Source of the DNA: Octopus vulgaris
Taxonomy: Eukaryota
NCBI GenBank assembly: GCA_951406725.2
Contig: OX597822.1
Location: 22,878,001 to 22,942,000 of the forward strand
Direction of reading: 5' to 3'
DNA length: 64,000 nucleotides
In this document: in pieces, positions 1 to 64,000 of the stretch
How positions within the stretch are numbered: position 1 is the stretch's first letter
Layout of the letters: each line of letters opens with the position of its first letter
The notes under the pieces: model-generated
The model's input: the letters and a program-made list of their open reading frames with translations, nothing else
Database searches by the model: none
What the model was told of the DNA's origin: nothing
Program-made: the position numbers and the translations under genes

Positions 1-196
1 TCAGCCAACGCATGATTCTGGGTATTGCCTATTGTTTTCACGTTCGCATCATTTATTAGTTTTCATTTTTACTATATTCATAACTCCAACTTATTTTAGA
101 TTTATTATTCCATCATACAAAATACTACTTCGATCTGCATAATAAAATCACTCATAATGAGCACTGGCCAAAATTCTTACCATACACGAACATTAT

Positions 197-475
197 TTTC
201 CGGACGAAATACTTAGTGGTATTTCGTTTGCCGCTACGTTCTGAGTTAAAATTCCGCCGAGGTCGACTTTGCATTTCATCCTTTCAGGATCGATTAAATA
301 AGTACCAGTTACGCACTGAGGTCGATATAATCGACTTAATCCGTTTGTCTGTCCTTGTTTGTCCTCTCTGTGTTTAGCCCCTTGTGGGCAGTAAAGAAAT
401 AGGTATTTCGTCCGCCTGTCTCTACGTTCTGAGTTCAAATTCCGCCGAGGTCGAATTTGTCTTTCATCCTTTCGA
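197..475 (+). mobile_element. SINE family A (partial tandem copy); other copies ~45790-46028 (-), ~56352-56590 (-), ~23352-23545 (-), ~52530-52750 (+)
   Basis: Recurrent gagttcaaattccgccgaggtcgactttgcctttcatcctttcgggg core with B-box-like motif. Confidence 0.85.
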
Positions 476-3400
476 GTTTAATGACACGAGCACGGGATTC
501 TTTGTAATCTACTAGTCCCTTCCCCTACAATTTCGAAAAGAATTATTATCACTAATGGATACCAGTGGAAAATCCCTGGGCGGCAAATATTCGGTTTTCC
601 TCGAAGCAGGCATCGTGAAAGTATCTAACTAAAACGACTGGAATTTCCATATATTTAAACAGTAACTAATTGCCTATGATGCCAACTCATTTTATAAGTA
701 GATTATTGTTTGCCAAAGTGAAAACGGTATGTTACTGCCCCAGGATTGTCAAGATAAAGGTTACAAATTTTTGTGTTTATTGTCTCCCCTAATAACGTTT
801 CGTTTAAGGTGTCTAAGTCAAGGGGTTTAGTATTTTCAGGATTAAAGGCATTTAGAACCCATGGGAACTGAAATGGGCCCCTAAGTAGAATTAGGACATA
901 TAACTGTTGCTTTCTTAACCAGAACGTGCAAATAATACTCGTAAATTAGGGATACTGAATTCTGAGATCACAGTTGGCGGCCATTTCATCAATGTTAGTC
1001 AAATAGTATGCGGGGTACAATGTAAAGGACCAAGTATACAGAAGACCATCTTCACCGCAATCAGAATATTTTCTTGCAAAAATGAAGAAGGCTAGGATTA
1101 TAAGTATAACAATGTTTGTGTAGATTTATTTATTGTTCCAGGCGTTCAAAAGAATATATATATACATGTATATATATGAATGCAATTTTAGCGAAGAGTA
1201 TACCGTAGGATAATTGATTGCTAAGATGAGGGAGACAGATTGGAATTAAACTTTCCAAAAAAGACACTGAAATAGGGAAGTGATAAAAAGCAACATTTAA
1301 GTTCACGTTTTAATCAAATTTAGTTACTGTGAAGCTATTTAATATTGTTGAGATAAGTAAAGATATTTTACTACATTTGTAACCAGGGTAGAAACAAAAT
1401 GACACCACTGTTCACGGGCCCTAGACTCGACACGACCTGTTTTACAATTCCAAGGAACATTTTCTCTCAAATAAACGTATACAAGAAATTATGACCAAAA
1501 AAAGTCTCAGAATGGCGAGTTCTAATTACAGATTTTAAGAAAACAATTATACGTCTAAATGATCAAAAATAATTTTTATACAAGAATTAAATTATATATG
1601 CGTTCGAATTTTGTATGAATTAGGAAACGGTGGCGAGTGAAAATTTTGTGAATAGAATAAACTTTCACCTTATATTGACTAAATTGTTTAATATGAGGAT
1701 ATATAAACTCCCATAAAGGAAAATAAGGTGAGTATTCGGTTCCAAAGCTATGGAGTTTATATGTCCTAACATCAGACCATTTCTACAGTCGATATATAGT
1801 GAAAGCTTATAATTCTATTTATGAAATATATATTTGTATAGCTACCTCATATTAGAAAACATTTTTTATACAAGTCAAACTAAGTTATTTATCGAGATAA
1901 AAAGATTCATGGAATTAGTAAAATTTGGTACCTGGCTTCCTAATATATAAATTTGACCACATATTGTGTAAAGAGCAATTTAAAAACTGCTTCTTACGTT
2001 TTACTATTACCAACGATCGAAATAATAGTGTTAGCAAGATAGGTGGTTTATAAGTGTAAACAAGCTGATATTTAATATAATTAGTTGCATTACAGTGACT
2101 AGCGATAACACGATAACGTATAGACAGCGTATATCTTGTAGGGGAGAGAGAGAGAGAGGGGGAGAACTGAAGGATCAAAGGAGTTGAGAATGACTAACGT
2201 AGAGGAAATTCCTCGTAGGTTGGAAAAGTAGTAGTTTAAGCCTGAATCAATCTTCATTAAGTTGAGTTATGAGGAAAGAAGCCTCCCACCATTAACTAAT
2301 GATTTTTCTTTTCTTTTGAAAGCAGCAGTACGTCGAACGAACGCGTAGAATTGTGATTCTTAAACCTGCGACTTCGCTTATTTAAAATATTTAGGGATTC
2401 AGAAAAGCTAAACTAATGCTTGATTGAACATTTTTAAAAACCTGTTAGTCATAACTTGCTTACAGTCAAATATGATTTATAAAAAGCAAGGGTTATCTAT
2501 ATTTTAAAACTTTTCTTGCTAAGTACATCAATAGATTTCTTTGTAACTGATCTCAAGCGGACCAGGAAGCACAAAACACTGGTTTTCCAGTTATAATCAT
2601 CCTGTATATTTGTTAGTGATGGAAGGCGCTGTATTCAAGGGTTTACTCAATTATACGGACTTCAGTTACTTCATGCTAGTCTTGAATGGATTTTATCGGC
2701 TGCAATTTGTCAAACTGATTATTTATGGGGCACAAGCAATGGTACCAGTTTTACAATGTTCTCAAGAGAACATGTATCCCCGTCAGCCGAATTCTACTGA
2801 AAAGGCAATGGCTAATCTGATGTAAGGATACACAAAGTTGTAAAGAACCACAAATCACGTGACTGTTTGAAGTTCGCCTTCAAAGTGATCAAATCCACTA
2901 TGACGGGTGTTGTATCCTTTAAGACAAAATTATTTTAACACATAAATAGAATTATACATAAACAATATTTATTTCACAATCTGCACCAAGAAGGTCACAC
3001 AGGCAGGTTTGTGTCGATGCAGAAAAATATTGTATATATAATCGAATTCAACTGGAAGATATTAACTGTCAAAAAATATATTTTTTTATTTTGACAATTA
3101 TTACATGTCTACAAACCATCTTCAAGAAGTATGCTTTAGCGTTGCTAAACTGAAGGTAGTAGCACGAACCAAAACAGAATATACCAATCCCACTCTCTCT
3201 CTCCCTCGAATAGAGCGCAGCGAGGTGAATGAACTTAGTATGAGAATTCATATAGACAAAGAAATAAAATAAAAAATTAAGCAGCCCCCACCCAGCCACA
3301 CTGCAAGTTAGTACCAAGCAACAAAATAAACAGGTCAATAACTTTTTGAGAGATATAGTTGTTATTTCAATACTAATGGAGAATATTGTCTAATTCTTTT

Positions 3401-6400
3401 AGTAGGCAGAATACTAAAGTTAAAATAATTTTGGATATGAAAAAGAGATTAGATGATTATTTGTAACTTGTTTAAAAAATATCTCTGCAATGTGTTTAAT
3501 TAATTCTATGAAAACATACCGTTTATACCTCGTTCAGAGATTTATTATTGCATACAGATATGTATATACATATATTGTCGATTACCATATTACAAAGCGC
3601 CATTAAAAGAGGGGAAAAAAACAAACAAAATGAAACCCACCATTTTTAGAACATAAAAAAGAGGAAAATATTACGAACAGAAGTCCGAACATGATCATAC
3701 AGGGAAAATAAATTTAGACCAAACACAAGGTTTAATATGTTTTATATAAACCCATGAGGAAAGATTTGATTATTGCAATCTCGTTCCTGGAAATTATTTT
3801 TTAATACCGTCACGCATGTATTTGGGAAATCTTTAACCCAAACTCGCCAGCATTTGTTGTAATGTTTAGTCTATTAATCCTAATTCGATACATTAAATAA
3901 TAAAGCCCCCAAAGGAAGCAAGCATTAACAACTGACCGAAAGGATTCATTTTAAATTTATCCAAACGTGTATATTTATACATACTCTATTATAGTATAGT
4001 TTTAAGGAGATATGAGAATTTTATGGATGGCATTTATATAATAAAGGAAGCCCATTTTAAATCAGATATACTCCGCCATAGGATGATTTGCCGTAATTAG
4101 TTTCATTAAAAGATCTTTTTTTACTAAAGTATGAATGAGTGATCAAACTTCATTTTTTTCAGCAACGAATTTTTAATTACTTGACCGAAGATAATAAACA
4201 TTGTGAAGTAGAAAGAAAAGCTAAGATGAATAATTTTTATCTTTTCAAACAAGATGAATACCTCAACTACTTTAAAACGTTTTAAATATTGAAAACAAAA
4301 AAAATTAACCCGAAAATTAAGTATTTTTCATAAAATAAATATACCTTAACAGTCGACGGTGATGGAAAAATGTCACAAATTTTTATACCAATGTCATAAC
4401 CAAAGAAATATTTATACCCTACCTAAACTGTTGGGGAGTATATTAACTTGCTTGTGATTAAAAATCAAATAATTTAATTATACAGTTAGGATCTACAAAC
4501 GAAAAAAAAGTCTTCTATTTCCATCATAAACACGTGGATTATTATTTTAATTTAAAATTCTTTGTAAAAACGGAATCGAGAAAGCAAAATGGCGTTACAA
4601 GCTCCTCTTTACTCTATTATTTGTATCTAACATAAAATATCCAGCAAGGAACAGCTTCTATGTAAACCATTTACATAGTTCAGACCGAAAATAATTTCTA
4701 AGAAATTCAATGAATATATATAGTTCAAGAATATCATTGTTTTCGTTATACTTTCGTGAAAACCCAGCGAAGTTTGCCTTTGAAAGTAAATAATATATGA
4801 ATATGAAAGTATATAGGTTTCAGCCATATTAAGATACAATCACTGAGAGAGAGAGATGCCTAGACTAGCGGCTGATGGTATGAATTCAAATATATATATT
4901 ATGTATTTATAACAGAAAGGTGCACCATGATGTAAAGAAAAAAAAATCTAACGTTTCAAACAGTGTATTTCACACAAACATATTCTATTCCGTTGTAAAC
5001 GGGCTTCTTTTTTTTTTTTTTTTTTTTTCGGCCATGTTAAAATCTATTTCTGGTCGTTCGTCGCTTCAGGACAAAAGTTAACAAAAAAATGGTTTAAAAA
5101 CAAACAAAACAGAACAAATGAACACAAAGTACCTTATGATAAATAAAGCGATCTCAAAAGAAATTACTTGAATGGCAGTTCTTACATGTAGTCCAGTTTA
5201 AAGTTGAAATAAAGCTTTTAAAAAAATTACGTTCTGCACTAATCATCAGCTTCGTTTAAGACTAATGCAGATTACGGCTAACACGTTAGACTTCCGCAGC
5301 GAATCTGAAGGTTGTGTTTGTTTTAAATAACGAAAAGGAAAAAAATACTAGATGGGAATATTTCACATACATATGTATTTGTTTATTTTAAATATTCAAA
5401 TTAATCATTTCGAGTGGGTGTTTAATATTTTGTTGGATAGTTTCTCGTTTTTCATATACTAATTATTTGCTGCTTTAGAAACGCTGTCAGATACAATGGC
5501 AAAGAAAACACGTGATTCATTTTGATTTTAGTGGAAGAGGATAATCGGAATTTAGCGGAATAGAATTTATATTTGAAAAAAACATTCTTTCAGAATGAAA
5601 ATGTACAATATAACTAATTTTTTAAAAATTATCGAAAAATTAAAATTACCTTGTTCCTTTAAAAATTAACATTAAAAATACAAATCTAACGAAATATTAA
5701 AAAAAAAGAAGAAAAATCTATGCAAAGCATTACCTTCTCTATAATGCAGGCTCTCGACTACATTTGTGTGTAAGAATTATGATATTGTAGCGTTAATGCC
5801 TTTCTTAATGATATGTGTAATGGCTGTTATGAGAGCAATAGCCACCTGGTTCGGTATTTAGGGAACCACTAGGTTATTTTAAATTTCAGGACACCTGCCC
5901 TCTACTTGGAGTAAACAACCTATGTCATATATATCTATTTATCCCCATCTCCAAAATCATCTTTTGAATAAGATTTCAAGAATAAATATTTGTAACATTC
6001 TATCGTAGTGTGTTTTTACTTCTATTCTAAGCTTTATTAAATTTGTTTTGCTTTTTTTAAAATGTTTATTATTTCAATTCAGCCGCTTTTATATGACAGT
6101 GCGTTGTGATATTAAAATGAGATATTTAAGTAACTGTTTACTAAGGACCGTTGGAAAAGGGTGTGACATAGAAGAAAATAGTTTGTTTTTGTTTTTTAAA
6201 TAATGATATAACTTTTGAAAGTTTTAATCTTAGATAATTTCAGTGTGCGTATTTATAGGTGTGTAATAAAAATGTGAGGCAGGGGGACACAGCAAAGGAA
6301 TTTACAGAAGAAATACAACGGGCGCGGACAAGCTCAGCTTTCCTTCTGCAGTTGCTCACTAAATATCATATACATATATGTATATTTTAAATTATAGGGT

Positions 6401-6564
6401 AAAAATTCAATGTTAATTGTTTATTACTAGTGGCCAGCGTGAGTAAAATGTCCGTAGACTGCAAATATTTATTATATTATGTGTATAAGAGTCATACACT
6501 GATGGAAAAACCACTTAGTGGTTTTTCATCAGTGTATAACTCTTATACACACATATAAAATACA

Positions 6565-6611
<47 letters not shown>

Positions 6612-7689
6612 ACATATACACACGTGATTGTCAACATATTATATACGCGTAATCGTCATTATACTGTATATATAAGTATATATACACACATAAAATTATG
6701 ACAATATGTACTTTCGCTTTATTATTATGTTGGATGAGTGAAGTATCAGAAATTAGTGTCTTGTAGTATATAGTTACAGTTCTTTATATTCTTGGTTCAA
6801 ATCTAACTGAGGGCAACTTTGTCCTCCATTCTTCCAGATCGATAACAAAAGGCACTGGTCGATTAATGGATCAATTTATATTCTTATTAATCTATCTACC
6901 ATATAAATGGAATTATAATAGAAAATGATTTCAACCACACCAAAGGCAATCCCACATAAATTCGAGGAAACAATTTCTTTTCCAGAATACAGAGCATTGT
7001 TTATAAGCTAATATACGTGGTAGCAAAATGTTTTTAGATTCTTGATTAGAACGAATAGCATACGCAACCACGATATTATGTATGAGACACTCAGTTAAGA
7101 CAGATCGAAGACTTGCTTCACAGGATCGATGTTGCATCAATGAGTCATGATTAAAATGGTCACTATGAAAGTCTACTTTATCATTAATAGAAAGTGAATA
7201 TATATATATATATCGTTTGTCAAAAACATAAATCCGAAAGAAGCGCACTCTAAGATGTAGAACAGTATATATTAGAAATAGCCTCAGGCTGACCAAAAGC
7301 GTGGTGAGTGGATTTGGTGGACGGAAACTAAAAGAAGCCTGCCGTGAATATATATATATATGTGTGCGTGTGTTTGCCCCCCCCCCCAATCGCTTGGCAA
7401 CCGATGCTGGTGTGTTTACGCCCCTGTAACTTAGCTGTTTGGCAAAATACACCGATAACGTAAGTACTAAGGTTACAAAGGATAAGTACTGGGGGTCAAT
7501 TCACACAACTAAAGGCGGTGCTCCAGCATGGCTGGAAGAAGTAAAAGAAAAAAAAGAATATATATATGTATATATATATGTGCGTGAGTCGTCTAAGAGA
7601 CCATATGTCAGGGAAAAGATGCACTCGTATATCTGTCAGTACAGTGGGTATGTATATATATATGTGTGTGTGTGTGTATATATATATAT

Positions 7690-7872
7690 AGTTAATCCAA
7701 ACAGGAAAACACAATGAAGCGAGGATGTGGAACAAGTATAGTGTTATTGGACGCTCAGGAAAGAAAGAAAGAAGGAGGATTTTAACGTTTTGAGCGGAGC
7801 TCTTCGTCAGAAACATAGGAAAAGGAAAGATCGAAGGAAGGGAAGACAGAGGAAAAAAATCGCCAACGATAC
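7690..7872 (-). mobile_element. Third copy of the ~190-bp hammerhead-bearing element, within (TA)n
   Basis: Reverse complement matches 22604-22790; motif at 7781-7813 with GAAA mutated to AAAA. Confidence 0.75.
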
Positions 7873-7881
7873 ACACGCGGT

Positions 7882-7928
<47 letters not shown>

Positions 7929-7953
7929 ATGTATGTGTGCTTGTATGTATGTA

Positions 7954-9092
7954 CAAGCTGAATAGCTCGTCATTGCCAGGCAATTTTTACACTAGAATAT
8001 CTTGTATAAATTTTTACTTATTCCATGGCAGACCATGCCTTCCCCGACAGATAAGCCTCTTGATCAGGACAGATTTGTGCAATTTTTCGCATAAAAAACT
8101 TTGTTGATGACTTTTTTCTTTTTACATTATTTACATGTCCATTCGACCGTTTCACATGATTATTCCTTACAACTTATTAAAATTTTAGCAGTTCTTACAA
8201 CTTTGGTTGTCATAATGCTTTGCTTTCGTTTGTTTAATAAAAATTCCTCCTTGTAATGCCAGCTTCCAAATCCTGTTTTCTGATTAGGTAAAATTGATTA
8301 AACTTTAAACCTCACTAACATTTTCCTGCAATCTTTCTGGAATAAATAAATAACAAAATTGCATTTAATGTGGAAAATTATTTCAATATACTAAATTTGA
8401 AAATTTTGACGTAATTTTAAAATTTCACAATATGTGACAGCCAAAGAGACAGACAATTATAGGGCATCACATACACACACACATTTACAAATGTACGGGT
8501 AACCACGAGTTTAAAATGGCCTCTGGTAGACATACGTATGTATGCATGCATGTATTAATGTATGTATGTATGTGTGTGTCTGTGTGTGAGCATTTCTTGG
8601 CGATGGACAGCAGAAAAGCCACCTACCCTCTCCTTAAAGCTACGTATTCCTCACACCCACCTTTCTTTCCTTTCTTCAGCATTTTAAACGTTACTTATGT
8701 GCTTGTGTGTATGCATCTATCTATGTATTTATGAAAGTATGTATGCAGCATCACATGTATATGACAGCTGTGTTAATGTTATCATTCCACTGCCACTCCA
8801 TATTTGTTGCTTACACAACGTTGTTCTCCCCTTCTCCGATATCAGTCACACTCACTATGCCACTGCATTTTCCTCGCACTAACATTCTTTGCACCCTTCT
8901 CAATTTATGATATAATAGCCCAACCCCACTAGGGGCCCCCTTATAGATTATTATTGCAATCTAATTAGCCTATAATTGAACTGGATGTTAGTTTAGTATA
9001 CATGCAAAGTTTCATCAAGATTGGTTCACTGGTGTAGGCAGCAAGATGGTAATAGACAGATCGACAGATAGAAAATGCCATTTATATATAAC
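7954..9092 (-). mobile_element. Older Helitron-like non-autonomous element
   Basis: Ends resemble 18724-19294: degenerate CTAG/hairpin end; aagtttcatcaagattgg...gacaga repeats...tttatatata at the other end. Confidence 0.45.
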
Positions 9093-9375
9093 ATATATAT
9101 GTGTATGTATATATGTATGTATATATATGCATATATATATATATATACATGTGTGTATATATATATATGTATGTATGTATATATATGCATATATATACAT
9201 GTGTGTATATATATATGTATGTATATATATGCATATATATATATATACATGTGTGTATATATATATGTATATATATGCATATATATATATATGTATGTAA
9301 ATATTTATGTATATATATGCATATATATATATATACATGTATGTAAATATATATGTATATATATATGCATATATC
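9084..9375. repeat. Compound (TA)n/TATG/TGCA microsatellite, one of many
   Basis: Direct reading; source of the spurious YIYI ORFs. Confidence 0.95.
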
Positions 9376-12300
9376 ATCATCATCGTTTAGCATCCGCTTT
9401 CCATACTGGCATGGGTTGGACGGTGCAGCTGGGGTCTGGGAAGCCAGAAGGCTGCACCAGGCCCAGTCTGATCTGGCAATGTTTCTACGGCTGGATGCCC
9501 TTCCTAACGCCAACCACTCCATGAGTGTAGTGGGTGCTTTTTACGTGCCACCTGCACAGGTGCCAGACAAGTCTAGCAAACAGCCACGGTCAGATGGTGC
9601 TTTTTATGTGCCACCGGCACGTAGGCCAGGCGAGGCTGGCAACAGCCACGATTGGATGGTGCTTTTTACGTGCCACCGGCACGGAAGCCGGTCAGGGCGG
9701 CACTGGCAACGGCCACGTTTGGATGGTTCTCTTATGTGCCACCAGCACTGAATCACAATGACAATTTCCATTCATGTTGATCGATTTTTGATTTTGTCAT
9801 TTTTTGATTTTCACTTGCCTTAACAGGTCTTCGCAAGTAGGGTTTTGTGTCCCAAGAAGGAAAGGTATGCATAAGTGGACTGAGGCCATGGGTGATGGTC
9901 TCACTTGTCCTGCCGGGTCTTCTCACGCACAGCATACTTCCAAAGTTCTTGGTCTCTAGTCATTTCCTCGGTGAGACCTAAAGTTCGAAGGTCGTGCTTC
10001 ACCACCACATCCCAGGTTTTCCTGGGTCTGCCTCTTCCACAGATTCCCTCAACAGCTAGGGTGTGGCACTTTTTCACACAACTATCTTCATCCATTCTCG
10101 CCACATGGCCATACCAGCGCAAACGTCTCTCTTGCACACCACAACTGATGCTTCTTAGGTCCAGCTTTTCTCTCAAGGTACTTACACTCTGCCGAGTATG
10201 AGTACTGACATTACACATCCATCGGAGCATACTGGCTTCATTTCTTGCGAGCTTACGCATATCCTCAGCAGTCACGGCCCATATAGCATGGCTGTTCGTA
10301 CACAAGCATCATACAGTCTACCTTTTACTCTGAGCGAGAGGCCTTTTGTCCCTAGCAGAGGCAAGAACTCTCTGAACTTTGCCCAAGATATTCTTACTCT
10401 AGCAGTTACACTTTCAACACACCCGCCCCCGCTACTGACTTGGTCACCAAGGTAACGGAAGCTATCAACTATTTCTAGTTTTTCTCCCTGGAAAGTGACG
10501 GAAATTGGTCTCAGAGCATTTTCAGTGTTTATTGCTCCTGAGCATCTGCCACATACAAAAACTATCTTCCTAGTTAGCCTTCCCTTGACGTTGCTGCACC
10601 TCTTGTGTGTCCATAGCTTACACTTGGTGCATCTTATAGAGTTTCTACCTACGCCTTTCCTACAGATCAAGCAAGGCCATCTACCTGAAGGCGTTTGTGA
10701 CTTGTCTACCTTCCTACTTATTAAGGACTTTGGTTTTAGCTAGGTTGACTCTAAGGCCCTTCGATTCTAATCCTTGCTTCCACACCTGAAACTTCTCCTC
10801 CAGTTCTGATAGTGACTCAGCAATTAGAGCAAGGTCATCAGCATAGAGGAGCTCCCAGGGGCATCCTGTCTTGAATTCCTCCGTTATTGCCTGGAGGACT
10901 AGGATAAATAGGAGGGGGCTGAGGGCTGAACCTTGGTGGACCCCTACCTCTACCCGGAATTCTTCACTGTACTTGTAGCCAACCCTCACCTTACTAGCAG
11001 TGTCCCTGTACATGGCTTGCACAGCTCTCACTAACCATTCATCTATCCCTAGTTTCCTCATTGACCACCAGATAAGGGATCAGGGGACCCTGTCGAAAGC
11101 TTTCTCCATGTCAACGAAAGCCAGGTACAGGGGCTTATCTTTGGCTAGATATTTCTCCTGCAGCTTTCTTACCAGGAATATGGCATCAGTGGTGCTTTTC
11201 CCTGGCACGAATCCAAACTGCATCTCATCTAAACTAACTCTCTCTCTAATTAGTTGGGCTATGACCCTCTCCATAACCTTCATTACCTGATCCAACAGCT
11301 TGATACCTCTGTAATTATTTGTATCTAGGGCGTCACCTTTACCTTTGTAGCAGTTGACTATTATGCTGCTACACCAGTCATTGGCTTTGACTCCTTCGTA
11401 TATTACCTGGTTAACTATATGGGTGACTAGGCTATAGCCGACACTACCAGATATTTTGAGCATCTCTGCAGTAATTCCTGATGTGCCTGGGGCTTTCCCT
11501 GTCTTCATGCTTCTAATTGCCTCAATTACCAAGGAACTGTCAACTCGGATAGCTGGTCCCTCTGTTGGGTCGACATTCGGCAGACTCTCTTTATCCCATT
11601 CATTTTCTTCATTCAGCAACCTTTCATAGTGGCGTCTCCACACCTCTCTCTTTGCATCCTTATTTAGCGCAAGTGAACCATCATCCATGCAAACACATTT
11701 CTCTCCTACAACATCAAGATTCTCTCTCACACACTGTCTTGCAACGCAAAATACCTCAAGTCTTTGGTCCTCACAGCGCAGAACATTGGCAAATTTTTTC
11801 TTATCTGCTTCCCCTCTGGCTAAATAAACCTGTCTCCTAGCTTCTCTTTTGGCAGTCTGATACAATTCCCTGCGACCCTCATTTTTCCAGTCCTTCCAAG
11901 CCTGTCTCTTTTCTCTAATAGCCCTGTCTACAACATTGTTCCACCACCACGTTATTCTAGGTCGAGAGGGGGCTTTGCACCAGCCACAGATCTGGTCAGT
12001 GGCTCTCAGCAGGTTGTCCCTTAGAAACGTCCAGTTGTCTTCTATCCCCTTCTACTTTGTCAAAGGCTTCAAGTAATACGTCCCTAAATCTCTGTCCATT
12101 TGCAGGATCTTTAAGCTTCCAGATCCTTCTTCTCCATATTGGTCGTCTTCTGGTCGTCCTCTTAGTCCTGATCCTAAAGTCACTAACTACCAGTCTATGT
12201 TGTGGGGTACATTCTTTGCCTGGGAGGGTTTTGGCATTTATAAGCAGCCATCTTTCCCTTTTCCTGGCAAGGATGTAGTCAATTTGGCTGGTATGTCGAC

Positions 12301-13559
12301 CCGATCGGTAGGTGACTAGGTGGCTGGTAGGTTTCCTGAAGTTAGTGTTGCAAACCATGAGATCATTTGTGTCGCAGAACTCCAGTTGCCTGGTTCCCTC
12401 CTCGTTGCGAGAACCATAGCCATAGCCTCCATGTACACCATGGAAGCCCCCAGCATGTTTTGCAACATGCCCATTGAAATCGCCAGCCACAAAGAGAAGG
12501 TCTCTGTCGTTCGTCAACGAGGTAGTCTGTAGTAAGGCATCATAGAATTGGTCTTTCTGTCCATCGGGTAGCCCTGGCTGAGGGGCATAGGCCGATATAA
12601 TGGTTGCTAATCCATGATGAAGCACTATTCTAATCTTAAGTATTCTGTCACTTACTCTGATTACCTCAAGTACCTTATCTACCAATTTTTCAGCGAGAAG
12701 TAAACCCATGCCTCCAAACCCGTCAGTGTTTCCTGCCCAGAAAATCTTGTACCTGTGTCCTTTGCCTGTGAGGAACCTAGCAGAACCGCCTCTCCACCTT
12801 ACTTCTTGGATGCAACATATATCAACATGTCTCCGTTCAAGCATCTCAACAATCTCACCAGACCTACCTTTCAGTGTGCCTATGTTGAGAGTGCCAACCT
12901 TGAGGGTGTGGAAGGTATGGGCCCTAGAGGCCCTGGGACAGGGAGCAGTGGCGTCATGTACCTGAAAAGAAAGCTCACATTTGGCAGAATTCATAAGCAA
13001 AGCAATGATCTTAAGTTCAACCTGCTACACTACACTATCATGTTTTGCGGCGTATGGTCACTACCTTATATAGTAGGGGTGGTGTTGGCTTAAGGCCTTT
13101 AGGTGTTCATGGAAGAAAAGCAAAGGAAGACAAGATGAGATAAGGACTTCAGGTACAGGTGGAGGGGGTGGGAGGGTGGGCGCCACCGCGCACTATGAAC
13201 GATGGAGTAGGAATTTAAGCGACAGAAAGACTGATAGATGAGGGAGAAAGACAAGATTTGAGACGAAATGCTTTGTGCTCGTGTGAATAAGTTTCTATGA
13301 GTGAAGGCATATGTTGTGGAGAAATGCTTGAGCTAGCATTTGAGACGAAAGACAACGACAATAAGAAAGAGGAAACAATAAGGTTTTATGGTGATAATAC
13401 TCGCAAAAAACAATGAAAGGAGGAACAAGTCGAAATCTTAAAAATATCTTAGCTGCTATTTTTAATCCTGAGGTTCGTGTTTCGTGTGTTACAGCCAGGG
13501 GTATGGAAGTAAGAATAGAAAGGGTCAAGCCGCGTGCATTGGTTTTTATAGGGGAGGGA
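9376..13559 (-). mobile_element. Near full-length RTE-clade LINE, inactivated
   Basis: APE endonuclease (TLNIGTL, CIQEVRW, SAYAPQ, GDFNGHV, QIDYIL; 11996-13000); RT (NYRGIKLL, QFGF.PGKST.DAIF, VDMEKAFD, VHQGSALSP.LF, LYADDL); RTE C-terminus (LRWYGHV.RM, GRGRPRKTW); (GAT)n tail at ~9376; one nonsense codon and three frameshifts; similar ~50-bp TA-rich flanks that may be a TSD. Confidence 0.95.
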
Positions 13560-13605
13560 TATATGCATATATATATATACATGTATGTAAATATATATAT
13601 ATATG

Positions 13606-13652
<47 letters not shown>

Positions 13653-13919
13653 ATGTATATATACATATATATTTATATATACACGTATGTATGTATATAT
13701 ATATATATATAAATATAATTATAATAATAAGGGTTTTTTGCAACAAGTTGCTTAAACCACATATGGAAAATTTTAGAAATAGCAGCCAAAAGACTACTAT
13801 TTCCTTTTGCTACAAAAATAAGTCTCCACAGACAACAATATTTGTAACTCACATATGGCAAAAAAAGTAGAAAAATAATGAAATCACACAGTCTTCGGTT
13901 AATTATGGACATACGTTTC

Positions 13920-13969
<50 letters not shown>

Positions 13970-14371
13970 AATTGAGATAGGGGTTGTAAATGCAACCCTC
14001 CATGGGATAACATATATCCAATATATTGCTAGTGAAGTACCCAACAAAGTTAATACATAAATGTTAAGAATTGCGATACAATTAATTCATTTATTGTATT
14101 ATATGGGCAAAGGTAAAATGTTTTACCACAAATTCATAATACAAAATAAGAAAATGGAGAAATACATCGAAATCAAATATCAATTACCAGATAATACTCA
14201 ATCACATACTTTATTAAACCACCACATAAGAAACTATAAGGTTAAACATAATAATGTTGGGTAAAACAGTGTACATGAAGGAGTGTACATAAAATAGTAA
14301 TATTATACAATAAGTAGAATACGTATAATAGAAAATAAATATAAGTACACATAAATATAAATATAGACTAT

Positions 14372-14498
14372 ATCTTACAGCTGTTTCGGCCATGTAGATA
14401 AGCATGTCTCATTTAACTTATATTAGCCATTTATGGTAGGTCAATATGTAGTTATAAATGAGATATTTACAAAAACATCCTAAGGCCTCTTCGGAGAT
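14372..14498 (-). ncRNA. Hammerhead-like motif, inverted copy
   Basis: minus strand: atct CCGAAGA ggcc [92 nt] ggcc GAAA cagctg TA agat. Confidence 0.7.
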
Positions 14499-15164
14499 TA
14501 CAAATTAGATTACATACATACTTATATAGGTGTGGGTACATACCCATAATAAAACATATACATATACATATGAGTGCATATACTCATACTCCTATACATA
14601 ATGATATAAATAATATAAATTAATAAACATACACATGCTCCACATTCAATGTCCCAGTTTTTCAACTTAATGTTGTGATAATTACAATGTAGAAAAACAT
14701 ACACATATTAATACCTAAATGCAGATATAGAGAGTCAAGATTGGTATTGTAATACTATTGTGACTATATTGCTAATAATGGAATTTATGTATTATTTCTC
14801 TAGTATTAGTGTTATTAATAATAATATGAATGATGATATTGGTAGCATTAGTGGTATCGACAAGGATAATGATGCTAACATTAATGACATTTTGGAAATT
14901 AATAAGAACTAATAGAATGTAATCTTGACTCTCTATATCTGCATTTAGGTATTAATATGTGTATGTTTTTCTAGATTGTAATTATCACAACATTAAGTTG
15001 AAAAACTGTAACAGTGAATGTGGAGCATATGTATGTTTATTAATTTATATTATTTATATCAATATGTATAGGAGTATGAGTATATGCACTCATATGTATA
15101 TGTATATGTTTTATTATGGGTATGTACCCACACCTATATAAGTATGTATGTAATCTAATTTGTA

Positions 15165-15291
15165 ATCTCCGAAGAGGCCTTAGGATGTTTTTGTAAATGT
15201 CTCATTTATAACTACATATTGACCTACCATAAATGGCTGATATAAGTTAAATGAGGCATGCTTATCTACATGGCCGAAACAGTTGTAAGAT
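15165..15291 (+). ncRNA. Type I hammerhead ribozyme-like motif (CCGAAGA core, extended stem II)
   Basis: atct CCGAAGA ggcc [92 nt] ggcc GAAA cagttg TA agat. Confidence 0.7.
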
Positions 15292-15619
15292 ATAGTCTAT
15301 ATTTATATTTATGTGTACTTATATTTATTTTCTATTATATGTATTCTACTTATTGTATAAGATTACTATTTTATGTACACTCCTTCATGTACACTGTTTT
15401 ACCCAACATTATTATGTTTAACCTTATAGTTTCTTATGTGGTGGTTTAATAAAGTATGTGATTGAGTATTATCTGGTAATTGATATTTGATTTGGGTGTA
15501 TTTCTCAATTTTCTTATTTTTATATATATATATATGTGTGTGTGTGTGTTTGTGTATGTATGTATATATATATATGTATATATGCATATATATATGTATG
15601 CATATACATATATGTGTGT

Positions 15620-15703
<84 letters not shown>

Positions 15704-17024
15704 TAACAAGGTAGTCGGAATGCTGGATGATTATATATATTTTCATTTACATTTTTAGCACTTTCTTCCATTATGAGATTCATAAAAAAAGTGGTTTACA
15801 GTCAGTTTGCTTTGTCTTTTTATATAAAATCAAAACTGATGATGTTTTAGAAAGGGAGAGAGGGTGGGGAACGAATTAGAAAGGAAGGTGCAGGTGTGAG
15901 GGAGGAGGAGAAAGTGGGAGATAGTGAAGGCAGAGAAGAGAAAAGAAAGTAGAATGAGTGTTTTGTGTGGTTTGTGAAGGAATGGAAAAGAAAGAAAAAA
16001 GTTTGAGAGAAAGGGGAAGGTAAAGGAGGCATGGCTTTTGTATCAGTGTGGACATTGTTGGTTTTTTCCTTTTGGGAGGGGAAGAAACCAAAAACCTTTA
16101 AAGTCACAACTTTGGAACAAGCTTCTGAATCAATGCAAGCATGTTTATTGGAAGAGCATTCATTGCAACAATATAGCTAACACATACCAAAATTGGCGAA
16201 GCAAGGAGAACCCAATCCTCCCCAGGAAATTTCTTATTAAAGAAATAAAAGGTGAAGCACTGGAAGAAACTATGATATATGTGAACATAGCACTATGCTG
16301 TCTGGAAGTAGAAATATCTCTTCTCCAAGCACGAAAAGTATGGCAGGAAAAGAAGGTCCCAACCACTGATACAATCATATTTGCCGAAATCTCTGAAAGA
16401 AATGACAACCAGAATTTAGAAAAGCTGCAACAACTATGGAAACAAGACAATAAACAAGAAGAAGAATGTGGGGAAAAAAACAGGATTGGTTCACTAACTG
16501 TGGAAAAAACTATGGAGAAAAATCCATAATGAAAACAAAACCAGCACAACAAAAAAAAATATATTAAAATCAAAAAATAACACAAACACCGACCCCAGAG
16601 GATTGAAACAAGAATATCGGATCCCCAGACATCCAAAAACATATGCAGAAAATAACTCCAACTTATCTCAAATACAGATTAGAAACCTGTACTCTACGAT
16701 AGCAACCCTTCATACTGTGATTAACAAATACACAGAATATAAAAAAAACAACCATCAACTAAATATTCTAGATGGAGGAACACATGGGAAGAAAGACAAG
16801 CAAAATACAGACAACCATTAACTCATAATACTGAATGACTTAGAGGGATGAACACATAGGAAGAAAGACAAGTGGGAAACTATAATATAAAAATCTTAAT
16901 GAAAACTCAAGAAACCTATGATATACAACCACCATTCCCACATGGCCCAATAAACATAGAAGATTGGAGGAAGACAACTACTATGGAAATATATACAGGC
17001 AACATGAACTGTTCCCTCACCTAC

Positions 17025-18124
17025 AAGGAAACCTGAACCCCAGAAATAGAAATTGGAAACATAACAATACAACTCCTTTTTTTAGGGAGAAAATGCTACA
17101 ACTATGCTCCAAACCCAATACAACAGAAGTTCCTAATGAACCCACAAAACACATAGACCCTAAAATTATAAATTTATCAAATAGAGACCTCAACAAAAAT
17201 GAAATGAGCCCCCTATTAAAAGGTTACAAATTTACTCAACACCCACTCTGAATCTCATAGAGCTAAAAACCAATATTGAGAACTTCAACCATCACCTCCG
17301 CATTATAGAATTCTTTGATAATAAGAAAGTAGAGGTTGAATTAATCATAAAAAAAAATCTCATTCCACTCCTTACAAGGTGGGCGACAAACACCTAGATA
17401 CATATATATAAACAATCTTGAAATACCCTCTCAGTACCTGTAAATGCAAACAGCCTTCGTGAAGGAGAAAAGGAAGCTTTACAAAGACTAAAGAACGACA
17501 ATTTAATCATCCTTAAGGAAGCCGACAAGGGTGGGGTGATAATAATCATTGATACAGACTACAACAAAGGAAACAAAGGAAACCTGAACCCCAGAAATAG
17601 AAATTGGAAACATAACAATACAACTCCTTTTTTTAGGGAGAAAATGCTACAACTATGCTCCAAACCCAATACAACAGAAGTTCCTAATGAACCCACAAAA
17701 CACATAGACCCTAAAATTATAAATTTATCAAATAGAGACCTCAACAAAAATGAAATGAGCCCCCTATTAAAAGGTTACAAATTTACTCAACACCCACTCT
17801 GAATCTCATAGAGCTAAAAACCAATATTGAGAACTTCAACCATCACCTCCGCATTATAGAATTCTTTGATAATAAGAAAGTAGAGGTTGAATTAATCATA
17901 AAAAAAAAATCTCATTCCACTCCTTACAAGGTGGGTGACAAACACCTAGATACATATATATAAACAATCTTGAAATACCCTCTCAGTACCTGTAAATGCA
18001 AACAGCCTTCGTGAAGGAGAAAAGGAAGCTTTACAAAGACTAAAGAACGACAATTTAATCATCCTTAAGGAAGCCGACAAGGGTGGGGTGATAATAATCA
18101 TTGATACAGACTACAACAAAGAAA
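17025..18124 (+). repeat. ~551-bp near-identical tandem duplication inside the PLE RT
   Basis: Identical peptides in ORFs 16964-17251 and 17536-17802 (offset 551). Confidence 0.95.
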
Positions 18125-18723
18125 AAATACTAGAAATTTTAACAGATCAAACATACTATAAAGAAGAATCAAAACACCCAGAAAAAGCAACACTGAATAA
18201 AATCAGAACATTAATTAATGAATACCAGGATTCCTTCACAGACAAAGAAAAAGACTATATATGCAACTCCATAACCAAAGAGAGCACTTACTACAGATTG
18301 CCCAAAATCCACAAAAGTTCTGAGATACAGAGGGCCTAAATGAACAGTGGAGCTACTATGTAAAAATACAAAGACAGACCTCAAAATGAGACCAATAGTT
18401 GCTGGGCCCCAAGCCCCAAACAACAACGTAGTCACGTCTTTAACATACTCCTCAAACCCTTATGCCCATTAATACCCAGCTATATACAGGATGACATGGA
18501 CTTTCTCAAACACATCCCAACTATTGTCCCAGAAGGTACTATACTTGCAAATTTTGACGTCACTAACCTTTATACCAACATACCTCATACCTTGAGCTTG
18601 GAGGCAGTCAAACACTGGGTAGAGAGACACAGAAGATGTATAGATGACTGTTTCAAAACAGACTTCATTACCAAAGCCATTTGTTTAGTACTAGAAGAAA
18701 ACACCTTCAGATTTATTACAAAA

Positions 18724-19294
18724 CTAGCAGTATCGCCCAGCATTGCTCGGGTTTGTAAGGGAAATAACTATATAAGCATTTTTAGAGAGTTATAGCCAAA
18801 AATAGCAAAAAAAAATGCATTAAAAATGGAAAAAAAATTATGGTAAATTTTTTTTTTTAATCGTTGACTCATTGTAGACATTTTCTGTTTTGGTGTCTTC
18901 AATCCATGAAGTCGTTGTTCTAAAAGAACGCTGGTCTCCTTGACAACGCTTTACGACGTTGATTTCTTTACACTCCCTTCCCCACAGCTTCACGAGGGAG
19001 GGAAGAAGGGGAAGAAGCAAACACAGGTGCAGGTGTTTGAGCGTGGACGCCAACTCCGCCGCCATCGACACACAATGCATTTTATGCATTAAAATGGAAT
19101 AAAAAATGATGTTAAATTATTTTTAAAATCGTAGACTCATCGTAGACGCGCGCTAATAGCCAGACGGGCTCGATATTAATCACGACTATAAGATACCCGA
19201 ATTTGGTTAAACTGCACCACAAAATGTGGGAGGAGTTAGGAATCTAAATGGAAGGGGACAGACACTCACACAACTACAGTTTTATATATATAGA
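18724..19294 (-). mobile_element. Non-autonomous Helitron nested in the PLE RT
   Basis: Minus strand starts TC and ends CTAG after a GC-rich hairpin; inserted between A and T with no TSD; flanks rejoin as the RT segment ...ENTFRF/IY.QLKGMAMG. Confidence 0.85.
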
Positions 19295-20008
19295 TATACT
19301 GACAGTTAAAGGGTATGGCTATGGGTACAAAATTTGCACCTTCATATGCCAACTTAGTCATAGGTTACTTAGAAGGTAAACTTTACAAGGAAGTATGAAA
19401 AATCTTTGATCACAACTTCAAGGAAAACATTATGAAGAAGTGGAAACGCTACCTCCATGACTGCTTCATTTTTTAGGATAGACCAAAAGAAGACCTACAA
19501 ACATTTCACAACATCCTCAACATACTGCACCCATCTATCAAATTCCCAACAAAAACCCAGCTACAATGAACTACCATTCCTAGACATTCACATCAAAATA
19601 CAATTTCAATGTTACAACAGGCATATTTTATAAAAAAACGGACACACACCAATATTTAAATTTCTACTCTTGCCACCCCTCACATCAAAAAGAACATCCC
19701 ATGCAGTGTGGCAAGACACATCTGCACCATAGTAATTGACCTACAAATACACCAAATTAGACTTGATGAACTCAAAAACTTCCTACAAGAACAAAATTAC
19801 CCTGTGAAAGTAATAAATAATGAAATCTCAAAAGCGATGAAATTAGACATCACACAACTAAGAACTCTAAAAGAAAAAAAAGCAAGGAACATGCTTTTCC
19901 ATTTATTAATACACACAACCGTGGAGTAACCAATATTTTCCACATTATACAATCAAACCTACTAATACTCTTACAGGGACCCAAAATGAGAAACCTGATA
20001 GATAAATG

Positions 20009-20970
20009 CTACCTACAAAATAGTAAACGCCATGTAACTTGAACCAGAACTTCTTTTTTTGTAAGGCAGACTTCGAACTTGTCTGCATGATTCAGAGCAT
20101 CTGGAGGGCAATATGTAGTACATGTAACTACATTGAGTTGTCTTGTATATACAATTGGTGTGTCACATACTGAATCTGAATGTGACAAAAGGACCTGGGG
20201 TGTAAGGTCTTCATGGATGTACATAGCAACTCCACCATGACTCCTTTCTTTTCTTTCAGTCCTTACTATGACATACTGTGGTATGTGTATTTCTGCATTT
20301 GCTATATCTGGTTTCAGGTGTGTTTCCATAAGTTCTATGCATAAGGCTTGATTGCATGTAACAAGGTCTCTCAGGAAAGGAATTTTTGTCTTGTTATTAA
20401 GTGTTACCAGTCCTCTGATATTCAGTAAGAGCACCGATGTGATGTCTGTGTTGTTTCCAGTGGTATTCACCTTGAGTCCATTTGCTGTGATGGTCTTGTG
20501 TATTGGGGATAGTCCCATCTATGAGATTGATGTAGCTAGGTCAGTTGCTGTACAATCTTTTGTGCCATACACAAAAACGATTGTTGTTCAACAGCTGCCT
20601 GTTCAACAACATGTTGATAGAACTGGTTTGTAGCATGCACTACTTCTGCATATTTCAGTTTTAGGGCAGATAGTACATGATCCTTTCCTTTTGGCAGATG
20701 GTTTCCACCCAGGGTCTTTGGGTGTGCAAAATGGCAGCTTGCACCTCCCTCTCAATGCCAGCAGAAACCTTTCAAGTAGAAATTTAGAATTTACACATGT
20801 GTGCTGTCTATTTTTATCCTTTTTGCTGTTTGGGCAGTCAGACTTGCTTCTTTCTTTGGTTGTTTGGTCTTTTGTTCTTGCACCTTTTGGTTAGTCTTTC
20901 TTGGCACTTTCACCTCCTCGATTTTCCACTTTGATGGTGGTAGAGGCACTTGCACTTGGGTTTTCTTTCC
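20009..20970 (-). mobile_element. 5' fragment of a CR1/L2-group LINE (APE endonuclease and decayed upstream region)
   Basis: LLNIRGL...ETHL...R..R..GGVAMYI...Y.PP endonuclease motifs in ORF 20009-20518. Confidence 0.8.
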
Positions 20971-21464
20971 TGGTATATATATATGCACACACACACACAC
21001 ACACACACAGCATCCAAGTTTGCCAGTTTTATCCAGTGTCAGTGAAAAACCAAAGATGTTAGTTTCTCATTGATGGATATGGGTATAAATTATTAAAATA
21101 ATAGAAAAAGAAAACAGAGAAACTAACATATAGACATCAATTTATTTGAAAATACATTCAATTCTGTACAATATCAAATTCCTTGCTCCTGCAGCTGTTT
21201 CTATGCCCAATTAATTCAATTTTAGGAACTGATAGAAAGAAGCTACATTCCTGTGTAGCTTCTTTCTATCAAATTCTTCCCCTGATGGAATGCCCAATTA
21301 ACAATATTCAAAATGAAAATTTAATTTAATTTCTCAAATTGAATTGGTTGGGCATGGAAATAATTTTGGTGCAATGGGTTTGATATAGTTCAGAATTGAA
21401 TATGTTCTAATAAATTAATGTCTATATATTAAATTTTCCATTTTCTTTTTCTTTTTCTCATATA

Positions 21465-22425
21465 TAATACAAAATAAGAAAATGGAGAAACACATCCAAA
21501 TCAAATATCAACTACCAGATAATACCCAATCACATACTTTATTAAACCACTATATAAGAAACTTTAAGGTCAAACATAATAATATAGAACAAAGCAGTGT
21601 ACATAAAGGAGTAATATGATACAACAAGTACAATATGTATAAGAGAATATAAATATAAATAAATATAAATATAAGTATAAACTATATCTTACAGCTGTTT
21701 CGGCCATGCAGATAAGTATGTCTCATTTTACTTATATTAGCCATGTGTGGTAGGTCAATATGTAGTTATAAATGAGACATTTACAAAAATATCCTAAGGC
21801 CTCTTCGGAGATTATGAAATACAAACCAAATTACATATACACTCATATAAGTGTGGGTACATACCCATAATAAATCATATACATATACATATGAGTGCAT
21901 ATACTCATACTCCTATACATATACATAATAACATAAATAATATAAATCAGTAAACATACATATGTTCCATATTCAATGTTACAGTTTTTCAACTTAATAT
22001 TATGATATTACAATGTAGAAAACATACACATATTAATACCCAAATGCAGATATACAGATTCAAGAGTACATTATATTAATTTACAAAATGTCATTAATGT
22101 TAACATCATTACTATTATCATTACCACTAAAGCTACCAATATTATTATTCCTATTATTAATAACACTAATACTAGCAAAACAATATATAGATCACATTAT
22201 TAGCAATATAATAGCAAAACCAAGGACCACAATAGTACTACAGTACCATGCAAAGCATTAAATATCTGCATATACATACAAAATAAGAAATAAAAGCAAT
22301 CGGTTTACATGGTATTAAGTTCTGCAGGTGTATAGATGTACATACGAGTGCAAATTTATAATTTCAATTGTGACACAGTTGATATTTGATTTGGATGTAT
22401 TTCTCCATTTTCTTATTTTGTATAT
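21465..22425 (-). repeat. Third, more diverged copy of the pseudo-LTR with a short inverted end fragment (22380-22425)
   Basis: Direct match to 14139-14742 plus reverse complement of spacer 14743-14920. Confidence 0.85.
21686..21812 (-). ncRNA. Hammerhead-like motif, third copy
   Basis: Same core and stems conserved despite divergent flanks. Confidence 0.7.
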
Positions 22426-22603
22426 ATTATATATATATATATGCATATTTTAAAATTCTGTATTCATATAGAGTCTGACAAGCTGTCCACAAGGCTGCGA
22501 AACCTTTAGTAACTTTATATAAAATTTTGTTGCAATAATTACTGCTCTATTTTTTAGAGTGTGCTTCTTTCTATGTTTTTTTTATTAACTATATATATAT
22601 CAT

Positions 22604-23007
22604 TGGCGATTTTCTTTCTCTGTCTTCCCTTCCTTGGACCTTTCCTTTTTCTATGTTTCTGACGAAGAGCTCCACTTGAAACGTTAAATCCTCCTTCTTT
22701 CTTTCCTTTCCTGAGCGTCCAATAACACTATACTTGTTCCACATCCTCGTGTTGTTGTGTTTTCTCTTTGTTCAAGTTTGGATTAACTATATATATACAA
22801 ATATACATACGGATCATTGGCGATTTTTTTCCTCCGTTTTCCTTTTCTCTTGAACTTTCATCCGTCTCTAGCTTCTGAAGAAGAGCTATGCTTGAAATGT
22901 AAAACTACCTTTCTTTCCTTCCCTGAGTGTCTACTAAAACTTTGCATGTACCATGTCCTCTCCTTGTTTTTTTCTTGTCTTTTCCTCATTTTTTTTTTTT
23001 TTGAGAT

Positions 23008-23010
<3 letters not shown>
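22604..23010 (+). mobile_element. Two tandem ~190-bp non-coding elements, each with a minimal hammerhead-like motif
   Basis: Both start cattggcgattttt and end attaactatata; motifs at 22656-22688 (CTGACGAAgagc..GAAAcgTT) and 22871-22905 (CTGAAGAAgagc..GAAAtgTA). Confidence 0.7.
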
Positions 23011-23046
<36 letters not shown>

Positions 23047-23730
23047 TGGAGCTCTAAGTTTATAAAGCTATACCATATAGAATAATGGATTAAAAAAACA
23101 ACCTCTTGGCAGGGGAAAAAAGCTGGTTTCCTGTGGGAGGCGAACCAACTCCATTATATGTGTGCGTGTGTATGTATATGGCATGAGTAAGAAAGCAAAA
23201 ATACTGTGTATATTGAATTCATATTCTTAGAAGTTATAACAATTTATACGATTATTTTATTTAAGAATAATTATTTCATAGTTTGTTAAGGAAAACCAGA
23301 AGAACATTTGATGTTCCTCAAGCCATGAAAAACTAACAGTAGCATAAACTAATATTGGTTTCAAATTTTAGCACAAGGCCAACAATTTCATGTGCGGGGC
23401 GAAGTCGATTACAACGACCTCAGTGCTCAACTGGTACTTAATCGACTCCAAAAGGATGAAAGGCAAAGTCGCCCTCGGCGGTATTTGAACTCATAACGTA
23501 ATGACGGGTGAAATGCCGCCAAGCAATTTGCCCGTTCGGCGCTTAACATTAATATTGACAACATTTTTAACAGTAACATGATAATTCAGTTACACATAAA
23601 ATGAAACCATCAAGATACTGAGTAATACATATACCGAAATAAACGATAAATCGTTTCCAACATGTCCGCGGATTCAGGACTAAGGAAAAAAGTATTGACA
23701 GATCTAGCGATATATCTATATCTATTATTA

Positions 23731-23743
23731 GCTCCTAGACAAC
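23731..23743. promoter_or_regulatory. Candidate RFX X-box just upstream of TMEM67 ATG
   Basis: GCTCCTAGACAAC (reverse complement GTTGTCTAGGAGC) is an imperfect X-box at the start of a ciliary gene. The ATG also sits in an AAAATGGCG YY1-like motif. Confidence 0.3.
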
Positions 23744-23760
23744 AGGCGCAAACAACAAAA

Positions 23761-23959
23761 ATGGCGACATCGTACTACTTGTTTGTCATTTTACAACTTT
23801 TAAGTATCTTTTCTGTTCTGTCTAAATATTCTATTAAACTCGAAATGAAAAATGACTGCAACCAAAAGAAAAATACTCACGACCAATATTTTGATATAAC
23901 TCATCTTAAATGTCGTTTCTGTTCCCAAAATAACTCTATACAATCAGTTTCTAATGATG
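23761..23959 (+). CDS. TMEM67: Meckelin/TMEM67 exon 1 (signal peptide and start of cysteine-rich domain)
   Basis: MATSYYLFVILQLLSIFSVLS (signal-like)...QYFDITHLKCRFCSQ...VSND(G) matches the meckelin N-terminal 'QYFDIS.L.C..C' motif. Ends phase 1 at G|GCAAGT (GC donor). Confidence 0.9.
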
Positions 23960-26489
23960 GCAAGTTTATTATTTTTGATTTTTATTTACGTTTTCACTGT
24001 TTTAAAGAAAAAAATAATTGATGCATTTTTGACTGAACATTACCCCCAATTTCTATCAAACGTGTTGTAAATATGTATTTATAGAGATGAAAGTTAAAGT
24101 CGGTCTTAACTGAGTTTGAACTCGGAACAGTCGTGTGTGGAAAGTTTGTCTTAACTTTTATTTCAGGTTTGAGTTTAATTAAAATTAATATTTCACGACC
24201 TCACTTTCAAAAATCACCTGCGTTTCGCTAAAGTTTTTCTATTTAGAAAAAAAAGAAATTTAAATAACTTTTAGTCTTTTGTTTCGCTGTTATGTCTTGT
24301 AAATATTCTTCAATTAGAATTTACGTGACACATACATTTCCCGATGATATTAGCAGCACTTGGTGGAATAACTACAGATGTGCCCTCCCACCGATTTTGT
24401 CGCCTCATAAACTTCCAGAAAAATGGATACTTTTTAACGAAAGTTCCAACAAATAACCGCTTAGATTCTGTAGATTGAGTGTATCGAAAGATTTGTTGCA
24501 AAAAAAAGTTTTCGAGGGTTTGGGGAGTGGAGTTTCGAAAAATTCACGCAACCCGACCTTTTTCCCCTCATAACTTTCAGGAAAATGGGTAATTTTTAAT
24601 GAAATTTTATACAAATACTTTTCAAACGGCATAGATTACTATTATAAAGAAAGTTGTTGACACAATGTTTTGCGAGGTGGAGAGTTTCGAATGAGACGGC
24701 CCACATGTTGGAATTTCTCCGTTTGGTAAAATTTTCGTGTAACACCCGCACGATTACACGAAAATTTTACCCTCCGTTTTAACGGGCAATTTTTACCTTT
24801 TTTTCCACCTGCCTGTTTACGAAAAAAAAAAAAGGTTTGAACATTTATGATTTTTTTTTCAGTCCCGCCACTCGTCAACCACTCTGTAGCCCTGACTGAT
24901 TTTGACCAATTTTTATTTCATTACACGTTTAAAACCCACAAGAGAAACATTTTCAGGCATTCTTTCGATATAACAAATGTATACAAAATCAAAACACTTC
25001 ACTTCGGGTAATTCTGTGAAAGCAAATGACAATTCGATTCTGTTTTCTGCTTGGAAATTTGCCTATTTTACATACACACCTGAAAGAGGTAAGAACAAAT
25101 ATGCAAGGCTTTTTTTCCTTCAAGTTTAAAATGAGACATTGCTGGCATAATTTCGTTATGTCTATACTCCACAACCCAAGGAAATACCCGAAGTGAAATG
25201 TCTTGACCTTGTCGAGCTATATCGAAGGAATGCCTATTTTCAGTTAGAATATGCTTTTCATCTTTTCAGAGGAAAGAGTGTGATTCGGCTGCTGTTTCTA
25301 GCACGTCGCAAGACCACTCTCGTTTTTTTTCTCACTCAAATATACTCTTTACTTTTACTCTTTTACTTGTTTCAGTTATTTGACTGGCCATGCTGGAGCA
25401 CCGCCTTTAGTCGAACAAATCGACCCCAGGACTTATTCTTTGTAAGCCTAGTACTTATTCTATCGGTCTCTTTTTGCCGAACCGCTAAGTTACGGTTAAG
25501 TAAACACACCATCATCGGTTGTCAAGCGATGTTGGGGTGGGGGGGACAAACATATACACACACACACATGCATACATATATACATATACATATATACGAC
25601 GGGCTTCTTTCAGTTTCCGTCTACCAAATCCACTCACAAGGGTTTGGTTGACCCAAGGCTATAGTAGAAGACACTTGCCCAAGGTGCCACGCAGTGGGAC
25701 TGAACCCAGAACCGTGTGGTTCGTAAGCAAGCTACTTACCACACAGCCACTCATACGCCTATGCATTGATGTTTTTCAATATTTTTCTCCATAAACATAT
25801 ATATGCTATGAAAAAAAAGAAAATTTTTTAAATTTATTTTTTGAGTCCCACTCCCTGCCGTCAATTGTTTCTGTTTATTCTAAAATATTGTAGAGCCTGA
25901 GAAGGCTGTTGCTGGGATTTATCCAGAGTGATTTTAAAAAAAGCTATGTAAAAGATGATTTATTTTGATAGCATAATTTTGTTAGAAAATGTTTTTTTTT
26001 CCTTTCGCACACACATACGCAGCCTCGCTCGGTTGGGATGCGAGTAAAAATTTAAATTACTATTCTTTTTCTTTGCTTGTATCTCGGTAATGGACCACGC
26101 GTGTTACTTTGGCATTATCATTCCATAAAATGTGTTTATCAGAAGAAAAGTATTGAAAAGCATCAATAGATGTGAGAAAGAAACGAGAAGAGAGATCTGG
26201 GGATGTGTTAGATACAACAGCCAGATCTTCCTTAAATCATACACTTTTTCCTCTGAAAATATAAAATTTTTTTTCTTTTAACTGCTAGGTTAACCATGTA
26301 TTTTAAGTGCGTAGTGAAAAAAAAAATGGCCAAAATCAGTCCAGTTTGGGGGTGGACAGACACACACACACACATTGTATTTAGTAATGGTCATGTTGCC
26401 AGTTTAGCCAATAAAAACACACGCACTTTATATTTGGTGTTAATTTGCTTCAGCTTTATTTCTTTACATTAATATTAATCTTATTTCGG

Positions 26490-26529
26490 CCAGAGTTCTT
26501 TCGTCACACTTCTGTAACCTCATCAGTGG
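26490..26529 (-). ncRNA. Minimal hammerhead-like motif
   Basis: minus strand: cca CTGATGA g gttaca-gaag-tgtgac GAAA gaac TC tgg. Confidence 0.65.
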
Positions 26530-27695
26530 TCCTTTGCTTTCGTCTTTCTTATTTCTGTGTCTCTCCTTACTAACGGTCAGCCATAGCCATTTTTTCATTG
26601 AAACAATGGCATGGTTTGACAGGAGCAGCACCAGGTTTCATTGTCTGTTTTGGGTTGGTTACTATGACTGGATGACCTTTTTAACACCAACCACTTTACA
26701 GGCTTTTCTGGGTGCTTTTTACATAACACCAGCACCAATGCTTTCTATGTGGAACCAACCTGAGTCCTTTTTATGTGGCACCAGCACCTGCATCCATTCT
26801 GCTGTGGTAGACATTTTGAGTACAGCAAGGTGCCAGATATCTCGGTCCTTAGTCATATCCACATGCACGCATGCACTCACTCGCTCACCAAAGCCTTGTG
26901 GGTGGAAACTGAAAGAAGCCTGTCATGTATATATACGTATATATTTATGTGTCTGTTGTCTCCCTACAATTGCTTGACAACCACTGTTGCATCCCTGTAA
27001 CTTAGTGGTTCAGCTAAAGAAACCCATGGAATAAGTACTAGGCTTACAAAGAGTAAGTCCTGGGGTCATTTTGTTCAACTAAGACCCTTAAAAGGCAGTG
27101 CTCCAGTATGGCTGCAGTCAAATGACTGAAATGAGTAAAAGATTTAAAGAATACTCTATATTTTGTCTATCAAATTCACTCATAAGGCATTGATGGCCTG
27201 GGGCTATGGCAGAGGAAACTTGTCTAAAGTACCATGCAGTGGGACTGAACCTGAAACCACATACTTACAAGGTGAAGCTGGTGTTTCACACACCTGCCTA
27301 ACCCTTTTGTTACCAACCTGGCTGAAACTGGCTCTCACTACAAATGTCTTGTTTTCATAAGTTTTGAATTAAAATCTTACACCAAACCGTAGTCATAATA
27401 TATGTTCCTAACACTAGCTTAATGATGACTAAATTATTTTACTAAATTCTTCATATTTAAAGTAATTGAAAGAAATACTGAGCATCTCAAAATAAATACA
27501 GTAACAAAAGGGTTAATAATGACAGTGATTTTACTAGATTCATTATTTTCAAAATTAATTGAAACAGAGACAGTGTATTTCAACAGAAATATGGTAACAA
27601 AAGGGTTAATTACTTCTTGTTAATTTTTTTCTTTGGTAGTTGTGAAGTATTTTTCACTATGATCTAAAGTTTGTAAACATTTTCTTAATTTGTAG

Positions 27696-27784
27696 GTTTA
27701 TCTTGTGTATGCAATCCAGGATACAAATATACCAAAAACATGGCACCCCGAGCAGTAAATTGTGTAAAATGTGGAGCAAACCAG
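27696..27784 (+). CDS. TMEM67: TMEM67 exon 2
   Basis: tgtag|GT; (G)LSCVCNPGYKYTKNMAPRAVNCVKCGANQ; CAG|gtaagt; phases 1 to 0. Confidence 0.92.
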
Positions 27785-28049
27785 GTAAGTTTGAATGAAT
27801 TGCGACTGGCGAAATCCTTATTACCTTACTGTTTAAAGGACCATAACCCTTTTTATTACAATGCATCAGTTTTTTGTTTCAGGTGTGGGTATGTGGTAAG
27901 AAGCTTGCTTCCCAACCACATGGTTCCAAGTTTAGTTCCACTGCATGGCTACCTTGAGCAGGGGTCTTATTCTATAGCATTGGGCTAACTGAAGCCTTGT
28001 GAGTGGTTTGATAGATGGAAACTGAGAGAAACTGATGTGTGTGTGTATA

Positions 28050-28581
28050 AATATACTTTATTTAAAGCAGCAGAAAATTCAATAAAACCTGTTACTCTGA
28101 GTTTCACGTTCCAGTTCGTTGGACAGTTTTTGCTAGAATAGAACCTATATGTCAATTCTATCCAGACTAGTATAAACGCTACACCTTTAAAAATGGACTT
28201 GTTTGATTGGTCCTTTACAAATAACGGTCAATTTTCGAGCGATAAACAAAAATGATCTCAAAAAAGAAAAAAAATATATATATATATATATATAAAATTC
28301 GAGGAAAAAACCTTACAGCAAATTCCTCGAATTTTATAATTTTTTATATATATATATATATTTATATTTTTGAGCTCATTTTTGTTTATCGCTTGAAAAT
28401 TGACCATTATTTGTAAAGAACCAATCAAACAAGTCCATTTTTAAAGGTGTAGCGTTTATACTAGTCTGAATAGAATTGACATATCGGTTCTATTCTAGCA
28501 AAAACTGTCCGACGAATGGGAACGTGAAACTCAGTGTAACAGGTTTTGTTGAATTTTCTGCTGCTTTAAATAAAGCATATT
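28050..28581. repeat. ~530-bp near-perfect palindrome (fold-back, 16-nt loop 28307-28322)
   Basis: Arms are reverse complements over ~255 bp, each with a hammerhead-like motif. Confidence 0.95.
28506..28541 (+). ncRNA. Minimal hammerhead-like motif (CCGACGA core); mutated mirror copy at 28090-28125 (-)
   Basis: tgt CCGACGA atg-ggaa-cgt GAAA ctcagtg TA aca; the other arm has ctcagag in stem III but CCAACGA in the core. Confidence 0.65.
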
Positions 28582-28737
28582 ACCCTACCACTGGTATTTG
28601 AGTACTCTTTTTTTCCACCTTGTTTACTCCGGTAAATATATATATAATTAGATAATAAGGGTAGAAACTGATATTAATCAATTAAAACCAATGGCTTAGC
28701 ATATTTAAAAAATCTGAAGATTAAAAATTGTGTTACA

Positions 28738-29153
28738 TAGGTGCAGGTGTAGCTGTGTGGTAAGTAGCTTGTTTACCAACCACATGGTTCCGGGTTCAGT
28801 CCCACTGCGTGGCACCTTGGGCAAGTGTCTTCTAATATAGCCTCGGGCCGACCAAAGCCTTGTGAGTGGATTTGGTAGACGGAAACTGAAAAAAGCCCGT
28901 CGTATATATATATATATATGTATATATGTGCGTGTGTGTGTTTGTGTGTCTGTGTTTGTCCCTCTAACATTGCTTGACAACCGATGCTGGTGTGTTTATG
29001 TCCCCGTTACTTAGCGGTTCGGCAAAAGAGACCGATAGAATAAGTACTGGGCTTACAAAAGAATAAGTCCCGGGGTCAAGTTGCTCGATTAAAGGCGGTG
29101 CTCCAGCATGGCCGCAGTCAAATGACTGAAACACGTAAAAGAGTAAAGAGAGT
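28738..29153 (+). mobile_element. SINE family B, full length; other copies ~25345-25782 (-), ~40005-40385 (-), ~47636-47992 (-), ~53362-53772 (+)
   Basis: tRNA-like head (tggctgtgtggt...ggttcagtccc), internal (TA)n(TG)n, 3' ggtgctccagcatggccgcagtc...gtaaaagag tail. Confidence 0.88.
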
Positions 29154-30022
29154 ATACAAAATTAAGAGGAATGACCACTAAAGTGGACACCTAATGACGT
29201 CAAATCGCCATTATCATGAAGAATGTGTTCTCAAGAAAAATTTCAGCAAAATGCCAACATGTAAAAATGAGTAAGACAAATGAAACTATACAAAATAAAA
29301 AACAATTACCTACGTACCGATGGTTTCACTTGTTAATGTCTATGTATGCAAACATGCAGATATCTGCAAGATCGTCAGCGTAGTCTGTCTCTTACAAAAC
29401 ACACAATTTCCAGAACTAGATACAGAATGCTCAACTGAAATCGAGTATGTATAAAGTTCTACAAATTATATTTGGGTGTATTTTTCAAATGTCTTCACTT
29501 TGGCATGCTGAGGCTGGCAATTACTCTGCAGTTAATAAATTTCAGTAGCCAATTTACCGGTTAGAGAACATTTTTTATTTAAAATTAATTAATAAGGGTA
29601 GAAATTGATATTAATCAATTAAAACCAGTGGCTTAGCATATTAAAAAAAGTCCGAAGATTAAAGATTGTGTTACATACAAAATTAAGAGGAATGACCACT
29701 AATGTGGACACCTAATATGCTGGTGGCACATGAAAAGCACCATCCAAATGTGGTCAATGCCAGTGCCCCCTGACTGTCTCCCATGCTAGTGGCACATAAA
29801 AAACACCCAGTACACTCTCAGAGTGGTTGGTGTTAGGAAGGGCATTCAGCTGTTGAAACCATACCAGATCAGATTGGAGCCTGGTGCAGCCTCAGTTAAA
29901 CTGTCCAGCCTATGCCATCATAGAAAGCAGCCATTAAACGATGATGATGATGATATATGATGTTGGATGCAATATATATTGACCATCTGAAAGACTTAGT
30001 CTTTTTCTTGTATTCTTTACAG

Positions 30023-30119
30023 GTCACTTCAGAAGATGGTTGGAGTTGTATCTACTGTCACAACGATACTTTGTCAAGCAACAATAAATGTGCATCGTGT
30101 ATAGGCAAGAATATAACAG
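30023..30119 (+). CDS. TMEM67: TMEM67 exon 3
   Basis: tttacag|; VTSEDGWSCIYCHNDTLSSNNKCASCIGKNIT (cf. meckelin 'TEDGWNCISC'); G|gtaaaa; phases 0 to 1. Confidence 0.92.
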
Positions 30120-31435
30120 GTAAAAATAGCTTATTCTTATTAACTACTTTATTCTCATACCTTATGATTTAGTGAACACTTAGTGTCTGCTTATCTGAAA
30201 TCTGTGTTTCAATTGCTATCAACAACTTAAAGATAACTTTAATTGCCATCACTGTATTTTATTGGGGAGAAATAATAAACCAAGAAAACAGCTGTTACTA
30301 ATTGTTGATTGTGTTTCTACTGAACTTTCAGTGTCATCTTTGCTTTAACCCTTTAGCATTCAGATCACTTTGTCAAATGCAGTGCTTATTCATTCACATT
30401 GTTTTGAATTAATCATGCATTAATGACATTGTAGGATAGGTGTGAGAGGCCAGATGTAACTACTTTGAACATAAAACAAGTAAAATATTCAAGCCAGTTA
30501 GGGCTGGTTTAAATGCTAAGGGGTTGAAGGAAAAAATAACCAGTCGTAAATAGAATAGGTTAAAAGTCACTTTGTTTGAAGGGTTTTAGTCAACAGGGTG
30601 ATTCAAAAGCCCCTTTAGGGTGTGTGTGTGTGTGTGCATTGCTTCCCAACCACATGGTCCCGGTTCCGGGTTCAGTCCCACTGTGTGGCACCTTGTGCAA
30701 GTGTCTTCAACTATAGCTTCAGGCTGACCAAAGCCTTGTGAGTGGATTTGGTAGATGGAAACCGAAAGAAGCCAGTTTTATACATATCTGCGATCCTCTG
30801 ACTGTGAGACCGCTGCCCTAACCACTGGGCCATTGCGCCTCCACCCTTGTTCTAGCACCTGTTTAATAATGACAAGGTTAATTTTACCAAATTCTTTGTT
30901 ATTGCCAAAACAATGTATTTTGACAGAAATGTGGTAACAAAAGTGTTAAAGTTATTACCCAATTAAAGAAAATGTATTATTCACTTCACTCACCAGGTGT
31001 GTGACTTAGTGCTTAGGGTATTCAGCTCGTGATTGTAAGGCCTAAAGTTCAATTCCCAGCAGTGCATTGTGTTCTTGAGCAAGACACTTTATTTCACGTT
31101 ACTCCAGTCCACTCAGCTGGCAAAAGTGAGTTGTATCTGTCATTCAGAGAGCCAGCTTTGTCAGATTCTGTATCATTCTGAATTTCCATGAGAATTATGT
31201 TAAGAGCATGCATATATGTGGAGTATTCAACCACTTGCACATTAGTTTCATGAGCAGGCTGTTCTGTTGATCAATTCAAGTGGAACACTCGTTATCATAA
31301 CCAACAAAAATCCAGGCCATTATTCTTATTCATTTCACATGGTTCCAGTGCATGCGTTTGACTTAATTTATAAATAAATTAACTTTTTTTTTAACAGCTT
31401 GCTAATTGCATTGTCTTTGTCTTTCTGAGATACAG

Positions 31436-31541
31436 TGGAGAGAAAATTGGATGGGGAATGGATTAAAAATTTCCAGGATCAGGCTGTCCAAAACTGTGTA
31501 CCATGTAAAGGAAATACCATACCCAATGGTGCAAAAAACAG
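31436..31541 (+). CDS. TMEM67: TMEM67 exon 4
   Basis: tacag|; (V)ERKLDGEWIKNFQDQAVQNCVPCKGNTIPNGAKN(R) (cf. 'VERDINGT'); ends AG|gcatgt (GC donor), phase 2. Confidence 0.85.
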
Positions 31542-33998
31542 GCATGTATTCAAAATACTTGATTAATTTTCACAGTGTAATTGATAAATTAATGTGTTTT
31601 GTTGACATAAACCTTCAACATTCAGGTTATTTTGTTAAATGTAATGCTTAGTTATTCACATTGTTTTGAATTTATCATCTATTATCTTGTAGCTTTGATA
31701 TATTGATGATATAATTGTTTATTTAAAGAATGACATTGCAGGGTAAGTGTGAGAGGTTTGAACATTGCTGGGTAAGTGGCCAGTTCGAACATAAAACAGG
31801 TAGAACATCTGAGCCTGATATGGCCAGTTTAAATGCTAAAGGGTTATTGTTAGAAATGAACTCACACACAAGCATATGCACACACACACACAGACACAAG
31901 CATGCACACTAACATGGATAGGGCACACAGAAGAACAAACACACATATATCCCACTGTATAGCAGCTTGGGAAAGTGTCTCCTACTGTAGTCCTGGGGAT
32001 TGATCAAAGCCTTGTGAGGGGATTTGGCAGATGGAAACTGAAAGAAGCCTCTGTGTGTGTGCATGCTTATGTGTCTGTGTGCTTGCTTGAGTGTCTGTGT
32101 GATTGTCTCCTTGCCTTGATATCATGTAATAATTGTAAACGATTGTCACCATCCTGCAAGCAGAGTCTTCCATTCCCAATCATCCATGAAGGCTATCTGG
32201 CTATTGGGAAATGTTTCCTTGCTTAGAAAGAACTAACAGTTGGCAACAAGAAGGGCATTCGACTGCAGAAAACCAGCCTCAAAAAAATTCCATTCAGCTT
32301 ATATGAATATGGAAAAGTGGATGTAAAAACGCTGATGATGATGTGTGTCATCATCATCATTATCATCATTTAAAATCTGCTTTCCTTGCTGGAGTGGGCT
32401 TGACGGTTTGACAGGGGCTGGTTAGATAGAAGACTGCACCAGGCTTCACTGTCTGTTTTGGCATGGCTTTTTATGGCTGGATACCCTTCCTAACACCAAC
32501 CACTTGATGGAGTGTGTGAGAGAGATTTTGTGTTGTTTAACTTATCTGCACATATGTATTCACTCACTGATTGTAAACAGTGGTTCCACTCATGGTGTCA
32601 TTTGCTTGTAGTCCACTGTGAAAACATGTCCAGGCTGTTTGTTGTTCATTAACACTTTAGCATTTAAACCGACCATATTTTATCAGTTTTGTGTTCAAAC
32701 AAGCCAGATCCAATCTCTCATACCTACTCTACAATGTCATTCTGAAAATACAACAATCACATCATTGAAATTTGAAAGTTATGAGATAATACATGCTTAA
32801 TTCAGAACAAGCTTTACATTTGACAGAATAATCTAAATGCTAAAGGGTTATACTAGAAGGTTGTTATCTCACCTTGAAATAACTTAGGTGTTAGTGATAG
32901 GAAGAACATTTGGCTAAAGAAAACTCTGGCTTATTCTTATCTGATTCATGCAAGTATGGAAAAGTAGTTATTGAAATAATGATGGTGGCAATGGTGATCG
33001 TTATGATGATAGTGTTTGATGCGAGATTGGTTTAACTGTATTGCCATCTCTGTGCTGCTACTTTCCACTCCTCCTGAGTACTGCTTCCAGTCAGCATCTG
33101 TCCCATAATCTTATTGGATCCCACTAGTATTGGCCACCCTCATCCCTGTTCATTCCCTATATACATCTGACCTGCTTCACCTCATGTTTATATCCTCCTC
33201 ACTCTTATAACTTTACCCACTGCCGTCCTTGGTTCTTCTGTATCCATGCTCTCTTCTAGACATGTTCCTATCAAGGTATGTTCAGGTACCTTGTCGTCAC
33301 CATCTTTACCTCTATTTGTGTCCTACTGCAGCCCCTCTCATCCACCCATGTAAAATATGAGGTGGTCATTGAATGTCTTCTCCAACAGTAAACCTGTTTC
33401 TGCCTTCCCACTCCCCTCATACTTTAGCTTTTCAATATCTTGCTTAAAGTATCCACTTTGACCCCTATCCTCCATCTCACTTAAAGAGGATGGGGTCTCT
33501 CCATAATATGTGTACATATGTATTTATGTGTATATATATATATATATATAATAGAGACCCCCTGCAGTCACAAATGACCATGGGATTGCTCCTTGAAAAT
33601 TCCTTTATGAGGTACAAGTCCAGGTAAGGTTGTTTGTGGAAAACCAGCAGTTGCCCATGCATACTAGTCTCTCCTCTCCACACTGATGTTGTCCAAGGGA
33701 AAAGTGAAGTGTCTTCTGCAAAATACACACACACGCACACATTATATGTCTATATGTATGTATTTTTAAGGAGACACTTGGTCAAGGTGCCATGCTGTGG
33801 GAGTGAAACCATAACTAACTGGTTAGGAAGCAAGCTTCCACACAACTTCCTTATAAATAGTCAGTTAAACTGAAGTGGATACTTGCAAATACCTGGTAAT
33901 TATGGAATCATGTATATCTTGTTAAAATAGAAATATAAAATCCTAAAACAGATTAAAGACTTTGATTTGAAGTAAAAATGGCTTTGCTTATCGTTTAG

Positions 33999-34071
33999 GT
34001 GTGTCCGGTGTACACAGATCCTGTCAGTATTACCAAATTATGCAAACTGTACTTGTCCACGTTCAAATAAG
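33999..34071 (+). CDS. TMEM67: TMEM67 exon 5
   Basis: tttag|; (R)CVRCTQILSVLPNYANCTCPRSNK (cf. 'DRCVRC...CAC'); AAG|gtaatg; phases 2 to 0. Confidence 0.9.
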
Positions 34072-36274
34072 GTAATGTATGACAATCATTTTCACTGATT
34101 TTTGTTTTCTTAAATTATTGCTTTAACATCCATCTTATCATGCTTGCACGGATTGGATGGAAGTTGTTCAGATAGATTTTTTTTAATGGCTGGATGCTGT
34201 TCCTGTCACCAACCCTCATCTCTGTTCCCAAGCAAGGTAGTATTTCCTCATGACCAGAGGTTATACTTTCATGGATATTGGGGAACAAAGGACACTGCCT
34301 GCAACTATCATGTGATGTCAAGGCAAGGAGGCAGTAACACACACACATACATTCATATATATATATACATGCATACATACAAACATACATAGACCTACAT
34401 ACATACATGCATGTGAAGGCGCATGGCACAGTGGTTAGAGCATTGGGCTCACAATCACGAGGTAGCGAGTTCGACTCCTGGACTGGACTGTGTGTTGTGC
34501 TCTTGAGCAAGACACTTTATTTCACATTGCTCCAATTCACTCAGCAGTAGAAATGAGTTGCGACATCACTGGTGCCAATCTGTATCAGTGTTTGCCTTTC
34601 CCTTGGATAACATCAGTGGTGTGGAGAGGGGAGGTATGCATGGACTGCTGGTTTGCATGGGCAACTGCTGACCAAAGGGGGTCTTTAGCTTTTACCCTCT
34701 GTATATATTTTAAATATTTAGCTGAAGAAGGGCAGTGAGTTGGCAGAATCTTTAGCATGCCAGGCAAAATGCTTAACGGCATTTCATCCCTCTTTGCATT
34801 CTGGGTTCAAATTCTGCCGAGGTCAATTTTTGCCTTTCACCTTTTCGGGTCAATAAAATAAGTACTAGTTGAGGACTGGGATCGATGTAATCAGCTTATC
34901 CAATTCCTTCAAACTTGCTGGCCTTGTGCCAAAATTTGAAACTAATATTTAGCAGAAGAGTGACCCAAGGTTTGAGAGTTTTGTGCATTAGCACTTATTA
35001 AACTAGTTACAAATCAAGGGGTTACAAATTTATATACTATTGATAATGATATTTCCTTGGATTGTTCTATCACAAGGCTTTGGTTGACTTGGTGACTGTG
35101 GTAGAAAATATTTTCCCAATGTGCCATATAGTGAGACTGAACTCAAAACCATGTGCTTGGGAAGCAAATTCTTTATTATCCAGCCATGCCTTCTAAATCT
35201 TACAGAATAAGTAGTTGTCTAAAAGTATTAAAGGGTACCATGGTCATTATCACTACCATACCCCTTAACCACCTCCACTGTGCTCCTCATTAAAGTTTTA
35301 TGGTCTGATATTTTCCAGGTTTCCCTGGCATTTGCAAGTTTATGTCCATTTAATTGTATGGATACTCAGGCATAGCAGTGCAGTTGAGATGTTTGTTTCC
35401 CAACCACATGGTTTTAGGTTCAGTCCCACTGCATAGCTGTTTGAGCAAGTGTCATCTACTAAAGCTCTAGGCCGACCAAAGCATATTGAGTGGATTTGTT
35501 GGATGGAAATTGAAAGAAGCCTGTTCCTGTGTGTGGTGTATCCTTGTCTTGGCATCATGTGATAGCTGTTAGCGAGTGTCACCACCATAAAAGCAGTGTC
35601 TTTGTTTCCAGTCTTCTGTGAAAACATGTCTGGCCTTGGGGAGATATTACTTTGCTTTGAAAGAAGTAACTGTTGACAACAGAAAGGGCATCCAGCCATA
35701 GAAAACCTCTCAATAAATTCCTGCTGGACCCATAAAAGTATGGAAAAGTGAACATTAAAACAACGATGACAACAACAATTCAGATTTCCATTTAAAGGAC
35801 CATTTCCTTAGCTTCCAAGTAATGAACCTTACTATCCCCTTTTTCATCTCATTCCCTGTACTCATGACTAAAACATAAATTAATTAAACACTGATGAGAA
35901 GGCATCATTGAAGTCAGAAAGGAGAAAGTCTTCCAAAAGCAACAACGGCATTTCTATTTAACCCTTTCGTTACCAACCCGGCTGAAACCAGCTCTAGCTT
36001 TGAGTACAAATGTCTTGTTTTCATAAGTTTTGAATTAAAATCTGCCACCAAACCTTAGTCACAATTTATGTTCCTAACACTAACTGAATGATGACTAAGT
36101 TATTTTACTAAATTCTTTGTTATATTTAAAGTAATTGAAAGAAACACAGAACATCTCAAAATAAATACAGTAACAAAAGGATTAAAGGGTCATTTCCTTA
36201 GCCTCTTAGTAATGAATCTCACTATCCCGTCTTCATTTCACTCCCTGTACTTGTGTCCAAAACATAAATTAATT

Positions 36275-37433
36275 ATATACTAGGTGACCAAGTCAGCAGC
36301 GGGGGCGGGTGTGCTGAAAGTGTAACTGCTAGAGTAAGAATAGCTTGGGCAAAGTTCAGAGAGCTCTTACCTCTGCTGGTGACAAAAGGCCTCTCGCACA
36401 GAGTGAAAGGCAGACTATGATGCGTGTGTACGAACAGCCATGCTACATGGCAGTGAAACATGGGCCGTGACTGCTGAGGATATGCGTAAGCTCGCAAGAA
36501 ATGAAGCCAGTATGCTCCGATGGATGTGTAATGTCAGTACTCATACTCGGCAGAGTGTAAGTACCTTGAGAGAAAAGCTGGACCTAAGAAGCATCAGTTG
36601 TGGTGTGCAAGAGAGACGTTTGCGCTGGTATGGTCATGTGGCGAGAATGGATGAAGATAGTTGTGTGAAAAAGTGCCACACCCTAGCGGTTGAGGGAACC
36701 TGTGGAAGAGGCAGACCCAGGAAAACCTGGGACGAGGTGGTGAAGCACGACCTTCGAACTTTAGGTCTCACTGAGGAAATGACTAGAGACCGAGTCCTCT
36801 GGAAGTGTGCTGTGCGCGAGAAGACCTGGCAGGACAAGTGAGTCCATAACCCGTGGCCTTCTACATGGGATGGAGCCAGCCTACGTATGCATACCTTCCC
36901 TTCTTGGGACACAAAACTCTACTTGTGAAGACCTGTTGAGGCAAGTGAGGATCAGAATCGAAATCGATCAATGGAAATTGCAGATGTGTTACCAGTGCCG
37001 GTGGCATGTCAAAACTCTACTTGTGAAGACCCGTTGAGGCAAGTGAGGATCAGAATGGAAATCGATCAATGGAAATTGCAGATGTGTTACCAGTGCCGGT
37101 GGCATGTAAGAGAACCTTCCGTTTCGCGACCGTTGCCAGCACCGCCCCGTTTCGTGTCCGTTGCCAGCCTTGCCTGGCCCTCGTGCCGGTGGCACATAAA
37201 AAGCACCATCCGTTCGTGGCCGTTTGCCAGCTCTGTCTGGCACCTGTGCGGGTGGCACGTAAAAAGCACCCACTACACTCACGGAGTGGTTGGCGTTAGG
37301 AAGGGCATCCAGCCGTAGAAACACTGCCAGATTTGACTGGGCCTGATGAAGCCTTCTGGCTTCACAGACCCCAGTAGAACCGTCCAACCCATGCTAGCAT
37401 GGAAAACGGACGCTAAACGATGATGATGATGAT
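36275..37433 (+). mobile_element. 5'-truncated copy of the same RTE LINE family (TMEM67 intron 5)
   Basis: MLHGSETWAVTAEDMRKLARNEASMLRW...GRGRPRKTW is nearly identical to 9901-10450; same 3' UTR and (GAT)n tail. Confidence 0.95.
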
Positions 37434-37518
37434 ACTGATTACAAGATGACATTAAAATCATGCAGAGTCTCCCAGAGATCTATGAAATATTCTACTGATG
37501 TTTTGTTTTTTTCTTCAG

Positions 37519-37587
37519 GTTGGAGATGTTTGTTTCCAAAAGAAAAGTGATATCATAGCAAAGCCATCTTACTACATACGATTGAGT
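37519..37587 (+). CDS. TMEM67: TMEM67 exon 6
   Basis: ttcttcag|; VGDVCFQKKSDIIAKPSYYIRLS (cf. 'GGLCF'); |gtaaga. Confidence 0.8.
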
Positions 37588-38377
37588 GTAAGAAATATCT
37601 TCATTTATTTATTGAATTATTTATCTATTTCATGTTAATTCCTCCAATTAGTAGCATCTAGTTTTGCAATAAAGAAGTAAGAGAGAGTAAAAAGAGGAAA
37701 AAGGCCCAAAAGAAAGAGTAAGAATAAATTATAATTTCCCATTCCTCACAGCAATTTATTTAATATTCCATAACCTCTCTTTTTGATATCTTTTTAACTT
37801 CAGGATTGTCTCCTGCTTGTGCTAAAATTATTTAACTAATATTAATCAATGGTTAATATTCTTTTTTTCTTTACCACATAATTACCACTTGTTAGATTTT
37901 ATTTTAATACTCCACTTGTATTAAATATATAAATACTAACTTAATTATTTTTTTTTTGTGCAGTTGACATCTTTGAGTAATTTATTCTTTAAACATTTCC
38001 TTGTCAATCAGTAAATCCTAAACATTTTACTTAGTGGTTCTCCCATCACTGCTTCAGTAAACAGGTGAAAGCTATACTTTACTGATGAGGTCATAATAAG
38101 ACTGGAGGTTTTTTTAGAGTTGCCTCCCGTACTGGCTGAAATAAATATATTATTACTCAGTGGCAGTCTCTGTATCCTGTTTAACATGGATGTATTATAA
38201 GAGTGCCATAATACTGCAGAATTTGTCCTGAGAAAATCTCTTGTGTAGACTCTACTGTATATAAGCATCTATCCCTCTGTTTGCTTCTCTCTCTCTCTCT
38301 CTCTGGCTAAGTAAGACTTGATTTTAAGCCATTGGGTGTCAGCCCAATCATGAATTTGGTTTAATGGTATTATATTC

Positions 38378-39204
38378 CTCCAAGTAAGTTTTGTTATTTA
38401 TAATTGTGACGCGAATCTCTACAACTCTTTGCTTGACCTTCTCTTCCTTTCCTATCTCCCTCTCTCTCACTCCTCCTCCTCATCTCTTTCTCACAGCCGC
38501 TTGTCTTCCTCTATCTTTCTCTCCCTACTCCTCCTCATCTCTTTCACAGCCGGGCGAGTTGCTTCCTTTCGCCACTGGCATTCTAACAGTGAACACTGTT
38601 CTTCTAGCGCTCTTACAATCTTTCCTCGTGTAGGCCAGCATTAAGGCCCTCATTGTCTGTTTTCTTGTTTGTTTTATTCTTGTACTGTATTTTTCGTAAC
38701 TTGTAATTTTATTCTGTATTTTTATTATTTGTATTTTTATTTTGTATTTTATTTTATTTGTATCATTTTTTTGTCACATGTTTAACTTTCCTTGTTTTTA
38801 CCCCTCTGCGAAGTAATTTTTTAAAATTCCTTCGCAGGAAGGACTAGTTCCACGAGTCGTGTTCTGTCCAACCTTTGAAACACGCTAGAGTTGAACTAGG
38901 GACAGCTGATGAACGGGATTTTTCCTTGTGCAGTTTGTCTTGTACTCTGTTTTTTTCGTTTAGGTCCGTTTCCACGTTTGTTTTTACGTTTTCGTTTCTC
39001 GTTGAGTTCTACGTCTATTTGTGGTGTCCTGTACTTACGTATATATATTTATATATATGCATGTATATATACATGTAGATGTAGGTACGTACATATATGT
39101 ATGTATGCATATATTTTATTTATTACACTATTGTATGACTGAGCGCCCTCGCGTCGATCCGATCCGATTCGTTTTCGTTTCCTTTCATCTCCAAGTAAGT
39201 TTTG

Positions 39205-39208
<4 letters not shown>
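38378..39208 (+). mobile_element. ~830-bp insertion bounded by 20-bp direct repeats, probably PLE-related
   Basis: ctccaagtaagttttgttat at 38378-38397 and 39189-39208; contains hairpins and CTGATGA/GAAA motifs. Confidence 0.55.
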
Positions 39209-39247
<39 letters not shown>

Positions 39248-39466
39248 TCATTTGATGGAAGAAATGTCGAAAATATATATGGAGTTGGAGACTTAATCAT
39301 GAAGAACTGATTTAATTTATTTATTCTGTTAATGAGCTAAACTTGATTATTTCTGCTAATCAATAGTGAAATTAATGTATTCTCAAAAACATTTAATTAT
39401 TATTGTTCAATATCAGTTTAATTAGATACTGTCTTTACATTTACCAATTTTTTATTTTTCTTCCAG

Positions 39467-39532
39467 ACTGATGATTTGGTGGAATCCCATCTTCTTAGAC
39501 AGAACCTCATCATTTCATACGGAATGTGTCAT
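39467..39532 (+). CDS. TMEM67: TMEM67 exon 7
   Basis: long pyrimidine tract then ccag|; TDDLVESHLLRQNLIISYGMCH (cf. 'LTSEWFAKYLQSSAAAC'); |gtttgt, phase 0. Confidence 0.75.
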
Positions 39533-42500
39533 GTTTGTATATATATATTCCTTTATTCTTTTACTTGTTTTAGTCATTTTAATTGTGGCTATGCTGGAGC
39601 ACCACCTTGAAGGGTTTTTTTAGTTGAATGAATCGCCTCACCCCCCCCCCCCAGTACTTATTTCCTTTTAAAGTCTGGTACTTGTTCTATCGGTCTTCTT
39701 GTGCCAAACTACTAAGTCATGGGGACGTAAACACACCAACACCTGTTGTCAAGTGGTGATGGGGAAACAGACACAGACACATGATGGGCTTCTTTCAGTT
39801 TCCATCTTCCACTCACAAGGCTTCCAAATTCACTCACAAGACTGTGATTGGCCTGAGGCTATTGTAGAAGGCACTTGCCCCAAGTGTCACACAGTGGGAC
39901 TGAACCTGGAACCATGTGGTTGGGAAGCAAGCAGTGTTGTATGCATTTTGCTTGACGATGTCATGTGATCTAACTCCATGGTCACATGATTTAAGTCTTC
40001 TATTTTATTTGTTTCAGTCATTTGACTGCGGTCATGCTGGAGCACCTTCTTTAGTTGAACAAATTGATCCCAGGACTTATTCTTTGTATGCCTAGTACTT
40101 ATTCTATCAATCTCTTTTGCTGAACCACTAAGTTACGGGTATGTAAACACACCAACATCAGTTGTCAAGCGATGGTGGGGGAACACACAGACACACACAC
40201 ACACACACACACACACACTTAGGGCTTCTTTCAGTTTCCATCTACCAAATACACTCACAAAACTTTGGTCAGCCTGGAGCTATAGTAGAAAACATTTGTC
40301 CAAGGTGCCATGCAGTGGGACTGAACCCGGAACCGTGTGGTTGGTAAACAAGCTACTTACTACACAGTCACTTCTGCACCTATAGCCATGTTTACAAATT
40401 TCTTCCCTTATGATATGTCTTACATGCAATTACAGATTTCTCTGGTTATCCAGTTACTTAAACCCAGTGGGAGTAAGAGGTAGCTTATGACTACATTTTT
40501 ACTTTGATAGACACTTTACTGTGAGATTACATTAACACTTTACCCGACCTGTTTATCAATTGTAATCCGCAGGACATATTTCCCAGTTGTCCATGCATCA
40601 TATATAATATACATTCCCAATTTTTTTCAACCACAAAAGTAACTTGAGACTTATGAGAGGAAAGCTTTATATTGCTCAGAATGTATGAAACAAGGACAAA
40701 CTAAATCTGAAAGCAAGCATTGATGTTTAGGGCAGACTTATGAAAATGCTTTGGACAAGAAAAAGGGTTAATGAACCTGAATAAGGCCCTGTTTTCAGAA
40801 AAACAAAGCCAATCTAATTGGTGGTAATAATTTTCTGTAATGGATGACGTAACAAATATATTTGGGTTATTGAGTTGCGAATTTTTGTTCTGTATTAGTG
40901 TAGAAAGTTATTGTAAGTGGGTGGAATCTTAGGTGAGTGTCTTCCACTATAGCCTTGTGCTGCTAAAGCCTTGTGAGTGGATTTGGTTAAGGGAAACTGA
41001 AAGAAACCTGTCATATATATGTAAAAAAAAAAAATGCCCCCCCCTCTTTTCGTCATGAATGATAATGGGATTGCACCTAGAAAGATCCCTGCCGAGGCAC
41101 AAGTCCAGGCAAGGTTGTTTATGGAAGACCAGCAGTCACCCATGCATACCAGCCTCCCTTCTCCACGCCACTGATGTTATTCAAGGAAAAGGCAAAGTTC
41201 CAAGACAGCTTGGAACCAGTGATAGCGCAACTCATTTCTATAGCTGAGTGAACTGGAGCAACATGAATAAAGTGTTTTGTTCAAAGGACACAACACGCAT
41301 CCCAGTCCGGCAATCAAACTCACTACCTCATGATTGTGAGCCCAACCACTGAGCTGTGTGCCTTCATATGTGAATGTGTGTGTGTGTTGTTATCTAGATA
41401 TCACATGATGGTTGTAAACGAGCATCTCTGTCATTCAAGCAAGGTTGTTCAATTCCAGTCCTCTGTGAAAAACATGAACCATAGAGAAATATTACCATAT
41501 TCAGATGCCGTGCCGGTAGCATGTAAAAAGCACCATTCGAGCATGATCATTACCTGTGTCGCCTTACTGGCATCTGTGCTGGTGGCATGTGAAAAAATAT
41601 TTGAGCGAGGTTGTTGCCAGTGCCGCTGGACTGGCTCCTGTGCAGATGGCACATAAAAAGCACCATTTGAGCGTGGCCATTGCCAGTACTGCCTGACTAG
41701 CCCTTGTGCCGGTGGCATGTAAAAGCACCCGCTACACTTTTGGAGTGGTTGGCGTTAGGAAGGGCATCCAGCTGTAGAAACTCTGCCAGATCAGATTGGA
41801 GCCTGGTGCAGCCATCTGGTTCGCCAGACCTCAGTCAACTCGTCCAACCCATGCTAGCATGGAAAGTGGATGTTAAATGATGATGATGATGATGAGATAC
41901 AGGTGAGGATTGGCAACAGGAAGAGTATCTAGCCATAAAAAATCTTCAACAAATTCTGTCTGACCCATACATGCATGGAAAAAGTTTACATCTGTTTATC
42001 ATCAACATCATTAATGATGATGACTAGATGTAAAACTAATCCCACCATATTAATAATGTAGATTTTGACCTTCTGACCTGTTATCCTCTTTGTCATGATT
42101 TTTTTTTTACTGTATCCAATGTCTTTTATTGTATAGCAGAGCACAGGCACTTAATGTGGATTGTCTATGAGTTATAGAAGATATAAATATTTATCTGTCT
42201 TAACCATAACCATCACTCAAACTGACAGGAGTAATATGATTGACAGCTGCATGCTAAGCATATTGTTGTTGATAATGACCATTCATAAACATTTACTTAG
42301 AAAGAAAAAAACTAAAACACGTGTATGTCTGTGTATGGGCAATTTGAAAATAAAAATAAAACCAAATGTCTAAAGGATGTACACAGTGAATGTATAAGGT
42401 TGACACTCAGTTTAAGATGGCGAAAAGATGGTGGGGTAATTTTCTGAGCATGGGTTTTTGTCAGTAGGAGGAGAAAGGAAAAATCCAGAGAGATGGAAAA

Positions 42501-43573
42501 AAAGTTCAAGAAAAGCACGTTCAAGTGACTGGAAGTGGGGACAGAAAAAGTGGGGTCTTTTTAAGGCAAGAAGTGTGATAATGGTGTGTGTGTGTATGTG
42601 TGCATGTGGTAGTATCTGAGTGCATGTGTGTTTGTGTTTATGTGGTACTGCAGACAGTTTAGCAGCAGTAGTTATGTAGTTGTGATTTTGTTATGAGTTC
42701 TTGAGAATCAAGGCACATGGACTTGTAGGATGCCAGAAATGGCAAGGTATGATAACATAGAGCTCATATTGAAATAAACAACTTGGAATACGTCAAATGT
42801 TGGTAGGATACTATAGACAGGCGAAGTGATGTTAACACTTTGGGTATGCATCATTACTCCAAGTGAAACGATGAGAGGTTCTGATGAAGGATTTATTTAA
42901 ACAGTCACCTGAGGAGGCACATTTTACATTTTGGATGTATGATAATGATTGCACATCACCTCACCAATCTACTAAATGTGTAAAAATGTGTTGAAACAAT
43001 TGTAGTGATTTTAAGTAAAGAATGTCGCTCATACCATCTATCATTTATCCAGTTGTATAAATTGTATGGAAATTGTGAAATTCTTGATATATATCCAGTA
43101 GCAGGAATATTTCTACTGTATGATGACATCAGGTAGCCAATAACTATGGATGAGCTTTGCATAGCATACTACATACTTATTTAACTGTATATGTATATAT
43201 ACACACACACATTCTTTTATTCTTTTACTTGTTTCAGTCATTTGCCTGCAGTCATGCTGGAGCACCACCTTGAGTGGTTTTAGCCGATCAAATCGACCCC
43301 AGGACTTACTTTTTAAGCCAACACACCAACACTGGTTGTGAAGCAGTGACGGGTGGGACAAACAGACACAAATACACATATATAGATATATACATATATA
43401 TATGTTGGGCTTTTTCCAGTTTCCATCTATCAAATTCTCTCACGAGGCTTTGGTCAACCTGAAGCTACAGTAGAAGACACTTGCCCAAGGTGCCACTCAG
43501 TAGGACTGAACTCAGAACCATGTGGTCTGAAAGCAAGCTTCTTACCATTCAGCCACACCTGCGCATATGTACG

Positions 43574-43607
<34 letters not shown>

Positions 43608-44181
43608 TTTCATAATTGGTAGAAGTTACAAAGTAACTTAAAAGCTGAGAGCTTCCTGCATGATATCTTGTGATGGTTAACGAGTGTCACCATTAAAACA
43701 AATAATGTCATTCATTTCTAATCTTCCATGCAAACATCTCTAGTCTTGAGGAAATGTTACTTTGCTTGGAGACAAATGAAGGTAAAAGTAATCATGTGAG
43801 GGAAGGCTATCTGGCTGCACAAAAATCAGTTTCAGTCTTATTCTATCAGATACAAGCATGCATGGAAGAGAGGACACTAAAATGTTGATGATGATGATAT
43901 ACATGACAAACTTCCACACAGTTTCCACCTCTCTTCCAAATTTCATTCACAAGGCAATTTGAAACCAATAAAGAAGACACTTGCCCAAGCTACTGTTACA
44001 TGGGCTTGAAACCAGAACCTTGTGGTAGTAAAGTAGACCTTTAAACCATACAGCTTATAGCTTCATCTATATTAGTAATTTTTGTGCATATATCACTTAC
44101 TGAAGAATCAGAAGTATTATGGCTTCTTGACATATATTTAATTATCTAGTTATTTTCTTCATAATTTCTCTTTATTTACAG

Positions 44182-44354
44182 GCCAGTTATTTTAACAGCA
44201 CAGCTTGTCAGTCCCTGGGCAACATGTGTGTTCTGCTTTATGCTACCCACGTGGTGCGTAAATTAAGCCCACAAATCCAGGCGTGCACTCTGTTTCGGAA
44301 CTTGTCAAAGCTGGCAAAACCACCTGTTAATGAAGAATATGACGTTGGTGATTG
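44182..44354 (+). CDS. TMEM67: TMEM67 exon 8
   Basis: ASYFNSTACQSLGNMCVLL...ACTLF...DW contains the meckelin hallmark N.T.CQ.LGNMCV; TG|gtaagt. Confidence 0.95.
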
Positions 44355-45174
44355 GTAAGTATTTTTGATTTTGGATGTCATTACCAGAATGCTCGGCATT
44401 TGGAAGCATGAAAAGATTAGTTTGTTTAAGGTAAGAGATAATTAGTTAAAGAGGGGAAAGTTCATGTTCTGTAACTGAGTCTACATTGTGTGTGTGTGTG
44501 TAGAACTTGTGGAAGAGGGAGACCCAGGAAGACAAGGGACAAAATACTGAAGGCTGATCTCAAGATACCAAGTTTTACAAAGAAGATGACTAGGGGCCAA
44601 GATATCTGGTGCCTTGCTGTATTCGAGAAGACCTGTCCACCTCTGCAGAATTGGTACCAGTGCTGGTGCCACATAAACAGCATCCAACTTGCTCTGTAAA
44701 ATGGTTGGTGTTAGGAAGGGCAGCCAGCCATAGAAACCATTCCAAAACAGACAGTGGAGCCTGGTGCTGCACCCAACTTTACTAGCTGTCCAATCCACCA
44801 TGTAAGCATAGAAAACAGATTCTAAATGATGCTGATGATATATATATATAACTAGTCTTGATGCATATGTGCATATATATGTATGTATACGTTTGTATAT
44901 GTAAGTATTCATATGTTGTATTTATTTATATATATATGTATTTATGTTTCTCTCTGTGTGTATTCCACTGTCGAGGCAAAGCATTCCTAAATGCAAATCC
45001 AGAAATCCGGGATCTGGAATTATCCAGTAATTTTTTTTTGTAGTTTCATCTTGTCTCTTTGTCTTCTCTCCATGTTGCTATATGAACACTTAAGGTGGTT
45101 TTAGAGTCAGATCATGGCTGCTATTTTCAGCATCGTGGTATCTCATAGATACCCTAATTTATAATTTTAATAAT

Positions 45175-45208
<34 letters not shown>

Positions 45209-46210
45209 GTATATGTGCAGGCATGGCTGTGTGGTTAAGATGTGTGTTTCCTAAACAAATAGTTTTGAGTTCAATACCTCTACATGGCACTTTGGGTAAA
45301 TGTCTTCTGTTGTAGTCCTGATAGAAGAGACCTGATAGATAGAAACTGAAAGATCCCTAGTGTGTGTGTATATCTATATGTACATACACACATAGATCTT
45401 TGTGTGTGTTTGTCCTTGACATTATGTCATAGTTGTAAACAAGTGTCACCCTCATTTGAGTGGTGTCCTTTGTTTCCAGTATGTGTAATCATGCCCAGGC
45501 ATAGGGAAATATAACCTTGCTTAGTGATGTTTGATAAACTTGGAGAGCTAAAACAAAAATCTTTAAGAGGTGAAAAAGAAAATCTAAGAGATAAAAAAAT
45601 TAAGGATAAAAAATAGAATCAGTCCTGCCAGGATTTGAGCCCAGAACATGAAACACAATTTGGAATTAACTCTTAATACATTCATTTAAACTCTTTAGCA
45701 TTCAGATTACTTTGTCAAATGTAGTACTTATTTATTCACATTGTTTTTAATTAATTATGTATTATCTTGTAGCTTTGAGATTTCAGTAATATTTATTTCT
45801 TTATTGCCCACAAGGGGCTAAACATAGAGAGGACAAACAAGGACAGACAAAGGGACTAAGTTGATTACATTGACCCCAGTGCGTAACTGGTACTTATTTA
45901 ATCGACCCCGAAAAGGATGAAAGGCAAAGTCAACCTCGGTGGAATTTGAACTCAGAACGTAACGGCAGACGAAATACGGCTACACATTTTGCCTGGCGTG
46001 CTAACGTTTCTGCCAGCTCACTGCCTTAAGAGATTTCAGTAATTTGATTGCATATTTTTAGGATAATATTGTATGGTAGGTGCGAGAGGCCAGATCTAGT
46101 TGATTTGAACATAAAGCAAGTAGAATGTTTTGGCCTGATATGGCCGGTTTAAATGCTAAAGGGCTAAGATGTCACCCTAAGTAACTGAATTTTAACTTTT
46201 GTTATTACAG

Positions 46211-46454
46211 GCCGTACAACATGCCTTGGCTGTATTATTCCTCGTTGACCGTGAATGTACTGAATAGTCCTAGTTTACCAGTTGAGTTTACTGTGAAACC
46301 ACCTACGCAGCTTAAGTTCCTTGTTGTAATGTATTCATTTGAGGGTAAATATCTGGGGATGAAGAGCGTCCGCGGTGGTCTTTTGCAGCTATGTAAAATG
46401 AACGATGTGAGGATGGATGCAATTTGGACTTTTGGAACAACATATTCAAGCACG
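46211..46454 (+). CDS. TMEM67: TMEM67 exon 9
   Basis: (W)PYNMPWLYY...LKFLVVMYSFEGKYLG...GGLLQLC...FGTTYSST has the hallmark motifs PWL.Y, GG.LQLC and FGTTY; |gtagga. Confidence 0.96.
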
Positions 46455-48499
46455 GTAGGAAAAAATGTTTTGGTATTCAGAATTAGATTTTATGAGCCAT
46501 ACTATCAATGTTTTGTTGTTTTTAATGTCCATTTCCCCCAATCTTGTATGGGTCAGTGTGATTCTTTTGATGGAGATGTTCTGCGGCTAGATGCCCTTCC
46601 TGTCCCTAGCCCTCATTTTCCCAAGTAAGGTTATGTTTCCCTATGGCCTGATATAATTTTTAAGGAAGACTGGAAATGAACAACATTGATGATGATGCTC
46701 ATTTATTACAACCACCACATGGAGTCAAGACAAGGGTATATGTACATATCTGTGCACACATACACACATTCATTCACATGTTTTTATACCAGGCTGAGTT
46801 AAAAGTTTTTTTCCTATTTCAAGCTTTAATTAATATGAAAATGTTTACTCATCAAAATATATCCTATTATATTCTATTGTTTGAGGGTCCACCCAAACGG
46901 CTCATCAATATAATTTTTATCTTGTTCCTGCTCTACCCTGATCACACTCATCCCCTATTCTAAAATGTGAGTAACCATGTAGCAAGAAACCTACTCTGCT
47001 CTGGGCCCCTTCTCTCATACTTTAAACCCTCATCTCCGAGCATAAAGCTGCTCCCCTTGCAAGCTGCATGGCAATCTCACTAGTGTTGGTAGGATGAAAA
47101 AAAGCACCTTGTATATGTTGTAAAGTGGTGGACATTAGGAATGGAATCCAGCTGTTGAAACTTTGCCAAAACTGACATCAGAGCATAATGCAGTCTTTGC
47201 ACCTTTTAAACCTTGTCAAACTACCAACCCACGCCAGCATGGAATTAAATGATGATGATGGTTTTTATATCAGGCTATTATTATTAGAAAGCAAACACTT
47301 GAAGGGCTTTATGCTGAAGATAACCAAAAACCTTTTAAATCCAAGCTTCCCTACCTTTTGCATTTCATTTTCCTCTGGCAACTTTTTGATCATAAATTTC
47401 CATCCTAACCTACTGTTTTTGTTCAGTAGAGTTTATGCCTCTGTAATAATCCTTTAAATTATAGGCACAAGGCCTGAAATTTTGGGAGAGGGAGCAAGTC
47501 GATTACATTGACCCCAGTACTCAACTGGTACTTAATTTATTGACCCTGAAAGGATATAAGGCAAAGTTGACCTCAGTGGAATTTGAACTCAGAACGCAAC
47601 GATGGGCAAAATACCACTAAGCATTTCGTCCAGCGTACTCTTTTACTTGTTTCAGTCATTTGACTGTGGCCATGCTGGAGTACCGCCTTTAGTCGAGCAA
47701 ATCGATCCCAGGACTTATTCTTTGTAAGCCTAGTACTTATTCTATCGGTCTCTTTTGCCGAACCGCTAAGTTACGGGGACGTAAACACACCAGCATCGGT
47801 TGTCAAGCGATGTTGGGTTGACAATCACACACACATATATACATATATACGATGGGCTTCTTCCAGTTTCCAAGGCTTTGGTTGGCCCGAGGCTATAGTA
47901 GAAGACTCTTGCCCAAGGTGCCATGCAGTGGGAATGAAACCAGAACCATGTGGTTGGTAAGCAAGCTACTTACCACACAGCTACTCCTGTGCCACCTTCC
48001 ATCAAAGTTTCAGTTTATGTTGAAAACACCAGTTTAATAATGACAAAATTTTTTTAGAAAATTCTTTGTTATTTTCAAAATTAATTCAAATAAATATGAT
48101 GAATTTCAATAGAAACAGAGTAACAAAAAGGTTAGGTTCAGATAATACTAGCAATGAAAATAAAACATAAAGTTCATCGATATTTTTACATTCCTAATAT
48201 AAACTAAAAATTGAGTGTTGAGGGCTGTAAAGCAAAGCTAAGCTGCTACAGTTTTCATTTAAGACAATTATTCATTTTAGCTAATTATGTTGCAAATACT
48301 CTTTAAAAGAATGTATGTGACCACCACACAGTTTCATTTACTATTTTCTTTGGATCTGAAATCCTTGATGTATCAAATCAATATGCTTGTTTTTATATGA
48401 AGAATTTTGGCGTTTGATATGTGGCTGTGATAATTTTGTATTTGGTCAGTCTTTTCTTATAAAGCTGAACATTTTAATCTTTTCATCTTTTTATTTCAG

Positions 48500-48563
48500 T
48501 GTTACTTGAAGTTAAGGGATCTCTTTGACAACCAGACTTATCCCTTGATTTTCTATGATCTTT
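48500..48563 (+). CDS. TMEM67: TMEM67 exon 10
   Basis: tttcag|; CYLKLRDLFDNQTYPLIFYDL(Y) (cf. 'PIFYDVY'); followed by U12 donor GTATCCTTT. Confidence 0.9.
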
Positions 48564-50964
48564 GTATCCTTTGCTGAATTCTGAAGATCTTTCAGTAGTT
48601 TCTCAATGTTTTAAAATTCTTGCATTTAAATGGATTTGTGGAGGAGCTTCTACACAGCTACTGAGCCTATTCAATATAGCAAATGTAACACTAACATTTT
48701 TAACACCAAACTGCCAGATACTGTTCTTGGTTCTACAATGCAAACTTCCTGTTTTAAAGTGAACTAAATTAAAGCTTCTCATTGAAATGTCAAGTTAATT
48801 TATGTTAAGAAAATTCCCCCTAAAACTAATTTAATCATGACAAAAATTACTAATTTTTTTATTATTTTCAAAACTGATTGAAACAAAGGCAGTATATTTC
48901 AACAAAAATATGGTTACAAAAGGGTTAATATTGCATTAAATCTTGTGTTAAATCTACATATAATTGTTACTTTGAATATTATTATTATTATTATTGTTGT
49001 TTTAAAATAAAACATGGTCCATTGTCTTCTGCTGAACCGGGGTTATCCCTTGACCCTAGGGTTACAGCAGGTCCTCATCTCACGGAAAGTACACGGTGTA
49101 AAATGTGTGCCGAACCTAGCAACACTATTTTCTGAAGTTCTCCCACATTAACACTGTAGGGGAGTTTGTTGAGCTGATTATCAAGGCCCTTTTTAATTAG
49201 CCCTAACACTCCAATCACCACTGGTGCTGTGCTGTGCTGCTTTTCATTCCCCACGTCTTGGTCACTTCTATTTCTAGGTCTTTGTACTTATATAACTTCT
49301 CAACTTCTTTAATGGACACATTTCTCCCTGATGGTACTGTCACATCTATCATCAAGCATTTCTTATTCTTCTCATCTTTGATGATTATGTCTGGCCTTTT
49401 TGCCTTGATTTCTTTATCGGTGTTGATTGGCATGTCCCAGAGTACTGTTACATCATCTTTTCCGGTCACAGTTTCAGGTTTATGCTGGTACCATCTTTCT
49501 GAAGTTGGAAGCTGGTAGTGTTTACATATCTTCCAATGGATATATTGCGCTACTCTATTGCGTCTATGAATGTATTCGATTTTTGAAAGCGCTGTGCATC
49601 CAGTTAAGATGTGGTCCACTGTGACACATTGGCAGAATTGGTTGAGCATCGGACAAAATGCCTTGCGGTATTGATTCCACCTCCTTGGAAATCCATGACG
49701 AACTAGTTGAGTGGTAGACTTAATCCATTGCCTAGTTTAACTCCATTACTTTGCACCTTGTATACCTTTACTAAAAAGTCCACTCTGTTGCAAGCATTCT
49801 GGCCAGGCACCTGTTTTGAGGATACTGTCCTTCCTTCCTTCCTCCTATCTGTCTCAGAGGCCCTGTAAAAAGTCATGGATACTGGGTTCCCTTTTCACTG
49901 AAAATTTCCTTTTTAAAATTGAAAGACACAGCATTTTGGAACTACTGGTATATTTTAACCTTGTGACTATCACAACAAAAAAATTTAAAATGAAAAGAAA
50001 TTGTGTTAATATATTTACTGTCCTGTTCACTGATCATTACAGCTAACGACATATTGCCATCTCCTGAAGTCATAAATATTTGTAAGCCTCATAGTGTCAT
50101 TATCACTCTTTATTTTAATGTTCTACTTTCTGCAGTAGTTATTGGTAGTAGACGTCATATATATTGTGATTTACTGTTTGTATCCTACTTTTAAATAGGT
50201 ATGTCATGTTCTTACAGATTATAAAAGTTAGGTTCTGGTGGCAAGATGTGCTTCAAGCTGTAAAACATTGCTTCAAAAACACAACTTCAATTAGTGTCAT
50301 TATAGGGATGTGGTGGTGGGAATGGAAAAGATTGTCATAGTGCCTACAAGACTAACCTGGGCTTGAGCAGGAGAAATCGTCTTGTCCTTTTAATGCTAAT
50401 CCACCTCAGACTACTTCTAGTTCTATGATGCAACTTTCATTTGATTAAACCTTTGATTAAAAATTCTTGAATGTGGTGCCCCAGCTTGGACAAAATCTAA
50501 TGACTGAAGCAAGTAAAAGATAAAAGGTTGTACAACCTCATTCCCTATCTTCAATAAATCTGAAGTCTTAGTGTACAGAGGCCTTAATATGAATTCGATA
50601 TGTTTTATGTTTATTTAATTTTTTTTTTACTTGTTTCAGTCATTGAACTGTGGCCAGTCTTGAAGGGTACTTATTTGACCCCAGCTCTCTTTTCTTTTTT
50701 TAAAGTTTGATAGTTATTCTGTTATTTTATTTTGCCAAACTGCTAAGTTATTGGGATATAAACAAACCAACACCAGGTTGTCAAACAGTGGTGGGGAACA
50801 AACACAACACAGAAACATGTATATACACACACACACATCTGCACTCGCACACTCAAATTTTTCCAACTTGTAATTGATAGAAAGCCATTATTCTTGTATG
50901 TTAATATTATATTTGTTTGTCTGTTTTTTTTTTTTTGGGGATATTTCCTTAATTATTTGATGAG
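48564..50964 (+). other. U12-type (minor spliceosome) GT-AG intron of TMEM67
   Basis: 5' site GTATCCTTT; branch motif TTTCCTTAAT at 50944-50953, about 12 nt before AG; no polypyrimidine tract between branch motif and AG; phases fit (T|AT = Tyr). Confidence 0.9.
48978..49650 (-). mobile_element. 3' fragment of an R4/Dong-like LINE with restriction-like endonuclease, inside the U12 intron
   Basis: C..C...TVDHILTGC zinc knuckle, RPDIII...IDVTVP...EK..KY.DL REL motif; ends in (TAA)n. Confidence 0.85.
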
Positions 50965-51060
50965 ATTTGCGGTACTCTGACAATGGTGAGGAGAGGCTGT
51001 ATGCCATTCCCATTGTTATTGAAAACCATGTTGGAGAAAATAACATCAGAGTCAACAAAG
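50965..51060 (+). CDS. TMEM67: TMEM67 exon 11
   Basis: U12 branch site TTTCCTTAAT then gag|; (Y)LRYSDNGEERLYAIPIVIENHVGENNIRVNK(G) (cf. 'YLEY.D...AVPV...VN'); G|gtctgt. Confidence 0.88.
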
Positions 51061-51550
51061 GTCTGTTTTAATAGATGCATCATCATCATCATCATTTAGC
51101 ACCCATTTTCCATGCTGACATGAGTTAGACGATTTGACTGGAGTTAGTAAGACAGAGAGCTGTACCAGGCTCCAGTCCGTTTTGGTTTGGCTTCTATGGC
51201 TTGATGCCCTTCCTAATGCCAACCACTTCACAGTGTGTATTGGGTGTCTTTTACATGTCACCGGCACAGGTACCATATATATGTCACCAACACTGGGCAT
51301 GACTACAATATCACTTACCTTGACATGTCTTCTCAAGCACAGCAAATCACCAAACCATGACTATCATCATCATCATCATCATCATTGCCATCACCATTAT
51401 CATTAGAATTACCAGCATCATATTCATCACCATTCTTCTCCTCCTTCAATGTCTGTCTTCTATGCTAGCATGGGTAGGTGTGAGAGGCTGGATCTGGCTG
51501 GTTTGAACATAAAACAGGTATAATATTGCAGCTGGATATGACTGGTTTAA

Positions 51551-51771
51551 CCCTTTCGTTACCAACCCTGCCGAAACCAGCTCTGGCTCTTTAGTACAAA
51601 TGTCTTGTTTTCATAAGTTTTGAATTAAAATCTGCCACCAAACCTTAGTCACAATTTATGTTCCTAACACTAGCTTAGTGATAACTAAGTTATTTTACTA
51701 AATTCTTTGTTATATTTAAACTAATTGAAAGAAACACAGAGCATCTCAAAATAAATACAGTAACGAAAGGG
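51551..51771. mobile_element. piggyBac-like MITE (other copies ~27303-27512 and ~35961-36181)
   Basis: TTAA TSD; TIRs ccctttcgttac / gtaacgaaaggg; nested in a TTAA of a second ccctttagcatt-type MITE family (copies ~30348-30523, ~45690-46163, ~63184-63403). Confidence 0.85.
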
Positions 51772-53937
51772 TTAAATGCTAAAGGGTTAATGAGCCTTTA
51801 GACTTGTCACAGACCTAAGAACTGTTGAGTAAAGAAACTATAACTTGTTAGAGCAGTTATGATGCTAAGATAACAGAGCAGTCATTGTTAATATTATATG
51901 ACCGAAAGGTGGCAAGCTGGCACCGGATAAAATGTTGGACAAAATGCTTAGCAGCATTTCTTCTGATATTGTTTTCAGTTCAAATGCTGCTGGTGTCAGC
52001 TTTGCCTTTTGTCCTTTCGGGGTTGATAAAATAAGTCCCAGTTGAACACTGAGGTTGATGTAACTGTCTGGTCCCCCCCCTGAAATTGCTGGCCTTGTGT
52101 TGTAAGTTGAAACCAATATTATATGACCAAGGCGTAACTGGGCAATCCTTTCTAATACTAATTAGACCAAGACGTAACAAAATATTCATTCATCATCATC
52201 ATCGTTTAGCGTTCACTTTCCATGCTAGCATGGGTTGGACGGTTCAACTGCAGTCTGGGAAGCCGGAAGGCTGCACCAGGCCCAGTTTGATCTGGCTATG
52301 TTTCTACAGCTGGATGCCCTTCCTAACGCCAACCACTCCGTGAGTGTAGTGGGTGCTTTTTACATGCCACCGGCACAGGTACCAGACGAGGCTGTTAACA
52401 TTAATTATATAAACCAAGACATAATAGAGCTATCGTTGTTCATATTTGTTATATGACCAGACATAACAAAGCAATCATTGTTGAGGCCAAGACATAACTA
52501 AGTAATCATTGTTAATGTCACTAAAAGAAGCGGCGAGATGGCAGAATTGTTACCATTCCAAGCAAAATGTTTGGTGGCATTTTGTCCATCTTTACGTTCT
52601 GAGTTCAAATTCCGCTGAGGGCATCTTTGCCTTTCATCCTTTTGGGGTTGATAAAATAAGTACCATTTAAGCACTGGGATTGATATAATCGATTTAGCCC
52701 CCTCCCCACAAATTCCAGACTTTGTGCTTATAGTAGAAAGGATTATTAATATCACTGAAGATTGGCTCTTTGGATACATTTTTGTAAAATATCTAGCAAT
52801 TTGTCAATTCCTTCTTAGCCATTCTTTAGTATGCTGTTTTGTTCCCAAGAATAGTCTTATATAAAAAAAATTGTCTTGTGTGATAGGAATTTGTAATAAG
52901 AAAGAAAAAACAATTTATGAATGAGTTCCTTGGTGGGAGTTTGGCAAGATGAAGCCTTGTAGATTGATACTATTTTGCAGTCCTTGTTCAATATATGCCT
53001 CTATTGAACTGTTAATGATAACACTGTGTAACGTGAGTTTTGTCCTTTGGTAGCAACTGTTCTTTCCTATTTCTTTACCCCTAGAAAGTATGAAAAATAG
53101 CTACTATTTCCTTTAAACTTTGCTTTTGTTACATTTATTCAAGTCCCAAAGTATCCCTCTGAAAACATGGCTATGATGCTCCCTAAATACTCTTGCTCAT
53201 GATCAGAGATGCACATACTGTCTGCCACCAAGGGACGTGCTCAACTAGTTAAGGTCAAGCAACTGACAAACAAATCTGTGGTGTTGAGTAGAATATTTAC
53301 TGTAGCAATATTTCTGCTTCAGCCACTCAGTGCTGAATCTGTCTGAAATGATAATGGAAAATAGTTGCAGGAGTGGCTGTGTGGTAAGTAGCTTGCTAAC
53401 CAACCACATGGTTCCGGGTTCAATCCCACTGCGTGGCATCTTGGGCAAGTGTCTTCTGCTATAGCCCCGGGCCGACCAATGCCTTGTGAGTGGATTTGGT
53501 AGACGGAAACTGAAAGAAGCCTGTCGTATATATGTATATATATATATATGTGTGTGTGTGTGTTTGTGTGTCTGTGTTTGTCCCCCTAGTATTGCTTGAC
53601 AACCGATGCTAGTGTGTTTATGTCCCCATCACTTAGCGGTTCGGCAAAAAGAGACCGATAGAATAAGTACTGAGCTTACAAAGAATAAGTCCCGGGGTCG
53701 ATTTGCTCGACTAAAGGCGGTGCTCCAGCATGGCCGCAGTCAAATGACTGAAACAAGTAAAAGAGTAAAGAGTTTCAAAACATTGATGTCCAGGTCACAA
53801 AAGCAAAGTTTGAAGGGAATAATAGTCATTTTCTTTGATTTCTAGATAAGAAGCAAATAGGAATGTTACTTATAAAACCAAAAATAAATAAATAAATTAC
53901 ACAGTGTAATCATTATATTTTTATTTTGTACTTTCAG

Positions 53938-54021
53938 GACAAGTAGACAAATGGGTTTTAACCAGACGGTTTTTCCTCGTTGACAATGTGTCTACTCGGA
54001 AATTGGTGAAACCAGGAAATG
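53938..54021 (+). CDS. TMEM67: TMEM67 exon 12
   Basis: (G)QVDKWVLTRRFFLVDNVSTRKLVKPGN contains the hallmark KW.LTRR.FLVD; G|gtgtgt. Confidence 0.93.
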
Positions 54022-54604
54022 GTGTGTATTATATATAATTATGTATTTTGTTTTGTAAAGTGTTTTATGTGGAGATTGAGTGAATTATTACAGTTATCAT
54101 CATCATCGTTGTTTTAAAGCTTGCATGGGTCAGATGGGCGCATGTTGTGGCAAAGATTCCTATGACCAGATGCCTCTCTTGTTTTCAAGTGTGGAAATAA
54201 TCTCACAGTCTATCAAACAACAAACAACCTGGACATGCTTTTGCAGTGGACTGCAAGCAAGGGTAGCTGTCCTTATGAACAGTAGTGCTTTTGGCTATGA
54301 TCAGCAAACACACATGAAGAGGAAAGAAATATGAAGGACCTTTTTCTCTCTCTCATGTGTGTGTTTACATCATAAGAATTTAGAAACTTTGAAAGACATG
54401 AAGTAAATTATTTTTAATGGCAGTACTTGAGTTCCATCCTAAAAAATAATTTACTTATATAATCATCATTTAAAGTCTGTCTCCTATGCTTGCATGGGTT
54501 GGGCAGTTTAACTGGAGCTAGCAAGCCAGAAGTCTGCACCAAGCTCCACTGTCTGTTTTAGCCTGGTTTTTATGGTTGGATGCTCTTCCTAATGCCAACC
54601 ACTT

Positions 54605-54641
<37 letters not shown>

Positions 54642-56132
54642 GAAAAGCTTCTTTCAACTTCCGTCTATCAAATCCACTCACAAGGCTTTGGTCAGCCCAA
54701 GATACTTGCCCCAGGAGGCAAGCTGAAGGACTGAACCCAAAACTACATCATTAGGAAGTGAATTTCTTATGCATAAAGCCATGCCTGGACTTATTCTCTA
54801 TGAAAATTCATTAAAATGATCTTTCTCTCACTTGCTCTCTTGTTACTTAACTACAGCAGCCTCACCGTCACCCCATTTTCTATCATTCACTTTCAGCACA
54901 TTCTCTTAGCACAGAAGTAGCTAGCTATTGTTGCTATCCACTTCTCTGTTAAGAGTAAGTCTACAGCTTAATATCAGAGCCATTACATACCAAAAATAAC
55001 TTACAACTTTGCATCTTCCATACAATACGTCAGACTCCGGAATTGCTGTATCACTCACTTCTTGCAGACAGCATAACCAAAACAATATGTCCCCTTTGTA
55101 CTCGTTTCAATCACTGGACTGTGGCATTGTTGGCATGTTGCATTGAAAGGTTTTTTTGTCAAAGAAATCCACCGCCCGACCCCCACCCCTGCTGTACTTA
55201 TTTCTTTAAAAGTCTGATACTTATTCTTCTGGCCTCTTTTGCTGAACTGTTAAGTTATAAGGATGTAAACAAGCCAATACCAATTATCAAGCAATGGTAG
55301 CAAGGACAAATACAAAGACTCACACACACACATGTGCATTTATACACACACATTTATATTTGACTGGTATCCATCTACCAGATTAACTCACAAGTCATTG
55401 GTCAGCCTGAGACTGTTATATAAGACGTGTCCCAAGTACATTGTAGTGGGACTGAACCTGAAACCACATGTGGTTACAAAATGACCATAACCGTACGGCC
55501 ATGCTTGCATTGTGTAGACAAACCTTAACAGCATTTCAATTGAGGTCATCGTCATCATCGTTTAACGTCTGCTTTCCATGCTAGCATGGGTTGGACGATT
55601 TTCACTGAGGGCTGGCGAACTAGATGGCTGCACCAGGCTCCAACCTTGATTTGGCAGAGTTTCTACAGCTGGATACCCTTCCTAACGCCAACCACTCTGA
55701 GAGTGACCAACCACTCTGAGAGTGACCAACCACTCTGGGAGTCTTATAAATAAATAATGGTTATTATCACCAATAAATATTGTACAAGCAAATCCCATAA
55801 CCCAGTCTTCAGTAGCATGTTAATACATTTTGGTGCTTTCATATAGTAGAAGACATTTGTCCCAGGAGCCATACTTTGGGATTGGACCCAAAATTATATG
55901 GTTGGGAGGCAGACTTAACCACAGTCATACCTGTGTCTTTCAGTTGTGCTACAATTCTTTCTGTTAATTTCGTAACCTACTTCATTACTTTGGTGTCTCT
56001 AATGTCACTTTTTGTTTTCTAGTGTTTCTACTTTACCCTTACAGCAGTTGCTGATTGATTATAACTGCTATGTCAGTCATTGGATTGACACCTTTCTTTA
56101 CTAGCTGACTGCTCATGTGAGTGACTAGCATA

Positions 56133-56345
56133 TGAGGGGGTACTGAAAAGTTCCTGGCTTTAAGGGTATCACAAAAGGCCTGGTTGGAGGCCCAACCTTC
56201 TGAGTTCTTTTACAGGGCTTGGAAAAACTGAAGGACCACTGCAATAAGTGTGTAAATCTGAGAGACGATTATGTTGAATAAAATCATAACTGATCTTCCT
56301 GTATTTTCTTTTACCCAGAGCCAGGAACTTTTCAGCAACCCCTTG
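56133..56345. mobile_element. Mariner-derived MITE
   Basis: TA-flanked TIRs tgagggggtactgaaaagttcctggct / agccaggaacttttcagcaaccccttg; retains the transposase C-terminus NKCVNLRDDYVE*. Confidence 0.85.
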
Positions 56346-57347
56346 TATATCTTACTTATTACTTTACTACCCACAAGGGGCTAAACACAGAGAGGACAAA
56401 CAAGGACAGACAAACGGATTAATTCGATTATATCGACTCCAGTGCGTGACTAGTACTTATTTAATCGACCCCGAAAGGATGAAAGGCAAAGTCGACCTCG
56501 GTGGAATTTGAACTCAGAACGTAGTGGCAGACGAAATACCGCTAAACATTTCACCCGGCGTGCTAACGTTTCTACCAGCTCGCCGCCTTATATATCTTGT
56601 GTATCTTACTTGTATATCTTACTAAACTCTATAGTGCATAGCACGCGCGCACACACACACATTTCATGCGGATAAAGGTTAAACTTAAATCTGTTTATTT
56701 TGTGACAATATTTACAAATTTATCGGTATGAGTAAAATATCCTTTATATTTATTTCTATTTGTGTTATTGAGTTGACTGTCAGGAAAGTAAATCAAGACC
56801 TGATATTAGTTATGCTCCAGTAATTTTTTTATCCCTTTGTATCGTTTAGTAAAACTGTCATTACACATGAATGTCTGATCATGGATCGGACTTCATTGGT
56901 CACACCGTAAGTGAAACTGATAATTTGTACAAGGCTCTACCAATTATAACACTTGTATATGCTTCACTGTTGTTATAATTGCTAGTTTCTTGTATAAATG
57001 TGTAAATTCCTTAATAAGTGCATGCTTTTGTTTGGTATTAAATTTTTCTCTCCATTTTATTATGTACATCGTCGTTTTTTTTTAAACGTCACTTATCTGT
57101 GCTTGCGTAGGTCAAATGGATGTTTGTTGAGGCAGATTTTCTAAGGCTGGATGCCCTTTCTGTTGCCATTCCTCACTGGTTTCCAAGCAAAGTAATATTT
57201 CCCTATGACAGGACGTATTTTCTTGGAAGATTAAAAATGAGTGAGGGTGGGGGGGCATTGCTTGAATAATGACGACACTGGTTTATAACTGTTGCATGAT
57301 GTTAAAACAAAGAGGCACATCCTCGTGTATATATATATATATATATA

Positions 57348-57827
57348 TCATCATCATCATCGTTTAACGTCCGCTTCCCATGCTAGCATGGGTTGGACGA
57401 CTTGACTGAAGTCTGGCGAACTAGATGGCTGCATCAGGTTCAAGTCTGATCTAGCAGAGTTTCTACAGCTGGATGCCCTTCCTAATGCCAACCACTCCAA
57501 GAGTATAGTGGGTGCTTTTATGTTCCACCGGCACAAGGCCCAGTCAGGCAGTACTGGCAATGGCCATGCTCAAATGGTGCTTTTTATGTGTCACCTGCAC
57601 AGAAGCCAGTCCAGTGGCACTGGCAACGACCTCACTTGAATGTTTTTTCATGTGCCACCAGCACAAGTGCCAGTAAGGCGACGCAGGTAACGATTATGCT
57701 CGAATGGTGCTTTTTATGTGCCACCGTCACGGAAGCCAGTTTGTTACTCTGGCAACGATCACGCTTGGATGGTACTCTTAGTGTTCCACTAGCACGGATG
57801 CCAGTCATCGAATTTGATTTCAATTTC
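57348..57827 (-). mobile_element. RTE-tail element with arrayed GTGCC(G/A)GTGGCAC hairpin units; similar copies ~41503-41893 (+) and 63524-64000 (-)
   Basis: Shares the ...ggcgttaggaagggcatccagc...(GAT)n end with the RTE LINE but has no ORF. Confidence 0.8.
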
Positions 57828-57845
57828 TATATATATATATATATA

Positions 57846-58135
57846 TATCACCGTGACCGACCAGGCTATCAGATGTTGCTACACATCGCTGGTCACAATG
57901 CACTTTGCATTGTTTTAGCCTTCAAATGACGCCACCCTGCTGGCTAAGCAAGCAGGTCAACAGAAGAAAGAGTGAGAGAAAGTTGTGGCGAAAGAGTACA
58001 GCAGGGATCGCCACCACCCCCTGCTGGAGCCTCGTGGAGCTTTAGGTGTTTTTGCTCAATAAACATTCACAACGCCCAGTCTGGGAATCGAAACCGCGAG
58101 TCTGCTGCACTAACCACTGGGCCATTGTGCCTCCA
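57846..58135 (-). mobile_element. SINE family C (tRNA-derived)
   Basis: minus strand: tggcccagtggttag (A box) ... gtttcgattccc (B box); a fragment also at ~30790-30843. Confidence 0.7.
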
Positions 58136-59084
58136 CACACACACCCACATATATTGATTTTCTGTAATTTCAGTTTATCTTAAGTACACCTATACCACAG
58201 AAGATATCATCACTATCATCGTTTCTAACATTCATTTCTAATGTCCAATTATTTTGATGCATGGGTTGGATGGAATTTGTTGTAGAGGGTGGATGCTTTT
58301 CCTGTCACTGATACTCACCTCTATTCAAATAAGGTAACATTTCCCCATAATCAGATATGTTTTCACAGAATATTGGAAACCAAGGACACTGCTTGCATGA
58401 TGGTGACACTCGTTTACAGCTATCATGTGATATCAAGATATGGGGACAGTAGTGCACACACACACACACTTATATATTCAATATACATGTCCATATCACA
58501 GGCTTTCAGTTTCAGTCTAGTAAATCCACTCATAAGGCTTTACTATAGTAGAAGACATTAGCCCAAGGTGCCATGCAGTGGGATTGAACCTGGAACCATG
58601 TGGTTAGGAAGCAAACTTCTCACCACACAGCTTTGATTTTAGTGAACTGGATATTGTTAGTGCGGTCTCATCTGGGACCTTATAGTTTCATGTGGTTGGG
58701 AAAAGACTCCTCACACAGCTTTGATTTTAATGAACTGACACCATTTGAGTGTGGCTTACTGGCCCTCGTGCCAGTGGCATGTAAAAGCACCCACTACACT
58801 CTTGGAGTGGTTGGCATTAGGAAGGGCATCCAGCAGTAGAAACTCTGCCAGATCAGGTTGGAGCCTGGTGCAGCCAGCATGGAAAGCGAACGTTAAACTA
58901 TGATGATAATGATGATGATGATGGATATCTTCTGTTCAGTCTTGTCTGGGATTGCACTGTATTTTATCTTCCAATGCTTGTTAGTTGTGCTGTTAGGGGC
59001 TTGTGGCTGTTGGAACTCATTGATCTTACCTTTTTGTCCCAAAATACTTGATTCTAGATTCAAATGTTATTGTTTCTCTTGCAG

Positions 59085-59236
59085 TTTATGTCAATAACTA
59101 CGTACGATTTGCTCAGTACATGAAGTTTGTCTTCCGACTGCAACCCACGAAAAATGGCCTCATTTATCCTCCATATTTGAAAATTGTGTACGGCGAAAGG
59201 TCTTGGGCTTCTGCAGTTGCACTCAGTAATGTCCCG
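59085..59236 (+). CDS. TMEM67: TMEM67 exon 13
   Basis: (V)YVNNYVRFAQYMKFVFRLQPTKNGLIYPPYLKIVYG...NVP contains the hallmark NG.IYPP...I.Y; |gtttgt. Confidence 0.92.
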
Positions 59237-59549
59237 GTTTGTATTTTTGAGTTATCTTTTATTTATTTCCCTTTTATCTTTTACTTGTTTCAGTCATAGG
59301 TCTGTGGCCATGCTAGGGCAACACCTTGAAAAGTTTAAGTCGAGCAGTTTGACCACCCCCAGTATTTTTTTTATTTTTTGGTTTTAATCTGAGACTTGGT
59401 CTCTTTTGCTGAATTGCTAAGTTACAGGGAGGTAAATAAACCAGGACTGGTTATCAGGCAGGTGGTGGTGGTGATTGTGTGTGTATAACAAACTGAAACA
59501 CAAAAGACAAACACACACTTATATCTATCTGTCTACCCATCTACCGACC

Positions 59550-60280
59550 AACCGACTGGGTGGCCGGCTGGACGGATGTGTTGTTGCATCGGCTCCGAAG
59601 GTAATCGCCTTTTTCGACCTTTTATTGCACATATTTTGTTTTAATTTTTGTACACAAGGTGTGTGAAGCACCCAACTATTGTTTGAGTGTGTGTTCAAGG
59701 GAGGAATTGGTCCCTAGGGTCAGTTTCAACCCTATTTAAATTTCTTTTTTTTTTCTCGACTGAAAAAATTTGAGAAATTTCATAGTGGGACGCTGGTTAA
59801 ATTCATTCATGCACCAGCATTTCCCTAGCCTTGAAACACTTGGAGAAAAAAAGAATAACTCCTGCACACACACACACTCTAATACAACTACAGACATGGA
59901 AAACACAAACAAATCAAAGGCAAATTTGAGAGATGTGAAAGTGAACGCTGTCAACATCTTTGATACTGCGACCGTAATCGTTAACACCCCTGTCACCACC
60001 AACAACAATAACAGCGAAATCATCACAAAGCCGTCCACCGTGACCTCCATCAAAGACAGTACTGCCAACACTACTACTACAACTAACACCTCTGCTACCA
60101 ACACTACCACCAATACCAAGGACAAAACAAATTTCGCCGAAGCGATAAAACAAAAAAGAACAATCGTGAAATTCACTGCAGAAGAAATAAACAACACAAA
60201 GGCGCTTCTTAGCAAAGAAGGAGATAATTTACATCTCCAAATGCAAAAACATATCATAGAAAACACACAAAAAAGAACAT
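59550..60280 (+). mobile_element. Probable 5' end of a LINE (GC-rich leader and ORF1 N-terminus)
   Basis: Thr/Asn-rich ORF 59895-60280 with an 'NFAEAIK' gag/ORF1-like motif, cut off by an RTE-tail fragment; family not identifiable. Confidence 0.4.
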
Positions 60281-60910
60281 CATCATCGTCGTTTAGCGTC
60301 CGCTTTCCAAGCTGGCATGGGTTGGACGGCTCAAATATATAAAAGGGTTACTTACCTTCTAATTTTTACATTATCCTGAATCATTTCTCATTTTATAGGT
60401 GCAGGCATAACTGTGTGGCTAAGAAGTTAGTTTTGTAATCTTGGGTTCAATCCCACCATGTGGCACTTTGGTCAAATGCCTTCTGCTTTAGCCTCGGTCT
60501 GGCCAAAGCCTTGGGAATTGATTTGGTAGATGGAAACTGTAAGGAGCCTCTGTGTGTGTGTGTGTACTTTTGCTTTGACATCATGTGATGGTTGTAAATG
60601 AACATCACTTATACAAGCAGTGTTGTTTGTTCCCAGACTTCAATGAAAAACATGTCTGGCTGTGGGGTAAATATTAGCTTAGAAACAGGTGAGGAATGGT
60701 GATAGGAAATTGCATCAAGCCATCAAAAATCTGCCCCCTCCCAAATTCCATCTGACCCATGCAATCATGGAAAAGTGGATGTTAAATGATGATTTTTGGT
60801 CTATCATATTCTTTCTGTTATTACATCAGGTAATATGATAATATGTGTATTTTTTTGGATGGTTACATAGAAACAATACTCTAGCAAAGAATATTTGTCT
60901 CCTTTTTCAG

Positions 60911-61165
60911 ATAATATTCAAATCTGAATATCTACAAGATGAAACTGGTATTGAAAACAGCATCAATATAGCTTTTGGAACATTGAGTGTCTTTGCAATA
61001 ATCTACGCTGGTTTTAATACATGGGCATGGTCAAAGAGATCGGCACGCATTTCTATAGACTTTGCCACATTGGTTAACCTGTTTCTTAACATGTGTGCTT
61101 CACTTGGTAGTGTCTTCTTCTTTACAATACTTGGCATTGGTATATATTTTCTTCTCTTCTTCAAA
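60911..61165 (+). CDS. TMEM67: TMEM67 exon 14 (first two transmembrane helices); gene continues beyond the window
   Basis: IIFKSEY...IAFGTLSVFA...WSKRS...IDFATLVNLF...GIYFLLFFK (cf. 'GLYWLIFFK'); AAA|gtaagt. Confidence 0.95.
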
Positions 61166-61237
61166 GTAAGTAAAACAAATTTTTTTCTTTCCTTTTTTGT
61201 GATGCATGAGAAATTTATTGTCAGTGGCGAGGAAATA

Positions 61238-62847
61238 TTGGGTCATCCCATAAATTGAGACCCCCTTCAGTCATGACTGACCGTGGGATTGCACCTAGAA
61301 AGTTACCCTCCCAGGCACAAGTCAAGGCAAGGTTGTTTATGGAAGACCAGCAGTTACCCATGCATACCAGCCTCCCCTCTCCATGCCACCAGTGTTATCT
61401 AAGGGAAAGGCAACAGCAGATACAGCTTGGCACCTGTGACATCGCTACTCATTTCTATAGCTGAGTGAACTGGAGCAACGTGAAATAAAGTGTCTTGCTC
61501 AAGAACACAACACGCAGCCCAGTCCGGGATTCGAACTCACAACCTCACGATCGTAAGCTCGACGCTCTGACCACTGAGCCATGTGCCTTCACCATCCCAT
61601 AAATAATGTGTTTTTTTATACTTTTATTTTTCAAAATTAAGATAAAGTTCTTTTTTAATCTAAAATATACTCTTCTTCATTTTCTACAATGCTATTCCAT
61701 CTATCTGGTAGGCTTGCAAGGCCTCTCTTTCAAAATTCACTTGTCTGTTATGAAAAATACTCCTCCAGTATTGTTCTGACCTTGCCTACAGAATTCATAT
61801 TTTTTCTGTCCAAATGATTTTGAAGACTGGAATAAATGATAATCAGATGGGGCAATGTCTGGCAAATATGGTGAGCTGAGGCATCATTTCCCATTGAAAC
61901 TGCTCCAGCCATTGGAATGTCATCCTTGCTGTATGTGGCTGAGCATTATCCTGATGGAAGAACACCTTTTGTCTTGAAACCAAAGATGGTCGTTTTTCTT
62001 CTACACTGACTTAAGCTGCTCTCAGTAGATCTTCTTTGTTATCGTTTGGTTTGGATTTAAAAGTTAAGGTGGACTAAACCTTTTATATCCCGCCAAACAG
62101 ATAACAACACCTTATGTGGATGAAGACCTTCTTTAGCCTGGGGTGCCAGTGTTTCTCCTTTCCCTACCCATTGTCTTTGGCACTTGATATTTTTACAGAA
62201 AGCCCATTTCTTGTCACCAGTCACTATGTAGTCCAAAACAGGTTCATTCATGAGACATGACAGCAAAGAAGAGCACACATTCACTCTCTGCATGCGATTA
62301 GACTTGGAAAGTTTGTGAGGAACCCATTGACTCAATTTGCTGACTTTTCTGATGGCACACAGGTGATGATGAATGGTTAAATGACCAAATCCAAGCTTCT
62401 CTGCTAGTTTCTCAACACTTATGATAGGATTTTGTTCTACCAGAGTTTGCAGGACGTCCTTGTCAAGCTTTACAGATCTTCCAGGACGAGGCTCATCTAG
62501 GCTCTAGTTTCCGGCTTAGAATTTCTGGAACCACTGTTGACACTGGCTTACACTTATTGTCTGATCCCCGTATACTGTGTTAATATTCCTTACATTTTCT
62601 GTTGCATTGTTGCTTTTATTGAACTCAAAGCAAAATATGCCAAATATGCTCTTTTGTCACTTCCATAGCTTTGAAAAAAATAACTGTTAAAATCGAACTG
62701 TACTCTTCAAAACTTGCACTAAGAATAAGGACAATATAAAATCACTACCTGCTTTTATAGCATGTTGATACAGGTAGTTTATCCCATTCCCCTCCGACTT
62801 TTAGTTCATGCAATTGAAAAAATTACATTCTTTATGGGATGACCCAA
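61238..62847 (-). mobile_element. Decayed mariner transposon with TIRs, interrupted by a SINE
   Basis: TA-flanked TIRs ttgggtcatcccataaa / tttatgggatgacccaa; WVPHKL and IVTGDKKW transposase motifs; about 1.26 kb without the SINE. Confidence 0.92.
61256..61592 (-). mobile_element. tRNA-derived SINE inserted in the mariner TIR
   Basis: A/B boxes on minus strand (tggctcagtgg; gttcgaatcc); 12-bp TSD catcccataaat at 61244-61255 and 61593-61604. Confidence 0.9.
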
Positions 62848-64000
62848 TAAGATGTGTTGTTCATATCATTCTTGAAGTCATTAGGAGGTTAAATGAAATG
62901 AAGTGGATCCAGCAGAGAATAAAAAAAAAAGGATTGTTGATTGAATTTATTTGCATATTAATTATTAGACTCACAAAAATGTCAGCCAAAAATTAGTTTT
63001 ATCATTGCCACTGGTGTGTATATTTAGGGTACAAGGGCCATAGAATAATGGTAAGTTGTTAAAAAGTTGTCTGTAGTGAGGGTTCAGTTCTGTATAGTGT
63101 CATTTCACTTTTTTTTTTTACTCATCTTGTCTGTGGTATCCCAGCTGTAATCAATGGTCTACCAATAATGATGGTTAAGTTAAACCTGTTAGCATTTAAA
63201 CCAGCCATATCTCTCCCAAATATTCTACCTGTTTTATGTTCAGACTGCCAGATCCAACCTCTCATACCTACCCTACAGTGTCATTCTGAAAATATACAAA
63301 CACATAATTGGAATCTTGAAGCTACAAGATAATGCATGGTTAATTCAAAACAATACGAATGAATAAGATATATATTTAACAAAGAAACCTGAAAGCAAAA
63401 GGGTTAATCAAGTTGAGTGACCTCAGTATCTTAACCCTTTGGAGACAACAGGGCCAATCTGTTGGCCAAAAAGTCAAATGATGAAAAAAATTGTATTAAT
63501 TCATTCAATTTCCTACAAGAATCATCATCATCATTGTCATCATCGTTTAACGACCGTTTTCCATGCTAGCATGGGTTGGACGGTTCTACTGGGGTCTGGG
63601 AAGCCAGGAGGCTGCACCAAGCTCCAGTCTGATCTGGCAGTATTTCTACAGTTGGATGCTCTTCCTAATGCCAACCACTCCGTGAGTGTAGTGGGTGCTT
63701 TTTACATGCCTCTGGCACAGGTGCCAGGGGAGGTTGGCAATGGCCATGATCAGTTGGTGCTTTTTACATGCCACCGGCACAGAAGCCAGTCAAGGCAGCG
63801 CTGACATCGGCCACATTCGGATGGTGCTTTTTACGTGCCACTAGCACAGGTATCACAACTACAATTTCCATTTGATTTTTATTTTGATGTTGATGTACTT
63901 GACTCAGTAGGTCTCCTCAAGCGCAGCAGATCGCCCTACGATCCAAAGGTAAGCACAGTAGGCTGTCCTGCTATCCAAGGTACTTTTGATGGGCTGGGAC

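Follow-up and report, generated by a model that had tools for sequence, protein, structure and literature searches.

Three copies of a 127-nt motif in the window, the 64,000-nt (64-kb) stretch of Octopus vulgaris DNA analysed here, raise three questions. Are they hammerhead ribozymes, which element carries them, and would their RNA cut itself? The copies occupy 14372..14498 (-), 15165..15291 (+) and 21686..21812 (-). They share the order ATCT, CCGAAGA, GGCC, 92 nt, GGCC, GAAA, CAGCTG, GTA and AGAT, and CAGTTG replaces CAGCTG only in the copy at 15165-15291, which breaks its palindrome. The cores lie at 14494-14488, 15169-15175 and 21808-21802, with predicted cuts after 14376, 15287 and 21690, respectively. 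So the CCGAAGA core, stems, GAAA and GUA proposed in the first-pass annotation are found in all three copies. The type I core (C3 U4 G5 A6 N7 G8 A9...G12 A13 A14 A15.1...U16.1 H17) is complete except that U4 is C. It is surrounded by three helices, with the G10.1-C11.1 pair and an open helix I. A strict type I descriptor, with CYGANGA allowed and loops of up to 140 nt, matches only these three copies in the 64 kb. The annotation expected standard descriptors to miss the motif, and indeed the Rfam search of the window gives 120 matches at E<=5 with no hammerhead among them.

The three window copies are dead, 5'-truncated pseudo-LTR (pLTR) fragments of a Hydra-clade Penelope-like element (PLE). 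The first (13924..14742, -) begins some 266 nt upstream of the core, has a long 3' terminus ending at (TA)n and matches the natural copy L102 at 95% over 838 nt. The second (14742..15520, +) has a short 3' terminus and is joined 5'-to-5' to the first. They form an inverted pair whose 600-nt arms are 98% complementary, and because they lie on opposite strands they are unable to dimerise in cis. The third (21464..22375, -) is a separate, more diverged copy, 83% to both L102 and L115, which keeps about 570 nt upstream of the core. The repeat also occurs, at a likeness of at least 80%, in assembled contigs that carry four organism labels. Two of the runs are guessed to be RNA and two are untyped, with ends and strand not readable, hence they give no evidence of transcription or cleavage. 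Contigs and repeat differ at 74 places, and the 40 listed do not include position 15170.

Two neighbouring coding fragments were considered as partners of the motif and rejected. The decayed reverse transcriptase (RT) between copies 2 and 3 matches the two-ORF L081-type family (53-69% aa), whose pLTRs are different, and none of 20 ten-kb loci of that RT family contained a match to the 14742-15520 repeat. The RT-EN fragment adjoining L109 lies on the opposite strand and belongs to a different family; we judge it an unrelated insertion. A tblastn search of the window with the Hydra ORF gave no match.

The parent element is abundant elsewhere in the genome, with some 4,000 copies. There are 948 exact matches to CYGANGAGGCC N70-100 GGCCGAAAC and none to the reversed control, so the motif is not a chance occurrence; CCGAAGA is present in 593 of them. 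The element measures about 5.6 kb and consists of a 5' pLTR, an ORF of about 950 aa that carries RT motifs and motifs of the GIY-YIG type, a 3' UTR of about 2.1 kb and a 3' pLTR. L131 preserves the order pLTR-ORF-pLTR with an inverted 5' piece, and its hammerheads are 5,604 nt apart on one strand. L127 carries the window-type motif (CCGAAGA, 92 nt, GUA). Upstream of it lies a broken ORF, which shares 85% identity over 458 aa with L129's intact ORF of 955 aa. An RT and, at the C terminus, a GIY-YIG endonuclease in one ORF identify a PLE. Pfam returns no match for any of four Hydra ORFs searched, in which the YRDD and VVY..YIG motifs are found. The Hydra ORF aligns to a Pfam-positive PLE protein in RT (E 1e-5) and EN (E 0.001), and its Atlas feature matches (0.93-0.98) include RVT_1 clusters. 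Partial-tandem pLTRs (L131), inverted 5'-truncated copies (the window pair) and heavy 5' truncation, all PLE traits, are likewise present. The hammerhead motif thus sits in pLTRs as first proposed, and these are the pLTRs of a PLE.

The assignment to the Hydra clade rests on sequence motifs: in L129, DKT at 147, CNCRNKNKC at 817, CSLC at 915 and CIH at 943. A search for G.K[FY] in L129 found none, in keeping with a clade that lacks GxKF/Y, and RWR is at 46 where the Hydra clade has RWK. Copies end at (TA)n, as for Hydra-clade targets. The 5.6 kb unit results from Asn-rich inserts and the 3' UTR; for the clade, a length below 3 kb is given as a tendency (PMC8557442). A non-LTR retrozyme, with short non-coding tandem units, was rejected, as the copies derive from a coding element and are its 3' ends, in varying lengths.

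The U4C change does not define the family. Judged from the subfamily sequences, CCGA appears as a derived state of some subfamilies, since older and younger ones carry CTGA with the same long arm. The tree order runs from CUGA to CCGA, in four amplified subfamilies, and again to CUGA in the youngest copies, which have intact ORFs. It is likely that the lineage gained U4C and later lost it, and the return from C4 to U was likely a reversion at a CpG. CCGA as a decay product was rejected: CpG decay runs from C to T, and among 29 whole copies chosen by a downstream flank, 25 keep C4. U4C is a known natural viroid variant that still cleaves (PMC3088659, PMC9608096), with considerably lower activity in vitro (PMC3088659). 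The annotation treated it as distinctive. This describes the window copies, but the variant is published and tolerated, and other subfamilies have U4.

The annotation also called the motif conserved in three copies, but near-identical recent copies are uninformative on conservation. We compared representatives of 12 subfamilies. Of the 10 catalytic positions, 8 are the same in all (identity 0.967), as are the 6 positions of the palindrome (identity 1.0). Conversely, only 1 of 36 positions is invariant in the 5' flank (identity 0.35) and 2 of 36 in the 3' flank (0.58). Variation is confined to the free positions N4, N7 and N17 (0.47-0.59); position 4 takes U or C only, both reported to cleave, and N17 changes from A to C only. 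Within subfamilies A and H, the core decays as fast as the flanks (7/318 vs 76/2,599 sites). This decay, which the annotation named as evidence against its reading, is found within subfamilies and not between them. It is as expected for dead copies, which is why the comparison belongs between subfamilies; that comparison is the sole source of our evidence for selection. Many copies were found by core patterns, while subfamily E and the old copies L231 and L134 were found by ORF searches. A hammerhead-like string in a young repeat, conserved through recency alone, would also give the equal decay within subfamilies. We regard this as extremely improbable, because it is contradicted by the conservation between subfamilies, the compensatory changes, the expected pLTR position and the motifs of sister families.

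The annotation described a 92-nt loop with its own 12-bp helix. The region is indeed structured, but it is a long irregular extension of helix II, with compensatory changes, and not as a loop with an isolated helix. The 12-bp helix is present, but exact as written in none of the three copies: it has 11/12 pairs in copy 1 (A.C mismatch), 12/12 with one U.G in copy 2 (15197-15208 / 15248-15259, +) and 11/12 in copy 3 (A.A mismatch). Across the family, 74-104 nt separate the GGCC pairs. In the consensus fold 91.2% of cells pair, against 29-46% in slid controls. Two-sided changes occur in 10 of 30 pairs, all within the arm. By pair counting, there are 41 two-sided cells vs 13.9 in shuffled alignments (0/500), counts that are inflated by the relatedness of the copies; further pair types are non-significant (76/500). 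RNAalifold recovers the arm independently, and the arm z-scores range from -1.9 to -7.5 (18 copies). Folds of the complete 127-nt motif are uninformative (z = -1.25, -1.25 and -2.24), and the MFE folds of the window copies differ from the active fold.

Such an arm might itself be active and specialised: a module taking the place of the loop 1-loop 2 contact, or one gating cleavage by way of, for instance, its proximal internal loop or by binding the ORF protein. Cutting would then be fast under the right conditions. Several families share one layout with different arm sequences: a helix of 6-7 bp, one of 5 bp, an asymmetric internal loop and an apical hairpin. The architecture recurs in the pLTRs of sister Hydra families, in both pLTRs in L140-L144, where the sequence is unrelated, the arm has 46-52 nt and the motif reads GAAAC-N4-GUH. 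The concentration of covariation in the arm favours this idea too, as does a cluster of copy 5' ends near the arm top, at -68..-33 (17/90). On the other side, arm length varies, and the conservation of its unpaired positions does not exceed that of the 3' flank (0.57 vs 0.58). A terminal loop 2 is missing at the canonical distance, since the helix is interrupted after 4-7 bp by an internal loop or bulge, and no tertiary partner was identified. We hold an active module to be possible, if doubtful.

The two remaining helices are short. In the subfamily of the window copies helix I is 4 bp long; it is 79.8% paired over the family, with no covariation, and its first pair has a probability of at most 0.27 in 16 of 18 copies. 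Subfamilies B, C and E have a degraded stem I, and the youngest subfamily has U.U pairs in stem I, along with a C.U mismatch in helix II. Helix III consists of 2 bp plus the palindrome. The stem III segment gives 0 kcal/mol as a monomer and -13.1 as a dimer. In cofolds of the 12-nt segment, copy 2 reaches -5.4 kcal/mol vs -13.1 for the intact palindrome. The suggestion of dimeric activity therefore suits the motif, but it was already the published norm: metazoan PLE hammerheads cleave weakly and in a dimer-dependent manner, with a palindromic stem III (PMC4209133).

The 5' ends of the copies bear on cleavage. None of 190 ends (100 + 90, two insertions being common to both sets) falls at -1..+1 of the predicted cut. 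Copies reach upstream through the hammerhead in 60/100 and 76/90 cases, which means that the 3' hammerhead was left uncut in most templates. Ends pile up at +2..+22, which counts in favour of cutting; this range takes in 23 of the 35 ends located from -32 to +57, in bins chosen after seeing the data and with some ends belonging to inverted partners. The pile-up could equally reflect RT stalling at the foot of the structure or AT-rich microhomology. Cleavage, as predicted from the motif, is likely slow and conditional.

These ends would also suit a non-catalytic fold, a platform for protein binding or RNP dimerisation with cleavage left as a vestige and U4C dating from a time when catalysis had been lost. 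The degraded stem I agrees with it, as do the 593 intact CCGA copies that arose despite the weakened activity, and Anolis PLE catalytic mutants left in vitro insertion unaffected (PMC11167929). Nevertheless, the catalytic residues are fixed and variation falls at known free positions only, position 4 stays within the states reported to cleave, N17 changes from A to C only among the representatives, and unrelated sister families keep full cores. A non-catalytic role seems unlikely to us.

We consider it probable that a type I hammerhead is kept in the terminal repeat of this Hydra-clade PLE, with a long covarying helix II and a slow, conditional predicted cut after GUA or GUC. A lone hammerhead would be unable to form stem III. 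Two of them could build an 8-bp stem III by pairing of their ACAGCUGU palindromes, and the partners may be the 5' and 3' pLTRs of one tandem transcript, or two RNAs. The element's protein probably assists the dimer. In AU-rich RNA, the long arm likely causes G10.1-C11.1 to form first and to be stable, with the canonical loop 1-loop 2 contact given up in exchange. Activity is likely low and not rate-limiting, which would explain why U4C was tolerated while four subfamilies amplified.

Hammerheads are near-universal in canonical PLEs and yet weak in vitro. This family supplies young elements with intact ORFs and ordered natural ribozyme alleles for side-by-side assay. More speculatively, and with doubt prevailing, the Hydra-clade PLEs of this genome may use a distinct long-armed hammerhead whose helix II module gates dimer- or protein-dependent cleavage, shapes RT stops and so sets the sizes of thousands of truncated copies, the dated subfamilies being a natural allelic series. 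If so, the series CUGA/GUA, CCGA/GUA, CCGA/GUC and CUGA/GUC would show how much ribozyme activity a PLE needs to spread. Thousands of these motifs escape Rfam and any descriptor that caps spacer length (7-17 nt in PMC8557442). Therefore, claims of PLEs without a hammerhead may need a re-check with long helix II and CCGA allowed.

The long conserved arm is the unusual feature; U4C and the dimer design are not new. We found no description of PLE hammerheads with a long helix II or C4 in the accessible literature, from which subscription papers and the supplements of PMC4209133 may differ. The Hydra-clade PLE hammerheads of Craig et al. 2021 (PMC8557442) are alike in being type I near the 3' end, with a tiny stem III and GAAAC..GUH, and their elements share the DKT, CxCX5C, CxxC and CxH motifs and (TA)n insertion. 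However, all 26 listed Hydra motif rows there have CTGA and a loop 2 of 3-10 nt, compared with 74-104 nt here, and the clade is described with elements generally under 3 kb and RWK, against about 5.6 kb and RWR. Hydra-1_Obim (2,507 bp, 8-nt loop 2) is a different family, and the longest loop 2 listed (29-35 nt) belongs to Chlamys-type spike-moss elements (PMC8557442).

The metazoan PLE hammerheads of Cervera and De la Pena 2014 (PMC4209133) share the pLTR location, mass dispersal as truncated copies, opposite-strand pairs 100-700 bp apart, a palindromic 15.2-16.2 region and a helix II longer than usual. In that account helix II has 6-8 bp and the core variant is U3-A8; the octopus motif has the long arm and C4. 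The viroid hammerheads of PLMVd and CtaHVd-LR1 (PMC3088659, PMC9608096) share the core substitution and natural GUA triplets. There, U4C is reported as a rare quasi-species variant. In the octopus it was fixed in master elements, reached at least about 590 intact genomic copies and then likely reverted. Finally, Anolis Poseidon PAc (PMC11167929) has a pLTR hammerhead, uncut RNA as template and no read ending at the cut. It belongs to another PLE clade, and the accessible text mentions no long arm. Its hammerhead has a measured activity, which is protein-assisted and dispensable in vitro.

Three 127-nt motifs lie at 14372-14498 (minus strand), 15165-15291 (plus) and 21686-21812 (minus). They read as the first-pass annotation described them: helix I ATCT/AGAT, CCGAAGA, GGCC, 92 nt, GGCC, GAAA, CAGCTG and GTA. 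The palindrome is CAGTTG in copy 2, against CAGCTG in copies 1 and 3. No other strict descriptor match occurs in the window. Rfam models do miss the motif, with 0 hammerheads among 120 window matches at E<=5. The 12-bp helix quoted for the long loop pairs throughout in copy 2, with one U.G, but copies 1 and 3 each have a single mismatched position. The repeats of copy 1 (13924-14742, minus) and copy 2 (14742-15520, plus) form the usual inverted pair. Copy 3 (repeat 21464-22375, minus) is a separate insertion.

A first-look genome search found 1,681 candidates for the motif-bearing repeat. The pattern CYGANGAGGCC N70-100 GGCCGAAAC has 948 exact genome matches, and a control pattern 0. The CCGAAGA form has 593 (2 among the first 100 listed seem unrelated) and the downstream anchor of the repeat 4,004. 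Walking stepwise upstream of the motif in long copies, we reached an ORF after about 2.1 kb of non-coding DNA. A search with its reverse transcriptase (RT) turned up copies whose open frames span 908-962 aa. Locus L131 presents an inverted 5'-truncated piece, a 508-nt 5' pseudo-LTR (pLTR), the ORF, the 3' UTR and the 3' pLTR, with hammerheads on the same strand 5,604 nt apart. In locus L127, the window-type motif (CCGA, 92 nt, GUA) is joined to a broken ORF, 85% identical to that of L129 over 458 aa.

The element protein shows RWR, DKT, YRDD, CxCX5C, VVY..YIG, CxxC and CxH; motif inspection found no GxKF/Y. Element copies end in (TA)n. This motif set and the (TA)n ends are the Hydra-clade marks given in PMC8557442. 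By these features, the carrier is placed as a Hydra-clade Penelope-like element (PLE). A Pfam search of the ORF gave no match. RT and endonuclease are supported by BLASTP to a Pfam-positive PLE protein, plus Atlas features. Family-wide, two 3' termini are favoured, about 215 nt apart (window 14139 and 13924), with (TA)n after both. This extension exceeds the 30-40-nt tail described for PLEs.

We defined subfamilies from 148 distinct motif contexts in sampled loci. They differ at position 4 (C/U), N7 (A/C), N17 (A/C) and in the arm between the GGCC segments, typically 77-92 nt long (74-104 among aligned representatives). Conservation was compared in 12 representatives, each standing for a single subfamily or old copy. 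The catalytic positions are invariant at 8/10 (identity 0.967), both exceptions being single old copies. Likewise, the palindrome is invariant at 6/6, GGCC/GGCC at 6/8 and helix I at 4/8, against 1/36 and 2/36 in the flanks. This comparison is biased, since core patterns served to find many of the copies. Subfamily E and old copies L231 and L134, recovered by ORF searches, still keep the core. Decay of the core as fast as the flanks, which the first-pass annotation took as counter-evidence, is found within subfamilies but not between them, where the core is better conserved than the flanks in the 12 representatives. In copies picked by the downstream flank, core and flank changes were 2/154 and 33/1353 in subfamily A, 5/164 and 43/1246 in H, and 0/264 and 3/2447 in E, mostly at CpG. 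This likeness is expected, because the copies are dead.

Each of the 18 copies folded gives a single long, irregular hairpin for the arm (z -1.9 to -7.5). In an alignment of 26 copies, pairing holds in 91.2% of cells; slid controls reach 29-46%. Two-sided changes occur at 10/30 pairs, every one in the arm. They fill 41 cells, compared with 13.9 after shuffling (0/500), counts inflated by the relatedness of the copies. Further pair types in this alignment were not significant (76/500 shuffles). RNAalifold predicted 18 pairs, 8 with two-sided changes. Conservation in the unpaired part of the arm does not exceed that of the 3' flank.

Sister Hydra families (ORFs about 40-51% identical over the RT) have CTGA cores and share the layout, with arms of unrelated sequence. 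Their loci (L138-L144, L233, L234, L126, L224) carry 906-1,091-aa open frames and 46-52-nt arms in pLTRs; in L140-L144, the motif is in both pLTRs. In contrast, the published Hydra motifs have a loop 2 of 3-10 nt in 26/26 rows of File S2 of PMC8557442. Judged by these sequences, the long arm therefore characterises the lineage and is not tied to the core change CUGA to CCGA (U4C). We found no description of a long covarying helix II in the literature searched, whose coverage is incomplete.

A midpoint-rooted tree of 29 copies, built downstream of the core, is ladder-like. The first-branching copies have CTGAC(G/A)A and CTGAAGA, followed by subfamilies A, H, G and B with CCGAAGA. Subfamilies C, D and E (CTGAAGA) are nested within the CCGA subfamilies (support 100/100). 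E is the youngest, with 40/41 listed matches full-length at 100%, and holds most intact ORFs. The simplest reading would be one gain of U4C, then one reversion at a CpG; it hinges on the tree root. Subfamily B also changed GUA to GUC. CCGA cores are present in two further repeats of this genome. On the minus strand of locus L134, near 9604 in reversed coordinates, lies a separate hammerhead that combines CCGATGA, an 11-nt loop and again the CAGCTG palindrome; U4C is thus probably recurrent in this genome. In viroids, U4C reduces in vitro activity yet supports infectivity (PMC3088659). Another paper, PMC9608096, reports it without effect on self-cleavage and also in a second viroid-like RNA.

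Other repeats of the window carry hammerheads. At 42903-43010 (plus), a different, older repeat has a long-armed one: helix I is 6 bp long, the core is CTGAGGA, helix II with its arm takes up about 77 nt, and GAAACAATTGTA follows. It has 489 genome candidates at 76-89% identity, and the pattern was recovered in at least 7 of 12 loci. A type I hammerhead-like motif lies at 29305-29385 (minus): ACTACG, CTGACGA, a 34-nt loop, GAAACCATCGGTA and CGTAGG. L130 has a similar motif with a 24-nt loop. A short repeat with the minimal hammerhead CYGACGA-N-GAGC...GCTC-GAAACGTW, in both CCGA and CTGA forms, occurs at 22598-22764 (plus), at 7705-7871 (minus) and in L088, L090, L094 and L129. The two window copies look degraded.

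The decayed RT between copies 2 and 3 was considered as part of the hammerhead element and rejected. It belongs to a two-ORF PLE at 15700-20080 (plus), Neptune-like, with GxKF, DKG and CX4CxxC motifs and a 551-nt internal duplication. Its young relatives (L081-L090) have a 557-aa ORF1 without Pfam match, overlapping a 775-aa RT/GIY-YIG ORF. No hammerhead was found in their 1-kb pLTRs with the descriptors used. Decayed AP endonuclease and RT frames at 9883-13024 (minus) belong to what we take, by motif, to be an RTE-type LINE, with more 3' fragments at 36400-36860. An open frame at 60842-61258 (plus) looks like an exon from a host membrane-protein gene, with a resemblance to meckelin/TMEM67. 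If it is one, the window may be intronic.

We mapped 5' ends in copies selected regardless of the hammerhead: the first 100 anchor matches and 90 young copies, sets overlapping by two insertions. Positions are relative to the predicted cut. In the young set, ends per nt were 0.04 at -300..-144, 0.29 at -143..-113, 0.02 at -112..-69, 0.47 at -68..-33, 0.07 at -32..-2, 0 at -1..+1, 0.52 at +2..+22 and 0.09 at +23..+57, in bins set after viewing the data and with some ends from inverted partners. In the anchor set, 12 ends fall at +2..+22. The sequence just after the cut is AT-rich. No end in either set coincides with the predicted cut. Truncations concentrate at the motif, suggesting that the RNA or cDNA folds there.

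A separate cluster of 5' ends near -570 is distant from the motif. It spans about 540-600 nt upstream in subfamily E and others (-541 to -571 in 5/30 E copies) and is perhaps another folded element. In the near-full-length elements of L127 (7340 region) and L131 (2364), one 5' pLTR begins about 11 nt before the cut, inside stem III. The other begins 15 nt before the core.

For the 12-nt stem III segment, folding predicts no monomer structure and a dimer at -13.1 kcal/mol. Helix I pairs weakly, its first pair having P<=0.27 in 16/18 copies. Copies read through the cut site in 60/100 (anchor set) and 76/90 (young set), so most templates would be uncut there.

Taken together, these patterns make it quite probable that the motif is a type I hammerhead kept by selection in a Hydra-clade PLE, where it is likely slow and dependent on dimerisation or on protein. 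Its PLE setting, its dimer design and U4C are all known already. This analysis contributes the link of the CCGA subfamily to an ORF, the probable acquisition and later reversal of U4C, and a map of truncations. Stem III matches the dimer design published for PLE hammerheads (PMC4209133; review PMC6765202). With its mostly uncut templates, the octopus element resembles the Anolis PLE, in which uncut RNA serves as the main template and protein assists the hammerhead (PMC11167929).

Follow-up and report, generated by a model that had tools for sequence, protein, structure and literature searches.

A hammerhead-like motif with C at core position 4 is a family trait of a palindromic, putatively Penelope-like repeat in octopus TMEM67

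Intron 2 of the octopus TMEM67 gene contains a palindrome that carries a type I hammerhead-like motif with C, in place of the canonical U, at core position 4 (U4C). We found that this C is a family trait: it was the majority letter among contigs of the same repeat family in all four public sequencing runs that we aligned. The palindrome lies in a 64,000-nucleotide stretch of genomic DNA, referred to below as the window. We consider it quite probable that the locus is what remains of a 5'-truncated insertion, now decayed, from a high-copy Penelope-like family with a C4 type I hammerhead, whose motif, by prediction, is here locked in a hairpin and does not cut. The locus is thus an ordinary retroelement scar, and the interest lies in the family, where a repeat amplified to high copy in several related genomes has, as its majority letter, a change usually held to be near-inactivating. 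The U4C change was already known from a viroid, and palindromes are what Penelope-type insertion ordinarily leaves behind. The novelty lies in finding such a core as the majority form of a high-copy animal repeat, and in an editing-like signal at the cleavage site that is weak but specific. In the literature that we searched, no animal Penelope family was described as having a U4C core, although that search was not exhaustive and does not establish absence from print.

The palindrome and its hammerhead-like motif

The two arms of the palindrome form an inverted repeat (28050-28297 and 28334-28581), are 248 nt each and are 91% complementary. With the central TA run excluded, left and right arms mismatched at 12 of 211 positions. 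The host is a plus-strand gene in which the exons at 23761-23959, 27696-27784 and 30023-30119 joined in frame, and Pfam Meckelin matches were obtained for two downstream plus-strand exons (E values of 2.9e-10 and 1.9e-17; two of the eight segments scanned). The palindrome occupies the stretch 266-797 nt 3' of coding exon 2. These measurements confirmed the initial annotation, which had described a 530-bp palindrome in TMEM67 intron 2, about 270-800 nt after exon 2 and with one copy sense to the gene. The extent that it gave, 28050..28581, was right for the palindrome but not for the element, which runs on to about 28632, and the annotation did not recognise a Penelope-type insertion unit with a tail. 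As a separate observation, TMEM67 coding intron 1 (23960-27695) has an apparent GC donor, not GT, and the in-frame joining of the exons uses this GC. The features of the locus were as follows.

27696-27784, plus strand: TMEM67 coding exon 2 (intron 2 is 27785-30022; exon 3 starts at 30023)
28048..28055, no strand: left copy of a candidate 8-bp target-site duplication, TAAATATA, overlapping the end of the inverted arm
28050..28313, minus strand: left arm with the inner hairpin arm, an inverted copy of the 3' part of the element that has no tail
28089..28126, minus strand: decayed left-arm hammerhead, with core CCAACGA (G5A), one helix II change and helix III intact
28314..28329, no strand: unpaired fold-back loop of 16 nt in the MFE structure
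28330..28581, plus strand: right arm, a direct copy of the 3' part of the element in the same orientation as TMEM67, with family contigs from 28378 onward
28505..28542, plus strand: type I hammerhead layout with U4C, in the right arm
28505-28508 with 28539-28542, plus strand: helix I
28509-28515, plus strand: core CCGACGA
28510, plus strand: core position 4, C (canonically U), the majority letter of the aligned family contigs
28516-28518 with 28523-28525, plus strand: helix II, 3 bp
28526-28529, plus strand: GAAA
28530-28536, plus strand: helix III, short, palindromic in the family
28537 and 28538, plus strand: U16.1 and A17, with triplet GUA and the cut predicted after 28538
28581..28632, plus strand: one-sided 3' tail of about 52 nt (~67 in other copies), absent from the left arm
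28633..28640, no strand: right copy of the candidate duplication, the same 8-mer TAAATATA, in TA-rich DNA

The right arm and the family majority had all of the conserved hammerhead letters C3, G5, A6, G8, A9, G12, A13, A14, A15.1-U16.1 and H17, and each of the three helices paired in the family majority. The palindromic helix III and loop 3 (CTC-W-GAG) were present in the family majority and in the left arm. The U at core position 4 was missing, with C in both arms, and we therefore classed the motif as a hammerhead-like variant and not as a canonical member. The right arm of this copy has two private changes, at 28517 and 28535, which leave a U-G pair in helix II and a U-U in helix III. Together with G5A and the helix II change of the left arm, these mean that the consensus quoted in the initial annotation is absent from either arm alone; it is a composite of both, and outside copies were needed to test it.

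Searched with a type I descriptor limited to a short helix II, the window yielded a single CCGANGA site, as against zero in 100 dinucleotide shuffles. When a long helix II was also allowed, four CCGANGA sites were found in the window, as against a shuffle mean of 0.03. The Rfam hammerhead models gave no match to the motif among the 89 matches at E up to 1 or the three at E up to 10, and the window's two canonical-core hammerhead motifs were likewise unmatched by Rfam at E up to 1. Matches to Rfam microRNA models were rejected as TA/TG microsatellites that fell below the gathering score. Directly 5' of helix I lies a pyrimidine-rich run ending in AG (28488-28498), which could be a cryptic acceptor; in Drosophila virilis Penelope an intron is reported to end at helix I (PMC4209133).

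The RNA of 28046-28640 was predicted to fold with 255 base pairs at -363.3 kcal/mol (z -41.9), and none of 100 shuffles folded equally well. The centre of the fold-back is a smaller inner hairpin, with the 16-nt loop listed above. Positions 28505-28543 showed a mean pairing with the left arm of 0.94, and the hammerhead's own helices had negligible probability in the predicted fold. The claim that a stem of about 255 bp would sequester the motif is thus supported by modelling. In the TMEM67 pre-mRNA the left arm would be transcribed first and would pair with the right arm as it appears. Because the right-arm motif is paired away in this fold and the motif on the other strand has G5A, the locus is predicted not to cleave, with the hairpin as the probable block. 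The right-arm motif folded in isolation reached only -1.1 kcal/mol as a hammerhead, compared with -6.4 kcal/mol for its MFE structure; we gave this little weight, because isolated motifs that do not fold as hammerheads are expected for the dimer type.

Core position 4 in the family and in the window

Public runs were used to read the family's letters. The arm was partly present in 20 of 24 runs listed, and four runs under three organism labels were aligned to 28300-28660 at 80% likeness, with readings from 28378 onward. These runs, named X1, X3, X5 and X9, contributed 5560, 2846, 1390 and 293 contigs, respectively. X9 is a putative RNA run, and the other three are non-RNA runs. Run depth was summed over contigs and is no measure of copy number, and the numbers of contigs per variant had a ceiling of 128.

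C was the majority letter at 28510 in all four runs, with T accounting for 3.9% of depth in X1, 19.8% in X3, 20.9% in X5 and 18.8% in X9. This majority ruled out C4 as a private mutation of the TMEM67 copy. A family consensus of CTGA, with the C specific to this copy, had been named beforehand as the result that would speak against the claim, and T was instead confined to 3.9-20.9% of depth in every run. The private changes of the right arm were also resolved, for the family majority had C at 28517 (92-94%) and A at 28535 (over 99.7%). These letters restore helix II and the palindromic helix III, so that the two-arm consensus, tgt CCGACGA acg-ggaa-cgt GAAA ctc-a-gag TA aca, is correct and agrees with the family majority in the aligned contigs. 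Contigs obtained in this way are biased to the reference: depth at 28510 was 30, 45, 34 and 80% of that at 28533 in X1, X3, X5 and X9, which sets the guaranteed non-T floor at 29, 36, 27 and 65%, respectively, and a more diverged CTGA subfamily could have been under-sampled.

We also compared the pattern of conservation with the shape of a hammerhead. In the non-RNA runs an alternative letter stayed below 5% at C3, G5, A6, G8, A9, G12-A15.1, U16.1 and A17. Six of the 39 sites varied, namely N7, one loop II base, the loop III centre, the base beside helix I, position 4 and position 11.1. Four of these six are positions that a hammerhead leaves free and a fifth is the C4/U4 site (hypergeometric test, post hoc, P = 0.006-0.018); the count omits the private sites of this copy, and including 28517 (6-8% non-C) weakens the test. 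Contrary to hammerhead-shaped conservation, 28525 (helix II, position 11.1) varied, with 10-15% G.

The minority letter at position 4 has a pattern of its own. C>T changes at 28510 and 28513 were found without a matching G>A row at 28511 or 28514, and for this reason T4 in X3, X5 and X9 looks like a replicated subfamily with the canonical U4, and not like CpG decay. An origin of T4 purely from CpG decay is unlikely for these three runs and possible for X1 (3.9%). A family with a C4 majority and U4 minority subfamilies would offer a natural test of whether Penelope hammerheads must cut in order to spread. Exact-pattern scans of metagenome contigs, viral contigs and prokaryote genomes returned 0 loci.

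A descriptor search of the window found six hammerhead-shaped sites in four families, and C4 occurred in two of the four. Besides the right-arm motif, the sites were these.

15169, plus strand: CCGAAGA hammerhead layout of the 15165 family, with a 100-nt helix II insert
14494, minus strand: CCGAAGA layout of the same family, with the same insert
21808, minus strand: CCGAAGA layout of the same family, with the same insert
22659, plus strand: minimal hammerhead with canonical CTGACGA and an extra nucleotide after A9
42909, plus strand: canonical CTGAGGA core in a hammerhead layout whose helix II has a 77-nt insert and whose helix III is palindromic

In the 15165 family, CCGAAGA was found in three of three copies, which stem from at most two insertions; two of them are the arms of one 1.38-kb palindrome (14143-15520, 91.8%), and the third copy lies at 21460-22210. 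BLAST of the TMEM67 palindrome against the 15165 element gave no match at E 0.01 (the best, against 14143-22450, had E 0.049), so that, as had been proposed, no significant similarity connects the two. The initial annotation went on to call U4C recurrent in this lineage. The sample is two C4 families of four in one window, the second of them known from two insertions at most, and U4C may thus be recurrent. The site at 42909 shares the architecture of the 15165 family but has U4, and BLAST found no significant similarity between them. Published descriptors such as 'cuganga' (PMC8557442) are blind to C4 cores, and counts of animal hammerheads may consequently be low. Separately, a decayed palindrome (67%) lies at 21100-21455, in which the descriptor found no hammerhead.

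Termini, insertion and identity of the element

The aligned contigs revealed two recurrent termini. One end, flanked by (AT)n, recurred at 28580 in 36, 37, 15 and 9 contigs of X1, X3, X5 and X9, respectively, and coincides with the end of the left arm. The other lies past 28625, where loose ends occurred in 84, 58, 42 and 8 contigs (four of four runs), and other copies have 15 extra letters after 28625, followed by (TA)n. Since the locus has the short end on its left and the long end on its right, we took 28581-28632 to be a tail present on one side only. In the three non-RNA runs, summed depth climbed from about 4,500-7,200 at 28378-28403 to 0.2-2.5 million near 28547-28598. This gradient and the loose ends point to frequent 5' truncation with fixed 3' ends, and subfamily divergence 5' of 28501 contributes to the pattern. 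The left copy of the candidate target-site duplication sits in a (GT)n/(TA)n run that terminates a SINE-like repeat, and an empty site was not seen. A further loose end was seen in X9 before 28501, where a six-contig consensus starts as the 5' part of the hammerhead in reverse complement; this is a weak hint of shorter palindromic copies with another centre.

At the locus, a direct copy and an adjacent inverted, 5'-truncated copy stand head to head. Insertion units of endonuclease-positive Penelope-like elements (PMC3846280; PMC8557442; PMC11167929) have the same arrangement and a one-sided tail, and are also alike in their AT-rich or microsatellite target and a hammerhead 5' of the tail; the candidate 8-bp duplication would correspond to their short duplication. 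Reported units have a 30-40 bp tail at one end, duplications of 8-10 bp and microsatellite targets (PMC3846280, PMC8557442), and the tail has been described as the stretch between two RT start sites (PMC11167929). Unlike those units, the locus is a stub without an ORF, its tail exceeds 30-40 bp, and a coding master was not found. No RT/GIY-YIG frame of the palindrome family was seen, the arm having no long frame and no similarity to the RT-like region of the window. Given the longer tail and the absence of such a frame, we infer Penelope membership from structure. Five short motifs of the element, searched as exact words for Naiad_Obim and Naiad_Ovul, had 0 matches in the supplement of PMC8557442, a text in which line breaks can hide words.

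The RT-like region just mentioned, at 16498-19929 on the plus strand, consists of broken RT-like frames with a DKG motif and had no Pfam match above the cut-off. Its Atlas neighbours were unnamed eukaryote clusters, one of them with RVT_1 in 15% of members. It is likely a Penelope element with a C-terminal endonuclease.

If the palindrome arose by Penelope-type insertion, the element's RT/endonuclease would have nicked a (TA)n run, and cDNA would have started at two internal RNA sites, yielding a long, tailed right end and a short left end. Only about 320 nt would have been copied, with fold-back synthesis building the inverted arm, and each arm would since have decayed by about 3%.

Other identities would explain parts of these data. 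Long terminal inverted arms, a TA-rich target and the lack of coding capacity would suit a fold-back MITE or another TA-targeting DNA transposon, with the hammerhead-like motif present in its inverted repeats by chance. Such an element should have a fixed interior, whereas the inner arm was 10- to over 100-fold rarer than the end and many contigs diverged 5' of 28501; it would also leave unexplained the unequal ends, the tail on one side only and the hammerhead-shaped conservation, and we consider it very improbable. Only marginally more credible is a retrozyme of the non-autonomous, non-LTR kind (type I hammerhead repeats in tandem, giving rise to circular RNA) that was caught as an inverted dimer. 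Retrozymes are known in molluscs (PMC7229834), the type I motif with its short palindromic helix III would fit, and one X1 contig joins 28612 to 28501 and may be a tandem unit. That joint was listed in just one of 5560 X1 contigs, however, and the locus is inverted and has no head-to-tail tandem repeats of 150-450 bp, while the two fixed termini, the tail and the 5' gradient also argue against a retrozyme. We attach least credence to a hairpin or ribozyme co-opted for regulating the splicing or turnover of TMEM67. Its position 266 nt past exon 2, its sense orientation and the predicted 255-bp duplex would be in keeping with such a role, but the arms have diverged at the 12 positions noted above, hammerhead positions among them, the motif's own helices have negligible probability in the modelled context, and among the listed contigs of the four runs none spans the stretch. 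A 5'-truncated insertion of a Penelope-like family thus remains our preferred reading of the locus.

Cleavage and the editing-like signal

The type I hammerheads of metazoan Penelope elements (Cervera and de la Pena 2014, PMC4209133) share with the octopus motif their topology, a short helix I, a palindromic helix III suited to dimers, high copy number and sequence subfamilies. The octopus motif differs in having C4 for U4, no extra nucleotide after A9, A-U in place of G10.1-C11.1 and a helix II of 3 bp. The cores in the rows of Fig. S3 of PMC4209133 compared here are all CUGA or UUGA, and the descriptor used there was built on the conserved core. Metazoan Penelope hammerheads act weakly and as dimers (PMC4209133), and the motif of an active master, with C4 and a palindromic helix III, probably folded likewise as a slow, dimeric or protein-assisted ribozyme. 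We judge the chances for and against any cleavage by the master's C4 motif to be roughly equal.

The same core change occurs in a natural viroid hammerhead (Ambros and Flores 1998, cited in PMC3088659). That case concerns one variant of an RNA replicon, and the present one a high-copy genomic repeat of an animal in which C is the majority letter. Unlike the viroid hammerhead, the octopus motif is minimal and lacks evident tertiary contacts. A rival account concerns the activity step only. It holds that C4 is crippling and spread by hitch-hiking, that cleavage is unneeded for insertion and that the motif is a dead relic throughout the family; we regard it as a serious contender that falls somewhat short of even. 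Catalytic mutants of the anole Penelope hammerhead left in vitro insertion unaffected, and that study reports no RNA-seq reads ending at the anole cut site (PMC11167929). Activity in vitro is considerably reduced by U4C (Ambros and Flores 1998, as cited in PMC3088659), and Naiads proliferate without canonical hammerheads (PMC8557442). Against a relic, the remaining core letters are fixed while the free positions vary, and the viroid U4C variant stayed infectious (PMC3088659). Moreover, the CpG that C4 creates should decay to T, yet C is the majority letter here and is found in all three copies of the unrelated 15165 family. The initial annotation had suggested that U4C is a tolerated variant; tolerated need not amount to catalytically active here and may simply stand for dispensable.

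Changes of the A-to-I type were found in the putative RNA run at the predicted cleavage site. X9 had 14.7% T>C at 28537 (13 contigs), 9.8% A>G at 28538 (18 contigs) and 7.8% A>G at 28539 (13 contigs), and the changes at these positions in X1, X3 and X5 were 0-0.66%. Only these three of the 27 variant rows reached at least 5% in X9 with less than 1% in the other three runs. The positions concerned are U16.1, A17 and the base after it. Each change is A-to-I in kind, with both strands represented, the pattern expected of a fold-back transcript. Further UA steps in the stretch had no such variant row. The signal comes from one putative RNA run with no matched DNA and refers to the family, not to the locus; at that level it suggests A-to-I editing. 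The proposal that the double-stranded stem is an editing substrate is accordingly backed for the family, by the RNA-only A>G and T>C changes in X9. For the locus, the long duplex of the TMEM67 pre-mRNA would be a likely ADAR substrate.

Hyper-editing of self-folding palindromic repeats has been described, with lizard Penelope elements heavily edited and a very high hyper-editing signal in octopus (Porath et al. 2017, PMC5625713). The tight, self-folded dsRNA is the same in those repeats and here; the difference is that the present signal lies on a hammerhead cleavage triplet and comes from one run. For an engineered hammerhead, a roughly 30-fold drop in rate has been measured with inosine at position 17 (PMC3923133), and minimal hammerheads are impaired by G17 (PMC3884650). 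An editing-like signal on the cleavage triplet is thus a lead on host control. A broader conjecture, which we think rather unlikely, is that two unrelated Penelope-type families independently keep a slow-cleaving U4C core, acting as a dimer or with protein, against CpG decay, and that ADAR edits the A at the cleavage site and so damps cleavage. If it were true, CUGANGA descriptors would miss a whole class, and some "hammerhead-less" Penelope families may have C4 cores.

Repeats of other kinds were also observed in the window. To the right of the insertion, 28639-28739 and 29576-29677 form a 100-bp direct repeat (90%) of another family, and 29154-29195 recurs at 29675-29716. On the minus strand, 9896-13024 contains LINE-like frames with endonuclease and RT motifs, and their 3' part recurs near 36407-36841.

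What the first reader, a model, noticed from the sequence alone, without database searches (positions are those of the whole stretch)
38858..38917. Possible strand-permuted (pseudoknotted) hammerhead ribozyme
All three hammerhead strands are present with matching partners but in a non-standard cyclic order: cgtg-TT-ctgtcc (III'/UH/I), aa, ccttt-GAAA-cacg (II'/III), a 15-nt linker with a ctag..ctag hairpin, then ggacag-CTGATGA-acggg (I'/II). The pairings are ctgtcc/ggacag (6 bp), cgtg/cacg plus A-U, and acggg/ccttt (4 of 5). Types I-III all run I, CUGANGA, II, GAAA, III; here GAAA comes between the cleavage strand and CUGAUGA. Stems I and II are adjacent in the hammerhead fold, so a 2-nt I-to-II link is conceivable, or the RNA could act as a dimer. 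I know of no description of this topology. It is speculative, from one decayed copy, which is sense in TMEM67 intron 6.
Basis: inference. Interest (0 to 1): 0.8.

Follow-up and report, generated by a model that had tools for sequence, protein, structure and literature searches.

The report
Split-core permuted hammerhead in retrotransposons
This is one of hundreds of jumping-gene copies carrying a hammerhead (self-cutting RNA) motif in a rearranged order, with its core predicted to be closed by an extra four-way junction; copy ends pile up at the predicted cut, so it likely cleaves, which would explain why a large family of animal retroelements was reported to lack the usual hammerhead.

Summary
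The motif is real and larger than reported: 38801-38917. Across 8 families in this genome and 14 metagenome loci, the strand before GAAA pairs with an upstream strand (GAAGG, 38838-42), and the strand after CUGAUGA pairs with another (CCCCT, 38801-05). A hairpin lies between them, so the A9-G10.1 link is replaced by a four-way junction. 197 of 208 helix positions pair; permuted controls reach at most 146. The host is an 811-nt non-coding Penelope-like unit (535 exact matches) inserted at (TA)n. In 90 copies sampled by position, 27 of 89 5' ends lie 0-19 nt after the predicted cut (38863|38864), against 1 of 62 in the 20 nt before. The same fold ends published Naiad elements, which were said to lack canonical hammerheads, and sits in the 3' UTR of unrelated restriction-endonuclease LINEs. 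I found no description of this form in ten searches. Cleavage itself, and monomer versus dimer, are untested.

The parts
38378..39209 (+). Non-coding Penelope-like insertion: one 811-nt unit (38399-39209) plus 21 nt of the preceding unit, followed by (TA)n
   Evidence: head-to-tail junction 39208->38399 in L002, L004, L006, L015, L018, L020, L027, L030; 5' truncations and inversions
38801..38805 (+). Helix X, 5' strand (pairs with 38913-38917)
38806..38837 (+). Hairpin Y (38806-13 with 38830-37), directly between X and stem II
   Evidence: compensatory change between families A and B
38838..38842 (+). Stem II 5' strand (G10.1 = 38838), supplied from upstream
38844..38850 (+). Helix Pb 5' strand (pairs with 38893-38899); joins the distal ends of stems I and II
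38858..38869 (+). Block S: stem III 5' strand, U16.1-H17 (38862-63), predicted cut 38863|38864, stem I 5' strand
   Evidence: sequence; 5'-end pile-up
38872..38884 (+). Block G: stem II 3' strand, GAAA (38877-80), stem III 3' strand; 38876 is T here, C in 29 of 30 copies (G-C becomes G.U)
38893..38899 (+). Helix Pb 3' strand
38900..38912 (+). Stem I 3' strand and CUGAUGA
   Evidence: sequence
38913..38917 (+). Helix X 3' strand; 38914 is C here, G in 28 of 30 copies, so X is weakened in this copy
39132..39209 (+). 78-nt optional tail between the two recurrent 3' ends (39131 and 39209)
   Evidence: 37 of 90 end near 39131, 35 run into the tail, 18 not classed

Best explanation
Window 38801-38917 is a slightly decayed copy of a predicted hammerhead ribozyme whose strands run in a non-circularly permuted order and whose A9-G10.1 backbone link is predicted to be replaced by a four-way junction; it likely cuts its RNA after 38863. 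Order 5' to 3': X', hairpin Y, stem II 5' strand, Pb, III', UH, I, II', GAAA, III, Pb', I', CUGAUGA, X. This is the SGC/CSG cyclic order opened inside block C. X and Y would stack on each other, leaving stem II on the core, while Pb and the 2-3 nt I-to-II link clamp the far ends of stems I and II (inferred). The carrier is a non-coding Penelope-like unit that would be copied by a helper reverse transcriptase (not identified) from two internal start sites into (TA)n. About 30% of copies that reach the ribozyme stop 0-19 nt after the predicted cut (shown), as expected if the template had been cleaved there; the rest read through, from uncut or re-ligated/circular RNA (inferred).
For: Structure: 197 of 208 helix positions pair in 8 families, one natural copy each; permuting 3' strands among families gives mean 112, maximum 146 in 20000. 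On 10 metagenome relatives 90.3% of 351 cells pair, 21 of 36 pairs change on both sides, 0 of 500 shuffles reach this, slid controls 33-50%. In 13 distinct metagenome parses where the letters were not imposed, 10.1-11.1 is G-C in 12 and 15.2-16.2 is C-G in 13, while the first pair of X varies; these are the usual hammerhead preferences (recalled). Nested folding of L004, L053 and L350 gives X, Y, Pb and III and leaves the stem II 5' and stem I 3' strands unpaired. Independent ascertainment: of 53 loci found through a protein, 14 parse fully, against 0 of 101 control cores; CTGAnGA lies 90-200 nt past the ORF-end motif in 16 of 25, opposite strand 0 of 25. Cleavage footprint: sample 1, 27 of 89 ends in 0..+19 against 1 of 62 in -20..-1 (Fisher p 2.5e-6; 4.6 expected); sample 2, 20 of 75 against 3 of 55 (p 0.002), with background rates at +20..+65 (about 12 ends are shared between the samples). 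Families B, C, D, G: 12 of 35 ends between the cut and GAAA.
Against: No cleavage assay and no raw RNA reads. About 70% of copies read through the site. Families E, F, H show no pile-up (0 of 22). H17 is U in this family and nested folding extends stem III into the core, a likely inactive fold. Nested folding does not recover the model for L334, L308, L337 (z 0.64, 0.03, -0.61). Helix boundaries were chosen by a parser that maximises pairing, and the alignment was made from parse-positive loci, so those counts lean towards the model; the automatic parse of D, E and F is off the best register. 39 of 53 metagenome loci did not parse (13 have under 250 nt of tail; many others look decayed). In families A and B a +1-register stem II also gives 4 of 4 pairs. 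This window copy has lost one X pair and may be inactive.
Confidence: 0.8

Rival explanations
1. Same helices, but the active species is a dimer: the S/G loop of one copy pairs with the stem II and block C strands of the next tandem copy or of another molecule.
For: Pb and stem III are nearly continuous (0-10 nt on one strand, 2-7 on the other), so a monomer needs a sharp U-turn. The element occurs as tandem units. Small Penelope hammerheads cleave as dimers (title seen in a reference list). Covariation cannot tell cis from trans.
Against: Single type-SGC constructs with a 0-44 nt Pb-to-III link cleave during transcription (PMC10085705; molecularity not addressed in the parts read). Families E and F seem to be single 3' UTR copies in the loci seen.
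Confidence: 0.25
2. The fold is conserved for another role (reverse-transcriptase binding, promoter), and the 5'-end pile-up reflects a stall or a transcription start, not cleavage.
For: 70% read-through; no pile-up in E, F, H; in a Poseidon element hammerhead cleavage was not needed in vitro and no reads ended at the site (PMC11167929 passages).
Against: The pile-up has a sharp 5' edge at the first base after UH (ends at 0, 0, +1, +2, +2, +3, then one at -4 in a GT repeat, next at -23). No excess at the 3' edge of the fold, where a stall would start. All catalytic nucleotides are kept across unrelated elements.
Confidence: 0.12
3. One reading: a plain type-SGC hammerhead with stem II formed by the strand after CUGAUGA (possibly with one extra A).
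For: In families A and B the +1 register gives G-C, G.U, G.U, G-C; an extra A after A9 is known from a viroid hammerhead (recalled).
Against: 0 of 4 pairs in family F and L338, 1 of 4 in H; 40% paired on 10 relatives, 415 of 500 shuffles as high, best slid register 68%. The upstream partners covary with both strands.
Confidence: 0.05

Closest known systems
Type-SGC hammerhead (HRIMA-1) and type-CSG hammerhead, Eckert et al. 2023, PMC10085705 (parts 2-6 of 8 read; supplement searched for 5 terms)
   Same: Same cyclic order of blocks, short stem I to stem II linker, and a helix joining the other sides of stems I and II (here Pb).
   Different: That paper assumes block C cannot be interrupted (at most 1-2 nt between CUGAnGA and its stems) and says the permuted forms have no multi-stem junction. 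Here stem II's 5' strand comes from upstream and helices X and Y form a four-way junction. Its examples came from metatranscriptomes or metagenomes, none but one GCS case from a known organism; these are high-copy animal retroelements.
Naiad Penelope-like elements, Craig et al. 2021, PMC8557442 (passages; supplement metadata and searched passages of File S5)
   Same: (TA)n targeting, tandem and inverted 5'-truncated copies, tails. Family C of this genome matches the 3' end of the Naiad_Obim and Naiad_Ovul consensi by eye.
   Different: The paper reports no canonical hammerhead, only unexplained 'HHR_core' (10 rows) and 'HHR_half_core' (8 rows). The family of this finding has no ORF and no BLAST match to family C loci.
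Non-LTR retrozymes / non-autonomous PLE derivatives (10.64898/2026.07.22.740005: abstract and passages)
   Same: Non-coding tandem units with a hammerhead, likely mobilised by PLEs.
   Different: The passages read do not mention permuted or four-way forms, octopus or SGC; retrozyme hammerheads are minimal type I (recalled).
Hammerhead core variants, Perreault et al. 2011, PMC3088659 (passages)
   Same: Natural insertions in the core and pseudoknots between stems I and II.
   Different: Passages found describe only 1-2 nt insertions; 'four-way' and 'multistem' occur 0 times.

Membership tests
Hammerhead ribozyme | CUGAnGA, GAAA and UH core | tested here: met
   protein-ascertained loci 16 of 25 vs 0 of 25 on the opposite strand
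Hammerhead ribozyme | Stems I, II, III adjacent to the core, with covariation | tested here: met
   (stem II with the upstream strand)
Hammerhead ribozyme | A9 followed directly (0-2 nt) by the stem II 5' strand | tested here: not met
   the strand after A9 pairs in helix X
Hammerhead ribozyme | Site-specific self-cleavage after UH | not testable with these tools
   indirect only: 5' ends of genomic copies
Hammerhead ribozyme | Match to an Rfam hammerhead model | tested here: not met
   no hammerhead hit to E 10 in 36000-42000; none at gathering score in 8 loci; expected for a permuted order
Type-SGC hammerhead | Order S, G, C with short stem I to stem II linker | tested here: met
Type-SGC hammerhead | Helix joining the other sides of stems I and II | tested here: met
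   Pb
Type-SGC hammerhead | Block C uninterrupted, no multi-stem junction | tested here: not met
   works like SGC but is not filed as a member
Non-autonomous Penelope-like element / retrozyme | Tandem units, 5' truncation, inverted 5' pieces, optional tail, microsatellite targets, no ORF | tested here: met
Non-autonomous Penelope-like element / retrozyme | Circular RNA intermediate | not testable with these tools
   only contigs available
Naiad clade | N-terminal GIY-YIG plus RT ORF upstream of the motif | tested here: inconclusive
   Absent in family A. For family C, L202 holds broken RT-like frames upstream (motifs recognised by eye; Pfam and protein search gave nothing significant)
HERO clade (families E, F) | RT with C-terminal restriction-like endonuclease; phylogenetic placement in HERO | tested here: inconclusive
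   relatives are 1021-1094 aa PF00078 proteins, best solved match R2 protein; the name HERO is recalled, no tree built

The most novel reading that the evidence does not exclude
A previously undescribed hammerhead architecture, with the catalytic core opened between A9 and G10.1 and sealed by a four-way junction, is an ancient, widespread self-cleaving module of animal retroelements. It is shared by Naiad Penelope-like elements (ctenophore, corals, acanthocephalan, ostracod, octopus) and by unrelated restriction-endonuclease LINEs, while nematode Naiads use plain type-CSG. Naiads therefore do not lack hammerheads, and non-circular permutations are common in animal genomes rather than metatranscriptome rarities.
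Probability: 0.7. Interest if true: 0.88.

Novelty: new variant of a known kind. Interest (0 to 1): 0.8.

Why it matters
It breaks an explicit assumption about hammerhead architecture (block C cannot be split) and gives a short descriptor that others can run and assay. It offers an answer to a stated puzzle, the missing hammerheads and unexplained half-cores of Naiad elements. It would move non-circularly permuted ribozymes from anonymous metatranscriptome contigs into thousands of copies in animal genomes (4270 pattern matches against 366 control in this genome alone). The pile-up of 5' ends is genomic evidence that a Penelope-type hammerhead acts on the template RNA in vivo, a role still described as unclear. 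The same fold in two unrelated retroelement classes raises the question of module transfer or convergence.

Tried and rejected
Rfam: only AT-repeat microRNA noise near the locus, nothing in 8 loci. Folding 38835-38925 alone is uninformative (z 0.35) because X and Y lie outside it and two helices are pseudoknots. Target-site duplication for the 21-nt repeat: rejected. Sequencing runs: no RNA holder listed, and all runs are contigs; laying four runs showed the family in organisms A-D but gave no start or end information. Pfam on broken family C frames and on family E frames: nothing over cut-off. Protein search with a family C frame: none. Ungapped end mapping was confounded by a 1-nt indel and replaced by gapped mapping. 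Alignments A2 and A4 were not used for counts: A2 misaligns the upstream helices, and one row of A4 (L191) had wrong coordinates. In A3 three rows are shifted in stem I. BLAST found no link between family A and families C, D, E, F, H; only G matched, so descent of A from Naiad is inference. The helper element was not identified. Earlier scan findings: none. Literature: ten searches found SGC/CSG only in PMC10085705 and no four-way or core-split hammerhead; the library lacks most subscription journals, the bioRxiv supplement was not seen, and supplementary figures of PMC10085705 are pictures I could not see.

Full report
Observation. Rfam finds no hammerhead here. The stretch lies on the + strand between Meckelin-like exons (PF09773 matches on +, one at window 46197; exon-like frames at about 37518 and 39467 by eye). 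The intron number was not checked. The genome is 2.8 Gb; I infer an octopus from the match of one of its repeat families to published octopus consensi.

The host element. A 161-nt query gave 2062 first-look candidates; a 26-mer has 535 exact matches, control 0. Copies are head-to-tail units of 811 nt (39208 joins 38399), 5'-truncated, some with an inverted 5' piece (L011, L018, L019, L020, L025), and end at 39131 or 39209 followed by (TA)n (37 and 35 of 90, 18 unclassed). I saw no copy joined to an ORF in these loci. Craig et al. 2021 (PMC8557442, passages) describe these features for Penelope-like elements, and Frangieh et al. 2024 (PMC11167929, passages) explain the tail by two internal start sites of reverse transcription. 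I class it as a non-autonomous Penelope-like unit; the helper is unknown.

The order is known. Eckert et al. 2023 (PMC10085705, parts 2-6 read) define blocks S, G and C and validate type-SGC and type-CSG hammerheads. They assume block C cannot be interrupted and found no such RNA in a known organism except one GCS case.

Stem II is different. In most copies the strand after CUGAUGA is AGGGG and the strand before GAAA is CCTTC (28 and 29 of 30). Both have perfect partners upstream: CCCCT (38801-05) and GAAGG (38838-42), separated only by hairpin Y (38806-37). Helix Pb (38844-50 with 38893-99) joins the far ends of stems I and II, like the interaction helix of type-SGC. Nested folding of L004, L053 and L350 returns X, Y, Pb and III (z -2.4, -2.5, -3.2); for L175 it returns Y only, and L334, L308 and L337 do not give the model. 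The result is a four-way junction (core, X, Y, II) with no unpaired bases, in place of the A9-G10.1 link.

Covariation in this genome. Patterns with GAAA before CUGAUGA give 795 matches against 0 and 4270 against 366. The first 30 loci of each, plus 30, show seven more families, B-H. With one natural copy per family, 197 of 208 helix positions pair; cross-family pairing is 40-57% per helix; permutations reach at most 146. The descriptor finds 117 hits in 336 loci, 0 in reversed and 0 in shuffled loci. Caveats: the parser maximises pairing, and the patterns imposed the core letters.

Independent evidence. Families E and F lie in the 3' UTR of a non-LTR element with a restriction-like endonuclease (frames; RT-bearing relatives; R2 as best solved match of one relative; the clade name HERO is recalled, PMC4640811 passages only say some HERO families target microsatellites). 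Using that protein as bait gave 53 metagenome loci. 14 parse fully (two are identical), 13 of them 118-256 nt past the match, against 0 of 101 control cores; 40 of the 53 have 250 nt or more of tail. CTGAnGA lies 90-200 nt past the ORF-end motif in 16 of the 25 loci that could be anchored, opposite strand 0.

Published Naiads. Read by eye in File S5 of PMC8557442 (names assume file order equals metadata order), the four-way form ends 8 of 54 consensi: Bfor (weakest, 2-bp stem I), Amil, Aacu, Anas, Plae, Naiad-4_Dst, Obim, Ovul. Plain CSG order ends 4: Parc, Naiad-2 and -3_Nbra, Hcon. This is a floor: not all hits were shown, motifs broken by line ends are missed, and several passages I could not parse. 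These parses were not computed.

Cleavage footprint. Sample 1 is 90 of the first 100 places (left out: 8 already held from earlier searches, of which 6 are long, one ends at +3 and one near +21; 2 not fetched). 27 of 89 5' ends fall 0-19 nt after the predicted cut, 1 of 62 in the 20 nt before; 4.6 expected from the upstream rate. Sample 2 is the first 92 of 100 places, anchored further 3': 20 of 75 against 3 of 55, with background rates from +20 to +65 (4 rows that did not extend past the anchor are outside the bins). About 12 ends are common to both samples. Families B, C, D, G show 12 of 35 ends between the cut and GAAA; E, F, H show 0 of 22.

Mechanism. Shown: strand order, covariation of six helices, element anatomy, end pile-up. 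Inferred: folding into a hammerhead core with X/Y stacked beside it; cleavage after 38863; copying by a helper PLE from 39131 or 39209 back to the cut (about 30%) or through uncut or circular RNA (about 70%). U at H17 and an alternative extension of stem III may slow this family. The role in the LINE 3' UTRs is unexplained, since those copies do not stop at the cut. Monomer versus dimer is open. The window copy has two decays (38876, 38914) and may be dead.

Verdict. Real; a new variant of the hammerhead; not found in ten literature searches, with the limits given under Tried and rejected; interest 0.8.

Noticed in passing
L322 (family E), L332-L335 (family F), L337-L389: The same four-way permuted hammerhead sits about 120-150 nt past the ORF of restriction-endonuclease non-LTR retrotransposons (HERO-like, recalled), about 100 nt before their (TA)n end; no 5'-end pile-up there (0 of 19).
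   Followed up: partly
PMC8557442 File S5: Naiad_Parc, Naiad-2_Nbra, Naiad-3_Nbra, Naiad_Hcon: By eye these nematode Naiads end in plain type-CSG hammerheads with a helix joining stems I and II; that type was known from two metagenome sequences.
   Followed up: partly
G000 genome-wide; L329, L336: 4270 matches against 366 control for GAAA-before-CUGAUGA outside families A-D; further families beyond the eight parsed are visible in the listing.
   Followed up: partly
L316 and L317 (family G): Compensatory change in stem II within one family (GAACG/CGTTC against GAAGG/CCTTC); family G is 71-74% like family A downstream of the core.
   Followed up: yes
L190, upstream part: Frames of another retroelement, RT-associated and with what looks like a GIY-YIG endonuclease preceded by a CxxxxCxxC motif (by eye); a candidate helper class for family A.
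   Followed up: no
window 49218-49736 (-): 173-aa frame of another restriction-endonuclease-type retrotransposon fragment (motifs by eye).
   Followed up: no
window 36407-36838 (+); 9533-9748, 37151-37270, 41510-41729, 57511-57740: RTE-like ORF end (recalled motif) and related 62-66 nt tandem repeats scattered through the window.
   Followed up: no
L023, L035, L038, L044: Copies whose upstream unit also reads through the ribozyme (up to about 1.6 units), consistent with uncut or circular templates.
   Followed up: partly
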